64,000 nt of DNA from a virus. Made by a program: the position numbers and the translations under genes. The stretch covers positions 1 to 64,000 of IMG/VR virus record IMGVR_UViG_3300036771_000090; one strand, given 5' to 3'. The notes under the pieces are model-generated. The model worked only from the letters and a program-made list of their open reading frames with translations, ran no database searches and was not told where the DNA came from. Numbering within the stretch: the stretch's first letter is position 1; each line of letters begins with the position of its first letter. This document shows positions 1 through 64,000 of the stretch, one piece after another.

Positions 1-1547
1 TCCTTCGCACCGGCGGCCATCTTGGCGTCTTCCACCACGCCGTTCAGGAAGTCGCGCCGGGTCTTGGCCAGCTCGAAGGGCGCCAGCCCCTCCTGGGCTC
101 CTTCTTCCAGCACGGTGCGGACCTTGCGGCCCAGCTCCGGTTTGTGCACCAGGCCCAGGATGGCCATCCGCTGCTGCCAGCCGTTCAGGTTGTACTCATC
201 CGACGCCAGCTTGACGAAGGTGGTGACCCGGCTCCAGGTCGTCTTCTTGCCGGTGGAGGGGTTCGGCCCGTGGTAGCGGCCGTTCTTCACCGGGAGCTTG
301 GGCCGGAGCATCAACAGGGGGTCGTACTCGGTCTCCGGCACGTCTCCGGCGGACTCGGCATCCTCCTGTTCGTCCTCATGGCCGCAGCACTCCCGGCCGC
401 GCCAGCCGCCTTCCCCGTCGGCCCGGATTTCGTCGCCTTCGGTGAAGCGCTCATAGCAGTTCGAGCACGTTCCGTCGTACCGGGATTCGAAGTACGGGGG
501 CAGCGCGTCTTCGGGCTCCTCCTGCTCCCCGCGCAGGAACGCGTCCGCTTCGTCCGCACCGGCCACGCCACCGGAACCCAGGAAGGCGTTCGCCTCTTCG
601 TCGGCCACCGCCTTGCGCAGCGCGGCGGCTTCCCGCGGACCCGCGACGGACGCCGGGGGCTCGATGCCGGACGCCTTCTCCCACTCCGCCTCCGCGGCTT
701 CACCGGCCTTGACCGGGGGCGCCGGGACGTGGTGCGGCGCCGGACGGGCGGGACCGCTGACGGGTTCACCCGGGCCCATGGCGCCGGGGCCGCCGGTGGG
801 GATCGGCTTGCGGTTGGGGTTGGGACCGCCGTGCGTGGTCACCAGGCGGGGGACGTACCGCGGGCACGCCGCGTTGTGCACGTCTCCGGCACCCTTCTTC
901 TTCCCCGGGCAGGTGCAATCCCCGTCGGGGTCGTCCGCCCGGACGCCGTGCGACACGGCCCGGTCCAGGATGTCCTGGGCAGCCGCCTCCACGTCGTACG
1001 GGATGTCACCGGTGGCGCGCATCACGGTGGCCGCCTCCCGGTATTCGGTGGCGGTGGGCCGCAGCTCCTCCGCGCCGCCCGGTGCGGTGGGCTCCTCCGG
1101 CGCGGCGGGGAATCCGCCGGCCATCGTGTCCGGCTCCCCTGCGGACCGGTCCCAAGCGTCCGCCGCGTCACCGGTGGCCGGCCGGCGGCCGGGCTCCTCC
1201 GCGTCCCAGGCGTCCGCCGGGGCCGGGCGGTCCCATTCGTCACCGGCTGGCACGCCCGGTCCGGAGGCGTCGCTTTCCCCCAGGTCCGCGTCCGCCATGG
1301 GGTTGCCGCCGGCGGCAACCTCCTCCGGGGGGTCCCAGTGCGCCATGGTCTCCCGCGCGTCCGGGTCCCCGGCCAGCGCCTGGGTGCGGACGGTCTCCTT
1401 GGGGAAGTCGCTCCCGCCACCGCACGCCGGGTTGTCCGCGGAGGCGCGCTTGCCGTTGGCCGCGTGACTGCGCACACGGCCGTTGGCGGTCAGGGACAGG
1501 TCGTTGCGGGGGCACATCTGGCAGGAGTACCGCTTCGGTTCGGTCAT
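1..1547 (-). CDS. PD-(D/E)XK (Cas4/RecB-like) exonuclease with long acidic, Cys-containing N-terminal extension; 3' end runs off window
   Basis: Manual translation from ATG 1547 (RBS GAAGAAGGAAG): MTEPKRYSCQMC...; C-terminal part WSRVTTFVKLASDEYNLNGWQQRMAILGL resembles actinophage Cas4-like exonucleases; open to left edge so absent from ORF track. Confidence 0.65.
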   Translation of the reverse strand, partial: MTEPKRYSCQMCPRNDLSLTANGRVRSHAANGKRASADNPACGGGSDFPKETVRTQALAGDPDARETMAHWDPPEEVAAGGNPMADADLGESDASGPGVPAGDEWDRPAPADAWDAEEPGRRPATGDAADAWDRSAGEPDTMAGGFPAAPEEPTAPGGAEELRPTATEYREAATVMRATGDIPYDVEAAAQDILDRAVSHGVRADDPDGDCTCPGKKKGAGDVHNAACPRYVPRLVTTHGGPNPNRKPIPTGGPGAMGPGEPVSGPARPAPHHVPAPPVKAGEAAEAEWEKASGIEPPASVAGPREAAALRKAVADEEANAFLGSGGVAGADEADAFLRGEQEEPEDALPPYFESRYDGTCSNCYERFTEGDEIRADGEGGWRGRECCGHEDEQEDAESAGDVPETEYDPLLMLRPKLPVKNGRYHGPNPSTGKKTTWSRVTTFVKLASDEYNLNGWQQRMAILGLVHKPELGRKVRTVLEEGAQEGLAPFELAKTRRDFLNGVVEDAKMAAGAK

Positions 1548-1652
1548 CGCTTCCTTCTTCCTTCGCTCGGGCGCAAGCCCGGTACGGGGTCCAGCATCTC
1601 ATCTTTTATTCGATCGGTGGAACTAAATCGGATACCCGGAAGGGTCATCCTC

Positions 1653-2222
1653 TCAGGAGCCGCTGACATCCGGTTCCGCGAAGAACACCCAGACACCCGC
1701 TTCGTTCTGCCCTGCGATGTAGCCGCCGGCGGCCAGGACGGGCTGTCCAAGGGTGAGGTACTGGTGGAGGGAGCAGTCCTCCAGCGTGCCGGCCAGCCGG
1801 TCCATCAGCGGGTGGCGGATGGTGAAGGTCCGGTCCCCCTGGTGCCGGGACACGTGGATGGTGACGTGGTGCTCAGGCTGCGCATGGTCCAGCAGAAGCC
1901 GGCTGGCCGCGTCCGGCATGGGGCAGTCGGTCTTCGGGCAGGTGAGGTACCCGCCGGAGCCGACGAACAGCCGCCCGTGCCCGCACGCCGGGCACCTGCC
2001 CTGGATGCCGGGCCACGCGGTGACCGGGCCCGGGGACGTACGGGCTCCGTCCAGGACGGCCTGGACGACGTGTGCCGCGGCGGACGCGGCGGAGGCGGGG
2101 ACCGCTTCCGCGCGCACCTGCCCGGCGGTGGCGCTCATGGCGTCCAGCAGCCGGTCCAGCTCTGCGCGGACCGCCTTGCGGACCCGGGCCTCCATGATCT
2201 GGTCACGGGGTACGTCAACCAC
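1653..2222 (-). CDS. Hypothetical Cys/His (Zn-binding) phage protein, DUF6085-like
   Basis: GTG after AAGGAG; GRCPACGHGRLFVGSGGYLTCPKTDCP and HPLMDRL..CSLH motifs. Confidence 0.5.
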   Translation of the reverse strand: MVDVPRDQIMEARVRKAVRAELDRLLDAMSATAGQVRAEAVPASAASAAAHVVQAVLDGARTSPGPVTAWPGIQGRCPACGHGRLFVGSGGYLTCPKTDCPMPDAASRLLLDHAQPEHHVTIHVSRHQGDRTFTIRHPLMDRLAGTLEDCSLHQYLTLGQPVLAAGGYIAGQNEAGVWVFFAEPDVSGS

Positions 2223-4023
2223 TGGCCTGCTCCTTCTTCTTCTGGCGTACAACGGTGTCGAACTGGCCGGTGGCCAGCTTCACGGCGATGGCGTCGTTCA
2301 CGTCGCCCTGGGTGGCCGGGATCTGGGGGCGGATGCCCATCGAGCGCGCCAGCGTCAGCATCCGCTTACTGGCCAGCTTCCGGCGCCATGACGCCTGCCG
2401 CTCGACTCCGAAGGAGGCGTACGACTCGGCTTCGGTTTCGGCCCAGGCGGTGGCCAGGCCCAGCGGAAGCTCCTTGTGGAGGACCACCCAGCGGTCCGTC
2501 CCCCGGCCGCGCTCCGGTGCTCCCCCGACGTTCCACGTCCCGTTCGGGCGCGGCCACAGGAAGATGAAGCCGCCCCCGACGTAGATGAACATCACCCCCA
2601 GCGGGGTGCGCTGCCAGACGTGGCTGGAAGCGGTGAACAGGTCCAGCTCCTTGTGGCGGAGCAGGAAGGCGGTGTTCCCGGTGTGGGACTCCACCCGGTC
2701 CGCTTCCTCCTCCTGGCGGACGTAGGCGTCCGCCAGGGACTCCCCGTCCCGGATGGGAGTGGTCAGGGAGTCGTCCAGGTCGATCAGTGTCGAGATCTTC
2801 CCGCCGGTCCCCGCCACGTCCAGGACCAGTGCGTCCTTCTTGCCCGGCCAGGGCCGCAGGACGCGGCCCACCATCTGGATGAACAGCGGTGCGGACTTGG
2901 TGGGCCGCGCGATCACCGCGCAGTCGGCCATCGGGAAGTCCGCCCCTTCGGTGAGCACCATGCAGTTCACCAGGACGTCGATCGCGCCGGTACGGAAGGA
3001 CTCATAGATCGAGAGCCTTCCGGGGACACGCTCCGCCCCGGTCCCGGTGTCCTCCCGCGGCGTGGCGCCGGAGACGTGGTGCGACCGGAAACCGGCCTCC
3101 CGCAGCGCCTCCACGGTCTGTTCCGCGGTGGCCACGGTCGGGGTGAAGATGATGGTCCGGCGGTCGGGAGCGTACTGCCGCACGATCCTGGCGATCAGCC
3201 TGGGTCCTTCGCAGTCCTCCAGCGCCTGGCCCAGGGACGCGGCGGAGTAGTCCCCGCCGGCGGTCTTCACCGCTCCCAGGTTCAGGTTGGCCAGCTCGAT
3301 CTCCTGGCCGTGGGGGTCCACCAGGTGGCCCTTGCTGATCATCCACAGCACCGACCGGCTGAAGACGACATCCTCCCAGACACGGCCCAGGCCGATCCCG
3401 TCCCCGCGCGCCAGGGTGGCGGTGAACCCCACACACCGGGTCACGTCCCCCCAGCCGTCGTCCTGCGGGGATGTCAGGTCCCGGCTGGCGAAGCAGTCCA
3501 GCGCGTCCAGAATGCGGTTGTAGCTCTCGGCTGCGGCATGGTGGCATTCGTCCACGATGACCAGGCCGACGCGCCCGTACCGCTCCTGGGCCGCCAGGAG
3601 CTTGTCCATCCGGGTCTTCCTGGCCAGGGTCTGCACGGAGCAGACCATGACGTCCGCGTGGACGTCGTTGTCCCCCGCCTTCACCTTGCCGATGACCAGG
3701 TCCGGCGCCATGGCGCGCAGCTTGGCCAGCGTCTGGTCCGCTAGTTCGTCGCGGTGGACCAGGATGACGACACGGTACGGCCGTCCCCAGGACGCGTTCG
3801 TGGACGGCTTCCAGCTCTCGATGAACTGCCGGGCCAGCCCGGAGAAGATCACGGTCTTCCCGGCGCCGGTGGGCAGCACGACGGCTGGCCGCTGCATGAC
3901 GGTCCAGGCCGACCACACCGCGGTGATGCACTCACTCTGGTAGTCCCGGAGACGGATCTGGGTCTGCGGCGCCCGGGTACCGCGCAGCGCTGCGGGCACC
4001 GGGGGGCTGAAGCTGTCGCTCAC
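2215..4023 (-). CDS. SF2 DEAD/DEAH-box DNA helicase
   Basis: LPTGAGKT (motif I), DECHH (II), TAT (III), LTEGAD (V), QMVGRVLR (VI); GTG start overlaps upstream stop. Confidence 0.93.
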   Translation of the reverse strand: MSDSFSPPVPAALRGTRAPQTQIRLRDYQSECITAVWSAWTVMQRPAVVLPTGAGKTVIFSGLARQFIESWKPSTNASWGRPYRVVILVHRDELADQTLAKLRAMAPDLVIGKVKAGDNDVHADVMVCSVQTLARKTRMDKLLAAQERYGRVGLVIVDECHHAAAESYNRILDALDCFASRDLTSPQDDGWGDVTRCVGFTATLARGDGIGLGRVWEDVVFSRSVLWMISKGHLVDPHGQEIELANLNLGAVKTAGGDYSAASLGQALEDCEGPRLIARIVRQYAPDRRTIIFTPTVATAEQTVEALREAGFRSHHVSGATPREDTGTGAERVPGRLSIYESFRTGAIDVLVNCMVLTEGADFPMADCAVIARPTKSAPLFIQMVGRVLRPWPGKKDALVLDVAGTGGKISTLIDLDDSLTTPIRDGESLADAYVRQEEEADRVESHTGNTAFLLRHKELDLFTASSHVWQRTPLGVMFIYVGGGFIFLWPRPNGTWNVGGAPERGRGTDRWVVLHKELPLGLATAWAETEAESYASFGVERQASWRRKLASKRMLTLARSMGIRPQIPATQGDVNDAIAVKLATGQFDTVVRQKKKEQASG

Positions 4024-4304
4024 GCCTCCTCCATTCCCGGGACGGCCGCCGGCACCGGGGCGGTGGCCGCCCGGCGCCAGGACGTCCAGTTCTTCAGGTA
4101 GACCAGGAAGTACGCGGTGGTCCCGGCCATGAAGCCGTACTGACCGGTCGTCACCGCGTAGGCGCCCCAGAGCGTTTGCGTCCCCATCCCCAGCAGCCAC
4201 CCCCAGGTCTTCTTCTGGCCGGTGACCCACATGCCCAGCAGTCCGAACGGCGCCAGGCCGTAACTGCCGTACTGGATCATCCATTCGCGCATCTTCTTCC
4301 TCAT
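4020..4304 (-). CDS. Small membrane protein, PnuC-like
   Basis: Three hydrophobic segments; GQKKTWGWLLG...QTLW..YAV.TGQYGF pattern. Confidence 0.5.
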   Translation of the reverse strand: MRKKMREWMIQYGSYGLAPFGLLGMWVTGQKKTWGWLLGMGTQTLWGAYAVTTGQYGFMAGTTAYFLVYLKNWTSWRRAATAPVPAAVPGMEEA

Positions 4305-4364
4305 TCCTCACGCAACGGTACGGAGACGGCAGCGGACCGGACGCCGTGCCCGGTCCGCCACCGG

Positions 4365-4544
4365 TCACCTGGCCGGGACGATGCTGATCCTGGGCCAGAG
4401 CGTGGCCGGGTCCTGGGGGATGTCCGGGTGGGAGGCGCGGATGTGGCCCAGGATCTCCCCGAAGCAGGCGTCCGGGTCTTCTTCGCTGATCTCCTCCTGG
4501 TGGGAGCACTCCGGCGCCGGGCAGGCGAACGCTTCAGCGGCCAT
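4365..4544 (-). CDS. Small hypothetical C2H2-like Zn-binding protein
   Basis: ATG after GGAG; CPAPEC...HIRASH. Confidence 0.5.
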   Translation of the reverse strand: MAAEAFACPAPECSHQEEISEEDPDACFGEILGHIRASHPDIPQDPATLWPRISIVPAR

Positions 4545-5313
4545 CGGAATCCTGCTCCCCTTCCCGGACGTCCTGCTCCGCCAGCAGACGCGCGATGGCG
4601 CCGGGCGGAAGGACCACCAGTGCGCCGTTCTCATCATCCGCCGGGTACACCAGCTCCCGGGCGGCCCCGGCGGACAGGTAGCCCGCCAGCATGTGCTCCA
4701 TCACCTCCGCGAAGGTGGGTCCGGCGGTGGCGTACGGCCCGGCGCCCGGTCCGCTGACCGCGAAGTCCGGCGGGTCCTGCTCCCAGACCAGGTTCACGGG
4801 CCCGTCCCCGCTGTCGTCCAGCGGAAGCCCGTTCTGGCCGCGCCGGACCGCCTCTCCCAGGGAGGCGATCCAGTCCGCTCCGGTCTGTGCGGCCAGCTCT
4901 TCGGTGCGCCGGGCCCGGTCCACGTGGTTCCGGGTCCGCTCCGGCATGGTCTCCGGCTGCTCCAGGGAGATGCGCTCCGCCAGCTCCAGCGCAGTGGCCG
5001 CCATGGAGACCAGCGCGGAGCGCTGCTGCGGCGCGGAGACGCTGCCGGCGGCCAGCGCGGCGTGGACGGCTTCGAGAAGCAGCGTCTCCGCGGTCGGGAC
5101 CAGCTCCCGGGCCTGGGGGCCGGTGGCTCCGGCCGCCGGGTGGTTGCGGCTGTGCAGCAGCCCCACCCAGGCGGAGAAGCGGCGTCCGGTGAGCGTCACT
5201 CCGTCCGTCGGCCGGAAGCCGATGACCTGGCTGCGGCATTCCAGCTCCCTGCCGCGCTGCGCGGTTTCGGTGAGCAGGCACATCCGCAGGGCCCGGCGTA
5301 CGGGGCCGGTCAC
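4534..5313 (-). CDS. Hypothetical protein
   Basis: GTGA-coupled to upstream gene; GC3-biased frame. Confidence 0.6.
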   Translation of the reverse strand: MTGPVRRALRMCLLTETAQRGRELECRSQVIGFRPTDGVTLTGRRFSAWVGLLHSRNHPAAGATGPQARELVPTAETLLLEAVHAALAAGSVSAPQQRSALVSMAATALELAERISLEQPETMPERTRNHVDRARRTEELAAQTGADWIASLGEAVRRGQNGLPLDDSGDGPVNLVWEQDPPDFAVSGPGAGPYATAGPTFAEVMEHMLAGYLSAGAARELVYPADDENGALVVLPPGAIARLLAEQDVREGEQDSDGR

Positions 5314-5759
5314 GACCGTGCCGCCATCTCCGCCGCGGTCAGGTGGACCGTACTGTCCGGGCCCTGGCCGCACCGGCAGATACCGTGAAGGCGCCCGGCG
5401 CCGCCATAGGGGTGACGGGTCCCGTCCCCGGCGTCCAGCAGCGCGTCCAGCCGGCCGGACCGGCGCTCCACGTAGGCGCGGACCGCCTCCCGGGGGTCGT
5501 CGGTGAAGTCGTGGAGCGCCACCAGCGCGGTGACGGCCACGTCCAGCAGCTCACCGGCGACGTCTTCGCGGCTGTGGGTGACACCCTTGCGCGGGTTCTG
5601 GCCGGTCATGCCGATGTACGCCTGACCTACTTCCCCGACTTCCTCCACCAGCTTCAGCAGCCGCATGGACACTTCGTGCGGCTGTGTGCCGCGGGCCCCG
5701 CGGAGCCAGGCGGCCACCCGGGTCACATGCAGGAAAAACGCGTCTCCCATATTCCTCAC
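5310..5759 (-). CDS. MazG-like nucleotide pyrophosphohydrolase
   Basis: LLKLVEEVGEV...GQNPRKGVTHSREDVAGELLDVAVTAL (EExGE...ELxD). Confidence 0.85.
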   Translation of the reverse strand: MRNMGDAFFLHVTRVAAWLRGARGTQPHEVSMRLLKLVEEVGEVGQAYIGMTGQNPRKGVTHSREDVAGELLDVAVTALVALHDFTDDPREAVRAYVERRSGRLDALLDAGDGTRHPYGGAGRLHGICRCGQGPDSTVHLTAAEMAARS

Positions 5760-6238
5760 ACCCTCTTCATCATCACGTTGTGGACGTACCAGCGATGGGA
5801 CCGGTGGCGCACGGGAGCGCGCTGTCCCTCACCGCGGCCACAGTTCTTGCAGGTCTGCTTGCAGTCCAGCCAGGCGTTCTCCCGGCGCTTCCAGCCGCAG
5901 TGCGCGCACTGCCAGGAGGAGCAGGTCTGGCACACGGGGCCGCTGCGGTGCGCGGGACGCGCCGCGGTGGGCAGGTGCGCCGGGCCCGACACCCCGCGGA
6001 ACCGGATGCGCAGCGCCTCCAGGGTGGTGGCGCACCGGTCGCACATCGGGTGGGTGTACGGCGTCTGGTCGGGGTCCATGGTCCAGGCGCGGCACCGGAT
6101 GCAGCGCGGACCGCGCGCCTGGACGGCCGCCAGCACCGCGGCGAAGGACACACCCCACAGGGCCGGGTCCGGAACAGCCGGCTCCGCAGTGGCCGTACGC
6201 TGTGCTCCACTGCTGCCGGCGGCATTCCTGATCTGCAT
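5756..6238 (-). CDS. Cys-rich multi-zinc-finger hypothetical protein
   Basis: Several CxxC pairs; RBS GAGGA; first gene behind leftward promoter. Confidence 0.55.
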   Translation of the reverse strand: MQIRNAAGSSGAQRTATAEPAVPDPALWGVSFAAVLAAVQARGPRCIRCRAWTMDPDQTPYTHPMCDRCATTLEALRIRFRGVSGPAHLPTAARPAHRSGPVCQTCSSWQCAHCGWKRRENAWLDCKQTCKNCGRGEGQRAPVRHRSHRWYVHNVMMKRV

Positions 6239-6268
6239 TGTTCCTCGCTTCCTTCTTCCTGGTACCCC

Positions 6269-6306
6269 AGACTATGGAAGGTGACAACAGGTGTCAACCG
6301 GTGACA
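6269..6306. promoter_or_regulatory. Divergent control region: leftward sigma70/HrdB-type promoter (TTGACA-17-TAGTCT) with phased TGACA/TGTCA/TGACA operator
   Basis: Minus-strand TTGACA 6297-6292, 17-nt spacer, TAGTCT; TGACA 6282, TGTCA 6292, TGACA 6302 at 10-bp period. Confidence 0.7.
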
Positions 6307-6326
6307 GGAGGTGCTACGATCCAGGC

Positions 6327-6515
6327 ATGGAGAGAACCATGATCACCCGCCGGGCCGCCGCGGACCGGGCCAAGGTGTCGCTGCGCACCCTGGCCCGGCT
6401 GCTGGCCAACGGCACGCTGACCAAGCACAAAGACGCGCTGGGACGCGTCTGGGTGGACGAAGCGGAGGTGGACGCGCTTGCCACCCCGCAGCCGGTGGCG
6501 AAGAAGACGGCCTAG
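6327..6515 (+). CDS. MerR/excisionase (BldC-like) HTH DNA-binding protein
   Basis: MITRRAAADRAKVSLRTLARLLANGTL...GRVWVDEAEV. Confidence 0.75.
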   Translation: MERTMITRRAAADRAKVSLRTLARLLANGTLTKHKDALGRVWVDEAEVDALATPQPVAKKTA

Positions 6516-6539
6516 CACGACAGGAAGAAGGAAGCGATC

Positions 6540-7031
6540 ATGGCTGAACAGCCGATCAAAGCGATCCAGACCCGGTATGCGGGGTGCCACTTCCGCAGCC
6601 GCCTGGAGGCGCGCTGGGCCGTGTTCTGGGACTCCCTGGACTGGCCCTGGGAGTACGAGCCGCAGGGGTTCGACCTGCCGCACGGACCCTACCTCCCGGA
6701 CTTCTCGGTGACCCCCTACCCGGAGCGGTCCCAGGGGCCGGTCTGGTTCGAAGTCAAGCCGCCCGGCGCGTCCGACGACATGCGCTGGCCGGAGCTGGCG
6801 GTGATGACCGGAATCATGATCATCACAGCGAAGGGGATGCACCGGCGCGGGGACAACTGCTCCGTGGAGCACACCGCGGAGGTCTTCACGCCCGAAGGCC
6901 ACCGGGCTGGCGTGGACCTGTGGGCGCACGTCGGGGGACAGCACTGGGACGCGGCCAGCTCCGCGCGGTTCGAGCACGGGGAGCGGCCGGCACAGCACCG
7001 CACGCGCCGCCGGGGCCGGGGGAAGCGGTGA
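6540..7031 (+). CDS. PD-(D/E)XK-like nuclease
   Basis: FRSRLEARWAVF..L...WEYEPQGF...YLPDF...WFEVKP. Confidence 0.75.
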   Translation: MAEQPIKAIQTRYAGCHFRSRLEARWAVFWDSLDWPWEYEPQGFDLPHGPYLPDFSVTPYPERSQGPVWFEVKPPGASDDMRWPELAVMTGIMIITAKGMHRRGDNCSVEHTAEVFTPEGHRAGVDLWAHVGGQHWDAASSARFEHGERPAQHRTRRRGRGKR

Positions 7032-7033
7032 CG

Positions 7034-10000
7034 ATGACCGGAGAGCAGACCGGCGCCGCTCCGATGGGGGCGGCGGACCTGTCCCAGGGGCACGCCGAAG
7101 AGCTGGAGTCGAGCTGCATCGACGCGGAGCACGTGGCCGCCCGCGGGTACCGGACACTGTTCGGCACCGACGCGGACCGGCTGGAGCTGAAGAACCTGCG
7201 CATCCCGCGCTTCATGTGGCGGGACGACAGCGCCTTTCCCGGGCTGCTGATCCCGGAGTACCGGGTCACCGGGGAGCTGATCGGCTACCAGTTCAAGCCC
7301 GCGGTGCCGCAACGGGGGTCGGACAAGAAGTTCGTGAAGTACGCCTCCCAGGCCGGCACCCCGAACCACCTGGACGTCCCGCCGCTGGTGGCGGACAAGG
7401 TCCGGGACCCGGACAGCCCGCTGTGGATCACCGAAGGGATCAAGAAGGCCGACTCCCTGGCGTCCCGGAGCCGCGCGGTGGTGACGCTGACCGGCGTCTT
7501 CAACTGGCGGAGCAAGCTGGGCACGCTGGGGGACTGGGAGGACATCCCGCTCCAGGGCCGCTCCGTGGTGATCTGCTTCGATGCGGACGCCCGGGAGAAG
7601 CGCACGGTCCTTCTGGCCATGCGCCGGCTGGGCACCTGGCTGGAGTCCAAGCGCGCCAGGGACATCCGGTACCTGATCGTCCCGTCAGAGGTGAACGGCA
7701 CGCCGGTCAAGGGCGTGGACGACTACTTCTGTGCCGGCGGCACGCTGGCGGACCTGCGGGACCACGCGCTCCGGGAGCTGCCGTCCGACGGGGCCCAGGA
7801 CGCGGCCTTCTCGGACGCGGTGCTGGCCGACACGGTGTGCAGTGAGGAGCTGGAGGGGCAGTTCAAATGGTCGGCCGGCATGGGCTGGATGACCTGGACG
7901 GGGAAATTCTGGCGCAAGGCGACGGACGCCACGGTGACCGAAGCCGTACGGCTGTGGGCCCTGACCCAGTTCGAACGGACCATCGACAAGCAGAAGGCCG
8001 ACCCGAACCGGGACATGCGCTCCCAGATGGAGGGGTGGCGGAGCGCGCTGTCCAAAGGGAAGCTGACCGCGCTGGTGACCCTGTCGCGCGGCATCCTGGA
8101 GTGCTCCCCGGACGATTTCGATTCGGACCCCGACCTGTTCAACTGCCCCAACGGCATCCTGGACCTGCGCACCGGCGTACTGGTGCCGCACGACCCGGAC
8201 CGCCTGATGACCCGGATAGCCGGCGTGGACTACATCAAGGGTGCGGAGCACCCCGACTGGTTCACGGCGCTCCAGGCGCTGCCGGAATCGGTCCGGGAGT
8301 GGTTTCAGCTCCGCATCGGCCAGGCCATCACCGGTCACCTGACCCCCGACGATCTGGCCGTCATCTGCCAGGGGGGCGGGGAGAACGGGAAGTCCACGGT
8401 CTTCAACGCGCTGATCACCGCGGCGGGCCGGTATCACATCATGGTGGCGGACCGGGCGATGCTCGGGAACGCCTCCGACAACCACCCCACGGAGATGATG
8501 GACTTCATGGGGGCCCGGTTCGCCATGCTGGAGGAGACCCCCGAATCCCGGCGCCTGGACACCAACCGGCTGAAGAAGCTGGTGGGCACCCGGGAGATCA
8601 CCGCACGCGGGATGCGCCAGGACGACGTCACGTTCGAGACGACCCACTCCCTGTTCGTCAACACCAATTTCCGCCCGACCGTGGATGAGACCGACCACGG
8701 GACCTGGCGCCGTCTGGCGCTGCTGAAGTTCCCGTACACGTACCGCAAGTCCCAGTCGCTGGTGAAGGGCCCCAACGACCGTCTGGGGGACCCTTCGCTC
8801 CGCCAGCGGGTGGAGACTCCGCCGGTGATGGAGGCGGCGCTGGCCTGGGCCGTGGAAGGCGCGCAGCGCTGGTACGGCATGGACCGGATCATGCCGGAGC
8901 TGCCGGAGCTGGTGGTGGCCGACACCCTGGAGTGGCGCAAGGAGTCGGACCCGATCCTCCGGTTCATTGACGACACGCTGGCCTTCGACCGGTCCAGCCA
9001 CATCCACACGGTGGACCTGATGGAGGTCTTCACCAAGTTCATGGACGACCGCAAGTCCCGGCAGTGGTCGGAGAAGACCTTCGGGAGCCGGTTCGGCGGT
9101 CACGATCTGTGTGCACAGAACGGCGTGGAGAAGAGGAAGATCAGGAAGACCGAAGGAAGATCAACACTACAGACCGGAGTCGTGGCGGGAGCCACGTACA
9201 ACGCCTGGATGGGGGTCAGATTTCAGGGTCCGGAGGACGGAAAAGTGTCCGATCCGGGTCCGGAAGACAATTCTGGACCGGAAGATCCTTTCGGAGAACC
9301 GCAGGTAAATGGGGGTGAGCAAGATCATGTTCCCGGTGTTCCCGGTACGGCGGTTAACGCTCAAATGCCCTACGCATGGGAGCTTAACCCGGGAACCGGG
9401 AACACCGGGAACAGACACGAACAGGTAACGAATGTGAAGGAGATGTGCGTGTCTGATATGCCCGAATCCGACCACGCTCCGCAGGTGACTTTCTTCGACC
9501 TGGAAGGCGCCAGCGCGGACGAATTGTTCACGTACGGTGACGGTTTCGTGAGGTTGCCCGGCATGGCCACCGGTGACGGGGACGTGCGCACCGGCGTGCC
9601 GGTCCGGGAGCTGGTCCGGGCCCTGGAGAACGGTCCGTCCGCCGGGCACAACATCATGGGCTTCGACGGCCTGGCCCTGGCCTTCCACCACGGGATGGAC
9701 TGGGAGAAGTTCTGCGAAGGCGCGCAGGACACGGAGATCAACGCCCGGCTGGCCGATCCCCCGCGCTCCAAGGAGTCCGGGCGGACGGAGGACCGGTACG
9801 ACCTGGACCACACCGCGGCGAAGCTGGGGGTGGCCGGGAAGACCGACTCCGCCAAGCGGCTGAAGGACAAGTACGGCGGCTACGACAAGATCCCGCTGGA
9901 CGACCCGGAGTACCACGCCTACCTGAAGGGCGACGTGGAGGCCACCCGCCAGGTGGCCGCGCTCCTGCCGACCACGGAGTACGGCAAGCGGGAGCACTAC

Positions 10001-11203
10001 CTGGCGTCGCTGGCCGGCCGGATGACCCTGAACGGCTTCCGGGTGGACGTCCCCCTGCTCCGCCGGCGCCTGGTGGAGGGACAGGCCAAAAAGCGCGCCG
10101 CCATGGAGGAACTGCGGGAGAGCACCGGGCTTCCGCTGGGCCGGGAGGTGATGCGGGGCCGCGGGAAGGCGAAGACGCCCGTCTTCGAGCCGTTCGACTC
10201 CCCGTTCAACACCACGGAGGGCAAGCAGTGGCTGGCGGACCTGTGGAGCCAGTACGGCGTGAAGCGGCCCCCCAGGACGGCCAAGGGAGCGCTGTCCACG
10301 GCCGCGGAGGCGCTGAAGGAGGTCTCCGGCCACCCGCGGTGCCCGGAGGAGCTGCGACGGACCCTGGACCTGATGGGGATCATCACCACCACCCGGACCG
10401 TCTACCAGACCGCTGCCACCTACCTCACCCCGGAGGGACGCGTCCACCCGTCGGTGTCCATGCGCCAGGCGTCCGGGCGGTGGTCGGTCACCAACCCCGG
10501 TCTGACCGTCTTCGGCAAGCGCGGCGGCCGGCACGTGGAGCGGGACATCTTCATCCCGGAGCCGGGCCACGTGGTCATCACGTGCGACCTGAGCCAGGTG
10601 GACATGCGCGCGGTGGCCGGGCACTGCCAGGACCAGGCGTACATGGCGCTGTTCGAGCCGGGCAAGGACGTCCACCAGGCGATTGCCGATCAACTGGGCA
10701 TCGCCCGGCAGGACGCGAAGCAGTTCGGCCACGGGTACAACTACGGCCTTCAGCTCAAAGGCGCCATCGAGCGCGGCATGGACCCGGACCTGGCCAAGAC
10801 GTTCTATGAGGGCATGGCCACCCAGTTCCCGGAGAAGAACGCCTGGACGGAGCGGGTACGGGCCGACGGCCGCCAGGGGCTGCTCCTGGACAACGGCTTC
10901 GGCCGGATGATGCGCTGCGACCCGGACCACGCCTTCACGGTCGCACCGGCCCTGATGGGCCAGGGAGGTGCCCGGGACATCACCTGTGAGGTGCTGATCC
11001 GCCTCATGGCCCGGCATCCTGAGTACCGGGCCTACCTGCGCGCCTACGTCCACGACGAATTCGTCTTCTCGGTCCCGGAGGACCAGGCGGAGGAGATCGG
11101 CGCGGAGATCACCGACGCGTTCACCTGGGAGTGGCGCGGGGTCCCGATCCTGTGCGACCTGGCCGGGCCCGCGGAGAGCTGGGGATCGGCGTCCGCGAAG
11201 TAG
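7034..11203 (+). CDS. Fused DNA primase (DUF3854/toprim-like) - D5/P4-type SF3 helicase - family A DNA polymerase
   Basis: WITEGIKKADS/ICFDAD/KGVDD (toprim); NCPNGILDL, GGENGKST, HGTWRRL (D5-type helicase); FFDLE, GHNIMGFD (exonuclease), SGRWS, CDLSQVDMR, AKQFGHGYNYG, YVHDEFVF (PolA); no stop between domains. Confidence 0.9.
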   Translation: MTGEQTGAAPMGAADLSQGHAEELESSCIDAEHVAARGYRTLFGTDADRLELKNLRIPRFMWRDDSAFPGLLIPEYRVTGELIGYQFKPAVPQRGSDKKFVKYASQAGTPNHLDVPPLVADKVRDPDSPLWITEGIKKADSLASRSRAVVTLTGVFNWRSKLGTLGDWEDIPLQGRSVVICFDADAREKRTVLLAMRRLGTWLESKRARDIRYLIVPSEVNGTPVKGVDDYFCAGGTLADLRDHALRELPSDGAQDAAFSDAVLADTVCSEELEGQFKWSAGMGWMTWTGKFWRKATDATVTEAVRLWALTQFERTIDKQKADPNRDMRSQMEGWRSALSKGKLTALVTLSRGILECSPDDFDSDPDLFNCPNGILDLRTGVLVPHDPDRLMTRIAGVDYIKGAEHPDWFTALQALPESVREWFQLRIGQAITGHLTPDDLAVICQGGGENGKSTVFNALITAAGRYHIMVADRAMLGNASDNHPTEMMDFMGARFAMLEETPESRRLDTNRLKKLVGTREITARGMRQDDVTFETTHSLFVNTNFRPTVDETDHGTWRRLALLKFPYTYRKSQSLVKGPNDRLGDPSLRQRVETPPVMEAALAWAVEGAQRWYGMDRIMPELPELVVADTLEWRKESDPILRFIDDTLAFDRSSHIHTVDLMEVFTKFMDDRKSRQWSEKTFGSRFGGHDLCAQNGVEKRKIRKTEGRSTLQTGVVAGATYNAWMGVRFQGPEDGKVSDPGPEDNSGPEDPFGEPQVNGGEQDHVPGVPGTAVNAQMPYAWELNPGTGNTGNRHEQVTNVKEMCVSDMPESDHAPQVTFFDLEGASADELFTYGDGFVRLPGMATGDGDVRTGVPVRELVRALENGPSAGHNIMGFDGLALAFHHGMDWEKFCEGAQDTEINARLADPPRSKESGRTEDRYDLDHTAAKLGVAGKTDSAKRLKDKYGGYDKIPLDDPEYHAYLKGDVEATRQVAALLPTTEYGKREHYLASLAGRMTLNGFRVDVPLLRRRLVEGQAKKRAAMEELRESTGLPLGREVMRGRGKAKTPVFEPFDSPFNTTEGKQWLADLWSQYGVKRPPRTAKGALSTAAEALKEVSGHPRCPEELRRTLDLMGIITTTRTVYQTAATYLTPEGRVHPSVSMRQASGRWSVTNPGLTVFGKRGGRHVERDIFIPEPGHVVITCDLSQVDMRAVAGHCQDQAYMALFEPGKDVHQAIADQLGIARQDAKQFGHGYNYGLQLKGAIERGMDPDLAKTFYEGMATQFPEKNAWTERVRADGRQGLLLDNGFGRMMRCDPDHAFTVAPALMGQGGARDITCEVLIRLMARHPEYRAYLRAYVHDEFVFSVPEDQAEEIGAEITDAFTWEWRGVPILCDLAGPAESWGSASAK
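9328..9413. repeat. 19-bp perfect inverted repeat with AT-richer spacer inside helicase-polymerase linker (candidate origin)
   Basis: TGTTCCCGGTGTTCCCGGT (9328-9346) / ACCGGGAACACCGGGAACA (9395-9413). Confidence 0.8.
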
Positions 11204-11230
11204 CGGGCACCGCCATGGAAGAAGGAAGAG

Positions 11231-11407
11231 ATGACGGAGCAGCCGTTCCAGTACCCGCCCGGTGTGGACCGGGACCAGTACGACCTACAGACCTACCTGG
11301 AAGCCGGTACGGAGGAGGCGATGGCCGCCGGCCGGCGTCTGGACGAACGCGCGGTGGCCGCCTTCCGGGCGCGCCAGGGGGAGCACGAACGCGGGGAACA
11401 GCCGTGA
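11231..11407 (+). CDS. Small hypothetical protein (58 aa)
   Basis: GAAGGAAG RBS; MTEQPFQYPPG...; GTGA coupling to next gene. Confidence 0.55.
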   Translation: MTEQPFQYPPGVDRDQYDLQTYLEAGTEEAMAAGRRLDERAVAAFRARQGEHERGEQP

Positions 11408-11664
11408 GGAAGGTGTGGACCACACGCAAGACGCGCCGCGTCCTGGCCGTTCTGGCGGACCCGCGGACTTACGGGGAGCCGGTCAGCGCGGCCCGGCTGC
11501 ACTACCTGACCAGGTACCGTCCCGGGACGCTGTACCCGGTGCTGGACGAACTCCTGCGGTGCGGCTGGATCGAGCCGGCCAGCCAGTACCTGAAGGAGCC
11601 GGGTTACAGGATCACCGAATACGGGGTCCTGAAGGTCTACCACGCACTTCGGAGGCACGGATGA
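11404..11664 (+). CDS. PadR-like winged-helix protein
   Basis: PGTLYPVLDELLRCGWI...YRITEYG. Confidence 0.7.
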   Translation: MRKVWTTRKTRRVLAVLADPRTYGEPVSAARLHYLTRYRPGTLYPVLDELLRCGWIEPASQYLKEPGYRITEYGVLKVYHALRRHG

Positions 11665-12065
11665 AGATCACGGGTATGGCGCGCTTCGCGTCCGGAATCC
11701 TCCGCGCCGGCGGGGGTGACGACCGGGGAACCGGGTGGGAGACCTACCTGGAGCACGCGGCGGCCATGGGCTACTGCCAGGAGCTGGCCGAAGAGCTGGT
11801 CCGGGCGGGACTGAGCACGGAAGGCGCCCTGGGAGTGATGGCTTCGGGCGGTCTGCTGCCCGGCGCCGCCGGAGGCTGGCCCGGCCGGGACGCCGGTTTC
11901 AGTTTCGGGGACAGCACCCTGGCCCGGCGCGTTCTGCTGCCGCTCAACCCGGGGGACTCCATGGACACGCTGCTGGAACAGGTGGCGGCTGCGGCCCGGA
12001 CGGGCGGGTACTCGATGGCGGACGTCGCGTACGGACTGCGGAGGCTGGCCGATGACAGCCACTGA
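11661..12065 (+). CDS. Hypothetical protein
   Basis: GGAGG RBS; ATGA overlap. Confidence 0.55.
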   Translation: MKITGMARFASGILRAGGGDDRGTGWETYLEHAAAMGYCQELAEELVRAGLSTEGALGVMASGGLLPGAAGGWPGRDAGFSFGDSTLARRVLLPLNPGDSMDTLLEQVAAAARTGGYSMADVAYGLRRLADDSH

Positions 12066-12258
12066 ACTGGAGCAGCCGGCCGCCGTACGGACCGCCTGCC
12101 CGTGGTGCCGGAATCCGGACGTGCTGGTCTGGAACGGCGTGCTGTTCCCGCACGGCAGCACACGGGACGGCTGGTGCCCGGCGCGCGGTGAGACCCCGCG
12201 GTCCGCCGCGCGGATGGCAGCCCTGCATGAGGAGATCCGGCTGAAGGGACACCCGTGA
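12052..12258 (+). CDS. Small Cys-containing hypothetical protein
   Basis: GGAGG RBS; CPWC...H...C. Confidence 0.5.
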   Translation: MTATELEQPAAVRTACPWCRNPDVLVWNGVLFPHGSTRDGWCPARGETPRSAARMAALHEEIRLKGHP

Positions 12259-12436
12259 TCTTCTGCCGGAAGCGGTACGGACGCTGGTACTGGGTGTGCA
12301 CCCGGTGCCGTCCCTGGACGTCGGGGTCCGCCCGCGGTTTCGCGCGGCTGCTGGTGAGCCTGCGGCACCACGAACGGGTCCGGGGATGCCACCATCGGGT
12401 GATGGCGGAACGGACCAGGAAGACGGAAGAGGGATC

Positions 12437-12784
12437 ATGGACGGACTACTGCGGCGCTGGAGCAGGCGGCGCCGGGCCGCACGCGGCCGGGGGCTGAAGC
12501 TGGCACTGCCGGACGGCCGCTGGGAGGCTGCGGGCCGCGCGCTGCGGGACGCCGGGCCGACCGCGGAGCAGTTCGCGGACCGGATGCGCGTCCTGGGGGC
12601 TCCTACGGCAGGGGACTTCGTGGAGCAGATGGAAGCGCTCCGGACGATGCCCGGTATCACCCGGCAGGAGGCGGACATCATTGCGGAAGACGTCCGGGAC
12701 ATTGCGGCCGGCCCGCAATACCGGGAGTGCGGCTGGCGCCTGGGACTGTGCAAGGGCTGTTCCCGGTGTGATCCGGATGCGTGA
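12437..12784 (+). CDS. Hypothetical protein with C-terminal Cys cluster
   Basis: GC3-biased frame; ECGWRLGLCKGCSRC. Confidence 0.45.
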   Translation: MDGLLRRWSRRRRAARGRGLKLALPDGRWEAAGRALRDAGPTAEQFADRMRVLGAPTAGDFVEQMEALRTMPGITRQEADIIAEDVRDIAAGPQYRECGWRLGLCKGCSRCDPDA

Positions 12785-12799
12785 TCATAATCGCGGGAG

Positions 12800-13396
12800 G
12801 TGAAGATCATGACTCTCGTGATCGTTCCGCGCTGCCCGCGCCGGAACCTGAACGGCCGGATGTGCGCGTACCCGGCCGGCGCCGGAACGCGGCACAGGGG
12901 CTGGGGTGTCTGCCGCTGGCACCGCGGCCAGTGGACATCGGTGGAGAAGACCTGGGAGGCAGCCATGGAGCTGGCCGAAGAGCTGGACATCAACCCCCTG
13001 GAAGCGCTGCTGCAACAGGTCCGCTCCGCCGGGGCGCACGCGGCATGGGCGGACACCCAGCTCCGGGAGGCGATCCGGCGCGCCGGGCAGGAGGGGACCG
13101 AACCGGGCGATGAACCGACGGCCGCGGTAGCGCGCTGGCTGATGGAGTCGCGCAAGGAGCGGGCCCTGTTCAGCAAGATCAGCAAGGCGGCCGTGGACGC
13201 CGGTGTGGCCACCGCGCTGCTGGCCCGGATCGACATGGAATCGACGGCCGTCGCGGAAGCGGTCATCGCGGGGGTGGACGCGCTGGACCTGCCCGGTGAC
13301 GCGCGCAACCGCGCGCTGGCCGCAGCCCACGAACGGCTCCTGGCCATCTCCGGTCCCGCACAGGACGAAATCCTCCAGATCCCCGAAGCCGGCTGA
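12800..13396 (+). CDS. Possible terminase small subunit (HGG-type Zn-finger N-terminus)
   Basis: C..AGAGTRHRGWGVCRWHRG followed by helical region, as in actinophage TerS-like proteins. Confidence 0.5.
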   Translation: MKIMTLVIVPRCPRRNLNGRMCAYPAGAGTRHRGWGVCRWHRGQWTSVEKTWEAAMELAEELDINPLEALLQQVRSAGAHAAWADTQLREAIRRAGQEGTEPGDEPTAAVARWLMESRKERALFSKISKAAVDAGVATALLARIDMESTAVAEAVIAGVDALDLPGDARNRALAAAHERLLAISGPAQDEILQIPEAG

Positions 13397-13478
13397 TCCT
13401 GTCAAGACCCCGCGGCCGTGAATCGGTGGCGGGATGACCTGCGGAAATAGCCGGACCGGTCAAACTAAATAGCCTTGA

Positions 13479-14147
<669 letters not shown>

Positions 14148-14190
14148 CCTGGACGGCGCGCCGGTCTACGTGGCAGCCGGTGAGAACGGC

Positions 14191-14225
14191 GAAGGGCCCC
14201 CGTCCACCGTGGACGGGGGCCCTTC
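14191..14225 (+). terminator. Intrinsic terminator-like hairpin
   Basis: GAAGGGCCCCCGTCCAC / GTGGACGGGGGCCCTTC perfect stem after rpf; second hairpin at 14261-14289. Confidence 0.8.
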
Positions 14226-14508
14226 TGCGCTGTCGTACACCCGTGGAACACCCTACAGCGAAGCCCCCGGTGGCCAGACCAGGGGCTTCCCTACTGTGGA
14301 GCCAGCAGCAACCAGGAACCACCGTACAACAGCGCCCCCGCGGGCTGCCGGGTCTTCCGCGGAGGCGCTGCTTCCCGGGGTTGGACCGACCCCGGCGGCC
14401 GTGATCGACCGGGAAGCGAGGAACCCGGGACCATGCGGCCACCGACAGCGTAGCGCGGACAGGTCTCCGCAGTAGCCTTATCCCAGTCCACCGAAAGGAA
14501 GACCCCCA

Positions 14509-15393
14509 GTGCCGTACGAGACGTTCCACGAACACACCCACCGCTACACCCCGACGGACCCCCGGCTGGGCCGTCACGTCCGGCACGACAGCCGCAGCGA
14601 GCGGTACGCGGTCGGTGTGCTGCCCAAGCGCGCCGTGAAGAAGGTCCGCTGGACGCGCCGCATCCCGATCCTGAACCAGGGCAACCTGGGGAGCTGCACC
14701 TTCAACGCCTTCACCGGCCTCCGCGGTACCGACAACGCGGCCGGTCCGGGGGTCACCTCCATCACCGTCGCCCCGGCGGCTGCGGCCAAGAGCCAGGGCT
14801 TCTTCACCGCCGGGGACCACGTGCTGGATGAGGACTTCGCGGTGGCCGGCTACAGCCTGGAGACCCGGCTGGACAGCTACCCGGGCCAGTACCCGCCCAC
14901 CGACACCGGCAGTGACGCGCTGGGAGCCATGGCGGCCGGCCAGGCACTGGGCCTGGTGGGTGTCTACCAGCACGCGTTCAGCTACGCCGCGGCCGTCTCC
15001 GCGGTCCAGTCCGGCGGTCTGCTGTGGGGCACGCTCTGGCTCAACTCGATGTTCGACGTGGACAAGAAGGGATACATCAGCGTCATCACGTCGTCCGGGG
15101 AAGCCGGCGGACACGAACTGGTCCTGTCCGGCTACGACCCGGAGAACGACGAATGGACCATGGACAACTCCTGGGACTCCGACTGGGGGCAGGACGGCAG
15201 CGCCAAGATCAAGGGCGTCCAACTGACGTGGCTGCTCTCCCGGGACGGGGACATCACGCTGCCCACCTGGACGACGTCCGTCCCTCCGCAGCCGGTCCCC
15301 GATCCGCCCGTCCCGCCGGTCAGTCCCGCCGTCACGGACGACCAGCTCTGGTCCACCGTCCAGGCGTGGCACGACGGCAAGCAGGCGGCATGA
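14509..15393 (+). CDS. Papain-like (C1A) cysteine peptidase
   Basis: NQGNLGSC (catalytic Cys), GGHELVLSGYD (His), NSWDSDWGQDG (Asn). Confidence 0.9.
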   Translation: MPYETFHEHTHRYTPTDPRLGRHVRHDSRSERYAVGVLPKRAVKKVRWTRRIPILNQGNLGSCTFNAFTGLRGTDNAAGPGVTSITVAPAAAAKSQGFFTAGDHVLDEDFAVAGYSLETRLDSYPGQYPPTDTGSDALGAMAAGQALGLVGVYQHAFSYAAAVSAVQSGGLLWGTLWLNSMFDVDKKGYISVITSSGEAGGHELVLSGYDPENDEWTMDNSWDSDWGQDGSAKIKGVQLTWLLSRDGDITLPTWTTSVPPQPVPDPPVPPVSPAVTDDQLWSTVQAWHDGKQAA

Positions 15394-15623
15394 TCAGGAA
15401 GAAGGGTGGTCTGCCGTTCCCCTTCTCGTTCCTGGTGGGCGGTGAGCCGGTGTCCGGCGGTCCCGTCCCGGACGCGCGCAGCGTCACCATCAGCGGGGAA
15501 GGGCTCCAGATCAGCGGATACGGCAAGGACGACGTCCTGGCGATCCTGGTCGTGCTGAAGGACCAGGCCGGCGACGCCTTCCACAGCGTTCCGGACGCGC
15601 CCCGGGAAGGCGGCTACGCGTGA
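15390..15623 (+). CDS. Hypothetical protein
   Basis: ATGA and GTGA coupling on both sides. Confidence 0.55.
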   Translation: MIRKKGGLPFPFSFLVGGEPVSGGPVPDARSVTISGEGLQISGYGKDDVLAILVVLKDQAGDAFHSVPDAPREGGYA

Positions 15624-15925
15624 ACAGGCACCCGGTGGCCCTGAACGCCTCCGTCCACTACGTCAGCCACGGCACGCCGGTCCAGACCGACGGTAAGCAG
15701 GCGTTCGCATCGGTCTGCCGTGCCGCGGACGTGACGGAGTGCAGCCCGCACGACTGGTTCCGCGTCGGCCTGTGCGTGAAGAACCCCACCGGGTTCTTCT
15801 TCCACCCGCTGGCCGCCGGAGGATCGGCCCAGGCACCCCAGGACGATGCCACCGGAGGTCTGGCCGTTCTGGTCCCCGGAAGCTGGCACTGGCCCGACCA
15901 CTGCCCGAACCAGGAGGGGATGTGA
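15620..15925 (+). CDS. Hypothetical protein (VHYVSHG...WHWP family)
   Basis: Coupled ORF; VHYVSHGTP..CRAA.VTE...GSWHWP is a recurrent small phage protein pattern. Confidence 0.6.
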   Translation: MNRHPVALNASVHYVSHGTPVQTDGKQAFASVCRAADVTECSPHDWFRVGLCVKNPTGFFFHPLAAGGSAQAPQDDATGGLAVLVPGSWHWPDHCPNQEGM

Positions 15926-16965
15926 CCCGGGTACTGCTCACCGGTGCCGCCGGGTTCGTCGGCTCCCACCTGCTCCGCCATATCCTGGCCACCACGGACT
16001 GGGATGTGGTGGCCCCGCTGACCTTCCGGCACAAAGGACTTCCGCCCCGGGTCTGGGGATCGGTCAAAGGTCACGACCCGGAGCGCGTCAACGTGATGAT
16101 GCTGGACCTGACCGGCCCGGTGGACGCGGTGTCCCGGCGGCTGATGGGGGACGTGGACGTCGTCATGAACGTGGCCAGCCTGAGCCATGTGGACGACTCG
16201 ATCCGGCGGCCGGTGGCGTTCGTGGAGAACAACGTCAGCCTGATCCTGAACGCGCTGGAGCTGGCGCGTCACCTGCGGCCGAAGCTCTTCCTCCAGATGA
16301 GCACCGACGAAGTGTACGGAGCGGCCCCGGCCGGCCGGGACGCGGAGGAGTGGTCCGCCATCGAGCCGTCCAATCCGTACAGCGCCAGCAAGGCGGCCCA
16401 GGAAGCGATTGCGTACAGCTACTGGCGCACCTTCGGGGTTCCACTGGTGATCACCAACACCATGAACATCTTCGGGGAGATGCAGGGACCGGAGAAGTTC
16501 GTTCCCAAGATCATGAACAAGCTGCTGGCCGGGGAGTCGGTGCCTGTGCACGCGTCCCCCGACGGAGTACCCGGCAGCCGCTTCTACCTCCACGCGCGCA
16601 ACCTGGCCGACGCCTGGGTGTGGCTGGCGCGCCGGTACCTGGACGGCTGGCCGGCGTCGCGCCCGGCCGCCTACACCAGCGGGGACGTCCGGCCCGACCG
16701 CTTCAACATCGTCGGGGAGCTGGAGGTGGACAACGTCCGCATGGTCGGCGCGGTGGCGTCCGCCATCACGTCGTACAACGGCCGGCAGGTGAAGCCGGTC
16801 TGGCACCTGGAGGACTTCCACTCCAGCCGACCCGGCCATGATCTGCGGTACGCGCTGGACGGCAGCAAACTGGCCGCGGAGGGCTGGTCCGCGCCGCTCG
16901 ACTTCACCACGTCCCTGGAGCGGACCGTTCACTGGACGCTCGATCATCCGGAGTGGCTGGAGTGA
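15922..16965 (+). CDS. NAD-dependent sugar epimerase/dehydratase, dTDP-glucose 4,6-dehydratase (RmlB)-like
   Basis: TGAAGFVG, ASLSHVDDSI, STDEVYG, PYSASKA, RPGHDLRYALD. Confidence 0.92.
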   Translation: MTRVLLTGAAGFVGSHLLRHILATTDWDVVAPLTFRHKGLPPRVWGSVKGHDPERVNVMMLDLTGPVDAVSRRLMGDVDVVMNVASLSHVDDSIRRPVAFVENNVSLILNALELARHLRPKLFLQMSTDEVYGAAPAGRDAEEWSAIEPSNPYSASKAAQEAIAYSYWRTFGVPLVITNTMNIFGEMQGPEKFVPKIMNKLLAGESVPVHASPDGVPGSRFYLHARNLADAWVWLARRYLDGWPASRPAAYTSGDVRPDRFNIVGELEVDNVRMVGAVASAITSYNGRQVKPVWHLEDFHSSRPGHDLRYALDGSKLAAEGWSAPLDFTTSLERTVHWTLDHPEWLE

Positions 16966-17177
16966 GCAGCAACCCGAACAGCGTGTTCGCCCGGCCGGAC
17001 GTCCAGGTGGCCGTGATGTCCGGCCGGGCGCTGATGGACGCCCTGGACGTGGTGAACTACCTGGAATCGCTGGCCGTCATCCTGGACCGGGACAGCCACG
17101 CGCTGGCCGCGGAAGTGGTCCGCCAGGACGCGGCCACGCTGAAGGAACGGATGGCCGGGGACTTCCGGCTCCAGTGA
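16962..17177 (+). CDS. Hypothetical protein
   Basis: GTGA coupling. Confidence 0.55.
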   Translation: MSSNPNSVFARPDVQVAVMSGRALMDALDVVNYLESLAVILDRDSHALAAEVVRQDAATLKERMAGDFRLQ

Positions 17178-17190
17178 GCAGGGGGCACGG

Positions 17191-18606
17191 ATGACGACGG
17201 ACGCACAGCGCGTGGCCGCCGGAGCGGCGCGGCACCTGGCGCGCGGCATGGCCTCCACGCGCTGGCGTCCACTCCCCCACCAGATTCCGCCGGCGGAGCG
17301 GTTCTACGGCTGGTTGATACTGGCCGGACGCGGCGCCGGCAAGACGGACGCGTGCGCGGAGTACATGGTCCAGCACGTCAAGGGACCGCCGTGTCTGCCC
17401 GGTCCCACTCCGCACTGGATGGCGATCATCGCCCCGACGCTGGGTGACGCGGCCACGTCCTGCTACTCCGGTCCGTCGGGGATACGCGCGCACGACCCTT
17501 CCGCGCAGATGGTCACCGTCAAGGGGGGCACCATCGTGCGCTGGCCCAACGGGTCGGAGGCGAAACTGTTCGGCGCGCACACGGAGGAGGAGACGGACCG
17601 GCTCCGCTCCGGCGGCAACCGGTGCCTGGCCTGGCTGGAGGAGCTGGCCGCCTGGCGTTACCTGGATGACGCCTGGGCACAGATGCGCTTCGGTCTGCGC
17701 GTCGGGCCGCATCCGCACTGGATCGGCTCCACCACTCCGAAGACCCGGCCGCTGATCAAGCGCTTCCACGCCGGGCAGGTGCCGAACGTCGTGGTCACGC
17801 GGGGCTCGATGTACGACAACCCCCACCTGGCCCAGGAAGTCCGCGACGCGCTGGAGGAGGAGTACGCCGGCACCCCGATGGGCCGCCAGGAACTGCTGGG
17901 TCTGCTGATCGAAGAGGATGAGAACGCGCTGTGGACCCATGCCGCCATCAACGCGACCCGGGTCCGGCCGTCGGATCTTCCCGACCTGGGCCGCATCTCG
18001 GTGGGGGTGGACCCGTCCGGCGGCGCCGGGGAGCAGGGCATCATCGTGGCCGGCAAGTCGAAGCTGGCGCTTCCTCCGGTGCGGATGCCGGACCTCCCGG
18101 AACTGGCCGATGCGCCGGCCCAGGTGATGACGCCGCGCCACCGCGGCTTCGTGCTCGATGACCGTACCGTCCACCTGAAGCCGGAAGGCTGGGGGCAGCG
18201 CGCGGTACAGGCGGCCATCGACTGGGAAGCGGATGAGATCTTCGTGGAGGTGAACTACGGCGGGGACATGTGCGTGTCCACGATCGCCTCCGCCATGGAG
18301 GCGGCCGGCGTGGCGATCCCCATCCGCAAGGTGCGCGCCACACGTGGCAAGGCGATCCGCGCGCAGCCGGTCAGCGCACTGAACTACCAGGGTGCGTGGA
18401 GCCATGCCGGGACCTTCGAAGCGCTGGAGGACCAGATGACGACCTGGTACCCGGAGCTGGACTGGTCCCCCGACCGTCTGGACGGCTCCGTGTGGAACGC
18501 GCACGGGCTGAAACTGGTCCGTGCGCAGGTCAGGGGCAAGGGCTCTTTTGGTGGTTCAATGGGACAAAAGCAAATGCCGATGCCAGGAAGATCCCACCTG
18601 CCATGA
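17191..18606 (+). CDS. terL: Terminase large subunit
   Basis: AGRGAGKT Walker A, WLEELAAW Walker B, STTP, VGVDPSG and SPDRLDG nuclease motifs. Confidence 0.93.
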   Translation: MTTDAQRVAAGAARHLARGMASTRWRPLPHQIPPAERFYGWLILAGRGAGKTDACAEYMVQHVKGPPCLPGPTPHWMAIIAPTLGDAATSCYSGPSGIRAHDPSAQMVTVKGGTIVRWPNGSEAKLFGAHTEEETDRLRSGGNRCLAWLEELAAWRYLDDAWAQMRFGLRVGPHPHWIGSTTPKTRPLIKRFHAGQVPNVVVTRGSMYDNPHLAQEVRDALEEEYAGTPMGRQELLGLLIEEDENALWTHAAINATRVRPSDLPDLGRISVGVDPSGGAGEQGIIVAGKSKLALPPVRMPDLPELADAPAQVMTPRHRGFVLDDRTVHLKPEGWGQRAVQAAIDWEADEIFVEVNYGGDMCVSTIASAMEAAGVAIPIRKVRATRGKAIRAQPVSALNYQGAWSHAGTFEALEDQMTTWYPELDWSPDRLDGSVWNAHGLKLVRAQVRGKGSFGGSMGQKQMPMPGRSHLP

Positions 18607-18776
18607 TCGCTATCCCCGTAACCGTCCTGTTAGCCCTGGTCCTGGCCGCGCTGGTCTTCGAGCGTGGCCGCTTCACGGTGATCATTGCCGTACTGTCCGT
18701 CGTCATCGGCCTTCTGCTGGCCCAGACCGCCGTTGGCCGCTTCATGTCCGACGTGCTCCACACCTTCGGGCTCTGA
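18603..18776 (+). CDS. Small two-TM membrane protein containing a TTA codon
   Basis: ATGA overlap with terL; hydrophobic; TTA at 18630. Confidence 0.55.
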   Translation: MIAIPVTVLLALVLAALVFERGRFTVIIAVLSVVIGLLLAQTAVGRFMSDVLHTFGL

Positions 18777-18827
18777 CGCGCGGTATCTTCCTTTTGTGGG
18801 ACCAGTCGAACAAAAGGAAGAGGCGTC

Positions 18828-19247
18828 ATGACCACACCCAGAAGGGTGACTGCCGATCCGGCGGCCACCGCCAGCGCAGTCCTGATCTTCGGCCGGGAGC
18901 CGGCGCTGTTCTTCGCCGTGCTCAGCTCCGTACTCGGGACCGTGGTGGCCACCGGAGCCACCGGGCTCACCACCGACCAGGCCGGCACCATCACCGCGGC
19001 AGCATCCGCCGTGTTCGCCGCGATCACCGCGCTGTTCACCCGGCCGGTGGCGCCGGCCGCGTTCACCGGCGCCTTCGCGGCCGTCGTCACCGTACTGGCC
19101 GCGTTCCACTTCAACCTCTCCCCGGAGCTGGTCGGAGCGGGCAACGGATTCATCACGGCGGTACTGCTGTTCGCCACCCGCGGGCACGTCTCCCCGACCA
19201 CCGTCCGGGGCGAAGTCGTCCGCCCGAAGGCACTGCACGGAGCCTGA
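18828..19247 (+). CDS. Four-TM membrane protein, holin-like
   Basis: IFGREPAL...TRGHVSP pattern typical of actinophage holin-like proteins. Confidence 0.6.
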   Translation: MTTPRRVTADPAATASAVLIFGREPALFFAVLSSVLGTVVATGATGLTTDQAGTITAAASAVFAAITALFTRPVAPAAFTGAFAAVVTVLAAFHFNLSPELVGAGNGFITAVLLFATRGHVSPTTVRGEVVRPKALHGA

Positions 19248-19446
19248 GTGCTCCGGCGTCTGCTGAGCTGGCTGGGTGTCCGGCGGCACCCGGCCAGCGT
19301 CCCGGAGGACATCCGCCGCACTCCCGGTCCTGAACGGCAGGACTGGTACAGCCGGGGATGGCGGATCAGGTGATCATTCGCTGGTACCGGAGATGGGCCC
19401 GGCGCCGTGCTGCGCGCCGGGTCCGCGATCTGAAGAGGAACTGGAC

Positions 19447-19893
19447 ATGATGCCGCTCTGGCTGGCGTACCTGCTCTGTGTTGCCGCGGTCTACCGGCTG
19501 ACCCGGCTGGCCGTCAAAGACGACTTCCCGCCCGTGCTGTGGCTGCGCGATCGGCTGGCCGGCGGCTGGCGGCCACTCACCGCGGCGGAGCGCGCGCAGC
19601 TCTCCGCCGATCCGCTCCGCTCCGCGGTGTCCTGGGCCGGGGACGTACAGGACATCGACCACCAGGACGGCAACGGGAAGACCGCCAGCCGGTACGCACG
19701 CCGGATGGCCTGGGTGCCGGAGTGGCTGGCCGACCTGGTGAGCTGTCCGTGGTGCGCGTCGGGCTGGATCGCACTGGCCGTCACGGCGTACGCCTGGGCC
19801 GCGCTGGACTGGTTCGGCTGGACCCTGGCGCTGCTGTGGTGGATGGCGGTCTGGGCCGGCGCATCCCTGATCGCGTCGAAAAGGTGGGCCTGA
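19447..19893 (+). CDS. DUF1360-like membrane protein
   Basis: AVYRLTRLAVKDD...LVSCPWCASGWIA. Confidence 0.75.
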   Translation: MMPLWLAYLLCVAAVYRLTRLAVKDDFPPVLWLRDRLAGGWRPLTAAERAQLSADPLRSAVSWAGDVQDIDHQDGNGKTASRYARRMAWVPEWLADLVSCPWCASGWIALAVTAYAWAALDWFGWTLALLWWMAVWAGASLIASKRWA

Positions 19894-20261
19894 TGACGTC
19901 GTACTGGATCTTCCTGGGCATGGTCGCGGGTTCGTCCCTTACCCACCTGAGCTACCGCATGTGGGCCCGCGGCGCGGACGTCTTCCGCTTCCGGACGCTG
20001 CTCCACGCCACCCGGGCACTGCCCGGAGGAACGGTGCTGTCCATCGGATACCCGTCCGGCGCCCGGGAGGTATTCGTCAAGCCGGGTGGCCAGGACCACA
20101 TCAGGCCGGCGGACGCCGGTCTGGGTACGGCGATGGGAACGGTGGCCGGTGAGCTGGTCAACGCGGCCAACCGAGTCACCGAACTGTACGCGCAGCACGA
20201 AGGCCGGGACGTCCCGGCCGCGGACGTGATGAAAGCCCTGAGAGGAAGCGAGGAAGCATGA
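19893..20261 (+). CDS. Hypothetical protein with N-terminal TM
   Basis: TGATG coupling. Confidence 0.55.
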   Translation: MTSYWIFLGMVAGSSLTHLSYRMWARGADVFRFRTLLHATRALPGGTVLSIGYPSGAREVFVKPGGQDHIRPADAGLGTAMGTVAGELVNAANRVTELYAQHEGRDVPAADVMKALRGSEEA

Positions 20262-20521
20262 GCACACCCCAGCAGCCGATCCCCTACGACCCCGGCAACG
20301 CTCTTCTGGGACCGCAGCCGGCGGAGATGACGCTGTCTCTGGTGAACACTCCGGCCGGCCAGCAGATGGCCATGACGATCCGGACGTCCACCACTACGCT
20401 GACGGTCTTCCTGGCGAAGGACTCCGGGGAGCAGTGGCGGGACCAGCTATCCGCCATGCTGGCCCAGATGAACGGCCTGATCCTTCCGCCGTCCGCTGTG
20501 AACGGAGCACACCGTGGCTGA
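20258..20521 (+). CDS. Hypothetical protein
   Basis: GAGGA RBS; coupled. Confidence 0.6.
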   Translation: MSTPQQPIPYDPGNALLGPQPAEMTLSLVNTPAGQQMAMTIRTSTTTLTVFLAKDSGEQWRDQLSAMLAQMNGLILPPSAVNGAHRG

Positions 20522-21131
20522 ATGGCGGCTGACCGAAGAGCTGGTTCCGTACGTCTCCACCGCGGAGTTCCACCAGGACCGGGAGCGCGCTCCGCACCTG
20601 GAACAGGAGTGGCACCGGCCCCGGCTGGAGACGGCCGCTTCCTTCGTCCGGGAGATCGCGGCGAAGTGGCCGCGGGATGAGCGGATGCCGACGGTCTCCG
20701 ACCTGGGATGCGGAGACGGGGGTCTGCTGTCGCTGCTGAAGGACTGCCCCGACATCATCGCGGCCTGGGGGTACGACTTCTCCCCCGCCAACGCGGCTGG
20801 CTGGACGGAGCGCGGCGTCAACGCCCGTGCGCTGGACGTCTTCAGAGCCGACTGGCACCGGGTGCACCCGGGTTCCATCGTCGTCATGACCGAAGTCCTG
20901 GAGCACATCGCGGAACCGCACAGCGTGCTGACCCGGCTGTCCATGAACAGGCTGACCCGCTACCTGGTGTGCTCCAGCCCGCGCAACGAACGTCCCGGCA
21001 ACCACAGCCCGGAGCACGCCTGGGCCTGGGACATGGACGGGTACGCGGACATGATCAGGGGAGCGGGCTGGAGGATCGAGCGCCACCAGGGCGTCGGCCT
21101 GTTCCAGGTCGTGATGGCCAGTTCTGTCTGA
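20514..21131 (+). CDS. Class I SAM-dependent methyltransferase
   Basis: DLGCGDG, EVLEHIAEP. Confidence 0.88.
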   Translation: MAEWRLTEELVPYVSTAEFHQDRERAPHLEQEWHRPRLETAASFVREIAAKWPRDERMPTVSDLGCGDGGLLSLLKDCPDIIAAWGYDFSPANAAGWTERGVNARALDVFRADWHRVHPGSIVVMTEVLEHIAEPHSVLTRLSMNRLTRYLVCSSPRNERPGNHSPEHAWAWDMDGYADMIRGAGWRIERHQGVGLFQVVMASSV

Positions 21132-21151
21132 TCATCGTTCATGATGATCCG

Positions 21152-21460
21152 GTGAACAGACTGTTGTTGATCGTTAAAGCTGCTGCACCCGCGGCCGATC
21201 CGGTCACGAACACACTGATCCAGTACGGCGCCATCGGGGTCATCGCCACGATGGCGCTTGCTGCTGTCCGGGTACTTTTCGGCCGGATGGCTGCCGCGCT
21301 GGACCGGGAGACAGCACGTGCGGACCGGCTGGAAGAAGAACTGCGGCGGCTGAACGAGACGATCCGCACGGAGTACACCGCTACGATTGCCCGGACCACA
21401 CAGGCTGTAGCAGACGCGAATCGAGCGGTAGCCGACATGGCCGCGCGCCGCAGGAGTTGA
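21152..21460 (+). CDS. Membrane-anchored coiled-coil protein (start uncertain)
   Basis: QYGAIGVIA TM then ETARADRLEEELRRLNE. Confidence 0.55.
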   Translation: MNRLLLIVKAAAPAADPVTNTLIQYGAIGVIATMALAAVRVLFGRMAAALDRETARADRLEEELRRLNETIRTEYTATIARTTQAVADANRAVADMAARRRS

Positions 21461-21466
21461 TCCCCG

Positions 21467-21640
21467 ATGGCGAATAGTCCGACGGACCGCCTGGTGGCGG
21501 AATCCGAACGGCTGCGCGAATGGCTGTCGAACATGGCCGGGGAACTTCGGACCTTTGCTGACGAACTAGACCATGAAGTACGTGAGCTGCGGGAGGGAGA
21601 GCACCGTGACGACCCCGGAGAACGACGAACGGCTGAATGA
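21467..21640 (+). CDS. Small coiled-coil protein (57 aa)
   Basis: Manual translation MANSPTDRLVAESERLREW...; AGGAG upstream. Confidence 0.5.
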   Translation: MANSPTDRLVAESERLREWLSNMAGELRTFADELDHEVRELREGEHRDDPGERRTAE

Positions 21641-22049
21641 GCTGATCGACATCGGCGCCCGGCTGCTGGGGGAGATCGAGTCCTTCACCCAGGAAGGCGG
21701 CCGGCAGTTCGTCTCCCTGGCCCAGCGTGCGCGGACCAACCGGCGCATGATCACGGTAATCGGTGTCTCCCTCCTCCTGGACGTCGTTCTGACCGTTGCG
21801 ACGGTCTTCGGCTGGGTCGCGGTGTCCCGGAACGAACACCGGATCACCACGCTGACGGAGCGCCTGGACATCGCGCAGACCGTCCAGCGCCAGAAGGCAC
21901 TCTGTCCGCTGTACCAGCTCCTCCTGGACTCGAAGTCCGCGGCCGGGCGCGCCGCTGCTCCCGATCCGGCCGCCTACGATCACGCCTTCAAGGTCATCAG
22001 CGACGGGTACGGCGTGCTGGAGTGCAGCGCCTTCATCAGCGGCCAGTAA
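21606..22049 (+). CDS. Single-TM membrane protein with two C-terminal Cys
   Basis: GGAG RBS; TM ITVIGVSLLLDVVLTVATVFG. Confidence 0.6.
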   Translation: MTTPENDERLNELIDIGARLLGEIESFTQEGGRQFVSLAQRARTNRRMITVIGVSLLLDVVLTVATVFGWVAVSRNEHRITTLTERLDIAQTVQRQKALCPLYQLLLDSKSAAGRAAAPDPAAYDHAFKVISDGYGVLECSAFISGQ

Positions 22050-22116
22050 CCGGCCATCCAGTTCTCCGGCTTCCGGCCGCTATCATCAGCCGCAGGTGAC
22101 AGCGGGAGGCGCGCGC

Positions 22117-23913
22117 ATGGGATGGAACCCTTTCGGCCGGGCCCGGCCTCCGGCTGATCCTCCGCGGGAGCCGGAGGCGCTGACCGCAGCGGCCCAGGTG
22201 GTCAGGAAGCCGGAGTCCCAGTACCTCCAGTACACCCAGAACTGGCAGAACGAAGCCTGGGACTTCTACGATTCGTGCGGCGAAGCCAACTACGGGATCA
22301 CCTGGCTGGCCAACATGCTGAGCCAGGTCCGCCTCCGTGCCGCCCGGATGGCCCCGGGTCTGGACGAACCGGAGATCCTGTCCACCGGCATCCCGGCGGA
22401 GATCATCGGCGCACTGGCCGGCGGTGTGGGCGGACAGTCCCAGATCATGCGCTCCCTGGCCACCCAGCTCTCCGTCCCCGGGGACAGCTACCTGGTGGGT
22501 GAACAGGCCGGAGTGGCGGAGAACTGGACCGTGCGCAGCGTGGACGAAGTCCGCGTCCAGAACCGCAAGTACCAGGTGGTGGCCGACCGAACTCCGACGA
22601 TTGAGTGGCGCGACCTTCCGCCGGATTCGGTGCCGGTGCGGATCTGGCGTCCGCACATGCGCTGGAACTCCGTCGCGGATTCCCCGATGCGCTCCGCGCT
22701 GCCGATCCTGCGAGAGCTGGAACTGGTCAACCGGCACATCACCGCGCAGTACCTGAGCCGGCTGGCTTCGGCCGGCCTGCTTATCCTCCCGGACGAAGTG
22801 GACTTCCCTGTCCGGGAGGAATTCGCGGAGGCGGAAGACCCCTTCGTGGCGGAGTGGATCGAGATCGGCGCACAGGCCATCGCCAACCCGGGTACGGCGT
22901 CCGCGGTGATCCCGATTCCGATCCGCGTTCCCGGTGAGTACGTGGACAAGATCAAGTTTCTGGACTTCACCCTGAAGATCGATGAAAAGATCATCGAAAA
23001 GCGGGACAGCGCGATCAACCGCCTGGCCACCAAGCTGGACATCCCGACCGAAGTCCTGACCGGCATGGGCAAGGTCAACCACTGGACGGCCTGGCAGCTC
23101 GATGAAGGCAGCCTGAAAACCCACATCGCTCCCCTGGTGGAGACCATCTGCTACTCCCTGACCACGGGGTACTACCAGCCGCGCCTGAAGGCCAGCGGCG
23201 TGGAGGATGCAGAGCGGTACGTGGTCTGGTACGACATGTCCGAACTGGCGCTCCGCCCGGACAACTCCACGAACGCGATGGCCGCGTACGACCGGTTCGA
23301 GATCAGCGGGGAGGCGCTGCGGCGGGAGACCGGCTTCGGGGAGGACGACAAGCCGTCGGACGAAGAGCTGCGCGTCATGGCGCTGAAATCGATCATCCGG
23401 GAAGCTCCGGCGTCCGCCAACGCCCCGGAGGCGGTGGACGCGCTGGTGGGTCAGGACGTCCTGTCCACAGCCACCGCGGAGACCGGCTCCCCGGCGTCCA
23501 CCGGGACCGGCGGGGGTACTTCTCCGGGCGACCAGAGCACCGCTGGTCCGGGCGGAGCGGCAGACCCCGGCACACCGGGGACGAAGGACGCGCCGGCCGA
23601 TACCCCGCCGGTGCGCGCCGGTGCGTACTCCCTGGTCCAGATGAAGGCGCTGCACGCTGTCCGCTTCAGCGTGACGCGACCGGCCCAGCTCTACCATCCG
23701 CCGCTGTGCGCGACGCACGCGTACTCCTGCCCGTTCACCCATGCCGCGCTGGGCCGGAGACTGCCCAACCTCTCCAGCGGGACGTACGAATGCCGTCTGG
23801 ACCTGTTCGGGCAGTTGATCGTCGGGCGCCCGGCGCCAGAGATCGACACGTCCGACTGGATTCCGACCATGGGGACACCTGTGGCCCGGCCGAAGGAGCG
23901 CATCCGTGCCTGA
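22117..23913 (+). CDS. Portal protein (cluster B-like) with C-terminal extension
   Basis: WQNEAWDFYD, RIWRPH...ADSP, SRLASAGLLILP, NHWTAWQ; position between terL and head genes. Confidence 0.88.
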   Translation: MGWNPFGRARPPADPPREPEALTAAAQVVRKPESQYLQYTQNWQNEAWDFYDSCGEANYGITWLANMLSQVRLRAARMAPGLDEPEILSTGIPAEIIGALAGGVGGQSQIMRSLATQLSVPGDSYLVGEQAGVAENWTVRSVDEVRVQNRKYQVVADRTPTIEWRDLPPDSVPVRIWRPHMRWNSVADSPMRSALPILRELELVNRHITAQYLSRLASAGLLILPDEVDFPVREEFAEAEDPFVAEWIEIGAQAIANPGTASAVIPIPIRVPGEYVDKIKFLDFTLKIDEKIIEKRDSAINRLATKLDIPTEVLTGMGKVNHWTAWQLDEGSLKTHIAPLVETICYSLTTGYYQPRLKASGVEDAERYVVWYDMSELALRPDNSTNAMAAYDRFEISGEALRRETGFGEDDKPSDEELRVMALKSIIREAPASANAPEAVDALVGQDVLSTATAETGSPASTGTGGGTSPGDQSTAGPGGAADPGTPGTKDAPADTPPVRAGAYSLVQMKALHAVRFSVTRPAQLYHPPLCATHAYSCPFTHAALGRRLPNLSSGTYECRLDLFGQLIVGRPAPEIDTSDWIPTMGTPVARPKERIRA

Positions 23914-26900
23914 CCACCGGCACTTCGTCCCGGCCGCGGTGACCGCGGACGCCGGCGGGGACCACCTGTCCGGCTGCATGATCGCGCTCATGCCCACGGA
24001 GGACGACGCGCAGCGCCTGGCCGTCGAAGGCGGGGAAGCGGCTGCCGATCTCCACTGCACCCTGTTCTACGTCGGGCCCGACGCTTCGCAGTGGGACGAC
24101 CACCAGCGCGCGGAGCTGGTGGACATCCTGCGCAGCATGGTCCAGGAGTCCCCGTTCGGCAGCGCCAACGTACTGACCGCGAACATCTTCGGCGCCGCGC
24201 ACTGGAACGCGGGCAGCGACGCTCCTTCCTGGGTGTGGAACGTCGGGGACCTGCCCGGTGACGATCCGGTGGACGATGACGGGGACGGCCTGGACGACTT
24301 CCACCGGATGGCGGTCGAAGCGCTGGAGTCGGGACATGAACACCCTGATCCGCCTGTCCAGCACACTCCGTGGGTAGCCCATATCTGTGCCCAGTACACC
24401 GATGATCCCGCGCTCCTGGAGACCATGGAGCAGCGCCTGGGCCCGGTCACCTTCGACCGGCTCCGGATCAGCTTCGGTGACCAGGACACCGACATCCCGC
24501 TGAATGTGGACCAGGTGCTCACCGCGGCCGGGCCGCTCCGGCGCAAGCCGAAGGAGTTCGAGCAGACCGCCACGGTGGACTTCGCGCTCATGGACGCCTC
24601 CTGGAAGGCGGCCGTGGACAAGGTGTACGTGGCATGGATGGCCGTGCTCAGTGCCCAGCGCGCGGAGCTGTACCGCCAGATCCAGTCCGCTGTGGACGCC
24701 GGGCGCCTGGGGGATCTGGCCACCATGGACGTGAGCACGGAGCAGGCGGTGACCGTGCTCTCCAGCCACATGGCCGCTTTCGCCAGGACGTGCGGGCTCC
24801 AGCAGCAGCACGAAGCCGACCGCCAGGGCGTACACGTCGAATCGTGGTCCCTGTCCGGTGACGCGGTGACCGCCTCCGCCGTAGGCGACTGGATCAGCCG
24901 GATCGGTTCCTTCGCCCGGGTCACCGCCGGAGCACTGGCGTCCCGGCTGGTGTCCGCGGCGTCCCGGCGCTCCGTCGTGCTGGGCCAGACCGACGAACGC
25001 GGCAGCGAAGTGGCGCGCCAGGTGGATACCGACCTGTCCGACCATCCCCAGAGCTACGTCCGGCAGGAGCTGGCCGCAGCCATGACCGCGGCCCAGAATT
25101 ACGGCCGTCTCGCCGTGCTCACCGCGGCGCCGCCCGGCCGCTACTACGCGTCGGAGATGCTGGACAAGCAGACGTGCAAGCCGTGCCGGGAGATCGACGG
25201 AACCCAGTTCACCGGCCTGGACGCCGCGGATGCCGCCTACCCGGCCGGCGGCTATGTCGAATGCGCAGGGGGATCATCTTGCCGTGGCACCCTGGTCACG
25301 GTCTGGGACGAAGGAGAGGTGGCTTCCGCCGCTCCGGAGGGAGGTGCCGCCGTGGCGGCAACCGAAGAACTGGGTGGCAAGCCCACCAAGGGGACGAAGA
25401 AGGACAAGCGGCTGAAGGAGAACGACACCGCGGCCGTGGACGCGGAGCACTTCGGCCCGGTCAGCGGGCCCGTTTCGGACAAGCCCTGGGACGGAGCGGC
25501 GTCCCGCTTCACGGATGAGCAGTACCAGCGCGCCGCAGCGGCGTGCGATTCCGGGGACAGCACGGTCAAGGAGCGGTGCTTCCTTCCGCACCACGAACCG
25601 GACGGCACCGTCAGCAAGGCCGGCGTCCACGCGGCGGCCCAGCGCGTCAGCTCCCTGTCCGGCCACGATCCCGCGGCCGTGGCGAAGGCGAAGGCGCACC
25701 TGCGCTCCCACTACAGCCAGCTTGGTGAAGACGTCCCGGACTCCCTGAAGGCCACCCTGGGGGACGCGGTGGAGCTGGCCATGGCGCCGGTGGAGTCGGT
25801 GGAGAACTTCGACGTGCCCGCGGAAGGCGCCACCGGGACGACCAGCCCGTGGCGCGGACCGCTGGCGGTGGAGAGCAAGGTCACCGGAGACGGCCGGGAG
25901 TTCGCGGCCGGGTCGCTGACCTGGCGGGACCTGCCGCTCCCGCTGCGCTGGAACAAGGAGGACAGCCACGGCGGGGAGCCGCGCACCGTGGCCGTCAACG
26001 TCGGCCGGATCGACAACATCTGGCGTGAGGGTGACCTGATCATGGGGGAAGGGGTGCTGGACCTGAGCACCCCCGACGGCCAGACCGTCTTCAACAAGAT
26101 CAGCGGCCAGTTCCTCCGCGGCGTGTCGGTGGATGCCGATTCCATCAAGGACTCCGACGTCGAAGTCATCATGCCGGAGGGGACCGGGGACGACGCGGAC
26201 GAAGACCCGCTGATGGCCCTGTTCGCCATGCCGGAGAAGGTGATCTACCACGCCGGCCGGATCTCCGCGGCCACCCTGTGCGACATCCCCGCGTTCGCGG
26301 AAGCGTACATCGCGCTCCTGGACCAGGACGGAGCCGTCACCGCCGGCGGCATCCCGGCCGGTGTGAGCGGCCATGTCCTGATCCGCGGTGTCCCCCGCCG
26401 CACCATCGACGGCCTGGTGGCCGCCGGTCCGCTGGCCACCGACGGCTGGACACCCCCGGCGGAGTGGTTCTCCAACCCGCGCCTGTCCCTGCCCACCGGC
26501 ATCACCGTCACCGACGACGGCCGGGTGTACGGCCACGCGGCCACCTGGGGGAGCTGTCACATCGGGCAGGCGGACGTCTGTGTCCAGCCGCCCCGGGAGG
26601 AGAACCACCCGTACTACATGACCGGAGAGGTGAAGACCCGGGAAGGCGGCCGGGTCTCCGTCGGCCAGATCACCGTGGGGACCGGCCACGCGCCGCTCAA
26701 CGCCGGGGCGGTCCCCGCGACCGAGCACTACGACCACACTGGCCACGCGGTGGCGGACGTCGCGGTGGGCAACGACGATCACGGGATCTGGGTGGCCGGC
26801 GCGATCCGGCCCGGTGCGGACCCGGAGCTGGTCCACGCGCTCCGCGCCGCCGGCCAGGTCTCCGGGGACTGGCGCCGGATCGGCAGCCAGCTCCGGCTGG

Positions 26901-27118
26901 TCGGCCTCCTGGCCGTCAACGTCCCCGGCTTCCCGGTGCCGAAGATGGCCACCCGGATCACCGCCTCCGGCGCGGAAGGCGCCAACGTCCAGATGGCTCT
27001 GGTGGCCGCCGGCCGGCCGGCCTTCGCCCACGGTCTCAGCGACGAAGAGACCACCCAGGCAGCGTTCCGTATCGTCATGGACGCGCTGTTCCACCGCGTG
27101 CACAGGGGAGGTGAATGA
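23906..27118 (+). CDS. Head-maturation polyprotein: 2H phosphoesterase + MuF-like + capsid maturation protease
   Basis: LHCTL...HICAQY (2H); CKPC...CAGGSSCRGTL (MuF-like); TGDGREF...HGG...VGRID...GVSVD (protease-like). Confidence 0.75.
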   Translation: MPDHRHFVPAAVTADAGGDHLSGCMIALMPTEDDAQRLAVEGGEAAADLHCTLFYVGPDASQWDDHQRAELVDILRSMVQESPFGSANVLTANIFGAAHWNAGSDAPSWVWNVGDLPGDDPVDDDGDGLDDFHRMAVEALESGHEHPDPPVQHTPWVAHICAQYTDDPALLETMEQRLGPVTFDRLRISFGDQDTDIPLNVDQVLTAAGPLRRKPKEFEQTATVDFALMDASWKAAVDKVYVAWMAVLSAQRAELYRQIQSAVDAGRLGDLATMDVSTEQAVTVLSSHMAAFARTCGLQQQHEADRQGVHVESWSLSGDAVTASAVGDWISRIGSFARVTAGALASRLVSAASRRSVVLGQTDERGSEVARQVDTDLSDHPQSYVRQELAAAMTAAQNYGRLAVLTAAPPGRYYASEMLDKQTCKPCREIDGTQFTGLDAADAAYPAGGYVECAGGSSCRGTLVTVWDEGEVASAAPEGGAAVAATEELGGKPTKGTKKDKRLKENDTAAVDAEHFGPVSGPVSDKPWDGAASRFTDEQYQRAAAACDSGDSTVKERCFLPHHEPDGTVSKAGVHAAAQRVSSLSGHDPAAVAKAKAHLRSHYSQLGEDVPDSLKATLGDAVELAMAPVESVENFDVPAEGATGTTSPWRGPLAVESKVTGDGREFAAGSLTWRDLPLPLRWNKEDSHGGEPRTVAVNVGRIDNIWREGDLIMGEGVLDLSTPDGQTVFNKISGQFLRGVSVDADSIKDSDVEVIMPEGTGDDADEDPLMALFAMPEKVIYHAGRISAATLCDIPAFAEAYIALLDQDGAVTAGGIPAGVSGHVLIRGVPRRTIDGLVAAGPLATDGWTPPAEWFSNPRLSLPTGITVTDDGRVYGHAATWGSCHIGQADVCVQPPREENHPYYMTGEVKTREGGRVSVGQITVGTGHAPLNAGAVPATEHYDHTGHAVADVAVGNDDHGIWVAGAIRPGADPELVHALRAAGQVSGDWRRIGSQLRLVGLLAVNVPGFPVPKMATRITASGAEGANVQMALVAAGRPAFAHGLSDEETTQAAFRIVMDALFHRVHRGGE

Positions 27119-27232
27119 CCGTGTTCCACCGGTCGCGGTATTCTCAGAACGGTGTCCCGTTCCGCTGTTCCTGGTGGCAGATCGGGGACCGCATCTTCCG
27201 GTACCGGGAACTCCCTGGGAGGTGAACCCCTG

Positions 27233-27286
27233 ATGTGCGGATGCAACCAGCCCGCTCCCCCGCCCCCGCCGGCCCCCGGCCAGTGA
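27233..27286 (+). CDS. 17-aa microprotein MCGCNQPAPPPPPAPGQ
   Basis: Strong GGGAGGTG RBS; ends just before terminator. Confidence 0.4.
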   Translation: MCGCNQPAPPPPPAPGQ

Positions 27287-27290
27287 GACC

Positions 27291-27323
27291 CGGAACCCCC
27301 GCCCCCGCCCGGCGGGGGTTCCG
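27291..27323. terminator. Bidirectional terminator-like hairpin
   Basis: CGGAACCCCCGCC / GGCGGGGGTTCCG between convergent genes. Confidence 0.75.
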
Positions 27324-27327
27324 CCGT

Positions 27328-27768
27328 TCACGGGGTCCGGTTCAGCAGCTCCTTCAGGTCGTCCATGTCGTTGCTGGCCTTCAGGGAGTCGGTCAGGAAA
27401 CGGTCCGAACCGGAGTCGATGTCCCCGGCCACGGTCAGCGCGTCCGTCATCACCCGGTCGTACCCCGTGTCGATGTCCGGGTGGCCGGCCGGCGCCGGGA
27501 CCAGCAAGCCGGCTTTCGCGGCGCTGCGCAGCTCCGCTACCTCCGGCCGGCCGTGCAGTACCGCTCCCGACGCGGATGCGTCACCCAGCGATGTGTACGC
27601 GGCGGACAGTGCGTCCACCGGGATGAAGGCTTCGGTGTACCAGCTCTCCAGGGACTGCATGGAGGCGGACGGAGCTGCGGACCGGTCCGGAGTGCTGCCG
27701 GAAGATCCCCCGCATCCGGCCAGTACGGCGGCCAGCAGAGGAACGGCCAGGAATTGCATGGATCGCAT
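27328..27768 (-). CDS. Lipoprotein (possible superinfection exclusion/moron)
   Basis: Lipobox LAGC; AAAGG RBS; only antisense gene in head operon. Confidence 0.75.
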   Translation of the reverse strand: MRSMQFLAVPLLAAVLAGCGGSSGSTPDRSAAPSASMQSLESWYTEAFIPVDALSAAYTSLGDASASGAVLHGRPEVAELRSAAKAGLLVPAPAGHPDIDTGYDRVMTDALTVAGDIDSGSDRFLTDSLKASNDMDDLKELLNRTP

Positions 27769-27889
27769 GGACTAATCCTTTCCTTTTACCGGTCCACAAT
27801 AGTCTCTGACCTTTGGAAATGCGGTTATCCGGCTGCTACCTTGACGGCAAACATCATCCCGCCTTCGCCTCTCAGCCGGAGGAACTGCC

Positions 27890-29683
27890 GTGCCCGAACA
27901 GCTCGAAACCCACACTCTCTACCCCGCCCCGGCTGATCTGACCACGATCCCCGACGCGGAACTGTCCGAAATGGAGACCGTGTTCACCGCGGAGTTCGAC
28001 CGCGTGTACGGCCTCCAGGACTACACCGAAGACCATGTTCAGTACGGCCTGGGACTCCGGGAGAACCTGGACCGGGTCAAGTCGGAGCTGGCCGCGCGTG
28101 ACGTCCGCGCCAAGAGTGCGGCGGCTGCGGCCAAGCTGAAGGCGGACCGCCAGATGGCGGAGCTGAAGGGCGCGATCCACGGACCGGCCGAAGGAACCCC
28201 GGAGGCTGCTCAGGTAGCCGTCGTGGACCAGGAGAAGGCCAACGCCCGGCTGGCCGAAGTCGTGGCCGCCGCGGTGACCGAAGGCTTCGTGGGACTGCTC
28301 GGTGGCGAAGCCGGCAAGGAGATCGTGAAGGGCGCGCGTGGCGGGGCCGTCGTGGCGTCGCTCGGTGCCACCGCCCGGCTGGCCCCGAAGCCGCCGGCCG
28401 GCGTCCAGCAGCGGCTGGCCATCACCGCGTCCGGTTCCGGCCAGGAGCTGCCGAACCTGGCGGCGCTGGCCGCGGAGTTCACCCGGATGGCCAACGGCAT
28501 CCCGATCTCCCGGAGCGGCAAGAACGCCCCCCAGCACCCCGTGGCCCGTATCCGGAACGAGTTCGCGCACACCGTGGACGACCGGATGCGCCCGGCGGAG
28601 ATCGAAGAGATCTGGCGGGAGATGGTCAACCGCGACAGCTCCGACGCGCTGGTGGCCGGCGGTGGCTGGTGCGCCCCGTCAGAGATCATGTACAACTTCT
28701 TCAACATCGCGGACATGGACGGAGCGGTGGACCTGCCGACCGTCGGTGTCACCCGTGGTGGCATCCGGTACCCGGTCTCCCCCGCCATCGGGGACGTGTT
28801 CTTCCAGAACGCGGGCAGCAACCCGGCGTCCGGCTTCGGCTCCTTCGCCTTCCCGTTCAGCAACGCCTCCGACCCGTGGCTGTGGACGGAGACGGACGAC
28901 ATCTCCACCGTCACCGGCTCCGTGAACAAGCCGACCCTGCGCGTTCCCTGTGCCAGCTTCGGGGAGCAGCGGCTGGAGGCGTACGGCCTCACGGTCACCG
29001 CGGGCAACCTGACCGACAGCGCCTGGCCCGAAGCCACCCAGAACTTCATCCGGCTCCTGCGGATGGCCTACGCGCACGCGATCAACGCCCGGCTGCTGTC
29101 CCTCATGGACACCGCCTCCGGCGGCGCGACGACCATCGGCGCCATCACCACCGACCCCGCCGCACCGCGCATCATGAACGCGGTGGAGCTGGCGGCCGTG
29201 GACTACCGGGCGAAGTACGCCATGAACACGGACGCGGTGCTGGAAGTCGTCCTGCCGTACTGGGTCAAGAGCGTCATCCGTTCCGACCTGGCGTACAAGA
29301 CGGGCATCGACTCCACGGAGCTGCTGGCCGTCATCGACAGCCAGATCAATGCGTTCTTCACCGCGCGCAAGGTCCGCGTCCAGTGGGTCAACGACTACCA
29401 GGTGCGCGGAGCCAACCAGCCCGGCTCCAGCTCCAACCTGACCACCTGGCCGACCACCGTCAACTTCATGGTGTACGCGGCCGGCACCTTCCTCCACGGC
29501 ACCGGGCTCCAGCTCGACCTGGGAGTGGTCCGGGACTCCGTGCTCAACGCGGAGAACGACTTCACCGCGGCATGGGCCGAAGAGGCGCACCTGATCGCCA
29601 TGGTGGGCCACGCCAGCCGGAAGTACACCGTGGCCTTCCAGGTCAACGGCGCCAGCGGTGGCGGCACCACGGCACGCGTCTGA
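27890..29683 (+). CDS. Major capsid (hexamer) protein with N-terminal scaffold-like region
   Basis: DALVAGGGWCAPSEIMY...LPTVGVTRGG, characteristic of Rosebush/cluster B-type MCP; GGAGG RBS. Confidence 0.85.
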   Translation: MPEQLETHTLYPAPADLTTIPDAELSEMETVFTAEFDRVYGLQDYTEDHVQYGLGLRENLDRVKSELAARDVRAKSAAAAAKLKADRQMAELKGAIHGPAEGTPEAAQVAVVDQEKANARLAEVVAAAVTEGFVGLLGGEAGKEIVKGARGGAVVASLGATARLAPKPPAGVQQRLAITASGSGQELPNLAALAAEFTRMANGIPISRSGKNAPQHPVARIRNEFAHTVDDRMRPAEIEEIWREMVNRDSSDALVAGGGWCAPSEIMYNFFNIADMDGAVDLPTVGVTRGGIRYPVSPAIGDVFFQNAGSNPASGFGSFAFPFSNASDPWLWTETDDISTVTGSVNKPTLRVPCASFGEQRLEAYGLTVTAGNLTDSAWPEATQNFIRLLRMAYAHAINARLLSLMDTASGGATTIGAITTDPAAPRIMNAVELAAVDYRAKYAMNTDAVLEVVLPYWVKSVIRSDLAYKTGIDSTELLAVIDSQINAFFTARKVRVQWVNDYQVRGANQPGSSSNLTTWPTTVNFMVYAAGTFLHGTGLQLDLGVVRDSVLNAENDFTAAWAEEAHLIAMVGHASRKYTVAFQVNGASGGGTTARV

Positions 29684-29721
29684 TCCCGTCCGTTCCAGCT
29701 CACACAGAGAGGCGGTGAACG

Positions 29722-30654
29722 ATGCCCGGTATGCGTCAGATCGTTGACGGTCCCGGCTTCACGCCGCTCCCGTACGGGCTCTGGGACGCGATCCAGCACC
29801 CCACTCCGACCGATTCGCACTGGCAGAACGGTGTGACCTGGTCGGAGTGGTGCGGTGGCGGTGGCACCGTCTATGACGAATGCATCGCGGTCACCGGTAC
29901 CGGGGGCGCTCCGACAGCCCAGGGCTCCATGTCCGGGAACATCACCCAGAACAACCGCGGCGCCACCGCTTTCACGGTGTACGCGGAGTTCGACTGCTCC
30001 GCTATCGGCAGCGTCGGAGACGCCATGAAGGTGGCCACCGACGCACTGGACCGGGTGGCGCCCTGGCAGGTGGAGACGGCCTTCTGGACGGGCAAGGCCG
30101 GCGCCACCACCAACGGGACGGCCCAGACCACGGTTTTCCCCCACCTGGCCGCGAACACCCAGTACACCGAACCGGGCACTCCCGGAACCACGATCGTGAT
30201 GCAGCCGGCCGCCTCCGTCGTGGCCACCGGCACCGGCGACGACGCGGCCGTCACCATGGGCCAGCTTGAAGGCGCCCTGGCCGACTGCTACCACGGCCAG
30301 GGGCTCATCCACGTGGCCTTCGAAGCCCTGGCCACCCTGAAGGCGTTCAAGCTGGTCCGTCACGATCCGGACGACCCGGCCGCGCTCTACAGCCCGGCCG
30401 GCCATCAGATCGTGGTCGGCTCCGGCTACCCCGGCACCGGCCCCGACGGAGCAGGCGCCCCGGCCGGGACGTCCTGGATCTACGGCACCGGCGCCATGTT
30501 CGGGTACAAGGGGCCCGTCCAGACGCCGCGCCAGCTCTATCAGTCCTTCGACCGTGCGGAGAACACCGTACGGATGATCTCCCAGCAGACCTATCTTCTC
30601 GGCTGGGACTGCTGCCTGTTCGCTGCCCGGCTCAATCTCGGCGTAGCCCAGTGA
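29722..30654 (+). CDS. Putative major capsid pentamer protein
   Basis: PYGL...HWQNGV.W...FTVYAEFDCS...VVGSGY...WIYGTG; immediately after hexamer MCP. Confidence 0.65.
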   Translation: MPGMRQIVDGPGFTPLPYGLWDAIQHPTPTDSHWQNGVTWSEWCGGGGTVYDECIAVTGTGGAPTAQGSMSGNITQNNRGATAFTVYAEFDCSAIGSVGDAMKVATDALDRVAPWQVETAFWTGKAGATTNGTAQTTVFPHLAANTQYTEPGTPGTTIVMQPAASVVATGTGDDAAVTMGQLEGALADCYHGQGLIHVAFEALATLKAFKLVRHDPDDPAALYSPAGHQIVVGSGYPGTGPDGAGAPAGTSWIYGTGAMFGYKGPVQTPRQLYQSFDRAENTVRMISQQTYLLGWDCCLFAARLNLGVAQ

Positions 30655-30668
30655 GGAGTTGAGAATCC

Positions 30669-31373
30669 ATGGCCACCACATCGAACTGTTTCACTCCGAT
30701 CAAGGGCACCACGTACCGCATGGTCAAGCTGGACGCGTGCGGGAACCCCGTGACCGGAACCGGGTCCGTCCAGGTCATCAGCAAGGGGTTCGTCCAGGTC
30801 CAGCAGGAGCCCCAGTACGAAGACGGCACGGAGTTCTTCGAGCGCACCGCGGACGGATCGGTCTGTGTCAACCAGAAGGACGATCCGGTCCTGAAGCGGA
30901 TGCAGCTCACGATCGACTTCTGCGAGATCAACGTGACCGGCGCCTCCTGGATGATGAGCGCCCGGGAGCTGGTCGTCACGAACACCGGCTACGGCTTCGC
31001 GGTGGCGGAAGGCGTTCCGTCCAACCGCTTCAGCCTGGAGGTGTGGCAGCAAGTGGCCGGCTCCGGCGCGTGCGACCCGACGGGGGCCCAGCGGTACATC
31101 TACCACGCGTGGCCGAACTGCGGTGCCGCCAAGATCGGAAACTACACCGTGGAGAACGCGAAGGGCACGCTCCAGATCATGTGCGAGACGCGCGCCGGAT
31201 CGAGCACTCCCACGATCGGCTGGAACGACGGCCCGGGATCGGGTACGTCCTGGCTGCCCACCGGCGCCGCGAACGCGGTCGGAGGCGGCACCGGAGCGCT
31301 GGACCACTGGATGCTGGCGCTCACCACCACCGTTCCGCCCACCGCGGCCTGTTCTCCGGTCTCTCTGACGTGA
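30669..31373 (+). CDS. Major tail (tube) protein
   Basis: RMVKLDACG...E...ADG.VC...FSLEVW pattern of B-like tail tube proteins. Confidence 0.7.
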   Translation: MATTSNCFTPIKGTTYRMVKLDACGNPVTGTGSVQVISKGFVQVQQEPQYEDGTEFFERTADGSVCVNQKDDPVLKRMQLTIDFCEINVTGASWMMSARELVVTNTGYGFAVAEGVPSNRFSLEVWQQVAGSGACDPTGAQRYIYHAWPNCGAAKIGNYTVENAKGTLQIMCETRAGSSTPTIGWNDGPGSGTSWLPTGAANAVGGGTGALDHWMLALTTTVPPTAACSPVSLT

Positions 31374-31678
31374 TCCCCCTCCTGGCCCAGCCGGAGCAGC
31401 GGTGGAGCTGTCCGAACTGCCCCGTGACCGCGGTCACCCGGGGCGAACCGAACCGCTTCCACCGCTGCTCCGGGCTGGCCGGGCTCCTGGTCCAGATGGT
31501 CCCGGCTGGCGTGAAAGCCAAGATCGAAGCGGTGGAACGGGAAGACTGGATCGGCACCGAAGATGTCCAGTACGACGGCAACGGACGGCCGGTCATGGCC
31601 ACCGTCACCACCCGGGACGACGGCAACGACGTCACCGTCTACGCACCGACAGCGCACGTAAGGGGGCTCCTCCAGTGA
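31370..31678 (+). CDS. Hypothetical protein
   Basis: GTGA coupled; WSCPNC...HRC. Confidence 0.6.
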   Translation: MIPLLAQPEQRWSCPNCPVTAVTRGEPNRFHRCSGLAGLLVQMVPAGVKAKIEAVEREDWIGTEDVQYDGNGRPVMATVTTRDDGNDVTVYAPTAHVRGLLQ

Positions 31679-32154
31679 CGTGGAGCGGCAGCGGCATCTT
31701 CAGGGAGTGGCCCAGCCAGGTCTTCCAGGTCTCCGGCACGTCGTACACCGGCCTGGACAGCGACACGGTGAAAGCCGCGCTCTTCAACAACACCGGCACG
31801 CCGGACAAGGACGCCGCGGTGGCGTCCACCGGCTACAACACCGGCCAGTGGGTCACGGCCAACGAAGTCACCGGCGCGTCGGAGTGGGTGGCCGCCGGCC
31901 GGGCGCTGGCGTCCAAGACGTTCACTACCCCCAGCTCCGGCGTCTTCATGTTCGACGCCGCGGACCTCACCGGGTCCGCGTCGGTGACCATGTCCGGCAT
32001 CCAGGGCTGCCTGGTCTATGACGACACGATCAGCGGCGGCACCGTGGCCAAGCAGGGTGTGAGCTTCAACTACTTCGGTGGTGCCCAGTCGGTCACGTCC
32101 GGCACGTTCTCCGTGGCCTGGAACGCCAACGGGGTTCTGCGCTTCACGGTCTGA
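31675..32154 (+). CDS. Putative virion structural protein
   Basis: DTVKAALF...FDAAD...FGGAQSVTSGTF.V.W..NG; beta-rich. Confidence 0.65.
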   Translation: MTWSGSGIFREWPSQVFQVSGTSYTGLDSDTVKAALFNNTGTPDKDAAVASTGYNTGQWVTANEVTGASEWVAAGRALASKTFTTPSSGVFMFDAADLTGSASVTMSGIQGCLVYDDTISGGTVAKQGVSFNYFGGAQSVTSGTFSVAWNANGVLRFTV

Positions 32155-32163
32155 GTCCCGGCC

Positions 32164-32883
32164 GTGGCCATCACGGAGGACACCACCAACCAGCCCGTAC
32201 CCGTTCACGCCACCGGGCTCACCGCCACCACAGCATCCTTCACCCCTGCTAACGCAACGTTGCTGGTGGCACTGGTCTCCGTGGACGGGGGAGCCACCGC
32301 CACATCCACCGTTCTCACGGATTCGGTGGCCGGAACCTGGACACTGCTGAAACGGCAGAACGCGGTCGGTGGCGGGGTCGGCGGCGCGGCGGAGATCTGG
32401 TGCCGCTACCTGGTGACCTCCCCGGGCGCGATGACCGTCACCGATGTCTGGACAGCCAACGGGCAGAACAGCGGGAATCTCACCGTGCGCTGTCTCCTTG
32501 GCGCCAGCTCCACCCAGACCGGTGCGACAGCCGGTACCGGCGCCGGCACGATCGCACCGACCGTGGCCATCACCCCCACCGTGCTCAACTCCTGGGTGTA
32601 CGGCGCGATCCTGGACTACCAGTCCGCCGCGTCCCTGACTCCCAACGCCATCACGACCCGGATTGACCAGTTCCAGGACGCTGTCAACGGAGACACCTGG
32701 GCCAACTGGAAGGCCACAGCCGCCACCACTTCGCTGTCGTCCACCACCTACGGTTTCACCAACGCCAACAGCGCTTTCAACACGGCCGCCGCGGAGATCC
32801 TGCCGCTGGCCGGTGGGGGCGCTGTGGTCCAGCCACCGCCCGTCATCGTCGGCCAGGCCATCGGCCGGGCCTCCACCTGGTGA
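32164..32883 (+). CDS. Putative virion/decoration protein
   Basis: Thr/Ala-rich beta-sandwich-like sequence in structural operon. Confidence 0.6.
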   Translation: MAITEDTTNQPVPVHATGLTATTASFTPANATLLVALVSVDGGATATSTVLTDSVAGTWTLLKRQNAVGGGVGGAAEIWCRYLVTSPGAMTVTDVWTANGQNSGNLTVRCLLGASSTQTGATAGTGAGTIAPTVAITPTVLNSWVYGAILDYQSAASLTPNAITTRIDQFQDAVNGDTWANWKATAATTSLSSTTYGFTNANSAFNTAAAEILPLAGGGAVVQPPPVIVGQAIGRASTW

Positions 32884-32893
32884 GGTACACCCC

Positions 32894-33157
32894 ATGGCAG
32901 ATCTTCCGCAGAACCAGTTCCCCATGAAGTGGATGGACGGACAGAGTGACCGGGTCGCCGTCTTCGCGCTGCTGAAGGTCAACGCCGGAGACACCGTGGA
33001 CCTGGCCCAGTTCTTCTCCAACGTCCGCCGGGCCACACTCCTGGGTGTCACCGTGGCCGCCGCGGTGGCCGCCACGGTCAGCGGGACCGTGGTCACCGTT
33101 CCGGCCGGCGCGACCAACGATGCCGCGATCCTCACCGTCTACGGTGTGGCGGTGTGA
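32894..33157 (+). CDS. Small putative virion protein
   Basis: GAGG RBS. Confidence 0.55.
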   Translation: MADLPQNQFPMKWMDGQSDRVAVFALLKVNAGDTVDLAQFFSNVRRATLLGVTVAAAVAATVSGTVVTVPAGATNDAAILTVYGVAV

Positions 33158-33158
33158 G

Positions 33159-33662
33159 GTGAGCACCCAGTTCACCGCCTTCAACTGCGCGATCGACGCC
33201 ACCACCGGCGTGATGGCCGGGACGTCGTACGCGGCCGGCGCCAAGGTAGCCATCCAACTGGCTCCCGCTTCCGGCAGTTACCTCCGGCTGGTGGAGTGGG
33301 GGGTCAGCTTCAACGGCACCGCGGCCGGCGCCCCGTCGGTATGCACCCTGGCCCAGGCCAGTGCGGCATCCACCATGGGCACCGCGCACAGCACGTCCAC
33401 GATCCTGCCGACGGGGGACCTGGCCAAGACGTCCACGCTCCAGATGGGCACGTCCCTGAGCGGATACGGAGCAGCCACCATCACCACCAACACCACCCAG
33501 CGCCAGTTTGCCGGCGCGCAGGTCGGGCCGATGACCCAGTATGAGAAACAGTTCCCTCTCGGCAGGGATTTCGTGGTTCTCAGCGGTTCCTTCCTCCAGC
33601 TCCGGATCAACACGGCGGCCACGCTCACCGCCATTGCGTACGTCGTCTACGAAGAGAACTGA
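33159..33662 (+). CDS. Putative virion protein
   Basis: GC3-biased frame in structural operon. Confidence 0.55.
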   Translation: MSTQFTAFNCAIDATTGVMAGTSYAAGAKVAIQLAPASGSYLRLVEWGVSFNGTAAGAPSVCTLAQASAASTMGTAHSTSTILPTGDLAKTSTLQMGTSLSGYGAATITTNTTQRQFAGAQVGPMTQYEKQFPLGRDFVVLSGSFLQLRINTAATLTAIAYVVYEEN

Positions 33663-33685
33663 TTCCCGGGAAGCGGTGAGACCGG

Positions 33686-35056
33686 ATGGCGCTGCTGGGA
33701 CGGAGCCAGCCCGCACAGGCGTACATCCACGTCCAGGCTCCGCCCCCGGCCGCCCCCGCGGTCACCGCGACGGCCGGAGAACCGGAAGCCGTGGGAACAG
33801 CCTTCGATGCCGTCGTCTCCACCGCGGTCACCGCGACGGCCGGAGAACCGGAAGCCGCTGGTACCGCGTACAGCGTGTCCGCCGGGCTGACCGGATTCTC
33901 CGGTGCCCCGGAAGCTGCTGGAGCAGCCCAGGACGCGCTCTCCGGTGTCCAGCCCGGCGCCGGAGAGCCGGAAGCCGTTGGTACCGCCTACGACGCTGCG
34001 GTGAGCACCAGCGGAACAGCGGTGGCCGGCGCCCCGGAAGCCGCTGGAGCAGCCCAGGACGCGGTCACCGGGCTGGCAGTGACGGCCGGCGCCCCGGAAG
34101 CCGCTGGTATCGCCTACGACGCTGCGGTGAGCGCCAGCGGCACAGCGGTGGCCGGCGCCCCGGAAGCCGCTGGTATCGCCTACGACGCTGCGGTGAGCGC
34201 CAGCGGCACAGCGGTGGCCGGCGCCCCGGAAGCTGCTGGAGCAGCCCAGGACGCCATGGCTGCCGGTGCCGGTACGTCCATCGCGGAACAGTCCGGCGCG
34301 GCCGGTACTGCCTACGACGCTGCGGTGAGCGCCAGCGGCACAGCGGCGGCCGGCGCCCCGGAAGCTGCGGGCACCGCGCTGGACGCGCTCTCCAGTACGG
34401 CAGTCACCGCCGGAGAACCGGAAGCCGCCGGCACTGCTCTGGACGCCGTTGTGGCTGCCGGAGGAACAGGTTCTGCTGGCGCCCCGGAAGCCGCTGGTAT
34501 CGCCTACGACGCTGCGGTGAGCGCCAGCGGCACAGCGGCGGCCGGTGCCCCGGAAGCCGCTGGTACCGCGCTGGATGCTGCCGTGTCGTTTTCCGGCACG
34601 GCTGCCGCGGAGAGCCCCACAGCGGACGGAGCTGCCTACGGAGCGGCGGCCGGGAGCACGGTCCAGGCAGACGCCGGGAGCCCCGCAGCGAACGGTACAG
34701 CGGCTCCGGCGGACATCTCGATCACGGTTGCCGCACAGCAGCCGGGCGCCGCCGGGACCGCGCTGGACGCTGCTGTCCTGACAGCTCTTGTGGTGACAGC
34801 GGAAAGTCCCGCAGCCGCCGGGACCGCATACGGTGTCTTCCAGGGCGCCGCACCCACCGACCTGCGCGAGTGCGTCAGCGGTCAGGAGCCCGGCGTCTTC
34901 TTCTACGGCAGAGAGCCGGCTTACACCCTGTCCGGCACCGCGGCGGCCGGGACGATCTCCGGACGGGAGCCGGTATCGTTCGGAGCAGGCACGGAGCCGA
35001 TCAACAGGGTGTCCGGTGAGGAGGCGGGGTCCGAATGCCGGATGACGGAGAACTGA
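33686..35056 (+). CDS. Ala/Gly-rich tandem-repeat protein (fibre/decoration-like)
   Basis: About 17 copies of a 20-22 aa unit AG(A/E)PEAAGxAxDAxVS; exact 66-bp DNA tandem near 34084-34215. Confidence 0.7.
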   Translation: MALLGRSQPAQAYIHVQAPPPAAPAVTATAGEPEAVGTAFDAVVSTAVTATAGEPEAAGTAYSVSAGLTGFSGAPEAAGAAQDALSGVQPGAGEPEAVGTAYDAAVSTSGTAVAGAPEAAGAAQDAVTGLAVTAGAPEAAGIAYDAAVSASGTAVAGAPEAAGIAYDAAVSASGTAVAGAPEAAGAAQDAMAAGAGTSIAEQSGAAGTAYDAAVSASGTAAAGAPEAAGTALDALSSTAVTAGEPEAAGTALDAVVAAGGTGSAGAPEAAGIAYDAAVSASGTAAAGAPEAAGTALDAAVSFSGTAAAESPTADGAAYGAAAGSTVQADAGSPAANGTAAPADISITVAAQQPGAAGTALDAAVLTALVVTAESPAAAGTAYGVFQGAAPTDLRECVSGQEPGVFFYGREPAYTLSGTAAAGTISGREPVSFGAGTEPINRVSGEEAGSECRMTEN

Positions 35057-35376
35057 CGATCGGCCCGTACGTGACCGGAGAGAAGCCGGCGCCGCTCCAG
35101 TACCAGTTCCTGGACTCCAGCGGTGTCCCGATGGATCTCACCGGGTACACCGCGAAGCTGTCCGTACAGGAACGCTTCGGCTCCCCGACGGAGTACAGCG
35201 CGGTCATGGCCGTAGCGGCGTCCGGTGTCGTCTCCTACGCCTGGACCGGGACGGAATGGCCGACACCGGGCCGGTACGCCATCCAGTTCTGGGTGGGCAA
35301 CGGAACCAACCGGTACGCCTCCGTCCGGATGGCCTTCGCTGTCGCCTCCTCCGTCGGCCCCGTCCCGAGTATCTGA
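35035..35376 (+). CDS. BppU-N-like virion protein
   Basis: PMDLTGYTAKL...GVVSYAW...PGRYAIQFWV. Confidence 0.6.
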   Translation: MPDDGELTIGPYVTGEKPAPLQYQFLDSSGVPMDLTGYTAKLSVQERFGSPTEYSAVMAVAASGVVSYAWTGTEWPTPGRYAIQFWVGNGTNRYASVRMAFAVASSVGPVPSI

Positions 35377-35385
35377 GAGGCAGCC

Positions 35386-36192
35386 ATGTCCGCGGACTTC
35401 GGACCCTGCTCCCCCTGGGAGCCCATCTGGATCTGCGACGTCTCCACGCGCTCCCCGGCGGCCACCGGGTACGCCGCTGAAGCGGCCACCGAAATGCTCT
35501 GGGCCCTGTCCGGACGCCGGTACGGGACATGCACCACGACACTCCGCCCGTGCCGCCGGAACTGTTACGACACCGCCTGGTGGGGAATGTACGGCGCCGG
35601 CTGGGCCAACACCTACACGTCCCCCGGGTACGCCTACTCCGTGGGCCGCTTCGGAACCTGGTTCGATCTGGGGTGCGGCTCCTGCGGCGGGGAGTGCTCC
35701 TGCTCCGTGGTCTCCGAAGCCATCCTGCCCTTCCCGGTGAGCACGGTCATCCGGGTCACGATGGACGGAACCCCGATGGCCACCGGTGCCTACCGGGTGG
35801 ATGACAACCGCCGGCTGGTACGGACCGATGGGGGACATTGGCCCCGCTGCAACGACCTGTCGAAGAACGACGACCAGCCCGGCACCTGGTCCGTCACCGC
35901 GTCATACGGCGAAGACGTCCCCGTCTCCGGCCGGATGGCCGTCGGAGAGCTGGCGTGCGAGATCCTGAAGGCCATGGACGGGGAGGACTGCCGGCTCCCG
36001 GCCGGGCTGATCTCCCTGGCCCGACAGGGGGTCACCATCTCGCTTCCCCAGCCCGGGGACCTGTGGAAAGACGGCAAGACGGGCCTGTTCCTGTGTGACG
36101 CCTTCATCAGCACGGTGAACCCCGGCAACCTGACCCGGCGCGCCCGGGTGTTCAGCGTGGACCACCGGCCGCCGCGAAGGGCGGGGACATGA
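35386..36192 (+). CDS. Head-to-tail adaptor
   Basis: LWALSGRRYG.C...RPC...ELACE...CRLP...SLARQGV, as in B-like adaptors. Confidence 0.7.
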   Translation: MSADFGPCSPWEPIWICDVSTRSPAATGYAAEAATEMLWALSGRRYGTCTTTLRPCRRNCYDTAWWGMYGAGWANTYTSPGYAYSVGRFGTWFDLGCGSCGGECSCSVVSEAILPFPVSTVIRVTMDGTPMATGAYRVDDNRRLVRTDGGHWPRCNDLSKNDDQPGTWSVTASYGEDVPVSGRMAVGELACEILKAMDGEDCRLPAGLISLARQGVTISLPQPGDLWKDGKTGLFLCDAFISTVNPGNLTRRARVFSVDHRPPRRAGT

Positions 36193-36707
36193 TCGTCACC
36201 GAAGACCGCTGGTTTCAGGTGGCCAGCCGGATCAACGCGGCGGTGTACGCGGCGCTGGACCCGAAGCCCTGCCGCTCCGGTGTGGTGCCCGGTTCGATCG
36301 CCTGGGACGACTGCAACTGTGGGCTGCTGGCCACGACGGTAGGCACGTCCTATCCCAGCGACGAATTCCCGACCGAACAGGTAGGGATCACAGGCAACTG
36401 CGAAGCCGCCTGGGAGGTGGTGGAGATCATTGTCCAGATCGTCCGCTGTGCGCCGGGCCCGACCGGAGCCACCGCTACGCCTCCCACGGTGAAGGCGCTG
36501 TCCAGTTCCGCGTCCCAGGTGGACAAGGACGGGAACCAGATGACCGCGGCCGTGGGCTTGGTCCTGTGCCAGATGAAGGACGCGTTCGACATCTCCGACT
36601 TCCTGGTGACCCGGCGCATCCCCCAGGGCCCCCAGGGTGGTTGCGTAGGATCGGAACAGCACATGCTGATTGCTCTCCCCAGGACGTGGCCATGGCTGAA
36701 TTCCTGA
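36189..36707 (+). CDS. Tail terminator/neck protein
   Basis: IAWDDC.CG...VRCAP...GPQGGCVG; position. Confidence 0.55.
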   Translation: MIVTEDRWFQVASRINAAVYAALDPKPCRSGVVPGSIAWDDCNCGLLATTVGTSYPSDEFPTEQVGITGNCEAAWEVVEIIVQIVRCAPGPTGATATPPTVKALSSSASQVDKDGNQMTAAVGLVLCQMKDAFDISDFLVTRRIPQGPQGGCVGSEQHMLIALPRTWPWLNS

Positions 36708-37060
36708 CCATCAACGCGACGGCCGCGCAGCGGCTGGCCAACCGGTCTTCAGGTCCCCAGGTGGCCCGGAAGACCGCACTGGTTGCCCAGCACGCGCGCA
36801 TCCTGGCGCCCGGTTCGATGAAGAACACGATCCGCTCGATCGGCGGGACCGGGCCGGCTCCGATCGGCATCGTGGTCTGCGACCACCCGGCGGCGCTGTT
36901 CGTGCTGAAGGGGACCAACGCGCACGACATCCGCCCCAAGACGAAGGCGGCGCTGGCCTTCATCCCGCGCGGCGGGAAGAACAAGGTCTTCGCCAAGCTG
37001 GTCCACCACCCGGGCACCAAGGAGAACAACTTCCTGATGAAGGCGCTGCGCTCGATCTGA
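36692..37060 (+). CDS. HK97 gp10-like neck/minor protein
   Basis: ALFVLKGT.AH.IRP...VHHPGT...FL.KAL. Confidence 0.65.
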   Translation: MAEFLTINATAAQRLANRSSGPQVARKTALVAQHARILAPGSMKNTIRSIGGTGPAPIGIVVCDHPAALFVLKGTNAHDIRPKTKAALAFIPRGGKNKVFAKLVHHPGTKENNFLMKALRSI

Positions 37061-37106
37061 CCGGCTCCGGAAAGATCATGGTTTTCCAGCGGCTAGCGTG
37101 ATGGCC

Positions 37107-37532
37107 ATGCCCACCAAAGACTTCTCCAAGAAGCGCGAACCGATCAGCTTCACGATCGACTCCGACCGTTTCATCTGTGTCACTGCCATCCCCGGGGACA
37201 CGCTGGTCACCCTCCTGGCGAAGCTCCAGGGCGCGGACGACGACGACATGGAGCAGGTGGCCAACGGTCTGAAGCAGATCCTGGCGGAGCTGCTGGTGGA
37301 CTCCTCTTACGCTCGGTTCGCGGAGCGCTTCGCCAGCAAGGACGACCCGATCGATTTCGTCCAGATGAACGAAATCGTGGAGTGGCTGATGGAGGCGTTC
37401 GGGATGCGCCCTACGAAGCCATCTTCCGACTCACCCATTGGGCTACCTCCCCAGGAGTCTGGCATGAGCTTGACGGGGACTACGCCCGACGTGGTATCGA
37501 TCCCCTCGAACTCCCAGCAGACCGCTTCCTGA
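37107..37532 (+). CDS. Tail assembly chaperone (G)
   Basis: Two genes upstream of tape measure; ends ...GMRPTKPSS. Confidence 0.75.
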   Translation: MPTKDFSKKREPISFTIDSDRFICVTAIPGDTLVTLLAKLQGADDDDMEQVANGLKQILAELLVDSSYARFAERFASKDDPIDFVQMNEIVEWLMEAFGMRPTKPSSDSPIGLPPQESGMSLTGTTPDVVSIPSNSQQTAS

Positions 37533-37795
37533 ACCTGATCTATTACGAAATGCTTCAGCGCCTGGACGTCGGGGAGAGCGAAAACCCTGAAGACGTGCGC
37601 CGGGCATTCGACAACGAAATGGGTGTGACCGGCTGGGCCACGCCCGGCCGTACGAAGGTCTTCGAGCGGACCCCCGAAGACGAAGGCGCACCGCTGTGGT
37701 GGCACGGCGCGGAGGAGGCGTCCCAGAGCTTCCTGGCGTCGTTCGGCATCGTCCTCCAGGACGAAGCACCGGTGGAGGGGAGTCCAGGTGGCTGA
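37410..37795 (+). CDS. Tail assembly chaperone -1 frame extension (GT)
   Basis: Overlapping -1 frame ORF (PYEAIFRL...) without good RBS, ending at TMP start. Confidence 0.65.
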
Positions 37796-40700
37796 CGAAG
37801 TCATCGGGCGCGGGCTGATCGAGATCCTTCCCGACTTCAAGAAGTTCGGGAAGGAGCTGGCCAGCTCCATGCGGACGGCCCGGTCCCAGCTCGATGGGTC
37901 CGCGGCCGGCCTCCGTGCATCCGCTGGAACGATCTTCACGTCCATGTCGAAGGTCGGCAAGGGCGTGTCCGTCGTGGGCATCGGGGTGGCTGCCGCGTCG
38001 GTGAAGATGGCCGGCAACTTCCAGGCGGAAACCGCCGTACTCCAGACCGCAGCCGGGGAGACTGCGGCCAATCTGGGCAAGGTGCGCGCCGGCATCCTGA
38101 ACATCAGCAAGGGCACCGGGACCGGCCTCCAGAACCTCACCGACGGCATGTACACCGTGGAGAAGGCCGGGTACCGCGGGGCCCAGGGTCTCCAGGTGCT
38201 GAAGGCCGCTGCCCAGGGCGCCAAGGAGGAGAACGCCAAGCTCTCCGACGTCACCAACGCCATGACGTCCGTGATGGCCAGCTACCACCTGAAGGCCACC
38301 GACAGCACACGTGTCATGAACGCGTTGAAGACCGCTGCCGGTGAAGGCAAGATCACCATGGAGGAGTTCTCCGGCGCGCTGTCCACCGTGCTGCCGATCG
38401 CCTCCGCCAACAAGATCAGTTTTGACCAGGTGGCCGGCGCCGTGGCGACGCTGACCCAGCACGGGACGTCGGCCCGGGAGGCGACGCACGAACTGTCCGC
38501 CACCATCCGCCAGCTTGCCGCCCCGAACAACGTCGCGGTGAAGGAGATGGCCCGGTTCGGGCTCACCGCGCAGGACGTCTCCCTGAATCTGGGGAAGAAG
38601 GGTCTGACCGGCACCATTGATGAACTGGTCCAGGTCGTCCTGGCCAAGATGGGGCCCAGCGGGAAGGTGCTGCTGTCGTCCTTCAACACGACCAAGCAGG
38701 CCGGCGACGCGCTGAACGCCATGCTCCAGAAGATGCCGAAGTCCCTCCAGGATCTGGCGAAGCAATACCAGTCCGGGAAGATCGCCTCCGACGACTGGAA
38801 AATGGCGATCAAGGGTCTTCCGGTAGACCAGAAGAACCTGATCAACCAGTACGTGACCCTGACCAACAAGAACAAGGGCTTCTCCGACGAACTCCGCAAG
38901 GGCGGCCCGGCCACCAAGACATTCACCGAAGCAATTAAGAAAATGTCCGGTGGCGCCATCGGCCTGAACACCGTGCTCCAGCTCTCCGGGGAGAGCCAGG
39001 CCGGATTCAACGAACGCGTGAAGAAGGTCGGGGAGTCCTACAACAACGCGTCGAAGGACGTCGAAGGGTGGAAGACCACCCAGGGACTGCTGAACACCCA
39101 GATTGCCCGGATGAAGCAGACCGTCCAGGTTCTCATGATCCAACTGGGCACCAAGCTGATTCCCATCCTGTCCGCCACGATCACCTGGCTGTCGAAGAAC
39201 CGGGATGTGGTCTACGTCCTGGCCGGCGCCATTGCCGGTGTGCTCACCCTGGCAGTGGTCTCCTTCGCGGCCACCACCGTGATCTCTGTGGCCAAGATGA
39301 CAGCATCCTTTGCCAAGCTGGGTGCCTCCGGAGCCATGCTGGGGGTGAACCTGGTCCGCGGCTTTGCCAGTGCGTCCGCTGCCGCGTCCAGCTCCACCGG
39401 TCTGGCCGGCTCCCTGGGGGGCTCGATCCGGAAGGCGCTCTCCCCGTCCACGTACGCCTCCGCCTTCTCCACGCTGCGGCTACGCGGGATGTACGCCGTA
39501 GATGGCCTGAAGAGCGGGTTCCGCTCCGTCGGAACGGCTGCTGCCAGCATGGCCACCACGGTCAAGGGTGCGGCGGTCTCCGCCGGGACGTCGGCCTGGA
39601 GCGGGATCACCTCCGGGGTGAGCGCGGTCGGGACCGCCATGAAGACGTCCGCCATCGCCACCCGGGACTTCGCAAAAGCCCAGTACGAATCCATCGTGGC
39701 CAACACGAAGGCGGCCGTGGCCTGGACGATCAGCAAGGCGAAGACGCTTGCCCAGGCCACCGCAACCGCTGTCGCCACCGCAGCGCAATGGCTCTGGAAC
39801 GTGGCCATGGACGCCAACCCGATCGCGTTGATCATCATTGGTATCACGGCGCTGATCGGCGTGATTATCCTGATCGCCACGAAGACGACATGGTTCCAGA
39901 CGATTTGGAAGTACACCTGGGGAGCCATAACCACCGCATTCAGTGCAACGGTGAATTTCATAAAGGACCACTGGAAACTCATCATTGCAATCATTCTCGG
40001 TCCGATCGCGCTTATCACGCTTTATGTGATAGACCACTGGAAGCAGATTTCCAGCGGATTCGCGGCGATCATCTCCTATATCCGGAACCACTGGGTCCTG
40101 ATCGTCTCGATCATCACCGGGCCGATCGGCACGGTGACCCTGTATGTGATCAGGCACTGGAACCAGATCATCGACGGGGCGAAGTCGATGATCAGTTCCC
40201 TGGCCGCCTGGTTCCGGGGGCTGCCGAACCGGGTCTCCGGCGCGGTCGGGAAGCTGTCGCGCACGCTCTACAACGCCGGCTCCGATCTGGTGGGCGGGCT
40301 GCTCAGCGGTGCCCGAAGCAAACTGAGCGCCCTGGGGAGCTGGGCCAAGGGAGTCAAGGACTCCGTGGTCGGAGCCATCAAGCACGTGTTCGGGATCAAG
40401 TCCCCGTCCACCGTGATGATGGGGCTTGGCGGTCACATGATGACCGGTCTGCTGAAGGGTCTGCTCCGCGGTAAGGGCGTGCTCAACTCCGTGGTGAAGG
40501 GCATATTCCATGGTCCGCTCGATGCCGCTAAGGCACTGGTCAAGAACGGCATCGGAGTGGCCGGCTTCCTGGGGAAGAACGCTGCGAAGCTGACGTCCCA
40601 GCTCTTCGGGGACATCGGCAGTACGCTCTTCGACTCCGGCAGCGGGAACGGGGTCGGTGGCTCCAACCAGACCCTGGGCAAGAAGATCATGCTGGCGATG

Positions 40701-41207
40701 GGCTTCCAGGCACGGGAGTGGAACGCGCTGAACCGGCTGTGGATCGGGGAGTCCGGCTGGCGCACCAACGCGCTCAACGCCAGCTCCGGTGCCTACGGCA
40801 TCCCCCAGGCGCTCCCCGCTTCCAAGATGGGCAGCGCCGGATCGGACTGGCGGACCAACCCCGCGACCCAGATCGAATGGGGTCTGAACTACATCCGGTC
40901 GCGGTACGGGACCCCCTCCTTCGCCCTGTCCGCGTGGCTGGACCGGTCCCCGCACTGGTACGACAACGGCGGGATGCTCCCGAAGGGCCTGTCCCTGGTC
41001 ATGAACGGGACCGGAGCGCCGGAGCGCATCCGCAACGCCCGGCAGGAGGCGGCGCTACAACGCGGCGGTTCCGGGGTCGTGATCAACCTGACCGTGGTGA
41101 ACAAGGGGGTCATAGGCAGCAAACAGGACGCGCTGAACTTCCTGGTGGAGGCGCTGGACACCCTGGGCCGCCAGAACCGTATCCCGCGCAGTGTGACGGG
41201 AGGCTGA
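37788..41207 (+). CDS. Tape measure protein (TP901-type core) with C-terminal lytic transglycosylase domain
   Basis: Long Ala-rich helical ORF; AMDANPI; HW repeats; ESGWRTNALNASSGAYGIPQALP...WGLNYIRSRYG...HWY. Confidence 0.93.
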   Translation: MADEVIGRGLIEILPDFKKFGKELASSMRTARSQLDGSAAGLRASAGTIFTSMSKVGKGVSVVGIGVAAASVKMAGNFQAETAVLQTAAGETAANLGKVRAGILNISKGTGTGLQNLTDGMYTVEKAGYRGAQGLQVLKAAAQGAKEENAKLSDVTNAMTSVMASYHLKATDSTRVMNALKTAAGEGKITMEEFSGALSTVLPIASANKISFDQVAGAVATLTQHGTSAREATHELSATIRQLAAPNNVAVKEMARFGLTAQDVSLNLGKKGLTGTIDELVQVVLAKMGPSGKVLLSSFNTTKQAGDALNAMLQKMPKSLQDLAKQYQSGKIASDDWKMAIKGLPVDQKNLINQYVTLTNKNKGFSDELRKGGPATKTFTEAIKKMSGGAIGLNTVLQLSGESQAGFNERVKKVGESYNNASKDVEGWKTTQGLLNTQIARMKQTVQVLMIQLGTKLIPILSATITWLSKNRDVVYVLAGAIAGVLTLAVVSFAATTVISVAKMTASFAKLGASGAMLGVNLVRGFASASAAASSSTGLAGSLGGSIRKALSPSTYASAFSTLRLRGMYAVDGLKSGFRSVGTAAASMATTVKGAAVSAGTSAWSGITSGVSAVGTAMKTSAIATRDFAKAQYESIVANTKAAVAWTISKAKTLAQATATAVATAAQWLWNVAMDANPIALIIIGITALIGVIILIATKTTWFQTIWKYTWGAITTAFSATVNFIKDHWKLIIAIILGPIALITLYVIDHWKQISSGFAAIISYIRNHWVLIVSIITGPIGTVTLYVIRHWNQIIDGAKSMISSLAAWFRGLPNRVSGAVGKLSRTLYNAGSDLVGGLLSGARSKLSALGSWAKGVKDSVVGAIKHVFGIKSPSTVMMGLGGHMMTGLLKGLLRGKGVLNSVVKGIFHGPLDAAKALVKNGIGVAGFLGKNAAKLTSQLFGDIGSTLFDSGSGNGVGGSNQTLGKKIMLAMGFQAREWNALNRLWIGESGWRTNALNASSGAYGIPQALPASKMGSAGSDWRTNPATQIEWGLNYIRSRYGTPSFALSAWLDRSPHWYDNGGMLPKGLSLVMNGTGAPERIRNARQEAALQRGGSGVVINLTVVNKGVIGSKQDALNFLVEALDTLGRQNRIPRSVTGG

Positions 41208-41210
41208 CCC

Positions 41211-44084
41211 ATGGCCATTGCCTTCGTGGCCGCCGGCACGCCGGTAGGGGTGGACACAGGAGCCTCCGGAACGACGGTCGCCGTACCGACCCCGGCCGGC
41301 CTGGCGGCCAACCAGCTCCTGATCCTGGCGATCGGGACAGACGACAAGATCGGGCCGGCGTCGCTCCCCGCCGGCTGGCGCAAGCTCACCAGCGCCGGCG
41401 CGGGGACCCCGACAAGCAGCCCGTACTACGCCCCGCCGCGCGGTTCCGTGTACTGGAAGATCGCCACCGGCAGTGAAGGCGCATCGGTCAACGTCCTATT
41501 CGCGGGCACCGCCTGGCCGCTGGGCTCTCCGTTCGTGGTGGCCGCCATGCTGGCGTACAGCGGCACCGACCTGAGCAACCCGGTGGAGACCTTCAGCACG
41601 GCCGTCACGGCGCTCACGACACCCGCTCTGGCCCATCCCGTGGTCACAACCGCGGTGGCGAACGACTGGCTCCTGACCTTCCGGTGGGGCTCCTCCAACT
41701 TCGATCCCATCTCCTACACCGTGACCGGCGGCACCAACGCGGAGCGGATCGACACCACCGACAACCAGCCCGAACTGTCGATGGCACTGTACGACTCCAA
41801 CGGCGCCCTGGCGACAGGTGCCCAGACTCAGCGCACGACCACCGCCAGCATCCCCTTGGATTACGGCTCTGTCGGCCTGTCCATCGCCATCCGCCCCCCG
41901 ACCACCAACATGACCACCGTCACCCCGTCCGAAGCGAACGCGATCGGTACGGCCTTCAACGCGGTGGCCACGGGGAAGAACGGCCCCTGGGACACGTGCG
42001 CCACGATGCCGGGGTACTCCTTCTCCATCGACTGGAACGGGGACGGCAGCCTCACCACACCGGGCGCCGTGCTGGACCCCAACCCCTACATGCGGACCGA
42101 CATCTCCGGCTGGACATCGGGGTCGGCTGTGATCTCCTGGTCCACAGACCTGGTCGTGAACGACCAGGGGATGCCGGTGATGAAGATCGTGCCGGACGGG
42201 GTCAGCGTCTCCGGCGGCGCCGGCCAGAGCCCCCGCACACCGGTGGACTCGATCGTCCCCGGGAACACCTACGTCTGTGACGCCTGGGTGTACTCCCCCG
42301 GCGGCTGGGCCGATCTGCGGAGCTGCATCGACTGGTACGACAACACCAACAGCTTCCTGTCCACCGGCCTGGGCTCCGCCACCGTGGTCTCCGCGGGAGT
42401 GTGGACACACCTGGTCCAGACCCTGGTGGCACCGGACACAGCCTCCCGGGCGGCCGTGCGTGTCCGGCACGGCGGGACGCCTCCCTCCAGCGCGCTGTAC
42501 TACGCCTGGGGAATTCTCCTGATCGATCCGTCCGTACCGGGGAACTTCGTCGCACCGGGCCCGAACGAAGACGTCACCGCAGACGTGCTCAGCGGAGGAG
42601 TTACGGTCTCCTACGGGCGGGACCAGTTCCGCCAGCTCTCCCCTGCCAAGAACGGCACGGCCGGCTTCTCCCTGAACAACGTGAACCGTACCTACAGCCC
42701 GGAGAACACCACGTCTCCGCTGTACGGAGACCTGGACCCCGCGCGGAGTATGCGGGGACAGGTGACCTTCATCGGGAAGACCTACTCCCTGGGCTCGATG
42801 CGGATCGATGACTACAACGTCCACGCGGACATCGACAACCGGACTGTGGACTTCACCTTCCAGGACGGGATGAAGTCGCTGGACGGGCCCAACCTCTCCA
42901 CTCCCGTGCTGTCCTCCCGGCGCACCGGGGACCTGGTCAACTACATCCTGGACCAGGTGGGGTGGACAGCCGGACGCGCGATCGACCCGGGCGCCACGGT
43001 CGTCCCCTGGTGGTGGGTCGAAGGCACGAACGCGCTGTCCGCCATCCAGGATCTGGTGAAGAGCGAAGGGCCGCCGGCCATCGCGTACGTGGCGCTGGAC
43101 GGGACCTTCGTCTTCCGGGACCGGCACCACCGGATTCTGAACGAAGCCTCCCTGGTCTCCCAGGCGAACTTCTCGCAGAACGAGATCGATCCCTGCGAAT
43201 CCCCCGCGGTCACCGGCCTGTCCTTCACCGCACCGTTCGAGTACGCACACGGCTGGCGGGACATCGTCAACAGTGTCCAGTTCACCAGCTCCACCCGGCA
43301 GCCCGCTTCGGAGATCTCCCAGGTGTGGCAGTACGGGACGTCGTTCTCCCTGTCCATCGGCCAGTCCATCACCCTGGCCGCTTCGGGTTCCGATCCCTTC
43401 GTCAACGCCGTCACGCCGGTACAGGGGACGGACTTCACCACGGCCGGGATCGGGACCGTCCAGGTGACCCTGTCGCGGGACAACGGCCAGGCGGTGAACA
43501 TCACCTTCCTGGCCATCGGTGGCTCCGTCACCGTGAACGATCTCCAACTACGGGCCCGGCCCATCCCCGTCGTGGGTACCCAGAACGTCTCCCGTACGGA
43601 TACGACGTCCATCGCCAGCCACGGGGAGCAGACGTACCCCGACACGGCGCCCTGGGCCTCTTCCGGGGACGCTTACGCCATTGCCGGAACCATCCTGCTC
43701 TACTACGCCAAGAGGCGCCCTACGGTGCAGCTCCGCATCGTGGCCCGGGACCCGGAACACCTGCGGCAGATCCTGGAGCGGCGGATCTCCGACCGTATCC
43801 ACATCGTTTACGGTGAAATGCGGATAGATGATGACTTCTTCATTGAATCTGTGACACATCAGATAGACCGGATGAACAAGGTCAACCAGCCGCCCGTCCA
43901 CTCCGTGGTGTACGGCTGTGAGATGGGCCTGGGGGACGTCAACGCCAACCCCTTCCGCTTCGACGTCCGCGGTTCCGGATTCGATCAGGGGGTTTTCGAT
44001 CCGCTGGTGGGAGACAATCCGGCCAGCGTCTTCGTGTTCGATGACGTGCGGGGGTCCTTCGACGTCGGGGTGTTCGGAACGTGA
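41211..44084 (+). CDS. Large minor tail protein with carbohydrate-binding-like insert
   Basis: Directly after TMP; W/T/G-rich; IDWYD...WTHL CBM-like segment. Confidence 0.75.
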   Translation: MAIAFVAAGTPVGVDTGASGTTVAVPTPAGLAANQLLILAIGTDDKIGPASLPAGWRKLTSAGAGTPTSSPYYAPPRGSVYWKIATGSEGASVNVLFAGTAWPLGSPFVVAAMLAYSGTDLSNPVETFSTAVTALTTPALAHPVVTTAVANDWLLTFRWGSSNFDPISYTVTGGTNAERIDTTDNQPELSMALYDSNGALATGAQTQRTTTASIPLDYGSVGLSIAIRPPTTNMTTVTPSEANAIGTAFNAVATGKNGPWDTCATMPGYSFSIDWNGDGSLTTPGAVLDPNPYMRTDISGWTSGSAVISWSTDLVVNDQGMPVMKIVPDGVSVSGGAGQSPRTPVDSIVPGNTYVCDAWVYSPGGWADLRSCIDWYDNTNSFLSTGLGSATVVSAGVWTHLVQTLVAPDTASRAAVRVRHGGTPPSSALYYAWGILLIDPSVPGNFVAPGPNEDVTADVLSGGVTVSYGRDQFRQLSPAKNGTAGFSLNNVNRTYSPENTTSPLYGDLDPARSMRGQVTFIGKTYSLGSMRIDDYNVHADIDNRTVDFTFQDGMKSLDGPNLSTPVLSSRRTGDLVNYILDQVGWTAGRAIDPGATVVPWWWVEGTNALSAIQDLVKSEGPPAIAYVALDGTFVFRDRHHRILNEASLVSQANFSQNEIDPCESPAVTGLSFTAPFEYAHGWRDIVNSVQFTSSTRQPASEISQVWQYGTSFSLSIGQSITLAASGSDPFVNAVTPVQGTDFTTAGIGTVQVTLSRDNGQAVNITFLAIGGSVTVNDLQLRARPIPVVGTQNVSRTDTTSIASHGEQTYPDTAPWASSGDAYAIAGTILLYYAKRRPTVQLRIVARDPEHLRQILERRISDRIHIVYGEMRIDDDFFIESVTHQIDRMNKVNQPPVHSVVYGCEMGLGDVNANPFRFDVRGSGFDQGVFDPLVGDNPASVFVFDDVRGSFDVGVFGT

Positions 44085-44091
44085 GGAAGCC

Positions 44092-44451
44092 ATGGAACTG
44101 ATGACCGAGAAGGCGCGCGCCTACGTCTACGGCGGGGACTGGGTGTCCGACTGCCCGCGGCCGGGGTGCAGCAACGTGGAACACCTGATGGAGCCTGTCG
44201 TCCCCCACGGACCCCGGACCCGTCCGAAGAGCTTGTTCATCTGTTCGTACTGCGGCCAGCAGTCGGTCATCGAGTGGCCGTCCCAGGACTTCATGTACGG
44301 AGCGCTGGAGATCCTGATGAAGCGGCCGGTGCCCGGGAACCGGAACTGGTACCCGGCCGGCCACACCAGCGCGGTGCGCTTCGGCATCGAGCACGGGCAG
44401 AGCCTGGACGACCTGCGGCAGGAGAACGAAGCGCACGGGGTGACGCCGTGA
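44092..44451 (+). CDS. Hypothetical Cys-containing protein
   Basis: GAGGA RBS; CPRPGC...CSYC. Confidence 0.6.
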   Translation: MELMTEKARAYVYGGDWVSDCPRPGCSNVEHLMEPVVPHGPRTRPKSLFICSYCGQQSVIEWPSQDFMYGALEILMKRPVPGNRNWYPAGHTSAVRFGIEHGQSLDDLRQENEAHGVTP

Positions 44452-44987
44452 CCTGGTCCGCACCCATGACCGCGGTCAGCGGGAACGTCTTCGCAGCCGC
44501 GGAGTTCAACCAGTACGTACGGGACAACCTGAACGAAACCGCGGTGGCGAAGGCCACCACGGCAGGTCAGTATTTCGTGGCCGTCGGCGCCAACTCCCTT
44601 GCCGCCCGGGTCATCGGCGGCAACTCCGTCCAGACCACCCAGACCACCACGTCCACGTCGTACACCGACCTGGCCACCCCGGGGCCGGCGCTCACCCTGA
44701 CCACCGGCACGCTGGCGATCGTCTTCGTCTCTGCGAAGATCACCAACAACACCAGCAACGCCACCAGTTTCATGTCCTACCAGGTGAGCGGTGCCACCAC
44801 TGTGGCGGTCACCACGACCCGGGCCCTGGTGAGCGACGGCATGAACGCCAACAGCAATTTCCGTGCTTCAGCGGCCAGTACCGTGCCGCTCAACGCCGGC
44901 GTGAACACCTTCACCACCAAGTACGCGGTCGGAGGCGGCACCACCGGCAGCTACGGGGACCGCACGATCATCGTCATCCCCTTCTGA
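44448..44987 (+). CDS. Minor tail/receptor-binding protein, paralogue A
   Basis: TWSAPMTAVSGNVFAAAEFNQYVRDNL N-terminus. Confidence 0.65.
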   Translation: MTWSAPMTAVSGNVFAAAEFNQYVRDNLNETAVAKATTAGQYFVAVGANSLAARVIGGNSVQTTQTTTSTSYTDLATPGPALTLTTGTLAIVFVSAKITNNTSNATSFMSYQVSGATTVAVTTTRALVSDGMNANSNFRASAASTVPLNAGVNTFTTKYAVGGGTTGSYGDRTIIVIPF

Positions 44988-44999
44988 GAGGAGGAATCC

Positions 45000-45302
45000 G
45001 TGGCCACCCTGAAGACGTACGGACGCACGCTCTGGGACCTTCAGCAGACCGTGGGGAACCGGATCGGCTTCGACCTGCGCACGGCACCCCTGGAGTTCCG
45101 GGCGCTGATCATCATGGTGGACGCCTCCCTGGCGCTGCTGATCAAGGCGCTGGTGGACAAGGGCGTGTTCAACGACCTGGAGCTGAACGCGGCCGTCCAG
45201 GGGGTCCGGAACACGACCTTCGCCCGGATGGGTCCGCCCCCGCTAGTGGACACCATGGCCACGGACCAGGTGCTCCCCGTACCCGAACCCCTCCAGGACT
45301 GA
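45000..45302 (+). CDS. Hypothetical protein
   Basis: GAGGAGG RBS. Confidence 0.6.
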   Translation: MATLKTYGRTLWDLQQTVGNRIGFDLRTAPLEFRALIIMVDASLALLIKALVDKGVFNDLELNAAVQGVRNTTFARMGPPPLVDTMATDQVLPVPEPLQD

Positions 45303-45306
45303 AGCC

Positions 45307-45849
45307 ATGACGTGGACAGCCCCCATGACCGCAGTCAGCGGATCGGTCTTCACCGCGGCCCAGTTCAACCAGTTCGTGCGGGACAACCTCCTGGAATGCC
45401 CGGCGTCCAACGCCACCACGCCGGGCTCCTTCTTCGTCACCGACGGAACCAACCACGTCGTGGAGCGCATCCCGGCCGTGTCCCGGGTGGATGTCCAGGA
45501 GGTGATCACCGCCACGTCCTTCGCCGATGCCCCGACCCTTGGGCCGTCGGTCACCGTGACGACCGGGACACACGCGTACATCTTCATCGCTGCGGAGATC
45601 GGAAACACCACCGCGTCCAGCGCCGGCTGTCTGGTCGGAACGCTGATCTCCGGCGCCACGTCGGAGTCCCCGACACCCCAGTACGCACTCCGGCAGGAGA
45701 GCGCGGCGCAAAGCGAATTCCAGCGCGCGACATATGCCCGGCTCCACACCGGCCTCACTCCGGGCAGCAACAGCTTCCGGTTGCAGTACCAGACCACCGC
45801 CGGCTCCATGAACATCAACTACCGGGAGATCTCTGTTCTCCCGATGTGA
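45307..45849 (+). CDS. Minor tail/receptor-binding protein, paralogue B
   Basis: TWTAPMTAVSGSVFTAAQFNQFVRDNL N-terminus. Confidence 0.65.
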   Translation: MTWTAPMTAVSGSVFTAAQFNQFVRDNLLECPASNATTPGSFFVTDGTNHVVERIPAVSRVDVQEVITATSFADAPTLGPSVTVTTGTHAYIFIAAEIGNTTASSAGCLVGTLISGATSESPTPQYALRQESAAQSEFQRATYARLHTGLTPGSNSFRLQYQTTAGSMNINYREISVLPM

Positions 45850-45859
45850 GGGGAAATCC

Positions 45860-46135
45860 GTGCCCAGCTATGAAGACGCACTCCAGTCCGCGTACACCGA
45901 CGGGTCCCAGTTGCAGTTCGAACCGGTCGGAGTCTTCCAGGACGCCCCCTGGTACCTCACCGCCACCCCCGGCGGGAACATCGCCTTCCACAGTCTGACG
46001 GCATCCGATACCGCGTCGGCCATCGCGGAGGCGGAAACCTACCTGGGTGGCCTGAACATGGTCAAAGCAGCCGAATGGAAGAAGAACCTGGACGGAACCG
46101 TGATCACGTCCGTCTGGTTCTCCCTCCCCTCGTAA
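45860..46135 (+). CDS. Hypothetical protein
   Basis: GAGGGG RBS. Confidence 0.55.
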   Translation: MPSYEDALQSAYTDGSQLQFEPVGVFQDAPWYLTATPGGNIAFHSLTASDTASAIAEAETYLGGLNMVKAAEWKKNLDGTVITSVWFSLPS

Positions 46136-46145
46136 GGAGCGCAGC

Positions 46146-47120
46146 ATGACGGTCAGTATCCCGGGCGTGGACTATGCCTGGTCACATCCCGGCGGAGCAT
46201 CGCTCCAGGCGGCCGGGAAGAAGTTCGTCTGCCGGTACCTGGGCCAGGACGACACGAAGATCCTGAAGCGCGCGGAAGCCGACGACCTGGCCGCGCACGG
46301 GATCTGGTCGGTGGTGGTCTACGAAGATGCCGCGGACCGGGCACTGGGAGGCAGGGCCGTAGGGATCGGGGACGCGCAGCGCGGCCTTGCCCAGGCGCGT
46401 GCGGCCGGGATGCCGGAAGACCGGCCGATCTTCTTCGCGGTGGACTTCAACGCCACCGAAGCCCAGCAGACCGCGATCAACGCCTACCTGGACGGGGCCG
46501 CCTCCGTCATCGGGAAACAGTGGACCGGCATATACGGCGGATACTGGCCGGTGAAGCGCGCGCTCGATGGCGGACACGCCACCTGGGCCTGGCAGACCGT
46601 GGGCTGGTCCGGTTCCAACCGGGACAGCCGGATGGTCATCCTCCAGCCGGCCACCACCGTGAAAATCAACGGTGTGACCTGCGACAACGACACAGCACTG
46701 TCCGACGACTTCGGCCAGTGGAAGCCCGGCATCCTCCCGGAGGCAGCAATGGCAGCAGTAGACCTCACCCCCGCTTCGGTGAACGCGGTGGCCGCCGCGG
46801 TGACGAAGAACCTCCTGGCGTCGCTCCACGACGACCCGACCACCGCGGACAACTCCACCAAGTCGCTCGGCGCGATCTGGTGGGACGACGGCAAGAACTC
46901 GTTCCAGGCCAACACCGCCATCACCAAGGTGGCCGTATCGGTGGCCGCGCTCCAGACCGCGGTCAGCAAGCTGGGAACCGGCGTGCCGGCGGACTTCGTC
47001 ACGTCCGTTCTGGCCAAGCTCGATGCGCTCCAGGCGGCCGTCACCGATCCGTCGGGACTGCTGGACCAGATCCGCACGGAGCTGGAGTCCTACCAGATCA
47101 CCATCACGAAGGAGAGCTGA
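46146..47120 (+). CDS. Endolysin, DUF1906/Rv2525c-like glycoside hydrolase
   Basis: GVDYA...FVCRYL...PIFFAVDF...TGIYGG...WQTVGWS; AAGGAG RBS. Confidence 0.88.
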   Translation: MTVSIPGVDYAWSHPGGASLQAAGKKFVCRYLGQDDTKILKRAEADDLAAHGIWSVVVYEDAADRALGGRAVGIGDAQRGLAQARAAGMPEDRPIFFAVDFNATEAQQTAINAYLDGAASVIGKQWTGIYGGYWPVKRALDGGHATWAWQTVGWSGSNRDSRMVILQPATTVKINGVTCDNDTALSDDFGQWKPGILPEAAMAAVDLTPASVNAVAAAVTKNLLASLHDDPTTADNSTKSLGAIWWDDGKNSFQANTAITKVAVSVAALQTAVSKLGTGVPADFVTSVLAKLDALQAAVTDPSGLLDQIRTELESYQITITKES

Positions 47121-47122
47121 CC

Positions 47123-47410
47123 GTGTCGCTGGCCGCGCAGGTACAGGGCTGGGTGGAAGAGGCGCTGGAGGACTTCCGCGCCGCGATCAGGAAGACCGTG
47201 GAGAGGCTGACCGGGCTGGACGAACGGATCACCAAGCTGGAGGAGTACGTCCAGGCCATCGAGCAGAGCGACGGCATCCCCGCGGACCCCAGGCCGCGTG
47301 CGGTCAGCGCTCCGGCACGCGGTAGCGCGGCGCGCAAGACGACCGCCACCGCGAAGTCCACGACGGCCCAGGCGGGAACCGCGGAAGCCCGGGGGCAGGC
47401 CAGCCCGTAA
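47123..47410 (+). CDS. Small coiled-coil protein
   Basis: AAGGAG upstream; LDERITKLEE. Confidence 0.55.
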   Translation: MSLAAQVQGWVEEALEDFRAAIRKTVERLTGLDERITKLEEYVQAIEQSDGIPADPRPRAVSAPARGSAARKTTATAKSTTAQAGTAEARGQASP

Positions 47411-47448
47411 GATCCCCCGGAAGACAGGAACGGCAGGAAGAAGGAAAA

Positions 47449-48531
47449 GTGCGAGTTACGGTCTTTCCCGCTGATGTGTACGGGTGTGGGTATTTCCGCC
47501 TGATCTGGGCTACGGGACTGCTGAAGGAGGCAGGCCACGACATCCGGATGTACCGCCCCCAGGACCGGCGGCTGGAAGTCCACGTGGACTCCGACGGGGA
47601 GACGGTACGGGACGTCAGCCTGGACACCGATGTGGTGGTCCTCCAGCGGATCACCCACAGCTTCATGGCCCAGGCCATCCCGATCCTCCGTGCGAAGGGG
47701 GTTGCGGTGGTGATGGACGTGGACGACGACCTGTCGTCCATCCATCCCGCGAACCCCTCGTACGCCGCGATGCACCCCCGCAACGAACGGCGTGTCGATC
47801 CCGGCGCCGTCCAGCCCCGGCGGCACTCCTGGCGGCACCTGAACGCGGCGTGCCGGGACTCCACGCTGGTGACCGTCTCCACACCGGGACTGCTGGACGT
47901 CTACGCCCGGCACGGCCGCGGACGGGTGATCTACAACCACTTGCCGGAACCGTACTTCACCACGGAGCACACCGATTCCGACGTCATCGGCTGGCCGGCT
48001 GCACTGGTCTCCCACCCGGACGACCCGTCAGCCGTAGGAGGCGCTGTGGCGCGCCTGGTGACCGACGGAGCGGCCTTCCAGGTGATGGGGGACCCCACCG
48101 GCTGCGGGACGGCCTTCGGGCTCTCTGCCGACCCTCCAGGGGCCCGGAACATCACAACCCACCAGTGGCCGTCGAAGGTGGCGGAACTGGGAATCGGGAT
48201 CGCCCCGCTGGCGGACACCCGGTTCAACGCGTGCAAGTCGTGGCTGAAGCCGCTGGAAATGTCGGCCCTGGGTGTCCCCTGGGTGGCGTCCCCGCGGCCG
48301 GAGTACGTCCGGCTGCACACACGGGGAGCGGGCATCCTGGCGGACACTCCGCGGCGCTGGTACCGCGATCTGGACCGGCTGCGGCGCTCCCCGCAGATGC
48401 GCGCGGAACTGGCCGGGCGCGGCCGGGAAGTGGCGGAGACCCTACGGCTGCGCGACAACGCCTGGCGCTGGATGGAGTGCTGGGAGGAGGCGTACCGCAT
48501 CCAGCGCGCCGGCTCCGGGGTGGCCGCGTAG
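47449..48531 (+). CDS. GT-B (GT4-like) glycosyltransferase
   Basis: GCGYFRL, VVMDVDDD, VTVST, IGIAPL..TRFNACKS.LK.LE..ALGVP.VAS. Confidence 0.88.
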   Translation: MRVTVFPADVYGCGYFRLIWATGLLKEAGHDIRMYRPQDRRLEVHVDSDGETVRDVSLDTDVVVLQRITHSFMAQAIPILRAKGVAVVMDVDDDLSSIHPANPSYAAMHPRNERRVDPGAVQPRRHSWRHLNAACRDSTLVTVSTPGLLDVYARHGRGRVIYNHLPEPYFTTEHTDSDVIGWPAALVSHPDDPSAVGGAVARLVTDGAAFQVMGDPTGCGTAFGLSADPPGARNITTHQWPSKVAELGIGIAPLADTRFNACKSWLKPLEMSALGVPWVASPRPEYVRLHTRGAGILADTPRRWYRDLDRLRRSPQMRAELAGRGREVAETLRLRDNAWRWMECWEEAYRIQRAGSGVAA

Positions 48532-48708
48532 GTCCGCCACCTGGCCCCTGAGTTCAGCAACGCGGCCCTGGAGTGCAGTGATCTGCATGTCCAGGGCCGC
48601 TTTGGTCTCCAGTCGCAGGGAGGCGTCCCCGGAGACCTGGTGTCTTTTCGCTTCGAGCAGCGCGGCCAGGTTCTCCGCGTGGTCGTCCAGCTTTTCCGGG
48701 GTCATCAT
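48442..48708 (-). CDS. Small coiled-coil protein (3' end overlaps glycosyltransferase)
   Basis: ATGA coupling with whiB. Confidence 0.45.
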   Translation of the reverse strand: MMTPEKLDDHAENLAALLEAKRHQVSGDASLRLETKAALDMQITALQGRVAELRGQVADLRGHPGAGALDAVRLLPALHPAPGVVAQP

Positions 48709-49085
48709 GACGCCACCGCTTCTTCCCTGCCCGAAGGCCGTTCGTCCGCGGCCCATGATGCTCCGCAGAACAGACAGATCTCGCTCCGGTCCACCGCGCG
48801 CACGCTGCGGCCCAGGCACAGCGGGCACTTGGCCCGGCTCCGGTTCTTGCTCAGGGCCCGGCGCTCCGCGGTACTGGTGCCGCCCCAGTAGCCGGACTCC
48901 CCGACGGCCATCGCGGTGTCCAGGCATTCCTGGCGGACCGGGCACGTGTTGCAGTAGGCACGCCGCACGAAGTCCAGGGAGCGGCTGTCCTCCGTCAGCG
49001 GGAAGAACCGGTCATCGTTGAGCCCCCGGCACGCCGCGTCCCGGTACCAGTCCTGCGGAGTCCCGCCGTAGAAGACTCTGGTCAT
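48705..49085 (-). CDS. whiB: WhiB-family (Wbl) Fe-S transcription factor with extra C-terminal Zn ribbon
   Basis: WYRDAACRG...FFP...CNTCPVRQECL...GYWGGTSTAERR then CPLC...CLFC. Confidence 0.9.
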   Translation of the reverse strand: MTRVFYGGTPQDWYRDAACRGLNDDRFFPLTEDSRSLDFVRRAYCNTCPVRQECLDTAMAVGESGYWGGTSTAERRALSKNRSRAKCPLCLGRSVRAVDRSEICLFCGASWAADERPSGREEAVAS

Positions 49086-49200
49086 GTGGCTTTCCTCGCT
49101 CCGTCTTAACCCAAACTGTGCGCTTCCGTACGAAGAACGCAAAGGGCCCGTGCCGGAGGACTTCCGGCCGGGCCCGTGCGCGGGGTTCCGCTCCTGCCCG

Positions 49201-50106
49201 CTAGCCGCGGAAGCCCAGGTACCGGGAGACCTCCGGCCACCGGGTAGCCACGGCTTCGAGCTGGCGCTGTTCGTCCTCCATCCGGCTGGTGGACTCCATC
49301 CACCGGTCCAGGTCCCGGATCTCCCCCAGATGGTCGTCCACCAGGTCCCGCAGGACGGTCGGGTTCAGTGCGTCCAGCTCCCAGGAGCTGGGCCCGTACC
49401 GCTCGATGTAGGCGCGCGCCCGGCCGTCGGAGAGCTTGGCCGGGTTCGGGGGCGGGTTGTACTGGCTGACCTGGTCCATGGTCAGCGCGATCCGGCGGAC
49501 GTCGGTCTCCGCCCCGAACAGCGCCAGCCGGTCCGCGATGTCCCGGCTCATGTCCACGCCGGAGGGGTCGTGGTCCCCCAGGTGGAGGATCACCGTGTTC
49601 TGGCCGTTCTCCTCATAGCGCTTCAGCCGCTCCGCGGCGCGCCACATCTCCGACTGGCTGGTGTAGCCCCGGCAGGAGAAGTAATCGACGTCGTACGTAC
49701 GGGCCGGGGTGCCGATGACCCCGACCAGCGCGTCCTTCTCGATCCAGACTTCCACGCGGGTGTCCTGGTCGGCCCACCGGTCGGTCCGGTAGCTCCAGCG
49801 GGTGGAGTTGATGATGGACTGGGGGTTGGTCCAGTGGGACAGGCCCATCAGGTTCCGGGTCCGGTCGATCAGGTGGTTCCAGTCGATCAGGCCGGCCAGC
49901 CGCGCGTCATTGACGATCGATCCCAGCCGGTCGTACTCCGTGTCCTTGTTGGGGATCAGGTTCCGGGAGACGAACTGGTAATAGAGCTGGCGCAAGGTCA
50001 GATCCATCCCCTGGTCCGCGTACTCCCGGCAGATCTGCTCCGCCTGCTCGATCACCTCCAGGCTGGAGCCCCGGAACTTCTTCGGCACGTAAACGATCTT
50101 CGGCAT
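49201..50106 (-). CDS. Topoisomerase VI-A/JetD-like toprim-domain protein
   Basis: LTLRQLYYQFV, EVWIEKDAL, RGYTS, LGDHDPSG, WELDAL. Confidence 0.8.
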   Translation of the reverse strand: MPKIVYVPKKFRGSSLEVIEQAEQICREYADQGMDLTLRQLYYQFVSRNLIPNKDTEYDRLGSIVNDARLAGLIDWNHLIDRTRNLMGLSHWTNPQSIINSTRWSYRTDRWADQDTRVEVWIEKDALVGVIGTPARTYDVDYFSCRGYTSQSEMWRAAERLKRYEENGQNTVILHLGDHDPSGVDMSRDIADRLALFGAETDVRRIALTMDQVSQYNPPPNPAKLSDGRARAYIERYGPSSWELDALNPTVLRDLVDDHLGEIRDLDRWMESTSRMEDEQRQLEAVATRWPEVSRYLGFRG

Positions 50107-50136
50107 GTCTTCACCTCTTCCTGGTTCCTGTGGTGC

Positions 50137-50265
50137 TCAGGGATTCAGCGGCTTGCCGCACGTGGAGCAGTACGAAGATCCGGACGTGTTCGAAGCCCCG
50201 CAGGAGGAGCAGTACACCGGGCCCGGCGTGGACATCAGCCGGACCAGCACGGCGATCAGCTTCAC
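50137..50265 (-). CDS. 42-aa zinc-ribbon peptide
   Basis: Manual translation ...YCSSCGASNTSGSSYCSTCGKPL; shared leader upstream. Confidence 0.6.
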   Translation of the reverse strand: MKLIAVLVRLMSTPGPVYCSSCGASNTSGSSYCSTCGKPLNP

Positions 50266-50311
50266 GGCCCATCCCTCTCTTCCTGGTTCCTGGTGGTACG
50301 ACTTCCGCCGG

Positions 50312-50659
50312 TCAGTTGCCCGTCGGGGACGGGGTGACCGGAACCGGGACCGCCTTCGTCCCGGTGCACATCCCGGCCGGCGCGCTGAAGACCTTCACGT
50401 CCGCGGCCACTCCGTCATGGGTGGTGGAGGTGAAGGCCATGCCGGGGAAGCCGTACAGGCACTTCGCGCAGACGTTGGAAAATTCGTCCGGCATGTTGGT
50501 GCAGAAGGCCGGGCTGTCGTCCCCGGACCGGGCGGCCACCGGCGCGTCTCCCTTGCCGCGCTTGTCGTTGCGGCTGTCGCACGCGGCGCCGGTGACGACC
50601 AGGGACACCACCAGGGCAACGGCGGCCAGTACACGCCGGACGCGCTTGCTGATCTTCAC
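50312..50659 (-). CDS. Lipoprotein
   Basis: KRVRR + hydrophobic stretch + GAAC lipobox; GAGGA RBS. Confidence 0.65.
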   Translation of the reverse strand: MKISKRVRRVLAAVALVVSLVVTGAACDSRNDKRGKGDAPVAARSGDDSPAFCTNMPDEFSNVCAKCLYGFPGMAFTSTTHDGVAADVKVFSAPAGMCTGTKAVPVPVTPSPTGN

Positions 50660-50694
50660 GGATTCCTCGCTTCCAGTGCCGGGACTTCCGGCGG

Positions 50695-50768
50695 TGCGCC
50701 CGGCAGGACTCGAACCTGCGGCCCCCATATCCGTAGTACGGTGCTCTGTCCACCTGAGCTACGGGCGC
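50695..50768 (-). tRNA. tRNA-Arg(ACG)
   Basis: GCGCCCG acceptor, D arm GCTC/GAGC, anticodon loop CTACGGA, T arm GCAGG-TTCGAGT-CCTGC; no encoded CCA. Confidence 0.9.
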
Positions 50769-50806
50769 TTGCGCGGGATTTACGGCTCCCGGCGGCCGTG
50801 GAGCGG

Positions 50807-51082
50807 TCAGTCCGCGGCGGGGGTGTTGCGCAGCTCCTCCAGGTCCGGGGCGGCCGGGCCGTCCCCGTAGGTGAAGTACGTGCCGATGACCTTCAGCTTC
50901 CGTTCGGTGGTGGTCAGGTTGCCGTCACCGCTGACGGAGGTGACGCTGACCGTCCCGTCTTCCAGGTCCCCCAGGTGGGCCGCCAGCCCGGCCGCGATGT
51001 CCGCCCGGCTGGGGAGCGCGACCCGGGCGCCGGCCTCCACGTCCACCGTGATGTTCAGCCGTGCGATCTTCCGTTTTGCCAT
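50807..51082 (-). CDS. Hypothetical protein
   Basis: GAGGA RBS. Confidence 0.6.
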   Translation of the reverse strand: MAKRKIARLNITVDVEAGARVALPSRADIAAGLAAHLGDLEDGTVSVTSVSGDGNLTTTERKLKVIGTYFTYGDGPAAPDLEELRNTPAAD

Positions 51083-51174
51083 GATTCCTCACTTCGTGGG
51101 TTCCGGCCCGGCCAGTGACCCCCGCGTGGCCGGGGTGGTTCTCCGCGCGCTCACCGTGCACGGTGTGGGGGTCG

Positions 51175-51250
51175 TGGTGCGCCCGACAGGATTCGAACCT
51201 GTGACCTGCTGGGTTTCACTCAGCCGCTCTTCCAACTGGGCTACGGGCGC
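51175..51250 (-). tRNA. tRNA-Phe(GAA), atypical
   Basis: Cloverleaf with encoded CCA; loop GTGAAAC; mismatches in D and anticodon stems. Confidence 0.8.
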
Positions 51251-51328
51251 CCTATTCAGTTTTGTCCGATCGGCCTAAGTAAATCAGCCTCCGGTTCTGC
51301 CCGGAAGCAGGGGTACGTCACGGAACGG

Positions 51329-51649
51329 TCACGCCTGGCGGGTGATGGCCCAGCGGCTGTGATCGAGCGCGACCATCCGTACCTCCCGGCCGGTGACGAC
51401 ATCCTGGCAGGTGAGGTTCCAGACGTCGTACGGCTTTCCGTCGCGGATCGCGGTCCCGGCGGTACGGTCCTGGACGGACAGGCGCCGCTTGCACTCCACG
51501 TCCTTCTGGCCAGCGCGGCGCGTCTCCATGTAGACCTGGACGAAGACGTCCCCGGCGCGGAGCTGGCGCGTGTAGACCACCATCAGCACTTCCGGCGCGG
51601 TCTCCCCGGTCTCCACGGCAGCCTCTCCGATCGTGGCGGTGTCGGTCAT
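51329..51649 (-). CDS. Hypothetical protein
   Basis: Shared leader; ATGA coupling. Confidence 0.6.
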   Translation of the reverse strand: MTDTATIGEAAVETGETAPEVLMVVYTRQLRAGDVFVQVYMETRRAGQKDVECKRRLSVQDRTAGTAIRDGKPYDVWNLTCQDVVTGREVRMVALDHSRWAITRQA

Positions 51650-52002
51650 GGTCCCTCTTCCTTGTTCCTGTCAGAACGGCGCTGCTCCAGGCGGCGCGCG
51701 TTGTGTGCCTTCAGGCACTTGGGGTCGGTCTGCTCCAGGCGGCGCCGGTGGCGCTGGTACGCCCGGTCGGTACCGCAGTCCGGGTACCGGCCCAGGATGC
51801 CGTCCAGGATGGCGATCCGCACGGCATCCGTCATATTCCGGGCACCCAGTTTGCGGATGACGCTGGCGCCCTGGTTCTTCACGGTCTGGACGTGGACCCC
51901 GCGCCGGGTGGCAACGGAGCCGTACGTCAGACCGTTGGCCAGGAGGAACAGAACCTGGGTCTCAGCGGCCGTGAGCAGGACTCCGGTCCTGGGGCGCCCC
52001 AT
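51646..52002 (-). CDS. LuxR-type HTH protein with C-terminal Cys/His motif
   Basis: LTAAETQVLFLLANG...TVKNQ...KLGA; DCGT..AYQRH...C. Confidence 0.8.
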   Translation of the reverse strand: MGRPRTGVLLTAAETQVLFLLANGLTYGSVATRRGVHVQTVKNQGASVIRKLGARNMTDAVRIAILDGILGRYPDCGTDRAYQRHRRRLEQTDPKCLKAHNARRLEQRRSDRNKEEGP

Positions 52003-52319
52003 CAGAGCCGGAAGCGGCTACAGCGGGCGCACAGCGGCTCCCGGCGGCTGATGTGCCGCAGCCGTGCTTCGTCTGTGCCGCAGTCCCGGTACTGGCCGAT
52101 GATCCCGCGCGACATGGCCACGTGGACGGCCTGGGCCATGTTGTGGACCTCCAGCCGGGCCCGGATGCGGCGGCCCGACTGCTCCGCCGCGTTCCGGGTG
52201 ATCCCGGCGCCGTGCGCCACGGCCGGCCAGACCTTCCCCTGGGAGATGAGCCAGAGACAGATCCATTCCTGCCGGGTCAGCGGCGTGCCGGGCTTGGTCG
52301 GCCAGTGCCTGGTGGGCAT
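52002..52319 (-). CDS. LuxR-type HTH protein with C-terminal Cys/His motif (paralogue)
   Basis: LTRQE..CLWLISQG...RL.VHNMAQAV; DCGT...RH...EPLCARC. Confidence 0.75.
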   Translation of the reverse strand: MPTRHWPTKPGTPLTRQEWICLWLISQGKVWPAVAHGAGITRNAAEQSGRRIRARLEVHNMAQAVHVAMSRGIIGQYRDCGTDEARLRHISRREPLCARCSRFRL

Positions 52320-52341
52320 GGCTTCCTCCTTCCTGTTCCAG

Positions 52342-52386
52342 CACCCCCGGCAGGATTCGAACCTGCGGTGTCCGCCGTACGGGGGT
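52342..52386 (-). ncRNA. tRNA-like minihelix / tRNA 3'-half remnant
   Basis: ACCCCCG...GCAGG-TTCGAAT-CCTGC-CGGGGGT: acceptor stem plus T arm with only 13 nt between. Confidence 0.5.
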
Positions 52387-52420
52387 CCCCGGGATCACGG
52401 CTCCCGGCTGCCGTCGTGCG

Positions 52421-52867
52421 TCAGTCCTCCACGACCACCGGAAGCGGGGCCGGCCTGTCGTCGCTCTTGCGGTACCAGGCCAGACCCCCGTCTTCCGGCC
52501 GCTTCTCGAAGGGGTCCATGTCGTCCGCGATGACCAGGGCGTTCCGGTGGACACCGGGCATCCGGGAGAGGAGATACCGCACCCGCAGTGCCTCCGCCTG
52601 GGCATGGACGATCAGGTCCGGGGCCCACTCGATGAACCGGGCCAGGATCTCCAGCTCCGATTCGTCCCCGTCCCAGGCGGCCGAATCATGCTGCTCCCCG
52701 ACCGTGTCGGCCAGAAGGTCGTTGACCTTGTCGGCCAGCTCCCGGTACGCGGCGTCGTCGCTGGCGGCCAGGATCTCTCCGGCGACGTCCGCCATGATCC
52801 GTTCGGCCTCCGCCTTGCTGCGGCGGGTGTTGGTGATCAGGGCCGTGACCAGTCCGCGCTGGGTCAT
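52421..52867 (-). CDS. Hypothetical protein
   Basis: GC3-biased acidic ORF. Confidence 0.55.
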   Translation of the reverse strand: MTQRGLVTALITNTRRSKAEAERIMADVAGEILAASDDAAYRELADKVNDLLADTVGEQHDSAAWDGDESELEILARFIEWAPDLIVHAQAEALRVRYLLSRMPGVHRNALVIADDMDPFEKRPEDGGLAWYRKSDDRPAPLPVVVED

Positions 52868-53152
52868 CGCGTCACCGCCAGACCGGTAATGAAGATCATC
52901 ACTGGTTCCTCTCTTCCCTGGTTCGGAGCTGGGTGCCTGACAGGGGGTCACGTACGGGACGCGCCCCCGACCGGCGGACAGTTCACGATGCAGTCGGTCC
53001 CCGGAACCTGCGGGTGGACACCGTCCGGGCGGTACCCGGCGGACGGCGGTCGGGCCCGGGAAGGTTGTCCCCGGGACGCTTGGAGTACGGGCCTTCGTTG
53101 CCCACCGGGACCTCATGTCCCCGGGCGGTGGGCCGCTGCCACCAGCGCGACA

Positions 53153-53384
53153 TCAGTTCAGCCGGGCCATGACGCGCTGGTCCTCCAGGGACCAGTTGGA
53201 CAGGGTGGCCAGCGGTTCTCCCAGGGAGCACAGGTCTTCGATCTCCTGGGTGCCGCCGCTGGCCGCGTCCATCACGGTGAAGCACTGGCCGCACTCCGTC
53301 ATGTGGCCGGCCCAGTTCCGGTACGCCTCCGCGTACGGCAGGGTGGGCACCAGGTTCATCGGGGGGGATGTGCAGACCGGACAT
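53153..53384 (-). pseudogene. Small Cys/His protein whose RBS-linked start is out of frame at a C7 tract
   Basis: ATG 53384 after AAGAAGGAA is 1 nt out of frame with ORF 53359-53153; G7 at 53361-53367. Confidence 0.45.
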
Positions 53385-53413
53385 AGGGTTCCTTCTTCCT
53401 GGTGGTGCGGGGA

Positions 53414-53806
53414 TCAGAGCAGGTTCCCCCACTTGTCGGTCGGGGGCACCATCACCGGAACCTGGCGCGGACCGTCCGCCAGGAAGCCGCACTGCGCGTC
53501 GGCGGTCACTTCCGCCAGGAACTCCGCCACCCGGGCAACCGGGATCTTGCTGGACGACGGAGCCACCCAGGGCGCGTTCTGCCGTTCGGCCCAGTACACC
53601 GGGCGCTCCGTGGCCGCGATGTTCAGGAACCGGTACCGCGGATACACCTTGCCCGGCCACCAGTCGGACGGGGTGTTCTCCGGGGTGAGAGCTATCAGGG
53701 TGAACGGCGGGCGGAACCGGCCGCGTCCCGTCTGGCTCCAGCCGGCATCCTTCAGCGCACGGACGACGTCCTGGAGCTTCTCCCGCGGTGTCTGCCTGGG
53801 TGCCAT
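53414..53806 (-). CDS. Hypothetical protein (first gene of cassette P1)
   Basis: Directly behind conserved promoter/leader. Confidence 0.65.
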   Translation of the reverse strand: MAPRQTPREKLQDVVRALKDAGWSQTGRGRFRPPFTLIALTPENTPSDWWPGKVYPRYRFLNIAATERPVYWAERQNAPWVAPSSSKIPVARVAEFLAEVTADAQCGFLADGPRQVPVMVPPTDKWGNLL

Positions 53807-53885
53807 CGGTTCCTCTTCCTGGATTCCTGTTCTGCTGCTGGTTCTATCCTCTCGCAGGTCAGGATGTATGTCAAGTTATGTCCAA
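53807..53885 (-). promoter_or_regulatory. Conserved early promoter-leader module P1
   Basis: TTGACA (53874-53869)-17-GAGGAT; leader CAGCAGCAGAACAGGAATCCAGGAAGAGG. Confidence 0.75.
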
Positions 53886-53918
53886 CGCTTTGACCTGCGA
53901 GAATGAAGATTCTTTACG

Positions 53919-54644
53919 CTACTTCTCCCCGCGGAGGTTCCGGCGGATCTCCGCCTGGCGTTCGTCGGATACCGATCCGGTGACCCCGCCCGGCGTCATG
54001 CCCAGCCCGGTACCGGTGGCCATGAAGCTGCCGGAGCTGGAGTACCCGCGGGGGTCTCCTCCGTTCCGTACGCGCTCCTGGTGCTCCGCCCGGCACTGCT
54101 CCACCCAGGCTGCCTCCTCCACGCGGACATGGCCGCCGGACCCCAGCGCGTCCAGGAGGATGCGGGAGGCGATACGGAACAGCCGGCCGCGCGGACCCCC
54201 GTCCGCACTGCCGCTGGAAGCGGCGTACATCCGCTCCCGGCACAGGGAGCAGTGACAGCCGTCGGTCTGCTCCGCGTACGGCGCGAAGTCCTCCCGGCCG
54301 GGCGCCGGGGAGTCCCAGATCAGGTACCGGATGTCGCGCCGGACCATGACGTGGTGGCCGTCCCAGACGCGCATGGCCTCCGGTGTGCCCAGGTACCGGA
54401 TCTGCCCGAAACTGGACAGCGTCCGGTCTTCGAAGCGCACCGCCCGGGACACCTGGCGGCGCGTCACCGGAGCGGCGAACCCCTCCGTCTCCCGGACGCT
54501 GCCGGACATGGCCACGAACCAGCCGGCCCCGTGGTTCGGCTCCATGAAGATCGAACCGATCTCCAGATCGGGGAACAGCGTCATGTTCCACTGGTCCCGG
54601 GCGAAGCCTTCCACCGGGACCAGGATGTGGTCCGGGGTCGTCAT
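53919..54644 (-). CDS. Hypothetical protein
   Basis: ATGA coupling to WYL gene. Confidence 0.6.
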   Translation of the reverse strand: MTTPDHILVPVEGFARDQWNMTLFPDLEIGSIFMEPNHGAGWFVAMSGSVRETEGFAAPVTRRQVSRAVRFEDRTLSSFGQIRYLGTPEAMRVWDGHHVMVRRDIRYLIWDSPAPGREDFAPYAEQTDGCHCSLCRERMYAASSGSADGGPRGRLFRIASRILLDALGSGGHVRVEEAAWVEQCRAEHQERVRNGGDPRGYSSSGSFMATGTGLGMTPGGVTGSVSDERQAEIRRNLRGEK

Positions 54645-55099
54645 CGCGCACCGGCCCACAGGGGCGCCTGGTGCAGCGGGCGGACAGCGGCCACGCGGAC
54701 CGGACGCGGCCAGGAGCCGTGCGCCACGGTGAGCGGGGTCGGGCGGTCCGCCTTCGCCAGCTCCGCGGCACGCCGGGTCTCCGCCGCGGTGGGGACGTTG
54801 GAACGGGGCTTCGACGCCGGCACCGGGTAGCGGTGACGGGACTTGCTGCCGTGCACGGTGTAGGACACGATCCGGTCCAGCCGGAAGGTACGCGGCTCCG
54901 CGGTCGGGCGGTCGGCCGTCGGCCGGTCCATCGCACGGAAGTAACGGTCCCCGTCCTGGTTCTTCGTGATCATCCAGGGCTCCACCACCCGGCGCGTCAC
55001 GGACCCGTTGGCACGGGTGTAGATGATGGTCACGGGGCGCCGGAGCTTCATGGCCCGGACGATGTTCCGGAAGAGCTTGTCCTGGTCGGTGGCCTGCAT
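54641..55099 (-). CDS. Stand-alone WYL-domain protein
   Basis: VTIIYTRANGSVTRRVVEPW...YFRAMD...PRTFRLDRI; no N-terminal HTH. Confidence 0.85.
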   Translation of the reverse strand: MQATDQDKLFRNIVRAMKLRRPVTIIYTRANGSVTRRVVEPWMITKNQDGDRYFRAMDRPTADRPTAEPRTFRLDRIVSYTVHGSKSRHRYPVPASKPRSNVPTAAETRRAAELAKADRPTPLTVAHGSWPRPVRVAAVRPLHQAPLWAGAR

Positions 55100-55182
55100 C
55101 GGGTCCTTCTTTCCTGGTTCCTGTGCTGCTGTGGTTCCATCATCCCGCGTGTACTGATCTATGTCAAGTGATGACACAGATC
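55100..55182 (-). promoter_or_regulatory. Conserved promoter-leader module P2 with palindromic operator
   Basis: TTGACA (55167-55162)-17-GATGAT; GATCTATGTCA-N5-TGACACAGATC. Confidence 0.8.
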
Positions 55183-55190
55183 GAATGAGA

Positions 55191-55272
55191 CAGGGCGACA
55201 GGAATCGAACCTGACACCGGCTCCCACTCCTCCCCGCAGGGAGAAGGCTGGTCACCCTCCCACGATGCCCTG
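55191..55272 (-). ncRNA. tRNA-like structured RNA (T arm plus acceptor-like stem, non-tRNA core)
   Basis: CAGGGC...CAGG-TTCGATT-CCTG..GCCCTG; internal hairpin CTTCTCCC-TGCG-GGGAGGAG. Confidence 0.45.
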
Positions 55273-55429
55273 ACCCAGGATGCCTCCCGGGCTTCCAGCT
55301 CCAGCGCGTCCGCCGTGCGTACTCCCGACCGGTCATGATCCGGTACCTCCAGCTTGAGAGGCTGGTGGGCATCCTTTACCCCACGGGAGCGGGTTGGACG
55401 GGATTACGGCTCCCGCCGGGCCGTCGTAC

Positions 55430-55636
55430 TCAGACGCTCTTCGTGGACGCGCGGCGCTCCGCGGTCTCCGCGATCTGCCGGGCCAGCGGACTGCCGGAGA
55501 CGATCCCCACCAGGCCGGTGAACATCCCGGTGCCGGGGTCCGTGGTGACCTGGAGACCGGCGCCGGAGGCGAAGGTCCGTGCGGCGAAGGCCGCGTACTG
55601 GTCCAGCGTGCTCTCCTGGTACGGGAATACCGCCAT
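55430..55636 (-). CDS. Hypothetical protein (cassette P3)
   Basis: Behind conserved leader. Confidence 0.65.
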   Translation of the reverse strand: MAVFPYQESTLDQYAAFAARTFASGAGLQVTTDPGTGMFTGLVGIVSGSPLARQIAETAERRASTKSV

Positions 55637-55715
55637 GCTGTCCTCTTCCTGGGTTCCTGTGCTGCTGTGGGTTCTATCGTCCCGCATCCAGTCGTCTATG
55701 TCAAACTATGTTCAT
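55637..55715 (-). promoter_or_regulatory. Conserved promoter-leader module P3
   Basis: TTGACA (55704-55699)-17-GACGAT; CACAGCAGCACAGGAACCCAGGAAGAGG. Confidence 0.8.
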
Positions 55716-55743
55716 CGCTCTGACCTGCGGTGGAGAAACCCGT

Positions 55744-55959
55744 TCATGATTCTTTGGCGAAATGGACTTCCACCGGGCGCGCGTCGTTGAGCGCGGTGGC
55801 GATGGCCTGGGCCACGGAGATGTCCGTGTACCGGGCCACGATGTCCTCCACGGTGCGCGCCGGAACACCCGGCCGGCGGATGACGGACCTGCGGACCACC
55901 ACAGCGTCCTTCAGACGCTGGCGCGTCTCGTACTTCACGGTCATCTTGTGTGCGGGCAT
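55744..55959 (-). CDS. Hypothetical protein
   Basis: AGGAATCCAGGAAGGG leader. Confidence 0.55.
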   Translation of the reverse strand: MPAHKMTVKYETRQRLKDAVVVRRSVIRRPGVPARTVEDIVARYTDISVAQAIATALNDARPVEVHFAKES

Positions 55960-56001
55960 GTGGGGGCTGCCCTTCCCTTCCTGGATTCCTGGTACAGACG
56001 T

Positions 56002-56038
56002 CAGCCCCCGGCGGCCGGGAGACGGCCGCCGGGGGCTG
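56002..56038 (-). terminator. Terminator-like hairpin
   Basis: CAGCCCCCGGCGGCCG / CGGCCGCCGGGGGCTG. Confidence 0.7.
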
Positions 56039-56049
56039 CTGGGCTGCTC

Positions 56050-56214
56050 TCAGCCCTGTTGTCCGGTGCTGATGTACTCCGCCGCGATGGACAGGTTCTC
56101 CTCCACGAAGCGCGTGTGCTGCTCCGGACGGCATTCGGTCCGGTCGCATTCAATCGCCTCACGGATCACTTCCGCAACGAACTTGCCCGTGTCGGCCACG
56201 GTGGTCCTGATCAC
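56050..56214 (-). CDS. Small hypothetical protein
   Basis: AGGAGG RBS; GTGA coupling. Confidence 0.5.
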   Translation of the reverse strand: MIRTTVADTGKFVAEVIREAIECDRTECRPEQHTRFVEENLSIAAEYISTGQQG

Positions 56215-56411
56215 ATCGTCCTCCTGTCCGGCAGACTGCTCACGAAGGCGGCTTTCGTCCGCCACGCGGCCCCGCACTGTGTGCAGCGGACCAGGGAGTA
56301 CGGGGACCAGGTCCGCCGGTTTCCGCTGAAGGCGCTGTAATGCGCGTTCCTGATCACGACCACCCAGAAGTCCCGGTGGCCGCGGTCCCGGCACGCCAGT
56401 CCGTCGCTCAC
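56211..56411 (-). CDS. Small Cys/His hypothetical protein
   Basis: GTGA coupling; HYSAFSG...YSLVRCTQCGAAWRT. Confidence 0.55.
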   Translation of the reverse strand: MSDGLACRDRGHRDFWVVVIRNAHYSAFSGNRRTWSPYSLVRCTQCGAAWRTKAAFVSSLPDRRTM

Positions 56412-56767
56412 CGCCGGGCCGTCCGTTCCGTCCGGCAGCCGCACCCGGTCTGGGAGCAGGTGTCCATCTCTTCGGTGTCGGGCCCGTGATCCGGGTGGCC
56501 GCAGAACCGGCAGGTCTCCAGCCGGTCGTACACCCGGTCAGCCATGATCATGTCCAGCACGGCTTTCCAGGCGTCCGCCTCCTTCTGCCACTGCCGGGTC
56601 AGCCGGCCCAGCGCGGCAGCGCGGGCTTCGGTGGGAACCGCGGCGCTCCACCGGAACCGGTACGCCTCCGTCTTCCTGACCGCCTCCGCGTAGGAGAACC
56701 GGATCTGGGCCTCCACGTTCGCGGTGACCCGGGGGCCGGCGGCCGGACGGCTGTGCGGGGTGGTCAT
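56408..56767 (-). CDS. Hypothetical protein with C-terminal Cys cluster
   Basis: GGAGG RBS; ATGA coupling. Confidence 0.55.
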   Translation of the reverse strand: MTTPHSRPAAGPRVTANVEAQIRFSYAEAVRKTEAYRFRWSAAVPTEARAAALGRLTRQWQKEADAWKAVLDMIMADRVYDRLETCRFCGHPDHGPDTEEMDTCSQTGCGCRTERTARR

Positions 56768-57732
56768 GAGACAGCCTCCAGGCCGCAGGAACCAGCAGTG
56801 ATCCCGGTAGCTGCGGTGATGAGCGACCGGGCGAACAGGGGGGGTACGACATTGCCGGCAAGGGTGTACCGCTGTCCCGCGTTGCCATGGATGACCAGAT
56901 CCCGCCTGAGTCCGTTAAGAGCGGCGGCTTCGGCGACGGTAGGGCGCAAGTGCGGGAGACTGCGCTCTTTCCACCGGTCGGTTCCCATCGCTTTGCGCAT
57001 GGCCTGGCGGGACCCGTTGCCGAATGGCTCCGCGCCGCCGGTACTTGTTCCGCCGCTGGTAACGGTGGGTGCGGGGCGCTGGGTGTAGCCCCAGCCGATG
57101 ATGTCGGCCATGGCGACCAGCGGGGGCTGGCCGGTCCCGCCGTGGGTGGGTTCGGGCAGGATGACCCCGTGCATCCGGGATGCCAGGAGAACGGCGCGGG
57201 GCCGGTGCGATCCGAGTCCGAACCGGGCCGCGTCAAGAACTCCGGTGGTCACGGAGTAACCGTGGTTCCGGAGGATGCCGGCGTAGTGCTCCCACACGGA
57301 AAGCACGCTGGGCACCTGTTCCATGGCGATCCACTCGGGTTCGAGATCATGTATCCACCGCATGGGTTCAGCGGTGAGAATGCTCCGGGAGTCAAGGCAC
57401 CGGGCCCCGTGCTGTGCACGGGTGTCGTGGCCGCTGGCCAGGTCGTCAATCGCTGAGCAGATGTGCGGAAGGTCGTGGCGGCCTTTCCCGCTGCCCATCC
57501 TGGAGAACGGGGGGCACGGCGGGGACCAGATACCGCCCCAGGTACGGCCACGGAACGGCGCGGTGGGGTACTGGCTCACGTCACAGCGGATGGTCGGATG
57601 CCCGGCGCCGGCCCGGGTGCGGCAAGCGCTCTCACTGAGTTCCAGCCCGGTATCAGACAGGCCAAGCCCGCGGAGGGCTTCGGACCAGCCGATGCCCGCG
57701 AAGCCGTGGACGATACGGCCGGCGGCCGTCAC
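56764..57732 (-). CDS. DNA cytosine-C5 methyltransferase (orphan)
   Basis: FAGIG (I), SPPCPPFS (IV), MEQVP (VI), HRPR (VIII), AGNVVPP (X); GTG start coupled to upstream stop. Confidence 0.88.
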   Translation of the reverse strand: MTAAGRIVHGFAGIGWSEALRGLGLSDTGLELSESACRTRAGAGHPTIRCDVSQYPTAPFRGRTWGGIWSPPCPPFSRMGSGKGRHDLPHICSAIDDLASGHDTRAQHGARCLDSRSILTAEPMRWIHDLEPEWIAMEQVPSVLSVWEHYAGILRNHGYSVTTGVLDAARFGLGSHRPRAVLLASRMHGVILPEPTHGGTGQPPLVAMADIIGWGYTQRPAPTVTSGGTSTGGAEPFGNGSRQAMRKAMGTDRWKERSLPHLRPTVAEAAALNGLRRDLVIHGNAGQRYTLAGNVVPPLFARSLITAATGITAGSCGLEAVS

Positions 57733-58889
57733 CGGCCCGGCTCCGCCCACTGGGCACCGATACCGGCCAGCCAGGCGGTGACCAGCTCCTCCGCCATCCG
57801 CTGCGCGGTCAGTGCGTCGTTGTGGCCTCTCAGGTGTTCCGGGACGTAGACCGGGAGAACAGTGCTCACCACGTAGTTCGGATCGGTCCGCCGGGACTTC
57901 CAGCTCAGGGAGACCAGTTCGACACCGTTGGAGCGGCCCCGGTACCCGGACCCTTCGGTCCTCCTCCAGACGATCGGGGTCCCCGGGTACGCCTCCTCCA
58001 GCGCGTCGGCCAGGAACTGGCGGCGCCCCAGACGCTGCTCCTCCACGGTCCGGATCACGCGGATCTTCACCGCGTCGCGGTACACGGCGGAGTACGACGT
58101 TCCGGGCCGCCCGTCGCCCGGAAGCCGGTAGCTGACCGAGTCGTCCGTGATCTGCTCGATCCAGCCGGTGGCCTTCGAGCCGGACAGTTTCCAGGACAGC
58201 TCCACTTCGTCCCCCTCCTGGACAGCCTGGGCCGCCCGGGGCGCCGGGTTGCTCTCGCTGCACCGGGTGTGGCCCAGGTCGTAGCAGTCGTGGAAGGGGA
58301 GCCGGTCCGCGTCCGTCTTGAAGTCCGCGATGAAGGCCGTACCGTCCGCCAGCGTTCCGGCCAGGTCGGGCTGGTACTCCGTCAGCGGGTACGTCCAGGA
58401 GGCGCTGAAGACGTCTCCGCAGATCTTCACCACGTCGTCCCCGGTCTTCCAGGCGTGACCGGGCTGGACCTTCCAGACCTCCGGGGCACCGTTCACCTGG
58501 ACGGTGATCTTGTTGGCTCCCCGGACACCGGTGACGCTGCCGCGCGGAGTGGACGGGGTGGTCCCGAAGAAGTGCTGCGACAACAGATACGCCTCCGCCG
58601 TGGCGGAGATCTCTTCGTGGCTGGCCGCCAGGCGCTCCACTTCCTCCAGCGCCTCCGCCGGGGTCAGCCGGCCAACGGCGTCCGCCGGACGCTCGGTGCC
58701 GGCCGCAGCCCAGCCGGCCGCGGTGAGGTAGTGGCCCATCTCGCCGTCGTGCCGGCCGTACTCCACCAGCCCGCGGTCCATCAGCGCCACCCTGGTTCCG
58801 GTCCTTCCGGAGTTCAGGTACTGCCATCCGCGGTTCCGCGCGAACGCGTCCAGCATGTTCATCATCACGGGGGAGAGCTTCCTGGCCAT
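57729..58889 (-). CDS. Cassette paralogue 1: wHTH-like N-terminus + RPAD linker + variable C-terminus
   Basis: KLSPVM...TRVALMDRGLV...LTAAGW...RPADAVGRLTPAEALE. Confidence 0.7.
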   Translation of the reverse strand: MARKLSPVMMNMLDAFARNRGWQYLNSGRTGTRVALMDRGLVEYGRHDGEMGHYLTAAGWAAAGTERPADAVGRLTPAEALEEVERLAASHEEISATAEAYLLSQHFFGTTPSTPRGSVTGVRGANKITVQVNGAPEVWKVQPGHAWKTGDDVVKICGDVFSASWTYPLTEYQPDLAGTLADGTAFIADFKTDADRLPFHDCYDLGHTRCSESNPAPRAAQAVQEGDEVELSWKLSGSKATGWIEQITDDSVSYRLPGDGRPGTSYSAVYRDAVKIRVIRTVEEQRLGRRQFLADALEEAYPGTPIVWRRTEGSGYRGRSNGVELVSLSWKSRRTDPNYVVSTVLPVYVPEHLRGHNDALTAQRMAEELVTAWLAGIGAQWAEPGR

Positions 58890-59021
58890 CAGTTCCTTCT
58901 TCCTGTTCCGCCGGTGGTGGGGACCGGCCGCCGTGCGACCCCGGTACGTGGTGTCCCCGGTCGATGCTCCCGGCATCTCGTTGGCGTCCGGTCCCCGTCC
59001 CGGTCTCCCGGGCACAGCTCT

Positions 59022-59062
59022 ATCTTCCCGTACTCCAGTGTCTATGTCAAATGATGTCCAAC
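59022..59062 (-). promoter_or_regulatory. Conserved promoter module P4 (long structured leader 58890-59020)
   Basis: TTGACA (59050-59045)-17-GAAGAT. Confidence 0.75.
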
Positions 59063-59109
59063 GCTGTGAGCTGCGACAATGAAACCAGTTCATGATTCTT
59101 TGACACAGG

Positions 59110-59139
59110 GAAGCCCCCGGACGGCTGTCCGGGGGCTTC
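59110..59139 (-). terminator. Terminator-like hairpin
   Basis: GAAGCCCCCGGAC / GTCCGGGGGCTTC. Confidence 0.8.
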
Positions 59140-59157
59140 AGGGGCGGTACGGCTGGG

Positions 59158-60279
59158 CTACTCCTCCAGCGCGTCGTCCAGTACGCGCCGCAGCGCGCGC
59201 AGGTCGTCCAGCGTCAGCCCCGGGCAGCCGGGCGTCCGGCCGATGATGATCCGGCTGCCGCTTTCCTGGTCCAGGCTCTCCAGCACGGCGTGGAAGTTGT
59301 CCACGACGTCCGGGACGTGCTCCGGGACGGTCTCCGGGACGGTCTCCTTCTCCTCCACCGGCAGCGCGGTTCCGGACAGGTCGGTCTTCACCGCTCCGGC
59401 GTACGTCCGGTACCCCTGGCTCTTCAGGTGGTCGAAGTGCTCCTGATGACCGGCGCACAGGAGCGACACCTTCCCGTCGGACCACACCACCCGGACCACC
59501 GCCGGGGCTCCGCAGCCGGTCCCGTTGCCGCTGGTGGTCTCCGGCACCTGGCCGGCCGTGCAGCGGGGGTTCTCCTTCACGCACACCATGTCCCCGTGGC
59601 CGGCCTGGAGCATGGCGTCCCGGGTGGCCCAGGCCGTCCCGCACTCGCACTCCACGGATTCGTCCGCCTGCTCCGGCTCCAGGTCGTCCACGAACTGCCG
59701 CGTGTCACTGCTCCAGGGGATGGTGTCGGTCGGGTCCATGTGGACCGTGACGTACGTGCGTCCGTGGTTCGGGTGACCCGGATTGTCCACCACGCCACGG
59801 TTCTCCTGCCGCACCGTTCCCGTCCGGCCGCGGTAGCCGGTGTTCGCGTCCAGACGGATCTGGACCCGGGTCCCCATCGGCCACGATTCGTCCAGGGCCG
59901 GGACGTCCATCACCGTGACGCGCGCCTTCGGGTCCCAGTGCATACCATCCCCGGGGCGGATTCCCCGGCAGCCGGGGAATCCCCAGCCGTTCAGCCGCTC
60001 CGCGTACTCCAGCGCTTCGGCCGGCGTCATCCTGCCGTCGTCCGCCGGACGCCCGGTCCCGGACAGCTCCTGGACCAGGGTCCAGCCGGCGGGGGTGAGG
60101 ACCGGGAACAGCCAGGCGTCCCCGTCCTTGTCGGTCACGTTGTGCTGGTAGGTGATCAGACCCCGGTTGATCAACGCGTCTTCCGTGCGGTTGTTGCAGT
60201 AGGCCACGGTCCCCTGGTACCCGTTCTCCGCGGCGTGCCGGAGTTCTGCTTCCATCTTCGGGGAGATGCGAACGGCCAT
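59158..60279 (-). CDS. Cassette paralogue 2
   Basis: RISPKM...TEDALINRGLI...LTPAGW...RPADDGRMTPAEALE; SH3-like and Cys-rich C-terminal parts. Confidence 0.75.
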   Translation of the reverse strand: MAVRISPKMEAELRHAAENGYQGTVAYCNNRTEDALINRGLITYQHNVTDKDGDAWLFPVLTPAGWTLVQELSGTGRPADDGRMTPAEALEYAERLNGWGFPGCRGIRPGDGMHWDPKARVTVMDVPALDESWPMGTRVQIRLDANTGYRGRTGTVRQENRGVVDNPGHPNHGRTYVTVHMDPTDTIPWSSDTRQFVDDLEPEQADESVECECGTAWATRDAMLQAGHGDMVCVKENPRCTAGQVPETTSGNGTGCGAPAVVRVVWSDGKVSLLCAGHQEHFDHLKSQGYRTYAGAVKTDLSGTALPVEEKETVPETVPEHVPDVVDNFHAVLESLDQESGSRIIIGRTPGCPGLTLDDLRALRRVLDDALEE

Positions 60280-60363
60280 CGGGTCCTTCTTTCCTGGGTT
60301 CCTGTCGTGCTGTTGGTTCCATCTTCCCGCACCTGCTTGTCTATGTCAAGTCATGTCATAGAC
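60280..60363 (-). promoter_or_regulatory. Conserved promoter-leader module P5
   Basis: TTGACA (60349-60344)-17-GAAGAT; GTCTATG..CATAGAC arms. Confidence 0.8.
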
Positions 60364-60382
60364 CATTTGCACAGGATGCAAA

Positions 60383-60415
60383 CGGCCCCCGGGAGGGTTG
60401 TCCTCCCGGGGGCCG
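60383..60415 (-). terminator. Terminator-like hairpin
   Basis: CGGCCCCCGGGAGG / CCTCCCGGGGGCCG. Confidence 0.8.
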
Positions 60416-60431
60416 CCGTGCTCCGGCCGGG

Positions 60432-61319
60432 TCAGCTCTTCCAGGGGCCCATGACGGCCACCATCTCCCCCTTCTCCAGGGTCCGGACGTTCCCGTCCGC
60501 GCGGGTGATGACCACCAGCTCCGGCGTGACCTCCCTGCCGTCGCGCCAGACGCTGTACTCCGCGGTCTTCAGCTCCACGGATGCGATCGTCCAGGCGGCT
60601 TCGAATCCGGGGCGGACGGCCCAGTACCGGTACCCGGGCTTGAAGTCCTCCGCGGCCAGCTCCGTGATCGCGGGCTTCTCCGCGGCCGGCTCCATGTCCT
60701 CCAGCCGGACGTACACGATGGTCTGGTGGTCGTCTTCCCGGACCGCGTGCAGACCGTTGCGCCAGTAGGACACGTACCGGGCGGTGAAGGCCGGCTGGGG
60801 AACCCAGGTCCGGTTCCAGGTGTCGAAGTGCGACTGCCGGACGATGACCTGGTCGTCCCTGGTGTAGGTGCGCTCTCCCGCTGCCGGGTACGCCTCCGCC
60901 AGCGCCTCCTCCACGGTCAGCCGGTCAGCGTCTTCCGCAGCACCCGGGTACAGGGTGCGAGCGTCCAGGATCGCGTCAAGTTCGGAGTAGCTGTACCCCG
61001 TCATGCCGTCCCGCCAGGCCGCGTCCGCCAGCGCCTCCTCCACGGTCAGCCGGCCGGTGTCCGCCGGACGGTCCACGCCGTGCTCTGCCAGCCACGACCA
61101 GCCCGCCATGGTGATGACCAGGATGTGGCTGGCACCGTACGTCGGCTTCGGGTGGTCGGTCAGCTCCAGCAGACCACGGGAGACCAGCGCCTTCGCGGTG
61201 GTGTTCCGGCCGTTGAAGACGACCCGGTCACTGCCGTACTTCGCCTGGGTGGCGGCCACGTTGGTCAGGTACTGCCCCATGGTCTGGCTGAGCTTCGGGG
61301 ACTTGGCGGTGACGATCAT
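60432..61319 (-). CDS. Cassette paralogue 3 (linker motif duplicated)
   Basis: KLSQTM...TAKALVSRGLL...ITMAGW...RPADTGRLTVEEALA...DRLTVEEALA. Confidence 0.75.
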   Translation of the reverse strand: MIVTAKSPKLSQTMGQYLTNVAATQAKYGSDRVVFNGRNTTAKALVSRGLLELTDHPKPTYGASHILVITMAGWSWLAEHGVDRPADTGRLTVEEALADAAWRDGMTGYSYSELDAILDARTLYPGAAEDADRLTVEEALAEAYPAAGERTYTRDDQVIVRQSHFDTWNRTWVPQPAFTARYVSYWRNGLHAVREDDHQTIVYVRLEDMEPAAEKPAITELAAEDFKPGYRYWAVRPGFEAAWTIASVELKTAEYSVWRDGREVTPELVVITRADGNVRTLEKGEMVAVMGPWKS

Positions 61320-61402
61320 CGGGTCCTTCTTTCCTGGGTTCCTGTGCTGCTGTGACTCCATAGTTCCGCGAATCCTGGTCTATGTCAAGTCATGTCATAG
61401 AT
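61320..61402 (-). promoter_or_regulatory. Conserved promoter-leader module P6
   Basis: TTGACA (61388-61383)-17-AACTAT. Confidence 0.8.
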
Positions 61403-61414
61403 TATTTCCCAGGA

Positions 61415-61458
61415 CACAGGCCGGCCCGGGAGGACAGTTCCTCCCGGGCCGGCCTGTG
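61415..61458 (-). terminator. Terminator-like hairpin
   Basis: CACAGGCCGGCCCGGGAGGA / TCCTCCCGGGCCGGCCTGTG. Confidence 0.8.
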
Positions 61459-61462
61459 CTGG

Positions 61463-62137
61463 TCAGACCGCTTCCACCGATATGGTCTCCAGCTCCGGGA
61501 TAGATCCCAGTTCGGGACGCACCGCAAGCAGCTTCCGCGCGATGCGGCGGACCGCGGGGAAGGACGGGACGGGCGGGTTTGCGTGCAGACCGGACAGCGT
61601 GCTGAACACGTAGGTGTACGCCTCATAGTCATCCTGGGTGACGCGTCCGGTGTGGTACTGGTCCTCCAGACTGCCCAGCGTCAGCCTGCTCATACGCAGG
61701 ACATCGCAGTCTTCGCAGCGCAATTCAAGGTGCCGGTTGCCGCTTCCGGTGTAAGCGATGTCGCACATGATCCGGTCTGACGCGTTGTGCATACGACAGT
61801 CCGTCACGGTACGGGCGGTCCGGTCTTCCACGCTGTCCAGCGCCTCTTCCACGGTCAGCCGACCGGCGTCCGCCGGGCGGTCCATGCCGTATGCGGCCTT
61901 CAGGAAGGCCCAGCCGTCCAGCGTGACGGTCCAGAGCAGCGTGGTGTCGTGGACCCGGTACTCACCCAACGCACCCAGTTCCGCGTTCGTGGACCAGCGG
62001 ATCATCCCGCGGCGCTCCAGCGCCAGGAGCGTCCGCTTCTCCGGCTCCAGGTGCGCCCGGTAGGCTCCGCGGCCCAGGTAGACCAGCGCCTCCTCCATGG
62101 TCTGGCTGAGCTTCAGGGACTTGGCGGTGGCGGTCAT
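61463..62137 (-). CDS. Cassette paralogue 4
   Basis: KLSQTM...TLLALERRGMI...VTLDGW...RPADAGRLTVEEALD; Cys-containing C-terminus. Confidence 0.75.
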   Translation of the reverse strand: MTATAKSLKLSQTMEEALVYLGRGAYRAHLEPEKRTLLALERRGMIRWSTNAELGALGEYRVHDTTLLWTVTLDGWAFLKAAYGMDRPADAGRLTVEEALDSVEDRTARTVTDCRMHNASDRIMCDIAYTGSGNRHLELRCEDCDVLRMSRLTLGSLEDQYHTGRVTQDDYEAYTYVFSTLSGLHANPPVPSFPAVRRIARKLLAVRPELGSIPELETISVEAV

Positions 62138-62220
62138 CGGGTCCTTCTTTCCTGGGTTCCTGTGCTGCTGTGACTCCATAGTCCCGTGAATCCTGGTCTA
62201 CGTCAAGTCATGTCATAGAT
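62138..62220 (-). promoter_or_regulatory. Conserved promoter-leader module P7
   Basis: TTGACG (62206-62201)-17-GACTAT; near-identical to P6. Confidence 0.8.
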
Positions 62221-62239
62221 TCTTTCCGGGACACGGCGA

Positions 62240-62267
62240 AGCCCCGGGGGACCGGGCCCCCGGGGCT
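62240..62267 (-). terminator. Terminator-like hairpin after transfer/spread operon
   Basis: AGCCCCGGGGG / CCCCCGGGGCT. Confidence 0.7.
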
Positions 62268-62281
62268 GCCTGTACCACGTC

Positions 62282-62695
62282 TCACCTGCGGCGCTTCCCC
62301 TTGCCCTTCGGCTCCTCCAGGGTCTCCCGGAGTGACTTGATCGCGGCAGCGCTTCCGATCATCAGCACGGCCACCGCTCCGACGGCCGCAGCCGCCGCGA
62401 TGACCAGCGCCACCACGGAACCCAGGACAGCGATCAGGACCGGCGCCAGGATGACCGCGATCACGGCCAGACCGCCGGTGATGACCAGTCCGCCGAGAAG
62501 GACGAAGAAGTACGGGACGTACCGGTCCAGGACGTTCTGACCGGGATTCTGGTTCACCGGCGCCGTGTCGATCACCGGCGCCGCGTAGTGGTGGTGGATG
62601 TGGATGACCTGGTCTCCTCCGGGGATCTGGCCCGTCTCCCCTGCCGAAGGCAGGTAGGTGGTCCGGTGGACCACCGCCTTGCGCTGCTCTTCCAT
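62282..62695 (-). CDS. Membrane protein, SpdD-like plasmid spread protein
   Basis: Pro/His N-terminus, long hydrophobic hairpin, basic tail; downstream of traB-like gene. Confidence 0.5.
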   Translation of the reverse strand: MEEQRKAVVHRTTYLPSAGETGQIPGGDQVIHIHHHYAAPVIDTAPVNQNPGQNVLDRYVPYFFVLLGGLVITGGLAVIAVILAPVLIAVLGSVVALVIAAAAAVGAVAVLMIGSAAAIKSLRETLEEPKGKGKRRR

Positions 62696-62701
62696 GCTTC
62701 C

Positions 62702-62803
62702 TCACATCCAGTGCGACACGGCCCAGACCGCTGCCAGGAACAGCAGAACGATCACGGCCAGGGTGCGGTTGGCACGCCACCGGGCCGACCGCCTGTGACT
62801 CAC
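62702..62803 (-). CDS. 33-aa single-TM peptide
   Basis: Manual translation MSHRRSARWRANRTLAVIVLLFLAAVWAVSHWM; GTGA coupled. Confidence 0.45.
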   Translation of the reverse strand: MSHRRSARWRANRTLAVIVLLFLAAVWAVSHWM

Positions 62804-63003
62804 GGGCGGGCCCGGCGCCGGACCACGGCGTACAGCGGCGCGGTGATGATGGCGTCCGCCACGACGATGAACACGATGGCCAGGAAGGTGGCCGCCACCG
62901 GACTGTTGACCTTGTCGCCCGGCAGCAGCGAAGCCACCATGGCGATCAGCAGCAGCACGGCCGCCGCGTGGACGAAGTAGATTATTTCCTTGATCGCTCG
63001 CAT
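62800..63003 (-). CDS. Small two-TM membrane protein (Spd-like)
   Basis: AAGGAAG RBS; two hydrophobic segments. Confidence 0.55.
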   Translation of the reverse strand: MRAIKEIIYFVHAAAVLLLIAMVASLLPGDKVNSPVAATFLAIVFIVVADAIITAPLYAVVRRRARP

Positions 63004-63076
63004 GATCGTTTTCTTCCTTCTCGGGTGTCTGACGCGGGTTGTGACGGATCGGGAGAGTGTCTTAGGTCGGAGCCGG

Positions 63077-63173
63077 TGTCAGCGGTCTGACAGGCGTTTC
63101 TGACAGCCTTCTGACAAGGGCTGACACCGGCTCTGACATGCGGTTCTGACAGGTACTGACACCGGCTCTGACA
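63077..63173. repeat. Phased CTGACA direct-repeat array (candidate clt/TRS locus)
   Basis: CTGACA at 63087, 63100, 63111, 63121, 63133, 63146, 63156, 63168; inverted copy at 63077. Confidence 0.8.
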
Positions 63174-63179
63174 GGGTCT

Positions 63180-64000
63180 TCAGTTGGCCCGGTGGCCGTT
63201 TCTGATACGGGGGCGGACGACGTACGGGGGCTTGCCGTTGCTGGTCTCCAGGCGGCCGGCTTCGGTGAGGCGCTTCAGCTCCGCGTACACCCACTGCCGG
63301 GTCCGGCCGGTGATGCCCGGAAGCTCCGACAGTGCTTCGAAGGTGATTTCCGCGGCGCCGCCTGCCTCCAGTTCATCGATCTTGGCTTCCAGGGCCGCGC
63401 GTGCGTCCGCGGTGGACATCCGGCCGCCCGCGGGCTCCGGACGGAGGCTGAAGGACCCGGCAAATCCGGGGTCCGGGATGGGTTCGGTCACGTCGATCAG
63501 GGCTCCGTCTTCGTCGGGGACCGCGGTCAGGTCCAGCGCCTGCTCCCGGTCGTTGTCGGTTTCGCCGTACCAGTTCACCGGGTCTTCGTCCGGTGCCGGG
63601 ACGTCCAGGGGGACCGGGGGCAGACCGGCGGTCAGCTTCGAGTCCGGCACCTGGATGCCGGCCCCCAGGCACATGGCCGTTCCGGGGTCCAGAACGGCCC
63701 AGAAGGGCCGGCTGGCGTCCAGTTCGGCACGCTTCTGGGTCCTGGTCAGCCGCAGTGCACGGCCTTCCACCGCCCACAGCGTCCGGTCGGTCCCGATCGA
63801 CTCCGCGTAGTGCTTGCCGGGGAAGTCGGCACCCCACTTGGTGGGGTCTGCTCCGGCTTCCCGGGTGGTCGCGGACAGGGTGAACTTGGCGTCGTAGTCC
63901 TCCCGGCAGCCGAAGGCGAGTGCGTTGGCGAACAGACCGCGGGTCCGGCGGTCGATGTTCTGGTTGTGGGCGGTCTGCATGGACGCGAAGATGGCGAAGC
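63180..64000 (-). CDS. traB: Streptomyces TraB-like (FtsK/SpoIIIE-family) conjugal DNA translocase, C-terminal part
   Basis: ALAFGC...DAKFTL...EAGADPTKW...PGKHY, acidic Pro linker, C-terminal wHTH GRTRQWVYAELKRL.EAGRL; 5' end off window. Confidence 0.75.
   Translation of the reverse strand, partial: FAIFASMQTAHNQNIDRRTRGLFANALAFGCREDYDAKFTLSATTREAGADPTKWGADFPGKHYAESIGTDRTLWAVEGRALRLTRTQKRAELDASRPFWAVLDPGTAMCLGAGIQVPDSKLTAGLPPVPLDVPAPDEDPVNWYGETDNDREQALDLTAVPDEDGALIDVTEPIPDPGFAGSFSLRPEPAGGRMSTADARAALEAKIDELEAGGAAEITFEALSELPGITGRTRQWVYAELKRLTEAGRLETSNGKPPYVVRPRIRNGHRAN

Follow-up and report, generated by a model that had tools for sequence, protein, structure and literature searches.

A head-assembly polyprotein of an actinobacterial phage with an N-terminal 2H phosphoesterase domain and putative maturation-protease sites at its junctions

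The window analyzed here, 64,000 nucleotides of DNA, is part of a complete 77.8-kb virus record with terminal repeats, whose source is an actinobacterial phage. In its head module, the portal gene (22096-23913; phrog_776, E 4e-128) overlaps the start of a plus-strand gene for a protein of 1070 amino acids (23906-27118), the GTG start codon of which overlaps the portal stop codon, and the gene of the major capsid protein (MCP; phrog_777) lies downstream. We assign the product to head assembly in a Streptomyces-type siphophage, as a polyprotein in which a 2H domain is followed by a portal-associated MuF-like module of the SPP1 gp7/Mu gpF type, a variable linker, a first protease domain, a second conserved domain, and a C-terminal helix. 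The sequence GAAGGAG is found 7 nt 5' of the GTG at 23906, and close relatives carry a Met at the matching start (MPAHDHF, compared with VPDHRHF in this polyprotein), so that the public gene call, which begins at M25, is probably too short. An Arg/Pro-rich ORF between the polyprotein and the MCP (27235-27936) was rejected, as it looks like a wrong-frame artefact. PDB sequence searches gave no match for the whole polyprotein except a chance one to GADD45, and none for the protease half or for the MCP.

Residues 22-200 (23969-24505, plus strand) are assigned to a LigT-like 2H phosphoesterase domain by an AlphaFold (AF2) model, by VIA and Foldseek comparisons, and by a match to phrog_2659 (E 7e-25). 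A reading of the sequence alone had proposed two 2H-type His motifs in this region, and both are present and near-invariant in 121 close homologues. The first, H50-C-T52 (LHCTL; 24053-24061, plus strand), has H50 and T52 without exception and aligns with HLT of 1iuh, and the second, H159-I-C161 (AHICA; 24380-24388, plus strand), has H159 and C161 each in 120 of the 121 and aligns with PHIT of 1iuh. At position +2 of the second 2H motif, a Thr or Ser normally binds phosphate. That AHICA is a variant of HxT/S, as was also proposed, is borne out by the relatives, in which HxC alternates with HxT (86 and 52, respectively, with six HxA and one HxS, in 150 cluster representatives); the Cys is thus a lineage-specific substitute for the classical Thr.

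The AlphaFold model of the domain (pLDDT 84) has the predicted two-lobed alpha+beta 2H fold, and the best Foldseek matches, at E 4e-6, are 2H enzymes. By VIA, the model is closest to 1iuh, a Thermus 2'-5' RNA ligase (Z 15.2, rmsd 3.4, 160/183 residues aligned), followed by 5h7e (drCPDase, Z 14.7) and LigT (Z 13.7); 63 chains reach Z >= 8, and those listed at Z > 10 are known 2H proteins, with the exception of a trypanosomatid mitoribosomal protein. The 2H region has no Pfam or NCBIfam match, PF13563 and PF02834 included; a relative that is 54% identical over the domain (P0114) scores 28.2 bits against PF13563 (2_5_RNA_ligase2; cut-off 27), and the profile of the family matches LigT structures at E 0.005-0.01. 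For the phosphodiesterase structures of phage BCSR5 (9q2g and 9q2y), no accompanying paper was found in the literature.

The sequence-only reading had named both Acb1 and LigT as structures to compare with the domain and, as modeled, the domain resembles LigT/CPDase-type enzymes (Z 13.7-15.2) more closely than Acb1. Nucleotide immune signals are degraded by two viral 2H enzymes, Acb1 and the C-terminal 2'-5' phosphodiesterase of rotavirus VP3, the latter a domain fused into a protein that is itself packaged in the virion; both are structurally further from the present domain than 1iuh (Z 11.1 and 12.4) and show no sequence similarity to it. A domain of Acb1 type, that is, an anti-CBASS nuclease for 3'3'-cyclic di- and trinucleotides, would agree with the shared superfamily, with the alignment of 130/137 residues to Acb1 of phage FBB1 (7t26), and with the BFVD models of Acb1 that match the domain at E ~1e-4. 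Acb1 ranks, however, under LigT, CPDase, Usb1, AKAP18, and VP3 (Z 12-15), no sequence-level match between it and the domain was found, and the domain is longer (~180 residues compared with 140-150) and has other accessory conserved residues (HWN, WVW, and HxPW). In addition, it is encoded by a late gene and fused into a 1070-residue head protein, rather than being a small stand-alone protein, and we regard an Acb1-type activity as very improbable. Since Z values of 10-15 are found throughout the 2H superfamily, structure does not tell the substrates apart.

The family of this 2H domain comprises 969 cluster representatives and occurs in 386 isolated actinophages. Among 150 representatives, the domain is N-terminal in 47, internal in 60, C-terminal in 17, and stand-alone in 26, and proteins that combine 2H, MuF, and ADP-ribosyltransferase domains are also found. 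This mobility in position, together with the pairing with MuF-ADP-ribosyltransferase, is as expected of a cargo.

The MuF-like module covers approximately residues 215-470 (24548-25315, plus strand) and ends in a Cys cluster (CKPC...C...C). Its assignment comes from weak matches to PF04233 (residues 366-440; E 8.5e-4, 20.5 bits, under the cut-off of 29.6), TIGR01641 (E 0.003), and phrog_595 (E 8e-6), and in a split relative (P0029) MuF scores 22.7 bits. As for the MuF-like and protease-like domains described earlier downstream of the 2H domain, the MuF match is below the Pfam cut-off, the protease fold is supported for residues 640-820, and there are two protease-like domains instead of one. 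Rather than following MuF as a C-terminal effector, the enzyme cargo is N-terminal here and the protease C-terminal; in split relatives, it is an ADP-ribosyltransferase (PF03496) that is found C-terminally on MuF.

Beyond the MuF-like module, a variable linker or insert (approximately residues 484-642; 25355-25831, plus strand) has a gap fraction of 0.5-0.6 in the alignment and is missing from about half of the homologues; it has no family match, and an ESM Atlas comparison of residues 505-642 yielded no usable result. Just before it lies a candidate in-frame internal start (25336-25354, plus strand), consisting of GGAGGGAGG, 7 nt, and a GTG (V482). A Shine-Dalgarno sequence with an in-frame start is present at the V482-type junction in 17 of 40 related loci, and in split relatives V482 corresponds to the N-terminus of a separate protease gene. 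Judging from these sequences, the internal start probably also gives a protease-only product of 589 amino acids.

The first protease domain (residues 643-815; 25832-26350, plus strand) is predicted to have the fold of T4 gp21 and herpesvirus assemblin. In the VIA comparison, the model of residues 640-820 matches 5jbl (T4 gp21; 122 aligned) with Z 10.1 and 1vzv with Z 9.6, in keeping with an assemblin-type fold, and the Foldseek matches include herpes proteases (E 1.5e-3); a weak Peptidase_S77 match is below the Pfam cut-off. As candidate catalytic residues, H688 and S741 show no variation among 33 sequences and fall in the expected strand pattern. The second conserved domain (residues 850-1010; 26453-26935, plus strand; phrog_18402) is beta-rich and protease-like by annotation and by language-model features, its ESM Atlas neighbors being Peptidase_S80, S77, and Mu-I at 0.92-0.95. 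Its invariant residues are H941, D943, and S986, together with a cluster of H877, C884, H885, and C892. An hhalign comparison of the two domains was not significant, leaving a tandem duplication unsupported. A helix at residues 1046-1065 (27041-27100, plus strand; helix 407-426 of the model) closes the polyprotein and, by analogy with the tails of other proteases and scaffolds, is possibly a capsid-binding tail.

Short motifs of similar composition recur along the polyprotein, as had been seen earlier: [LVI][TV]A[ASGD] occurs nine times compared with 1.6 expected, a number reached in none of 2000 shuffles, and it is found five times in the MCP (0.96 expected) and three times in the portal (0.6 expected), although this motif was chosen post hoc, and the proteins are rich in Ala and Thr and of high GC content. 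The proposal that the copies mark domain boundaries holds in part. V-L-T-A-A-G (204-209; 24515-24532, plus strand), right after the 2H domain in a segment with pLDDT < 60, is a putative site kept at 205-208 in 70 of 98 homologues, and a TA(A/S)G..RR junction is also present in split 2H-MuF(-ART) relatives and in orf10 of Gordonia phage GMA2. The putative site A-V-T-A-S-A (320-325; 24863-24880, plus strand), in the MuF-like region, is kept at 321-324 in 88/98. A-V-T-A-G-G (810-815; 26333-26350, plus strand), at the end of protease domain 1 and followed by a disordered linker (pLDDT < 50), is kept at 811-814 in 92/98, mostly as VVAG. The remaining copies that had been listed are poorly conserved, namely AVTAD (12-15; 41/98), which in many relatives is three residues from the start Met, LVAAG (837-840; 23/98), and ITASG (1018-1021; 14/98), and VLTAAP (404-408), within the MuF-like module, shows no conservation. 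Conversely, the list had lacked E-V-A-S-A (471-475; 25316-25330, plus strand), a putative site at the post-MuF junction where [TVS]A[SAG][AG] is found in 75/98 homologues against a background of 12%. A further putative site, A-L-V-A-A-G (1031-1036; 26996-27013, plus strand), about 35 residues from the C-terminus in a disordered segment (1006-1044, pLDDT < 50), is kept at 1032-1035 in 90/98.

The occurrence of the motif in the portal and the MCP, also part of the sequence-only reading, is confirmed by conservation. In the portal, A-L-T-A-A-A (portal residues 28-33; 22177-22194, plus strand), kept at 29-32 in 49/55 sequences, follows a Pro-rich leader of variable sequence and precedes the conserved core. 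In the MCP, A-I-T-A-S-G (MCP residues 177-182; 28418-28435, plus strand), kept at 178-181 in 67/67, marks the boundary between a variable N-terminal part and the conserved core, and the likeness to other actinophage MCPs starts at approximately residues 152-258. Conserved motif islands at junctions of three head proteins form the pattern that maturation-protease sites would be expected to give, and these alignments support (T/V)-A↓(S/A/G) as the predicted cleavage code. Conservation alone is no proof of cleavage, since an LTAG of the MCP (369-372), kept in 65/67, lies inside the capsid fold.

That internal LTAG also fits a different account, in which the 2H domain is packaged yet never released: MuF would anchor it at the portal, and the T/V-A-S/A motifs would serve as linkers or as structural elements instead of protease sites. 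The composition of the motifs, in proteins that are rich in Ala and Thr throughout, would agree with this account, whereas their five- to sixfold enrichment over shuffles and their occurrence as conserved islands within variable, low-confidence linkers of three different head proteins argue against it. The virion proteins of GMA2 bear on both sides. In the published mass spectrometry of this phage, one peptide from purified virions represents the homologous 2H domain in orf10 (PMC4524720, Table S5), which lends packaging indirect support. In orf10 (phrog_2659), the domain occupies residues 712-876, and the peptide, at 825, covers the second His motif. The other orf10 peptides span residues 142-640, as if much of the protein stays in the particle, which speaks for the tether; on the other hand, none of the 18 peptides falls in the first 141 residues, upstream of ITAAG (126-130), an outcome with a chance of ~4% if peptides were evenly spread. 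The orf10 peptides were mapped by script, and those of orf9 and orf16 by eye on the printed sequences; so placed, GMA2 virion peptides cover MCP residues 15-69, and hence the N-terminal part of that MCP is not simply lost, a further point for the tethered arrangement. The Rosebush capsid paper gives mass spectrometry coverage at protein level only, and so carries no cleavage information. On balance, we consider a permanently tethered enzyme rather unlikely.

We favor release: the 2H enzyme is probably a capsid cargo that is liberated by cleavage at the conserved Thr/Val-Ala sites. Incorporation of the polyprotein into the procapsid would rely on the MuF and protease/C-terminal modules, and the protease would then cut after Ala in x-(T/V)-A↓(S/A/G), a code common to the portal N-terminus and the MCP boundary, releasing a 2H enzyme of ~20 kDa inside the head. 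At infection, this enzyme would exit with the DNA, in the manner of T4 Alt and the internal proteins of T4, and hydrolyze a nucleotide phosphodiester in the new cell, the likeliest substrates being a cyclic or 2'-5'-linked defense signal or a 2',3'-cyclic phosphate end, so that host immunity would be blunted. To this reading as a whole, a head polyprotein with a packaged, cleaved-off, and injected 2H counter-defense enzyme, we give an even chance. A more extended version would place the locus in a widespread actinophage lineage with a single code, x-(T/V)-A↓(S/A/G), which the two protease-like domains of a head polyprotein would recognize in trimming the portal and the MCP, splitting the polyprotein, and freeing a capsid-loaded HxC 2H enzyme, injected against a host nucleotide immune signal outside the range of known Acb1-type enzymes; for stand-alone relatives, entry into the head would depend on an N-terminal propeptide cut off at the same code. 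We propose this joint scheme tentatively and doubt that all of it is right.

The nearness of the domain to LigT/CPDase-type RNA 2',3'-cyclic phosphodiesterases leaves room for another function, in which the 2H enzyme acts late in the producing cell, or heals RNA ends with the help of host ligases after host anticodon nucleases or HEPN RNases have cleaved tRNA or mRNA, with the fusion reflecting late co-expression only. SEA-PHAGES and PHROGs name relatives "RNA ligase", and Cluster C1 mycobacteriophages have a stand-alone 2H gene. However, no RNA ligase, RtcB, or Tpt1/KptA was found in the complete genome, which argues against a phage-encoded repair pathway; a PF09511 (Rnl1) search gave no match in this phage, but none in the control genomes either. 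Direct ligation by RtcB would, moreover, be hindered once a 2',3'-cyclic phosphate has been opened to leave a 2'-phosphate. Iyer et al. saw no ligase linkage for these 2H versions (PMC5512222), and the 2H domain of GMA2 was detected in virions. Both the healing of RNA and a late role in the producing cell thus appear decidedly unlikely.

Injection of a 2H enzyme as a counter-defense measure is not a new idea. Iyer, Burroughs, Anand, de Souza, and Aravind described phage "polyvalent" or head-packaged effector proteins in 2017 (PMC5512222), and 2H domains fused to MuF or to the portal, packaged and injected against defense nucleotide signals, were proposed there and again in 2022 (PMC9503650). 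The present locus is a further example of this published architecture. It shares with those systems the pair of domains, the late head-gene setting, and the proposal of a packaged and injected enzyme that would degrade (oligo)nucleotide signals or act as an RNase; it differs in that the 2H domain is N-terminal and a maturation protease resides on the same polypeptide, and the two papers describe no shared junction motif, cleavage code, or HxC variant. Actinophage proteins annotated as "capsid maturation protease and MuF-like fusion protein" or "RNA ligase" have homologous 2H, MuF-like, and protease domains beside the portal and MCP. Homologous head proteins are found in the Streptomyces phages TurkishDelight (gp15), BayC, and Maih, in Belphegor (gp15), in Curtobacterium phage Kithara (gp23), and in GMA2 (orf10), with 28-51% identity over the 2H domain, and the best phage match covers less than half of the polyprotein. 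The order of domains changes among them, being MuF-2H-protease in TurkishDelight and protease-2H in Belphegor, with a C-terminal 2H in GMA2.

Two better known systems offer a parallel for the proposed maturation. T4 Alt and IPI-III may be compared as prohead cargo that is trimmed at a short consensus by an enzyme of the gp21 fold and ejected with the DNA against defense. In the case of T4, however, the cargo consists of separate small proteins with an N-terminal capsid-targeting peptide, which gp21 removes at L/I-x-E, whereas here it is covalently fused to MuF and the protease, with Ala as the predicted P1 residue. The herpesvirus assemblin-scaffold pair (UL26/UL26.5) and C/Nu3 of lambda resemble the locus in the assemblin-fold protease, in the candidate nested in-frame start, and in the conserved site ~35 residues from the C-terminus, before the terminal helix, but they carry no enzyme cargo. 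The herpes protease consensus is (V/L)-x-A↓S, to which the sites predicted here, with Ala at P1 and Ser or Ala at P1', would be similar.

If injected, the 2H enzyme would act before phage gene expression, and such early action matters against fast nucleotide-signaling defenses, among them CBASS, Pycsar, type III CRISPR, and Thoeris. Easily grown phages of Mycobacterium, Gordonia, and Streptomyces carry members of the family, and the prediction has been standing since 2017; the present analysis adds a testable prediction of the cleavage sites, with neo-N-termini after Ala. A confirmed code would set the specificity of a common, uncharacterized actinophage maturation protease, and would help to annotate the mature capsid, portal, and cargo proteins.

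As the sequence-only reading had observed, the head-assembly polyprotein of this virus (23906-27118, + strand, 1070 aa; residue numbers below refer to it) combines a two-histidine phosphoesterase (2H) domain with recurrent short motifs. The source record is a complete 77.8-kb virus with direct terminal repeats and a GC content of ~68%. The polyprotein start lies 8 nt ahead of the stop of the portal gene (605 aa, phrog_776, E 4e-128), the major capsid protein (MCP; 597 aa, phrog_777, E 5e-109) follows after a gap of ~770 nt, and this stretch is flanked by the terminase gene upstream and a tape-measure gene downstream. Since GAAGGAG is found 7 nt 5' of the GTG start and the closest relatives have their initial Met at this position (MPAHDHF, VPDHRHF here), the public gene call, which starts at M25, is probably 24 residues short. 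Between polyprotein and MCP, a 233-aa ORF (27235-27936) was rejected as an Arg/Pro-rich, apparent wrong-frame artefact of high-GC DNA, and a 146-aa ORF (27328-27768, - strand) with an N-terminal lipoprotein-type signal (LLAAVLAGCGG) looks like a reverse-oriented moron within the head module. Elsewhere, a 1539-aa ORF (6584-11203) carries primase/helicase-like (phrog_1156) and DNA polymerase (phrog_17) matches on one protein.

Residues 1-210 have no Pfam or NCBIfam match, and residues 9-200 correspond to phrog_2659, labelled 'RNA ligase' in PHROGs (E 7e-25). An exhaustive HMMER search recovered 969 cluster representatives with the 2H domain. In 121 close homologues, H50, T52, H159 and C161 vary hardly or not at all, and the same holds for H99-W-N, W109-V-W, H153-x-P-W and F183-D-R. 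Comparison with stand-alone relatives shows the second motif as either H-x-C or H-x-T (HxC 86, HxT 52, HxA 6 and HxS 1 among 150 representatives), and the AHICA form, previously noted as a variant, is therefore a lineage state that the classical motif commonly takes. The family profile matches LigT-type structures weakly (E 0.005-0.01), with both His motifs aligned to 1iuh. Foldseek searches with the AlphaFold model of the domain (pLDDT 84.3, core 22-200) matched only 2H enzymes, and VIA-align placed 1iuh first (Z 15.2, 160 residues aligned), followed by Deinococcus CPDase (14.7), Usb1 (13.8), E. coli LigT (13.7) and plant CPDase (13.6), with AKAP18 (12.9), rotavirus VP3 (12.4), a phage BCSR5 phosphodiesterase (11.2) and Acb1 (11.1) lower down; these matches bear out the fold that had been claimed. 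Homologue conservation, the predicted model and its structural matches together establish the 2H fold and show both catalytic histidines preserved. In the structural ranking, LigT/CPDase-type enzymes come ahead of Acb1, an order that has no say on the substrate.

The MuF-like and protease-like domains proposed behind the 2H domain fared differently. The MuF-like module (SPP1 gp7/Mu gpF type; residues ~215-470), closed by a Cys cluster, stays below threshold (PF04233, 20.5 bits vs 29.6; TIGR01641, E 0.003; phrog_595). The protease assignment could be located and extended: in a model of residues 640-1070 (pLDDT 73), residues 640-820 fold like a prohead protease (Z 10.1 to T4 gp21 and 9.6 to varicella protease; herpes proteases by Foldseek), with H688 and S741 invariant in homologues, and residues 850-1010 (26453-26935) form a second conserved, beta-rich and protease-like domain, labelled 'head maturation protease' in PHROGs, which language-model features place beside Peptidase_S80/S77 and Mu gpI clusters. 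Its invariant residues comprise H941, D943, S986 and a H877/C884/H885/C892 cluster resembling a metal site; hhalign gave no link between this domain and the first protease domain. The rest of the model consists of disordered linkers (~820-846 and 1006-1044) and a helix at the C-terminus (1046-1065).

A variable linker and an insert make up residues ~484-642, which roughly half of the homologues lack. The insert (505-642; 25418-25831), for which no family was found, has the pattern W-DG..SRF...C.LPHH..DG...GVHAAAQR; in other homologues this junction holds a different small insert that contains Cys, PWAVVKDxDGxVxGCH, and that recurs C-terminally in some stand-alone 2H proteins. A strong Shine-Dalgarno sequence, GGAGGGAGG (25336-25344), stands 7 nt before an in-frame GTG (V482), the whole reaching to 25354. 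Such a sequence with an in-frame start is found at this junction in 17 of 40 related loci, and V482 corresponds to the N-terminus of the protease gene in those relatives that encode it separately. A nested protease-only product from V482 is plausible, in the manner of lambda C/Nu3 or herpes UL26/UL26.5.

The recurrent motifs had been read as cleavage sites. Expressed as [LVI][TV]A[ASGD], a definition made after the fact, the motif occurs nine times in the polyprotein against 1.6 expected (0 of 2000 shuffles reach nine), five times in MCP (0.96 expected) and three times in the portal (0.6 expected). The conservation analysis covered 98 homologues of full length together with 80 related loci from IMG/VR. 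Five polyprotein copies (12-15, 339-342, 405-408, 837-840 and 1018-1021) are not conserved in the 98 homologues. The conserved copies are 205-208, directly after the 2H domain (kept in 70 of the 98), 321-324 (88), 811-814, at the end of the first protease domain (92), and 1032-1035, within a disordered stretch that lies 35 residues from the C-terminus (90). A further site of T-A-S-A type, absent from the earlier list, follows the last MuF strand (471-475; 75 of 98, background 12%). In MCP, 67/67 homologues have A-(I/V)-T-A-(S/A) at 177-181, where a variable, helix-like N-terminal part gives way to the conserved core, and other actinophage capsid proteins become similar only from about residues 152-258 onward. 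In the portal, (A/S)-L-T-A-A-A at 28-33 separates a variable Pro-rich leader from the conserved core (49/55 homologues). Among 130 distant relatives, 35 have the strict motif within 30 residues upstream of the 2H fold (background 4.8%), in 28 cases starting 10-13 residues before the first strand. Gordonia phage GMA2 (L085) has GVTAAA 17 residues before the 2H domain of its homologue orf10, and ITAAGPKR at 126-133 resembles LTAAGPLRR here. We infer from these comparisons that short conserved islands at flexible junctions of three head proteins have the look expected of a maturation-protease site, with Ala predicted at P1 and Ser/Ala/Gly at P1', reminiscent of the herpes assemblin consensus. A conserved LTAG in MCP (369-372) sits inside the capsid fold, a caution against taking conservation by itself as proof of cleavage.

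The fused arrangement is found in 104 of 119 close homologues, the remainder being 2H-MuF or 2H-MuF-ADP-ribosyltransferase proteins of 600-800 aa (PF03496), and separate protease genes occur on contigs whose lengths match. Of 150 representatives, 60 carry the 2H domain internally, 47 at the N-terminus and 17 at the C-terminus, and in 26 it stands alone. It is present in 386 isolated actinophage genomes, under the labels 'RNA ligase', 'head maturation protease' or 'capsid maturation protease and MuF-like fusion protein', and in isolated phages the order varies: MuF-2H-protease in TurkishDelight gp15, second protease domain and then 2H in Belphegor gp15, and 2H at the C-terminus in GMA2 orf10. 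As far as sequence comparison goes, this placement is the behaviour of a shuffled cargo domain. Stand-alone 2H proteins (P0165-P0263, 190-260 aa) have N-terminal extensions of 40-90 aa, often opening with LSDPxNVxF and followed, ~11-13 residues before the fold, by an xTAAA motif; the extension may be a capsid-targeting propeptide. In GMA2, orf14 (L085 8329-9060), a head-module gene situated between orf10 and the MCP gene, carries the annotation of a VIP2-type ADP-ribosyltransferase motif (PMC4524720 Table S1), echoing the 2H-MuF-ADP-ribosyltransferase fusions.

Mass spectrometry of purified virions by Dyson et al. 2015 (PMC4524720) identified GMA2 orf9 (portal), orf10 and orf16 (MCP). In orf10, the founding member of phrog_2659, the 2H domain occupies 712-876, with HLTL and HITA motifs, and one reported peptide maps at 825, spanning the second His motif; a homologous 2H domain is thus physically associated with virions. 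The first 141 residues of orf10, upstream of ITAAG, contain none of its 18 peptides (~4% chance under an even spread of peptides). Three orf16 peptides, placed by eye, cover residues 15-69, so the N-terminal part of the GMA2 MCP is not simply lost.

A phage-encoded RNA repair pathway is unlikely, as no Rnl2-type RNA ligase, RtcB or Tpt1/KptA was found in the complete genome; the same argument was made for such 2H versions generally by Iyer et al. 2017 (PMC5512222). The best-supported reading is a capsid-loaded 2H enzyme that would start work as soon as it enters the host, with either a nucleotide defence signal or RNA ends bearing a cyclic phosphate as its target; this idea goes back to PMC5512222 (2017) and was taken up again in PMC9503650 (2022), as a prediction in both. 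The interpretation of the sequence-only reading, a packaged phosphodiesterase released by the protease and serving anti-defence or RNA repair, is partly supported and was largely anticipated by this literature. To it, the present analysis adds comparative support for a cleavage code that the polyprotein would share with portal and MCP; it also places the true protease fold and a second protease-like domain within the polyprotein, offers a candidate internal start, and makes the connection to published virion mass-spectrometry data.

Follow-up and report, generated by a model that had tools for sequence, protein, structure and literature searches.

Four tandem genes, all on the minus strand and encoding proteins of 224-386 aa, were found to share an N-terminal domain (hereafter the head) that ends in the motif RPADxGR(L/M)TxxEAL and is followed by tails that are unrelated to one another. 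The first-pass annotation had proposed such a set of genes with a common N-domain and motif, and the analysis bears this out. The genes lie in the window, that is, the whole stretch of 64,000 nucleotides analysed, which was taken from the 77,804-bp (77.8-kb) record of a virus with direct terminal repeats. This phage (G000) encodes a terminase, a tape measure protein, a lysin-type hydrolase, and a PolA-primase fusion; it is a high-GC tailed soil actinophage with siphovirus-type genes, and the four-gene array sits in its accessory region. We propose, with moderate confidence, that the array consists of separately transcribed paralogues, bracketed by cassette elements, in which a winged-helix head and its tails form a mosaic with early adaptor or regulator roles. 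The genes and their parts are as follows:

61466..62137, minus strand: P0004, 224 aa; winged-helix head at residues 1-112 (61802-62137)
61466-61801, minus strand: Cys-containing tail of P0004
60435..61319, minus strand: P0003, 295 aa; head at residues 1-109, second junction-like motif at about residues 131-147, tail modules m4 (residues 156-211) and m1 (residues 215-295)
59161..60279, minus strand: P0002, 373 aa; head at residues 2-104, module m2 at residues 105-206 (matches phrog_15616; SH3-like barrel in an ESM Atlas model), Cys-rich part at about residues 234-301 (weakly DUF7455-like), then an acidic tail
57732..58889, minus strand: P0001, 386 aa; head at residues 2-90, modules m15 (residues 159-197) and m11 (residues 221-308), downstream of these a second junction-like motif (RRQFLADALEEAYPG), and a C-terminal module at about residues 306-383 that is a separate gene of 93 aa in the phage fragment G002

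The head comprises ~100 aa in all four proteins, with pairwise identities of 31-47%, and the four-head alignment contains 23 invariant columns (S6, M9, L13, T32, A35, L36, R39, G40, T56, G59, W60, R67-P68-A69-D70, G73-R74, T76, and E79-A80-L81). The AlphaFold2 model of the head (pLDDT 90-97 over residues ~10-80) displayed a winged-helix topology, with a helix, a strand, a recognition helix, and a beta-hairpin wing. Structural comparison with VIA-align returned a hit list made up almost wholly of winged-helix proteins, with Z-scores of 8.5, 8.3, and 8.0 to MarR-family chains, including MarR 3nqo (Z 8.5, rmsd 3.3, 71 aligned residues) and E. coli MarR 5h3r (Z 8.0, rmsd 2.5, 67 aligned residues), and Foldseek gave weak matches, again to MarR (E 0.09). 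The likeness to the MarR fold covers residues ~5-83 and extends to the pattern L-x-x-RGLI, wing, LT-x-x-G, typical of MarR proteins, which the head carries. The head nevertheless differs from MarR regulators in several respects: it is acidic (median pI of 5.7 across heads, with a net negative charge), it has a reduced helix ahead of the recognition helix, a single short conserved helix past the RPADxGR loop stands in place of the long dimerisation helices of MarR, and the head alone matched no Pfam family up to E 0.05, Pfam MarR families included. The models predict, with high confidence, a winged helix of MarR-like type; the RPADxGR loop, which is invariant, and the xxEALxxA(Y) helix come next.

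Searches with the full-length proteins gave no match above the curated cut-off in Pfam or NCBIfam, no match to a Pfam MarR family up to E 1, and no PADLOC match, and the head alone produced a single weak match in PHROG (phrog_12781, E 0.007). A profile of the head retrieved 85 clusters among 1.84 billion representative proteins, with lengths of 75-1124 aa and the head mostly in the N-terminal position. Judged by these comparisons, the head family is previously undescribed and is described by none of the libraries searched. Within the family, R84, D87, R90, and A96 were 95-100% conserved; the invariant residues map to the RPAD-GR-EAL segment and to buried or capping positions, and the exposed face of the recognition helix (positions 42, 43, and 46 were not conserved) varies, as does the wing.

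The RPADxGR-EAL motif had been described as a junction at which recombination joins heads to payloads. Stand-alone proteins, about a dozen of them and 75-137 aa long, terminate in RPADxGRxTLxEALxEAY and, since these forms end with the motif, the "junction" belongs to the head: it forms the conserved last helix, where the N-domain is conserved most strongly, and is no dedicated linker for recombination. N-terminal alignments end 0-10 residues past EAL in 426 of 738 pairs. The DNA of the motif does recur, with two copies inside one gene (both in P0003), as had been noted:

61020..61066, minus strand: junction-helix DNA of P0003, ADTGRLTVEEALADA
60891-60937, minus strand: sister copy, second motif of P0003
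61829-61875, minus strand: sister copy, P0004
60001-60047, minus strand: weaker copy, P0002
58638-58684, minus strand: weaker copy, P0001

This recurrence is accounted for by conserved residues and codon bias, same-residue codons being identical at 54 of 71 positions in the junction and at 94 of 144 in the rest of the N-domain, and the proposal of a recombination site was thus not sustained.

Past the motif, BLAST of N-masked sequences detected no similarity among the four tails, and profile-profile comparison of their modules gave probabilities <3%, in agreement with the earlier view that the C-termini are unrelated. A masked all-against-all BLAST resolved 28 tail-module families. The tail consists of one to three small modules, beta-rich or Cys-rich, without a detectable enzymatic family, and in Pfam, NCBIfam, and the other libraries searched none of the tail segments matched a toxin or an enzyme. 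C2H2 or phage zinc-finger modules were observed in some relatives. The label "SH3-like", applied earlier to part of the tails, received weak backing from a Pfam SH3_15 match to P0001 (E 0.04-0.06) and from a likeness (TM 0.59) between P0002 residues 127-208, as modelled in the ESM Atlas, and the NHase-beta C-terminal barrel. Module m1 modelled alone reached a pLDDT of 72-81, with a best structural Z of 3.8, and the model of m4 was poorly resolved (pLDDT about 30). The four proteins are acidic (the P0002 protein has a net charge of about -21) and non-enzymatic, and are probably early adaptors or regulators.

Modules from the tails of P0001, P0002, and P0003 were found elsewhere behind different heads, headless, or as a separate gene. 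P0006 combines a P0004-type head and P0010 a P0001-type head with the P0003 tail, and in P0007 and P0008 the same tail is present and the head absent. The separate gene of G002 (L012:11775-12056) and the C-terminal module of P0001 share 52.6% identity, and isolated Streptomyces phages also encode m2, in hypothetical proteins such as Xkcd426 gp64 and Mischief19 gp75; the P0004 tail was matched elsewhere solely in one near-identical relative. One head subtype (at least 55% identity, 18 clusters) bears about 15 distinct tail architectures. On sequence grounds, the family shows combinatorial shuffling of its heads and tail modules, modules also occurring headless or as separate small genes. This shuffling is real and unusually clean, with other combinations seen in a few dozen uncultured relatives.

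The array DNA was also compared in two related loci, G001 and G002. The related phage G001 (75.9 kb; flanking genes 48-68% identical to those of G000) carries two family genes at the genomic position where G000 carries four. In the first, a P0004-like head (68%) is combined with module m2, present in P0002; in the second, a P0002-like head (52%) is combined with module m15, present in P0001, and with m0. The G001 array has the same kind of promoter-leader blocks, the two phages being too diverged for mapping of DNA end points. Relatives do differ in gene number and C-termini, a comparison that the first-pass annotation had suggested, and the recombined modules of G001, together with the architectures borne by one head subtype, uphold its idea of a constant N-domain with shuffled variable C-termini. 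In the G002 locus, the sole family gene lies among PolA, primase, and helicase genes. The four-gene order was identical in three soil samples, with no rearrangement visible at about 1% divergence, and no supported recombination joint or mini-circle was found in contigs from three soil runs, contigs being prone to drop rare variants.

Each gene has its own TTGACA-type promoter, as proposed; seven such blocks were found between 53865 and 62220. The 24-mer TCTATGACATGACTTGACATAGAC, for which shuffled sequences gave 0 matches, occurs exactly at 60339-60362 (P0002) and 61378-61401 (P0003) and with one mismatch at 62196-62219 (P0004), and P0001 has a variant block at 59041-59052. The promoters and hairpins, in the direction of transcription, are:

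62227..62279, minus strand: hairpin at which the upstream gene for a small membrane protein ends, immediately ahead of the P0004 promoter (-37.5 kcal/mol, z -2.5)
62138..62220, minus strand: P0004 promoter and leader block; dyad GTCTATGaCA-N5-TGACgTAGAC over the -35, -10 GACTAT, leader ...CAGCAGCACAGGAACCCAGGAAAGAAGGACCCGATG
61409..61462, minus strand: terminator-type hairpin after P0004 (-54.4 kcal/mol, z -8.4)
61320..61402, minus strand: P0003 promoter and leader block
60378..60421, minus strand: terminator-type hairpin after P0003 (-42.4 kcal/mol, z -5.4)
60280..60363, minus strand: P0002 promoter and leader block
59104..59146, minus strand: terminator-type hairpin after P0002 (-30.4 kcal/mol, z -4.2)
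58890..59102, minus strand: P0001 promoter, a variant (type B) with upstream box AAAGAATCATGAAC.GGTTTCAT and a longer leader

The P0003 block with the first ~20 codons is 90% identical to that of P0004 over 154 nt. Hairpins with energies of -30 to -54 kcal/mol precede the TTGACA blocks by 10-25 nt; those after P0004, P0003, and P0002 are strong GC hairpins that were not picked up by a consensus terminator scan because they have no T run. No hairpin was detected downstream of P0001 (z -0.9), a gene without a terminator that adjoins and reads into a C5-methyltransferase gene, so that the earlier statement of an own hairpin for all but this paralogue proved correct. A dyad, GTCTATGaCA-N5-TGaCATAGAC, lies over the -35 at three of the four family promoters; that of G001 has other arms, GGGTCCGTGTCA-N5-TGACACGGACCC, yet is still symmetric. 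The same promoter block also serves non-family genes, namely a WYL gene at 55099 and two others. TGACA-type repeats were observed at 63109-63173 and within the promoter dyads. The four paralogues would each be transcribed separately, in an arm that is read by the host RNA polymerase and is probably early, the label "early" being taken from the sigma-70-type promoters and the position only.

According to the mechanism that we propose, homology for the gain, loss, and exchange of whole genes would come from the repeated blocks of promoter and leader (identity of 80-100%, up to 154 nt), and new head-tail fusions would arise via exchange at domain borders. The head would supply one common activity, and the tails would bind differing host or phage targets early in infection, with roles in takeover, regulation, or counter-defence. 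We favour a head that docks on a common partner or self-associates, with paralogue-specific DNA contacts at most, because the invariant residues lie on RPAD-GR-EAL and at buried or capping sites, whereas variation falls on the wing and on the exposed recognition-helix face. A counterpoint is that, as a winged helix in which three arginines are invariant, the head may bind DNA sequence-specifically, the dyad of its own promoter included. In a bolder version, which we advance only tentatively, the family would be an arsenal of "one head, many tails": the RPAD-GR-EAL surface would dock one site, either a host hub protein or a co-evolving dyad operator of the early promoter, interchangeable modules would neutralise host functions or defences, and the terminator-promoter-leader cassettes would be the substrate for trading genes and tails.

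Several alternatives were weighed against this proposal. The genes could encode anti-defence fusions that repress their own expression in the manner of AcrIIA1 and AcrIIA13-15: the head would bind the -35 inverted repeat and shut its own strong early promoter after a burst, and each tail would inhibit a different host defence protein. This possibility, which we regard as conceivable but rather unlikely, has a precedent in AcrIIA13-15, where a shared promoter-binding HTH is joined to inhibitory divergent C-termini (PMC7104187). It agrees with the dyad at three of four genes, with the G001 dyad, whose differing arms and maintained symmetry are expected of an operator co-evolving with its binder, and with small to medium-sized, acidic, non-enzymatic, rapidly shuffled proteins in an accessory region. 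However, the use of the block by the WYL gene and two other non-family genes implies that the binder need not be the head, and the heads are 31-47% identical and differ at exposed recognition-helix positions, yet their promoters are nearly identical; moreover, the heads are acidic, and no similarity to known anti-defence families was found in the libraries searched. The variable wing and recognition face would be explained if each winged helix read its own site, i.e., in an ordinary expansion of paralogous phage transcription factors whose tails oligomerise or sense ligands. The MarR-like fold and the zinc-finger modules of some relatives are in line with this, and the conservation of R48, R84, and R90 (structural or possibly contacting the backbone) alongside variation at putative base-reading positions is the usual pattern of a transcription factor family. 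We nonetheless consider it unlikely, given the net negative charge of the heads, a conservation that is strongest on the RPAD-GR-EAL tail and not on the DNA-reading face, the lack of a match to any Pfam DNA-binding family, and an extreme turnover of tail modules, found alone or headless, that is unusual for sensor domains.

In both G000 and G001, the same large gene lies upstream of the array, with two genes for small membrane proteins in between, and the occurrence of TGACA-type repeats both at 63109-63173 and in the promoter dyads could likewise point to accessory proteins of a neighbouring transfer-like locus, with heads docking on its machinery or repeat DNA. This is very improbable: the G002 family gene, among PolA, primase, and helicase genes, has no such neighbour in the 14.8 kb read, a tblastn search of 72,556 plasmids with P0002 and P0010 was without a match, and the G001 homologue of the large gene has no FtsK_SpoIIIE Pfam match at E <=0.001. 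The analogy with polymorphic toxins drawn in the first-pass annotation, in which a constant delivery domain carries swappable toxic C-termini paired with immunity genes, fares worse still, and we give it hardly any credence. The likeness is one of formal pattern only (a constant N-terminus, a conserved border motif, and variable C-termini). The head is of cytoplasmic type, with no signal, trafficking, or secretion domain in Pfam or NCBIfam, the junction is part of the head domain, and the proteins look non-enzymatic, with no toxin or enzyme family in the tails in the libraries searched. A hairpin, a promoter, and the next paralogue follow within ~150 nt of each stop, with no ORF between, which leaves no room for an immunity gene.

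The preferred reading, that of cassette-bracketed mosaic paralogues, defines a compact family of 85 clusters that combines one head with at least 28 tail modules and in which shuffling is almost directly readable from the sequence. Few early functions of host takeover or counter-defence are known in Streptomyces-type hosts, and the family members are tractable candidates for them; if the head is a common docking or self-regulating unit, the family would be a natural scaffold system with which to identify what many orphan phage domains target.

The architecture had been presented as one not matching a described system, which is too strong, as close precedents exist in the AcrIIA13-15 proteins (PMC7104187) and the PeSL cassettes (PMC2839356). 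A further parallel concerns variable loci whose genes share an N-terminal element only. The internal-protein loci of T-even phages are hypervariable and encode otherwise unrelated proteins with a conserved short N-terminal capsid-targeting sequence; in the G000 family, the shared part is a folded ~100-aa domain, not a cleaved signal of ~10 aa, and there is no pointer to capsid packaging. The anti-CRISPRs AcrIIA13, AcrIIA14, and AcrIIA15 (and AcrIIA1) share an N-terminal HTH autorepressor domain and have divergent C-termini (PMC7104187; PMC10901769); in AcrIIA13-15, the HTH binds an inverted repeat in their own promoters and the divergent C-termini inhibit (PMC7104187). The G000 family resembles them in its common N-terminal (winged-)HTH on unrelated C-terminal parts, the inverted repeat at its own promoters (three of four), and the accessory setting in a mobile element. 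The likeness is restricted to architecture and dyad, no sequence relationship having been found, and the G000 family differs in the low identity of its heads (31-47%) despite nearly identical promoters, in having several tandem members in one genome, and in tails that are themselves multi-module mosaics.

The PeSL (promoter-early stem-loop) cassettes of T4-type phages consist of a stem-loop terminator followed by a strong sigma-70-type promoter; the units are repeated many times in a "hyperplastic" accessory region, where they bracket single non-essential ORFs, and it is in these regions that related phages have gained, lost, or replaced genes (Arbiol et al. 2010, PMC2839356; PMC4122927). The G000 array differs in that its phage is a high-GC actinophage with siphovirus-type genes and not a T4-type myovirus, that the repeat adds a conserved ~35-nt leader with a ribosome-binding site and, in two genes, the first ~20 codons, that the genes between the blocks are paralogues, and that block-to-block recombination is proposed without mini-circles or joints having been seen. 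As in PeSL regions, a hairpin is repeated directly upstream of a strong sigma-70-like promoter within an accessory region, and the number and combination of family genes differ between related phages at the same place, which would add high-GC actinophages to the phages whose genome plasticity works through promoter-terminator cassettes.

Four minus-strand paralogues in the region 57729-62220 form independent transcription units, bracketed by terminator, promoter and leader, and encode a predicted winged-helix head (the shared N-terminal domain of about 100 aa) joined to mosaic tails. The ATG after the GGAAAGAAGGA ribosome-binding site was taken as the start codon, since the longer listed frames of P0003 and P0004 begin within the presumed −10 region, which gives the following genes:

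62137..61466, minus strand, P0004, 224 aa
61319..60435, minus strand, P0003, 295 aa
60279..59161, minus strand, P0002, 373 aa
58889..57732, minus strand, P0001, 386 aa

All that the first-pass annotation had observed here was found again, namely the four genes, their shared head, the promoters, the hairpins and the repeat of junction DNA, which was recovered where it had been placed, with two copies within P0003. The 24-mer TCTATGACATGACTTGACATAGAC precedes P0004, P0003 and P0002 with 0-1 mismatch (0 in 100 shuffles), as does a common leader, and the P0001 promoter is a variant block. These promoters consist of a −35 TTGACA, 17 nt and a −10 GAnnAT; seven such blocks were counted within 53865-62220, some of them upstream of genes outside the family, namely two small ORFs and the WYL-domain gene at 55099. 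Strong GC hairpins were detected 3′ of P0004 (−54 kcal/mol, z −8.4), P0003 (−42 kcal/mol, z −5.4) and P0002 (−30 kcal/mol, z −4.2), but none was found 3′ of P0001, where a C5-cytosine DNA methyltransferase gene (56767-57750, minus strand; Pfam E 3e-12) follows directly. That gene begins at or just before the P0001 stop codon, and as the two adjoin without an intervening hairpin, they are probably co-transcribed. Between P0003 and P0004, the 5′ stretch from the promoter through the leader to codon ~20 shows 90% identity over 154 nt, versus 57% for the rest of the two heads, which points to a recent duplication or conversion of their 5′ blocks.

The four heads align over their first ~100 residues with 23 invariant columns, RPAD, GR and EAL among these, and show a pairwise identity of 31-47%. 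In an AlphaFold2 model of P0003 built from a 43-sequence alignment (pLDDT 90-97 over residues ~10-80), the head comprises a helix (12-28), a short turn, a second helix (40-47), a beta hairpin (51-69) and a further helix (71-79), followed by the RPADTGR loop and a helix (93-105) at a pLDDT of about 78. In an exhaustive structural comparison, the matches to this modelled head were almost all winged-helix proteins, including a MarR protein (3nqo; Z 8.5, rmsd 3.3, 71 aligned) and E. coli MarR (5h3r; Z 8.0, rmsd 2.5, 67 aligned), and the agreement of Foldseek with this assignment was weak. The predicted fold is that of a MarR-like winged helix.

No match of full-length P0001-P0004 passed the curated cut-offs of Pfam or NCBIfam, and PADLOC gave no match at all. 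With the head alone, no match was obtained in Pfam, a single weak one in PHROG (phrog_12781, E 0.007), and a best E of only 0.6-0.7 in a profile search of solved structures. A four-head profile searched against 1.84 billion representative proteins retrieved only 85 clusters (50% identity), with E 1e-10 or below for 51; among the weakest matches, a few with Plectin or chitin-binding repeats are false positives.

The junction, the RPADxGR(L/M)TxxEAL motif at the head end, had been proposed as a recombination site through which tails are shuffled, a reading that our data do not sustain. About a dozen stand-alone family members of 75-137 aa have RPADxGRxTLxEALxEAY as their C-terminal end and, given also its strong conservation, the motif is the conserved final element of the head and not an interdomain linker. 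Similarity between family members ends 0-10 residues past EAL in 426 of 738 pairs, which places a domain border there. Codons for identical residues were themselves identical at 54 of 71 positions in the junction (76%) and at 94 of 144 in the remaining head (65%); the DNA repeat needs no special cause, and a homogenised recombination site was rejected on these figures, small as the numbers are. The motif is found again, in each case without a winged helix, in P0003, in P0001 (RRQFLADALEEAYPG) and in about ten relatives; these extra copies may either have a function as repeats or be remnants of earlier fusions. A segment resembling RPADxGRLTxxEAL, LRPEPAGGRMSTADARAALEA, was also seen at residues 179-199 of the product of the large upstream gene (63180-63980), where it precedes a C-terminal winged-helix-like segment and is kept in the related phage G001; its hhalign probability of 0.7% is not significant, and the likeness may be due to chance.

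Comparison of all family members with each other after masking of the head defined 28 tail-module families (m0, m1, m2 and so on), each of 30-140 aa. The tail of P0001 consists of m15 and m11, that of P0002 of m2, and that of P0003 of m4 and m1; the P0004 tail was seen in a near-identical phage only. As the first-pass annotation had supposed, the tails look unrelated to each other: no BLAST similarity was found among the four beyond the head, and hidden homology of m1, m2, m4 and m11 was rejected at hhalign probabilities below 3%. Where pairs of modules scored high (m4-m5, m3-m13 and m2-m16), the two are adjacent segments overlapping at their edges. The P0004-type head group (18 clusters by single linkage at at least 55% identity) is joined to about 15 architectures, or to no tail. 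Copies of the P0003 m1 tail (57-86% identical), in turn, follow three other head types and also occur in two headless proteins, P0007 and P0008. The m2 module matches phrog_15616 and lies at the C-terminus of hypothetical proteins of Streptomyces phage isolates (for example Xkcd426 gp64 and Mischief19 gp75), which suggests an actinomycete host. Two genes after gp64, Xkcd426 encodes a 121-aa hypothetical protein, gp66 (L009:3366-3731), that scored a weak 20 bits against the head profile in an 18-protein search and is without RPAD; it is kept as a lead only and may be a distant head relative in isolated phages.

In no tail segment did Pfam or PHROG identify a family with an assigned function. 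Matches in the ESM Atlas, all below 0.9 and used as leads only, liken P0002 residues 127-208 to an SH3-like C-terminal barrel (nitrile hydratase beta, TM 0.59) and residues 234-301 to DUF7455 (TM 0.54). The m1 module is modelled as a five-stranded beta unit (pLDDT 84-94 in the full-length protein, 72-81 alone), for which the best structural match had a Z of 3.8 and was not convincing, small beta-barrels (chromodomain, TRCF-RID, Sm-like) reaching 2.3-3.0. The m4 module is unfolded in the model (pLDDT about 30), and C2H2 or phage zinc-finger modules are present in some relatives.

The parent virus record has 77,804 bp with direct terminal repeats and was judged complete; the window is its bases 1-64000, with a GC content of 63-72%, and its minus strand carries the genes from about 49200 to 64000. 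Other genes of the phage are:

6584-11200, primase-PolA fusion
17191-18603, large terminase
37788-41204, tape-measure protein
46146-47117, Rv2525c-like glycoside hydrolase

Two related DNA loci were read. G001 (IMGVR_UViG_3300021411_000005, 75.9 kb) shares synteny with the window: the large upstream gene (54-58% identity) is followed by two small membrane-protein genes and then by only two family genes, 3′ of which lie homologues of the window's 56050-56394 and WYL genes. In the first family gene, the m2 of P0002 follows a P0004-like head (68%); the second carries an extra N-terminal module, a P0002-like head (52%), a Cys-rich stretch, the m15 of P0001 and m0. Their promoter-leader blocks are of the same type as those of the window, and the methyltransferase gene is absent from the corresponding position. 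The 668-aa G001 homologue of the large upstream gene (L005:6934-8940) showed no FtsK_SpoIIIE Pfam match at E ≤0.001 and only a sub-threshold UbiA match. G002 (IMGVR_UViG_3300015242_000183), a 21-kb fragment, has a single family gene amid PolA, primase and SF2-helicase genes; adjoining it, a separate 93-aa gene (L012:11775-12056) matches the P0001 C-terminal module with 52.6% identity over 78 residues. Thus neither the number of family genes nor the tails are constant among related genomes, and the breaks coincide with the head border, which supports the shuffling proposed earlier: the family has evolved through gene gain and loss and through the exchange of modules and entire tails. Undescribed in the libraries searched, it provides, as judged from these comparisons, a real and clean case of domain and gene shuffling.

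The expectation that relatives would not share a fixed array held for G001, with two family genes versus four, but not at about 1% divergence. Near-identical DNA was found in contigs from three soil metagenome runs of different studies, one of these runs possibly being the origin of the record; gene order across 55000-63000 is identical in all three, and another of the runs differs there by about 57 single bases (about 1%). No supported rearrangement of the array was found in these contigs, from which rare variants drop out, and a joint of 62970 to 61020 in X3 was set aside at a depth of 2. Contig ends fall at the repeated promoter blocks, as is usual for assemblies at repeats. Neither megablast of 54000-64000 nor tblastn of P0003 and P0002 matched any of 50,697 phage records, and tblastn of P0002 and the relative P0010 matched none of 72,556 plasmids. 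Pattern scans of viral, metagenome and genome contigs yielded no usable relative, a Gemmataceae MAG match (25%) being judged spurious, and a scan with the large upstream gene returned G001 again and no further relative.

Two promoter types were distinguished in the two phages:

62197-62220, 61379-61402, 60340-60363 and 55158-55181, window: dyad type, the repeated promoter with TTGACA
L005 ~10993-11023 and ~13398-13428, G001: dyad type
59041-59102, 55695-55756 and 53865-53930, window: second type
L005 ~9885-9940 and ~13370-13423, G001: second type

In the first type, the right arm of a dyad is the −35 TTGACA. The dyad reads GTCTATGaCA-N5-TGaCATAGAC in the parent phage and GGGTCCGTGTCA-N5-TGACACGGACCC in G001; as the arms change and yet stay symmetric, it is a candidate operator, with the pattern expected if a putative operator co-evolved with a repressor. 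In the second type, an upstream box, AAAGAATCATGAAC.GGTTTCAT..CGCAGGTCA, kept in both phages, replaces the left dyad arm and may be the site of a second regulator. A small WYL-domain protein without a recognisable HTH (54644-55099, minus strand) is encoded behind one repeated promoter, and two adjacent GerE/LuxR-type HTH paralogues lie at 51646-52394 (minus strand), with a single homologue in G001; these proteins are candidate binders of the dyad.

The most attractive rival explanation is taken from the anti-CRISPRs AcrIIA13-15, in which a shared HTH autorepressor is fused to divergent inhibitory C-termini (PMC7104187): by analogy, the common head would repress its own promoter and the tails would inhibit. 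The overlap of the dyad with the −35, and the symmetry kept by its differing arms in the two phages, would fit a real operator under such control, but the same putative operator also serves unrelated genes, and the residues expected to read DNA vary among the four heads. Conservation in an alignment of 78 sequences is highest at S11, M14, L18, T41, A44, L45, R48, G49, T70, G73, W74, L77, R84, P85, D87, G89, R90 and A96, and the exposed recognition-helix positions 42, 43 and 46 and the entire wing are variable. P0001-P0004 are all acidic (net charge about −5 to −21), with a median pI of 5.7 for heads. Because conservation falls on RPAD-GR-EAL and not on the DNA-reading face, and because the heads are acidic, we lean towards a role of the head in protein docking or self-association; the heads possibly bind DNA, perhaps in a paralogue-specific way. 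In the favoured reading, the head would confer a common function and the tails target specificity, host RNA polymerase would transcribe the array from these promoters early in infection, and the repeated blocks would provide homology for the exchange of genes.

The array does not classify as a polymorphic toxin system, and this analogy, drawn in the first-pass annotation, was dropped, as the family searches with the four proteins turned up no domain typical of enzymes, toxins, secretion or defence. The head resembles the MarR family in its modelled fold but lies outside it by sequence. HTH-fused anti-CRISPRs offer a parallel to the predicted protein architecture, without homology. In gene arrangement the likeness is to the promoter-early stem-loop (PeSL) cassettes of T4-type phages, which have been shown to support gene-level exchange (PMC2839356); the present arrangement would work in a similar way, but in an unrelated phage group and with recombination that is putative here.

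Follow-up and report, generated by a model that had tools for sequence, protein, structure and literature searches.

The IMG/VR virus record IMGVR_UViG_3300036771_000090 is 77,804 bp long, and its bases 1 to 64,000 constitute the window, i.e. the whole 64,000-nucleotide stretch of DNA analysed here. The contig ends overlap by 127 bp, so that the record assembles as a circle of approximately 77.7 kb; a circularity check had been proposed in a first-pass annotation of the window. The end of the window and the adjoining contig sequence, which shares its numbering, contain the following features.

62226..62273, minus strand: GC-rich hairpin ending the tra/membrane-gene operon (-37.5 kcal/mol, z -3.0 against shuffles)
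62282..62695, minus strand: 137-aa membrane protein with an N-terminal helix, a His-rich HxHxHHHY stretch, two to three transmembrane (TM) segments and a basic tail
62702..62803, minus strand: 33-aa ORF of uncertain coding status, with one TM segment and a GTG start overlapping the stop codon of the preceding 67-aa ORF
62800..63003, minus strand: 67-aa membrane protein with two TM segments and the motif LLPGDxVN; tblastn homologues at the same position in six relatives
63045..63075, minus strand: conserved box, CTCCGACCTAAGACACTCTCC on the traB strand, separating the array from the first membrane ORF
63077..63173, minus strand: clt-like array of eight direct copies and one inverted copy, with 17-18-nt inverted repeats, beginning 7 bp past the traB stop
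63180..64000, minus strand: 3' part of traB (272 codons); the complete gene occupies 63180-65228 of the contig and encodes 682 aa
65242-65658 of the contig, past the window end, minus strand: traA-like gene (138 aa; NF041213), directly upstream of traB
65822-66883 of the contig, past the window end, minus strand: 353-aa four-TM membrane gene, conserved in 12 relatives

The first-pass annotation had recognized a TraB-like C-terminus with a winged helix-turn-helix (wHTH) in an ORF cut by the window end, and this ORF proved to be a complete 682-aa TraB in the full record. The NCBIfam profile NF041214 (plasmid_TraB) spans the whole protein, matching residues 26-673 to profile positions 4-634 of 639 (E 4.7e-117, 392 bits). 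As 392 bits is far below the equivalog cut-off of 800 bits, the same function as plasmid TraB is not guaranteed, and we file the phage protein as a TraB homologue, not an equivalog. An AF2 model (pLDDT 78.7) places four TM helices at residues 29-133, followed by a beta domain, the ATPase core (276-525) and the wHTH (606-671), and a Foldseek search with this model returned the FtsK motor 6t8o as best match (E 6.7e-13); a PDB sequence search gave a weak FtsK match only (E 0.003). Walker A (GVPNSGKT) and Walker B (VMIDIEE) motifs were identified, and residues K287 and E387 within them were unchanged in 25 clade members. The upstream part of the gene, where the annotation would have taken the lack of an FtsK ATPase as refuting its reading, contains an FtsK-type ATPase with both Walker motifs, as well as the TM segments.

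Using tblastn, TraB homologues were found on 50 actinomycete plasmids, 45 of them from Streptomyces, at 27-42 % TraB identity. The phage protein belongs to a clade of its own, with 39-69 % identity inside the clade, falling to 28 % against named TraBs. Chromosomal TraBs of Embleya and Yinghuangia are 30-34 % identical to it but have no further phage gene in common with it across the 10 kb flanking each side, so they were taken as AICE- or plasmid-type outgroups. A tblastn search of 50,697 GenBank phage records with TraB returned zero matches at E 1e-5, indicating that no cultured phage on record has this TraB clade, and literature searches on phage-plasmids with TraB retrieved no paper describing TraB/clt modules in phages.

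Eight CTGACA repeats had been noted immediately after traB. Eight direct copies are indeed present at 63087-63173, with spacings of 13, 11, 10, 12, 13, 10 and 12 bp and reading TGTCAG on the traB strand, and an inverted copy at 63077-63082 completes a 97-bp array. The hexamer occurs 15 times in the window, with nine copies inside the array and just six in the other 63.9 kb, and 18 times in the whole genome, again with nine in the array; shuffles led us to expect 28.8 copies per whole window, or approximately 0.04 per 97 bp. Relatives carry arrays at the same site built from differing motifs (TGTCAG, TGTCACGG, CTGATCAG, GTGATCAC and TGTCGG/CGTCAG). By a crude k-mer test, 16 of 28 loci had a top 6-mer with at least four copies within about 190 bp past the traB stop, and each array motif was nearly confined to its own array within approximately 20 kb. 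A motif that differs between relatives yet is near-confined to each array is consistent with a protein paired with its cognate site. Informally, relatives that differed in motif class also tended to differ in the recognition helix, a tendency confounded by relatedness. Loci of the clt type characteristically comprise a group of short direct repeats, in many cases accompanied by inverted ones, at or just past the 3' end of traB, and TraB recognizes their direct 8-bp repeats (PMC4447253); the clt of pWTY27 consists of four TGACACC repeats bound by the pWTY27 TraB homologue (PMC3583192). We therefore regard the array as clt-like and as a candidate TraB recognition site. A second repeat field, of approximately 70 GGACA/TGTCC boxes, surrounds the 353-aa gene upstream of traA (65878-67356) and is kept among relatives irrespective of the motif downstream of traB. 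This field could be the actual TraB target or have another function.

The conserved box beside the array has a recognizable counterpart, a CYSYGRCCTWRG-like sequence, at its position in most relatives. It was considered as a promoter and rejected, as its spacing to any -35-like hexamer was unfit and a sigma-70-type promoter scan at 63045-63075 scored none.

Three small membrane ORFs of 67, 33 and 137 aa follow the repeats on the minus strand, as the first-pass annotation had placed them. Their arrangement indicates translational coupling, with a stop/start overlap at 62800-62803 and a 6-nt gap at 62696-62701 before the hairpin, and a coupled operon of small membrane proteins adjoining traB is the arrangement of spd genes. 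The LLPGDxVN motif of the 67-aa protein is visible in further relatives beyond the six found by tblastn, the 33-aa ORF matched weakly in a single genome, that of the closest relative (E 0.005), and the 137-aa ORF is kept at 15 related loci, where it lies 0.2-0.9 kb past the traB gene. None of the three proteins matched a Pfam, NCBIfam or PHROG family, the 137-aa protein having sub-threshold Pfam matches only (DUF6234, E 0.0075). DUF2637 served as an assumed proxy for SpdB2-like proteins. An hhalign comparison with the DUF2637 protein of pWTY27 gave a probability of 0.65 %, and PF10935 was absent in the five genomes searched. The description of these genes as Spd-like consequently stands for position and topology, but no sequence kinship with known Spd families was detected. 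Upstream of traB, the traA-like protein matched the TraA profile NF041213 at E 8.3e-10 (39 bits, cut-off 80), in the position that traA occupies in pSN22, pCQ3 and pWTY27. The 353-aa protein had no Pfam, NCBIfam or PHROG family match; the ESM Atlas offered DUF2637 (0.88; TM 0.35/0.47), which makes SpdB2/DUF2637 kinship a lead only.

The transfer genes share their contig with a complete virion operon, as had been reported from the window. Besides a MuF-like protein and a major tail protein, the structural and lysis genes include the following.

17191..18606, plus strand: large terminase (Terminase_6N and Terminase_6C)
22096..23913, plus strand: portal protein (phrog_776, E 4.4e-128)
27890..29683, plus strand: major capsid protein, 597 aa, used here as lineage marker (phrog_777, E 4.7e-109)
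37788..41207, plus strand: tape measure protein (phrog_2723, E 4.8e-61)
46146..47120, plus strand: endolysin (phrog_13480, E 3.4e-28)

The replication genes are likewise phage-type (a primase-helicase-PolA fusion, an exonuclease and RuvC). The head had been called cluster-B-like, which holds only roughly: the closest capsids from cultured phages have about 33 % identity across about 72 % of the capsid protein, with Gordonia phages as the top matches and Mycobacterium phages the most numerous. In a search of sequencing runs, the DNA of this genome occurred in soil-metagenome runs only, and no RNA run was among them.

An alignment query identified 30 IMG/VR contigs with this TraB clade, whereas a single-protein TraB query against viral contigs had found no related loci. 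Capsid homologues were present in 21 of the 29 searchable TraB-bearing relatives, including every one of the 20 with a completeness of at least 90 %. TraB and capsid distances co-varied (Mantel r 0.90, a value reached in 0 of 5000 permutations), GC content was even with no step at the module, and the relatives came from many samples as well as from Streptomyces isolates. The first-pass annotation had named an att or assembly junction between 62220 and 62280 as evidence that would assign the tra module to an adjacent separate element. That interval holds a terminator-like hairpin instead, and in the closest relative a homologue of the next gene follows the hairpin point, so that synteny continues unbroken across it. 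An AICE or plasmid tra module misassembled onto a phage, or lying beside an integrated prophage, was an idea that arose solely because the window cut traB, and we found no support for it. The self-closing contig, the joint presence of the TraB clade and capsid in near-complete relatives of such varied origin, their co-divergence, the synteny and the even GC all contradict it, and as far as sequence data can show it is already refuted. By the same comparisons, the tra module is native to the phage lineage and is an ancestral core part of this lineage of tailed Streptomyces phages.

The module was compared with the transfer regions of known Streptomyces elements. The small plasmids pSN22, pWTY27, pCQ3, pSVH1 and pJV1 share with the phage the order of a traA or traA-like gene then traB, the TraB layout of N-terminal TM helices, FtsK-like ATPase and C-terminal wHTH, and direct repeats past the traB stop followed by small, translationally coupled membrane genes (PMC3583192, PMC4447253). 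The TGACACC repeats of pWTY27 and the phage array have a TGACA core in common, although the phage repeats are opposite in orientation relative to traB. The phage TraB, in its separate clade, is 27-29 % identical to the TraBs of these plasmids, the phage membrane proteins have no detectable similarity to their Spd families, and no GntR-type TraR/KorA was found in the phage. The carriers also differ, with a 77.7-kb tailed phage here as opposed to plasmids of 10-15 kb. SpdB2 homologues occur on actinophages (Thoma et al. 2015, PMC4447253), but those represent the spread protein only, whereas the present phage has a TraB motor, a TraA-like gene and a clt-like array as well.

A precedent in kind is pZL12 / phage ZL12 (GQ919031), which likewise combines a siphovirus-type virion with an FtsK/SpoIIIE-like conjugal transfer locus on a Streptomyces element. 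Zhong et al. reportedly described pZL12 as a plasmid-phage of Streptomyces in 2010. Its citation as a precedent by the first-pass annotation holds to that extent, but the lineage is unrelated: the transfer ATPase pZL12.71c has no BLASTP similarity to the phage TraB, the two genomes have just four protein matches, all of them weak, none of the capsid, portal and transfer ATPase genes is shared, and pZL12 has ParA, ParB and an integrase, none of which are found in the phage genome. The tra locus of pZL12 is cited in PMC3583192. Members of the same lineage, in contrast, were identified in two cultured strains: pS1D4-14.2 (NZ_CP041606.1) in Streptomyces sp. S1D4-14 and a 95.7-kb contig in NRRL S-455. 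Their identity to the phage proteins is about 42 % for TraB and 55-58 % for the capsid. Genes for a glycosyltransferase, RuvC and an exonuclease are common to both and the phage, and in both an array of repeats follows traB, with TGTCGG/CGTCAG as its motif; they are approximately 20 kb larger and carry ParA and a tyrosine recombinase.

These comparisons favour, at a probability of roughly 0.58, an intact, native Streptomyces-type dsDNA transfer module consisting of the traA-like gene, traB, the clt-like repeats, the three small membrane genes and the larger membrane gene upstream. We infer transfer, as well as DNA binding, pumping and spreading by the TraB system, from these sequence features. 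TraB would sit in the membrane by its four N-terminal helices and form an FtsK-like ring, and its C-terminal winged helix would bind the TGTCAG array adjoining its own gene. Its ATPase would then pump the phage genome, as unprocessed double-stranded DNA, through hyphal cross-walls or into another hypha in contact, assisted by the co-transcribed membrane proteins. The outcome would be a route of phage spread that involves neither virion nor receptor.

Whether such transfer would start from a plasmid state is a separate matter. The first-pass annotation had proposed a conjugative plasmid-phage; TraB with its wHTH, the clt-like array, the presumably co-transcribed small membrane genes and the virion module do lie on one circularly assembled replicon, but the plasmid state was not borne out. 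It had suggested looking for parAB/korA or an integrase, and none were found in the full record. This genome has no detectable tyrosine recombinase, large serine recombinase, ParA (AAA_31), ParB (ParB_N) or GntR regulator, and no plasmid Rep was found among the proteins scanned, which did not include every small ORF. ParA and tyrosine recombinase were also absent in 11 further relatives with completeness ratings of 90 % or more. ParB and GntR were looked for in only four of these genomes, where ParB was not found; PF00392 (GntR; Kil-Kor TraR/KorA) was absent from this genome and from three of the four relatives in which it was sought. Most plasmids need a GntR-type repressor to tolerate traB (PMC4447253). 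As neither an integrase nor ParA/ParB was detected, the genome gives no evident sign of a stable donor state. Plasmid replication or partition genes or extrachromosomal carriage, as expected of a phage-plasmid, were seen instead in a sister subclade of 76-99 kb, with ParA (5 of the 30 records) and/or a tyrosine recombinase (9 of the 30); two of its members derive from Streptomyces isolates, one of them filed as plasmid pS1D4-14.2.

It is this sister subclade that keeps a stable conjugative plasmid-prophage like pZL12 under consideration, i.e. a circular plasmid in lysogens that mates via TraB and is occasionally induced to virions. Its ParA and/or tyrosine recombinase, the filing of pS1D4-14.2 as a plasmid in a complete Streptomyces genome and the terminal repeats of the NRRL S-455 contig all point that way, and pZL12 shows that such a lifestyle exists. 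We nevertheless judge this lifestyle unlikely for the present phage, given the absence of ParA and tyrosine recombinase from it and its 11 near-complete relatives, the further lack of ParB, large serine recombinase and GntR regulator in this genome, its phage-type replication genes and the restriction of its DNA to soil-metagenome runs. Moreover, the T4-type terminase suggests headful packaging, and if packaging is headful, a circular assembly with a 127-bp overlap is equally expected for a permuted lytic genome.

Two further explanations leave the motor or the array in place but reassign its role. TraB might have been co-opted for segregation, acting like FtsK or SffA to drive copies of the phage or prophage across septa as they close, into hyphal compartments or spores, in place of ParAB, with the array as a loading or centromere-like site. 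The universal retention of TraB while ParA/ParB are absent, its FtsK-like fold and the centromere-like appearance of the dense short-box fields near traB would suit this role. Against it, the set of plasmid-type components is complete and ordered as on plasmids, from TraA and TraB through the clt position to the coupled membrane genes, and the subclade with ParA retains TraB too. We know of no precedent for such a co-option and consider it improbable. Only slightly less improbable is that the CTGACA array serves as an operator or promoter element for the membrane genes or as a phage-regulator field, the TraB site then being the GGACA field or nonexistent. The array does adjoin the membrane-gene operon just upstream, beside the conserved box, and cTGACA is similar to a -35 hexamer; however, the hexamer is essentially array-confined, the promoter scan was negative, and the motifs of relatives at the same site are quite different, which a sigma-factor element would not tolerate.

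Building on the native transfer module, we tentatively suggest, as a possibility less likely than not, that TraB and clt form a viral movement system with a plasmid-derived motor, one that may carry naked dsDNA through cross-walls and hyphal contacts in the course of infection or carriage, even in members of the lineage lacking genes for lysogeny or plasmid maintenance. The mycelium of Streptomyces is divided into compartments, and the TraB/Spd machinery of its plasmids is the only well-studied means of DNA passage across septa. That the phage lineage has kept the machinery over long divergence implies that a second route of spread, independent of virions and receptors, has been selected for. 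Because this route would be receptor-independent, loss of the receptor would not halt spread within a colony, and views of phage spread, host range and resistance in these filamentous antibiotic producers would change. Phage-plasmid surveys score conjugation by relaxase and mating-pair models (PMC7969092); such models would probably miss TraB-type systems, so elements of this kind may be under-counted. The cultured carriers of relatives, S1D4-14 and NRRL S-455, render the question directly testable. If a movement system is indeed present, the boundary between conjugative elements and viruses would blur, and the virus would colonize the mycelium from cell to cell with no extracellular stage, much as plant viruses do with their movement proteins.

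The tra genes lie on a 77,804-bp IMG/VR virus record rated 100 % complete; the window covers its positions 1–64000, and the sequence past the window end makes up the remaining 13.8 kb. An exact 127-bp repeat at the two record ends gives a circular assembly of ~77.7 kb, and GC content was even through the region (0.66–0.69) and did not jump at the tra genes. Virion and lysis genes comprised a T4-type large terminase, portal, MuF-like protein, head-tail adaptor, 597-aa major capsid protein, major tail protein, tape measure and endolysin; replication-type genes comprised a 1539-aa primase-helicase-PolA fusion, DEAD helicase, RuvC, an exonuclease and a topoisomerase-like protein. Judged by this gene content, the carrier of the tra module is a tailed phage. 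Its closest cultured-phage capsids were ~33 % identical, with Gordonia phages in the top rows and Mycobacterium phages providing the most numerous matches. The fusion is a single ORF (6584–11203) joining primase-helicase to family-A DNA polymerase domains, and the MuF-like head protein (23906–27118, 1070 aa) matched RNA-ligase/2H-type phrog_2659 over its first 200 aa (E 7e-25). Four tandem paralogous genes at 57729–62220 shared an N-terminal module but differed in their C-termini, each preceded by a repeated promoter-leader sequence with further copies at 55087–55181 and 55646–55704. Sugar epimerase/dehydratase, glycosyltransferase and methyltransferase genes were scattered through the genome (15739–16965, 20514–21131, 47449–48531 and contig 67909–69838) and were common to the isolate-borne relatives.

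Features of the tra region (contig numbering)
62282–62695, minus strand, 137-aa hydrophobic ORF
62702–62803, minus strand, 33-aa hydrophobic ORF
62800–63003, minus strand, 67-aa hydrophobic ORF
63077–63173, minus strand, clt-like CTGACA repeat array
63180–65228, minus strand, traB, 682 aa, complete in the record and truncated at the window end
65242–65658, traA-like ORF, 138 aa, ending 13 nt upstream of traB, sub-cut-off match to NCBIfam plasmid_TraA
65822–66883, 353-aa membrane protein with four TM helices, upstream of the traA-like ORF

The first-pass annotation had recognized only a TraB-like C-terminus with a winged helix, and the full protein bears this out. TraB aligned with NCBIfam plasmid_TraB along its whole length (E 4.7e-117), at a score of 392 bits that falls below the 800-bit equivalog cut-off. 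An AlphaFold model built from 25 clade members (mean pLDDT 78.7) predicted four N-terminal membrane helices (29–133), a beta domain and an ATPase core (276–525), then a disordered linker and a C-terminal winged helix (606–671). The FtsK-type ATPase sought in the upstream part was located: Foldseek put FtsK motor structures at the head of its list (6t8o, E 6.7e-13), with the TcpA coupling protein and EccC next. Both Walker motifs were present, A as GVPNSGKT and B as VMIDIEE, and K287 of the first and E387 of the second were invariant across the clade. The traA-like ORF also scored under its cut-off (E 8.3e-10), and the traA-traB order is that of pSN22, pCQ3 and pWTY27. In the ParA-bearing subclade of relatives, a further stretch ~450 bp downstream of traB matched the C-terminal winged helix of TraB (residues 590–673, 36 % identity; 12322–12576 in locus L041; two-piece matches in L020, L024, L028, L029 and L040) and may represent a stand-alone paralogue.

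The array begins 7 bases past the traB stop. Read on the plus strand, it holds CTGACA in eight direct copies spaced 10–13 bp (TGTCAG on the gene strand), plus one inverted copy and 17–18-nt inverted repeats. Nine of the window's 15 CTGACA copies fall within these 97 bp, against a chance expectation of ~0.04. Published clt loci likewise consist of short direct repeats, in many cases accompanied by inverted ones, that cluster at the 3′ end of the transfer gene or beyond it and are bound by the winged helix of the cognate TraB (PMC4447253, PMC3583192). Inspection of pWTY27 (NC_013667.2) revealed four TGACACC repeats directly after its transfer gene, sharing the TGACA core but in opposite orientation. 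This 14-kb conjugative plasmid also carries, <1 kb downstream of its traB-clt region, a gene with the annotation 'phage major capsid protein' (L060 5810–7270). Arrays recurred after traB in relatives, with motifs that included TGTCAG, TGTCACGG, CTGATCAG, GTGATCAC and TGTCGG/CGTCAG, among others. By a crude test, 16/28 loci had a 6-mer present at least four times within ~190 bp of the traB stop; elsewhere in the same loci, 200-bp windows seldom reached such counts, and most clear-array loci had few or no copies of the motif through the remaining ~20 kb. Because the array is fixed in position, genome-unique and variable in sequence between relatives, it fits a co-evolving protein-site pair. The recognition helix seemed to shift with motif class (RxR...EL with TGTCA-type, TP...NL with TGATCA-type), an informal comparison confounded by relatedness. 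Between the array and the first membrane ORF, a box at 63045–63075 (traB strand CTCCGACCTAAGACACTCTCC) was recognizable in most relatives and did not fit a sigma-70 promoter.

Upstream, contig positions 65878–67356 contained ~70 GGACA/TGTCC boxes on both strands within 1.5 kb, against ~4 per kb elsewhere, an enrichment of roughly sevenfold or more. This field runs across the 353-aa membrane gene into the region upstream of it. GGACA was the top or near-top enriched 5-mer upstream of traA-traB in ~21/27 loci, including the present genome, and was kept regardless of the downstream array motif; a few relatives had GCAAC, CCGGA or GAGAC instead. The field is one main caution on the mechanism proposed below; the others are that no Kor-type repressor was found and that the TraB and TraA scores fell short of their cut-offs.

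The three hydrophobic ORFs after the array have overlapping or almost touching stops and starts, with a hairpin of −37.5 kcal/mol on their 3′ side. Fifteen loci kept the longest downstream of traB, and at least six kept the 67-aa protein. No family in Pfam, NCBIfam or PHROG matched any of the three or the 353-aa protein; PF10935 was looked for and not found, and hhalign found no relation to the DUF2637 protein upstream of traA in pWTY27. The earlier label 'Spd-like' therefore holds for position, topology and operon form, not for family membership. In the ESM Atlas, the 353-aa protein has DUF2637 clusters among its nearest neighbours (0.88 by features; TM 0.35/0.47), a lead and no more. The 137-aa family carries an HxHxHHHY motif (HVHIHHHY-like) just N-terminal of its TM segments, which may bind metal.

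Searching 5.8 billion proteins yielded ~50 clusters forming a distinct TraB clade at 39–69 % identity; the named TraBs of plasmids come next, at 28 %. An alignment-based scan recovered this clade on 30 IMG/VR contigs of 29–99 kb. A capsid homologue (53–73 % identity) was present in 21 of the 29 records searched, including 20/20 that were at least 90 % complete. TraB and capsid pairwise distances were correlated across 21 genomes (Mantel r 0.90; 0/5000 permutations as high), a value inflated by shared ancestry, which is itself the point under test. Nothing ends at 62220–62280, where a junction had been sought, and in the closest relative the membrane ORFs are followed immediately by a homologue of the gene that comes next here. 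Given co-occurrence, distance correlation and continued synteny, we reject both an assembly chimera and an adjacent separate element.

We consider it most likely, at a probability of about 0.58, that TraB binds the array after its own gene and, partnered by the membrane proteins, pumps phage DNA in double-stranded form through septa or where hyphae touch. A purely regulatory array is improbable, since a fixed, genome-unique and sequence-variable site misfits a sigma-factor element or dispersed operator; a role for TraB in segregation seems slightly less probable still. The first-pass annotation had gone further, proposing a conjugative plasmid-phage that mates from a carrier state. TraB, array and virion genes do share one genome, but no tyrosine integrase, large serine recombinase, ParB, ParA-type ATPase or GntR regulator was found in its full extent, and its DNA was detected only in soil-metagenome runs from three studies. 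Circularity does not help, because the T4-type terminase suggests headful packaging and a permuted headful genome likewise assembles as a circle. Across the family, ParA occurred in 5/30 records and a tyrosine recombinase in 9/30, mostly in a 76–99-kb subclade, whilst neither was found in the present phage or in 11 further relatives with a completeness rating of at least 90 %. That sister subclade takes in elements from cultured Streptomyces, namely a contig of NRRL S-455 that bears terminal repeats and pS1D4-14.2, which is recorded as a plasmid, making a plasmid state plausible there; for the present genome, mating from a carrier state appears unlikely. A third isolate contig, NPDC126497, shared TraB and flanking genes; of the three, the ParA/recombinase comparison covered the first two.

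The suggested precedent pZL12 (GQ919031) stands for lifestyle but not for kinship. It encodes ParA, ParB and an integrase, none found here, and its FtsK/SpoIIIE-like gene pZL12.71c had no BLASTP similarity to the present TraB; four weak protein matches linked the two genomes in all. Phage-plasmid surveys score conjugation by relaxase and mating-pair models (PMC7969092), and in the literature searched we found no description of a TraA-TraB-clt set as the core module of a phage lineage. The DNA transfer proposed here could serve plasmid-like mating from a carrier state, or spread during infection.
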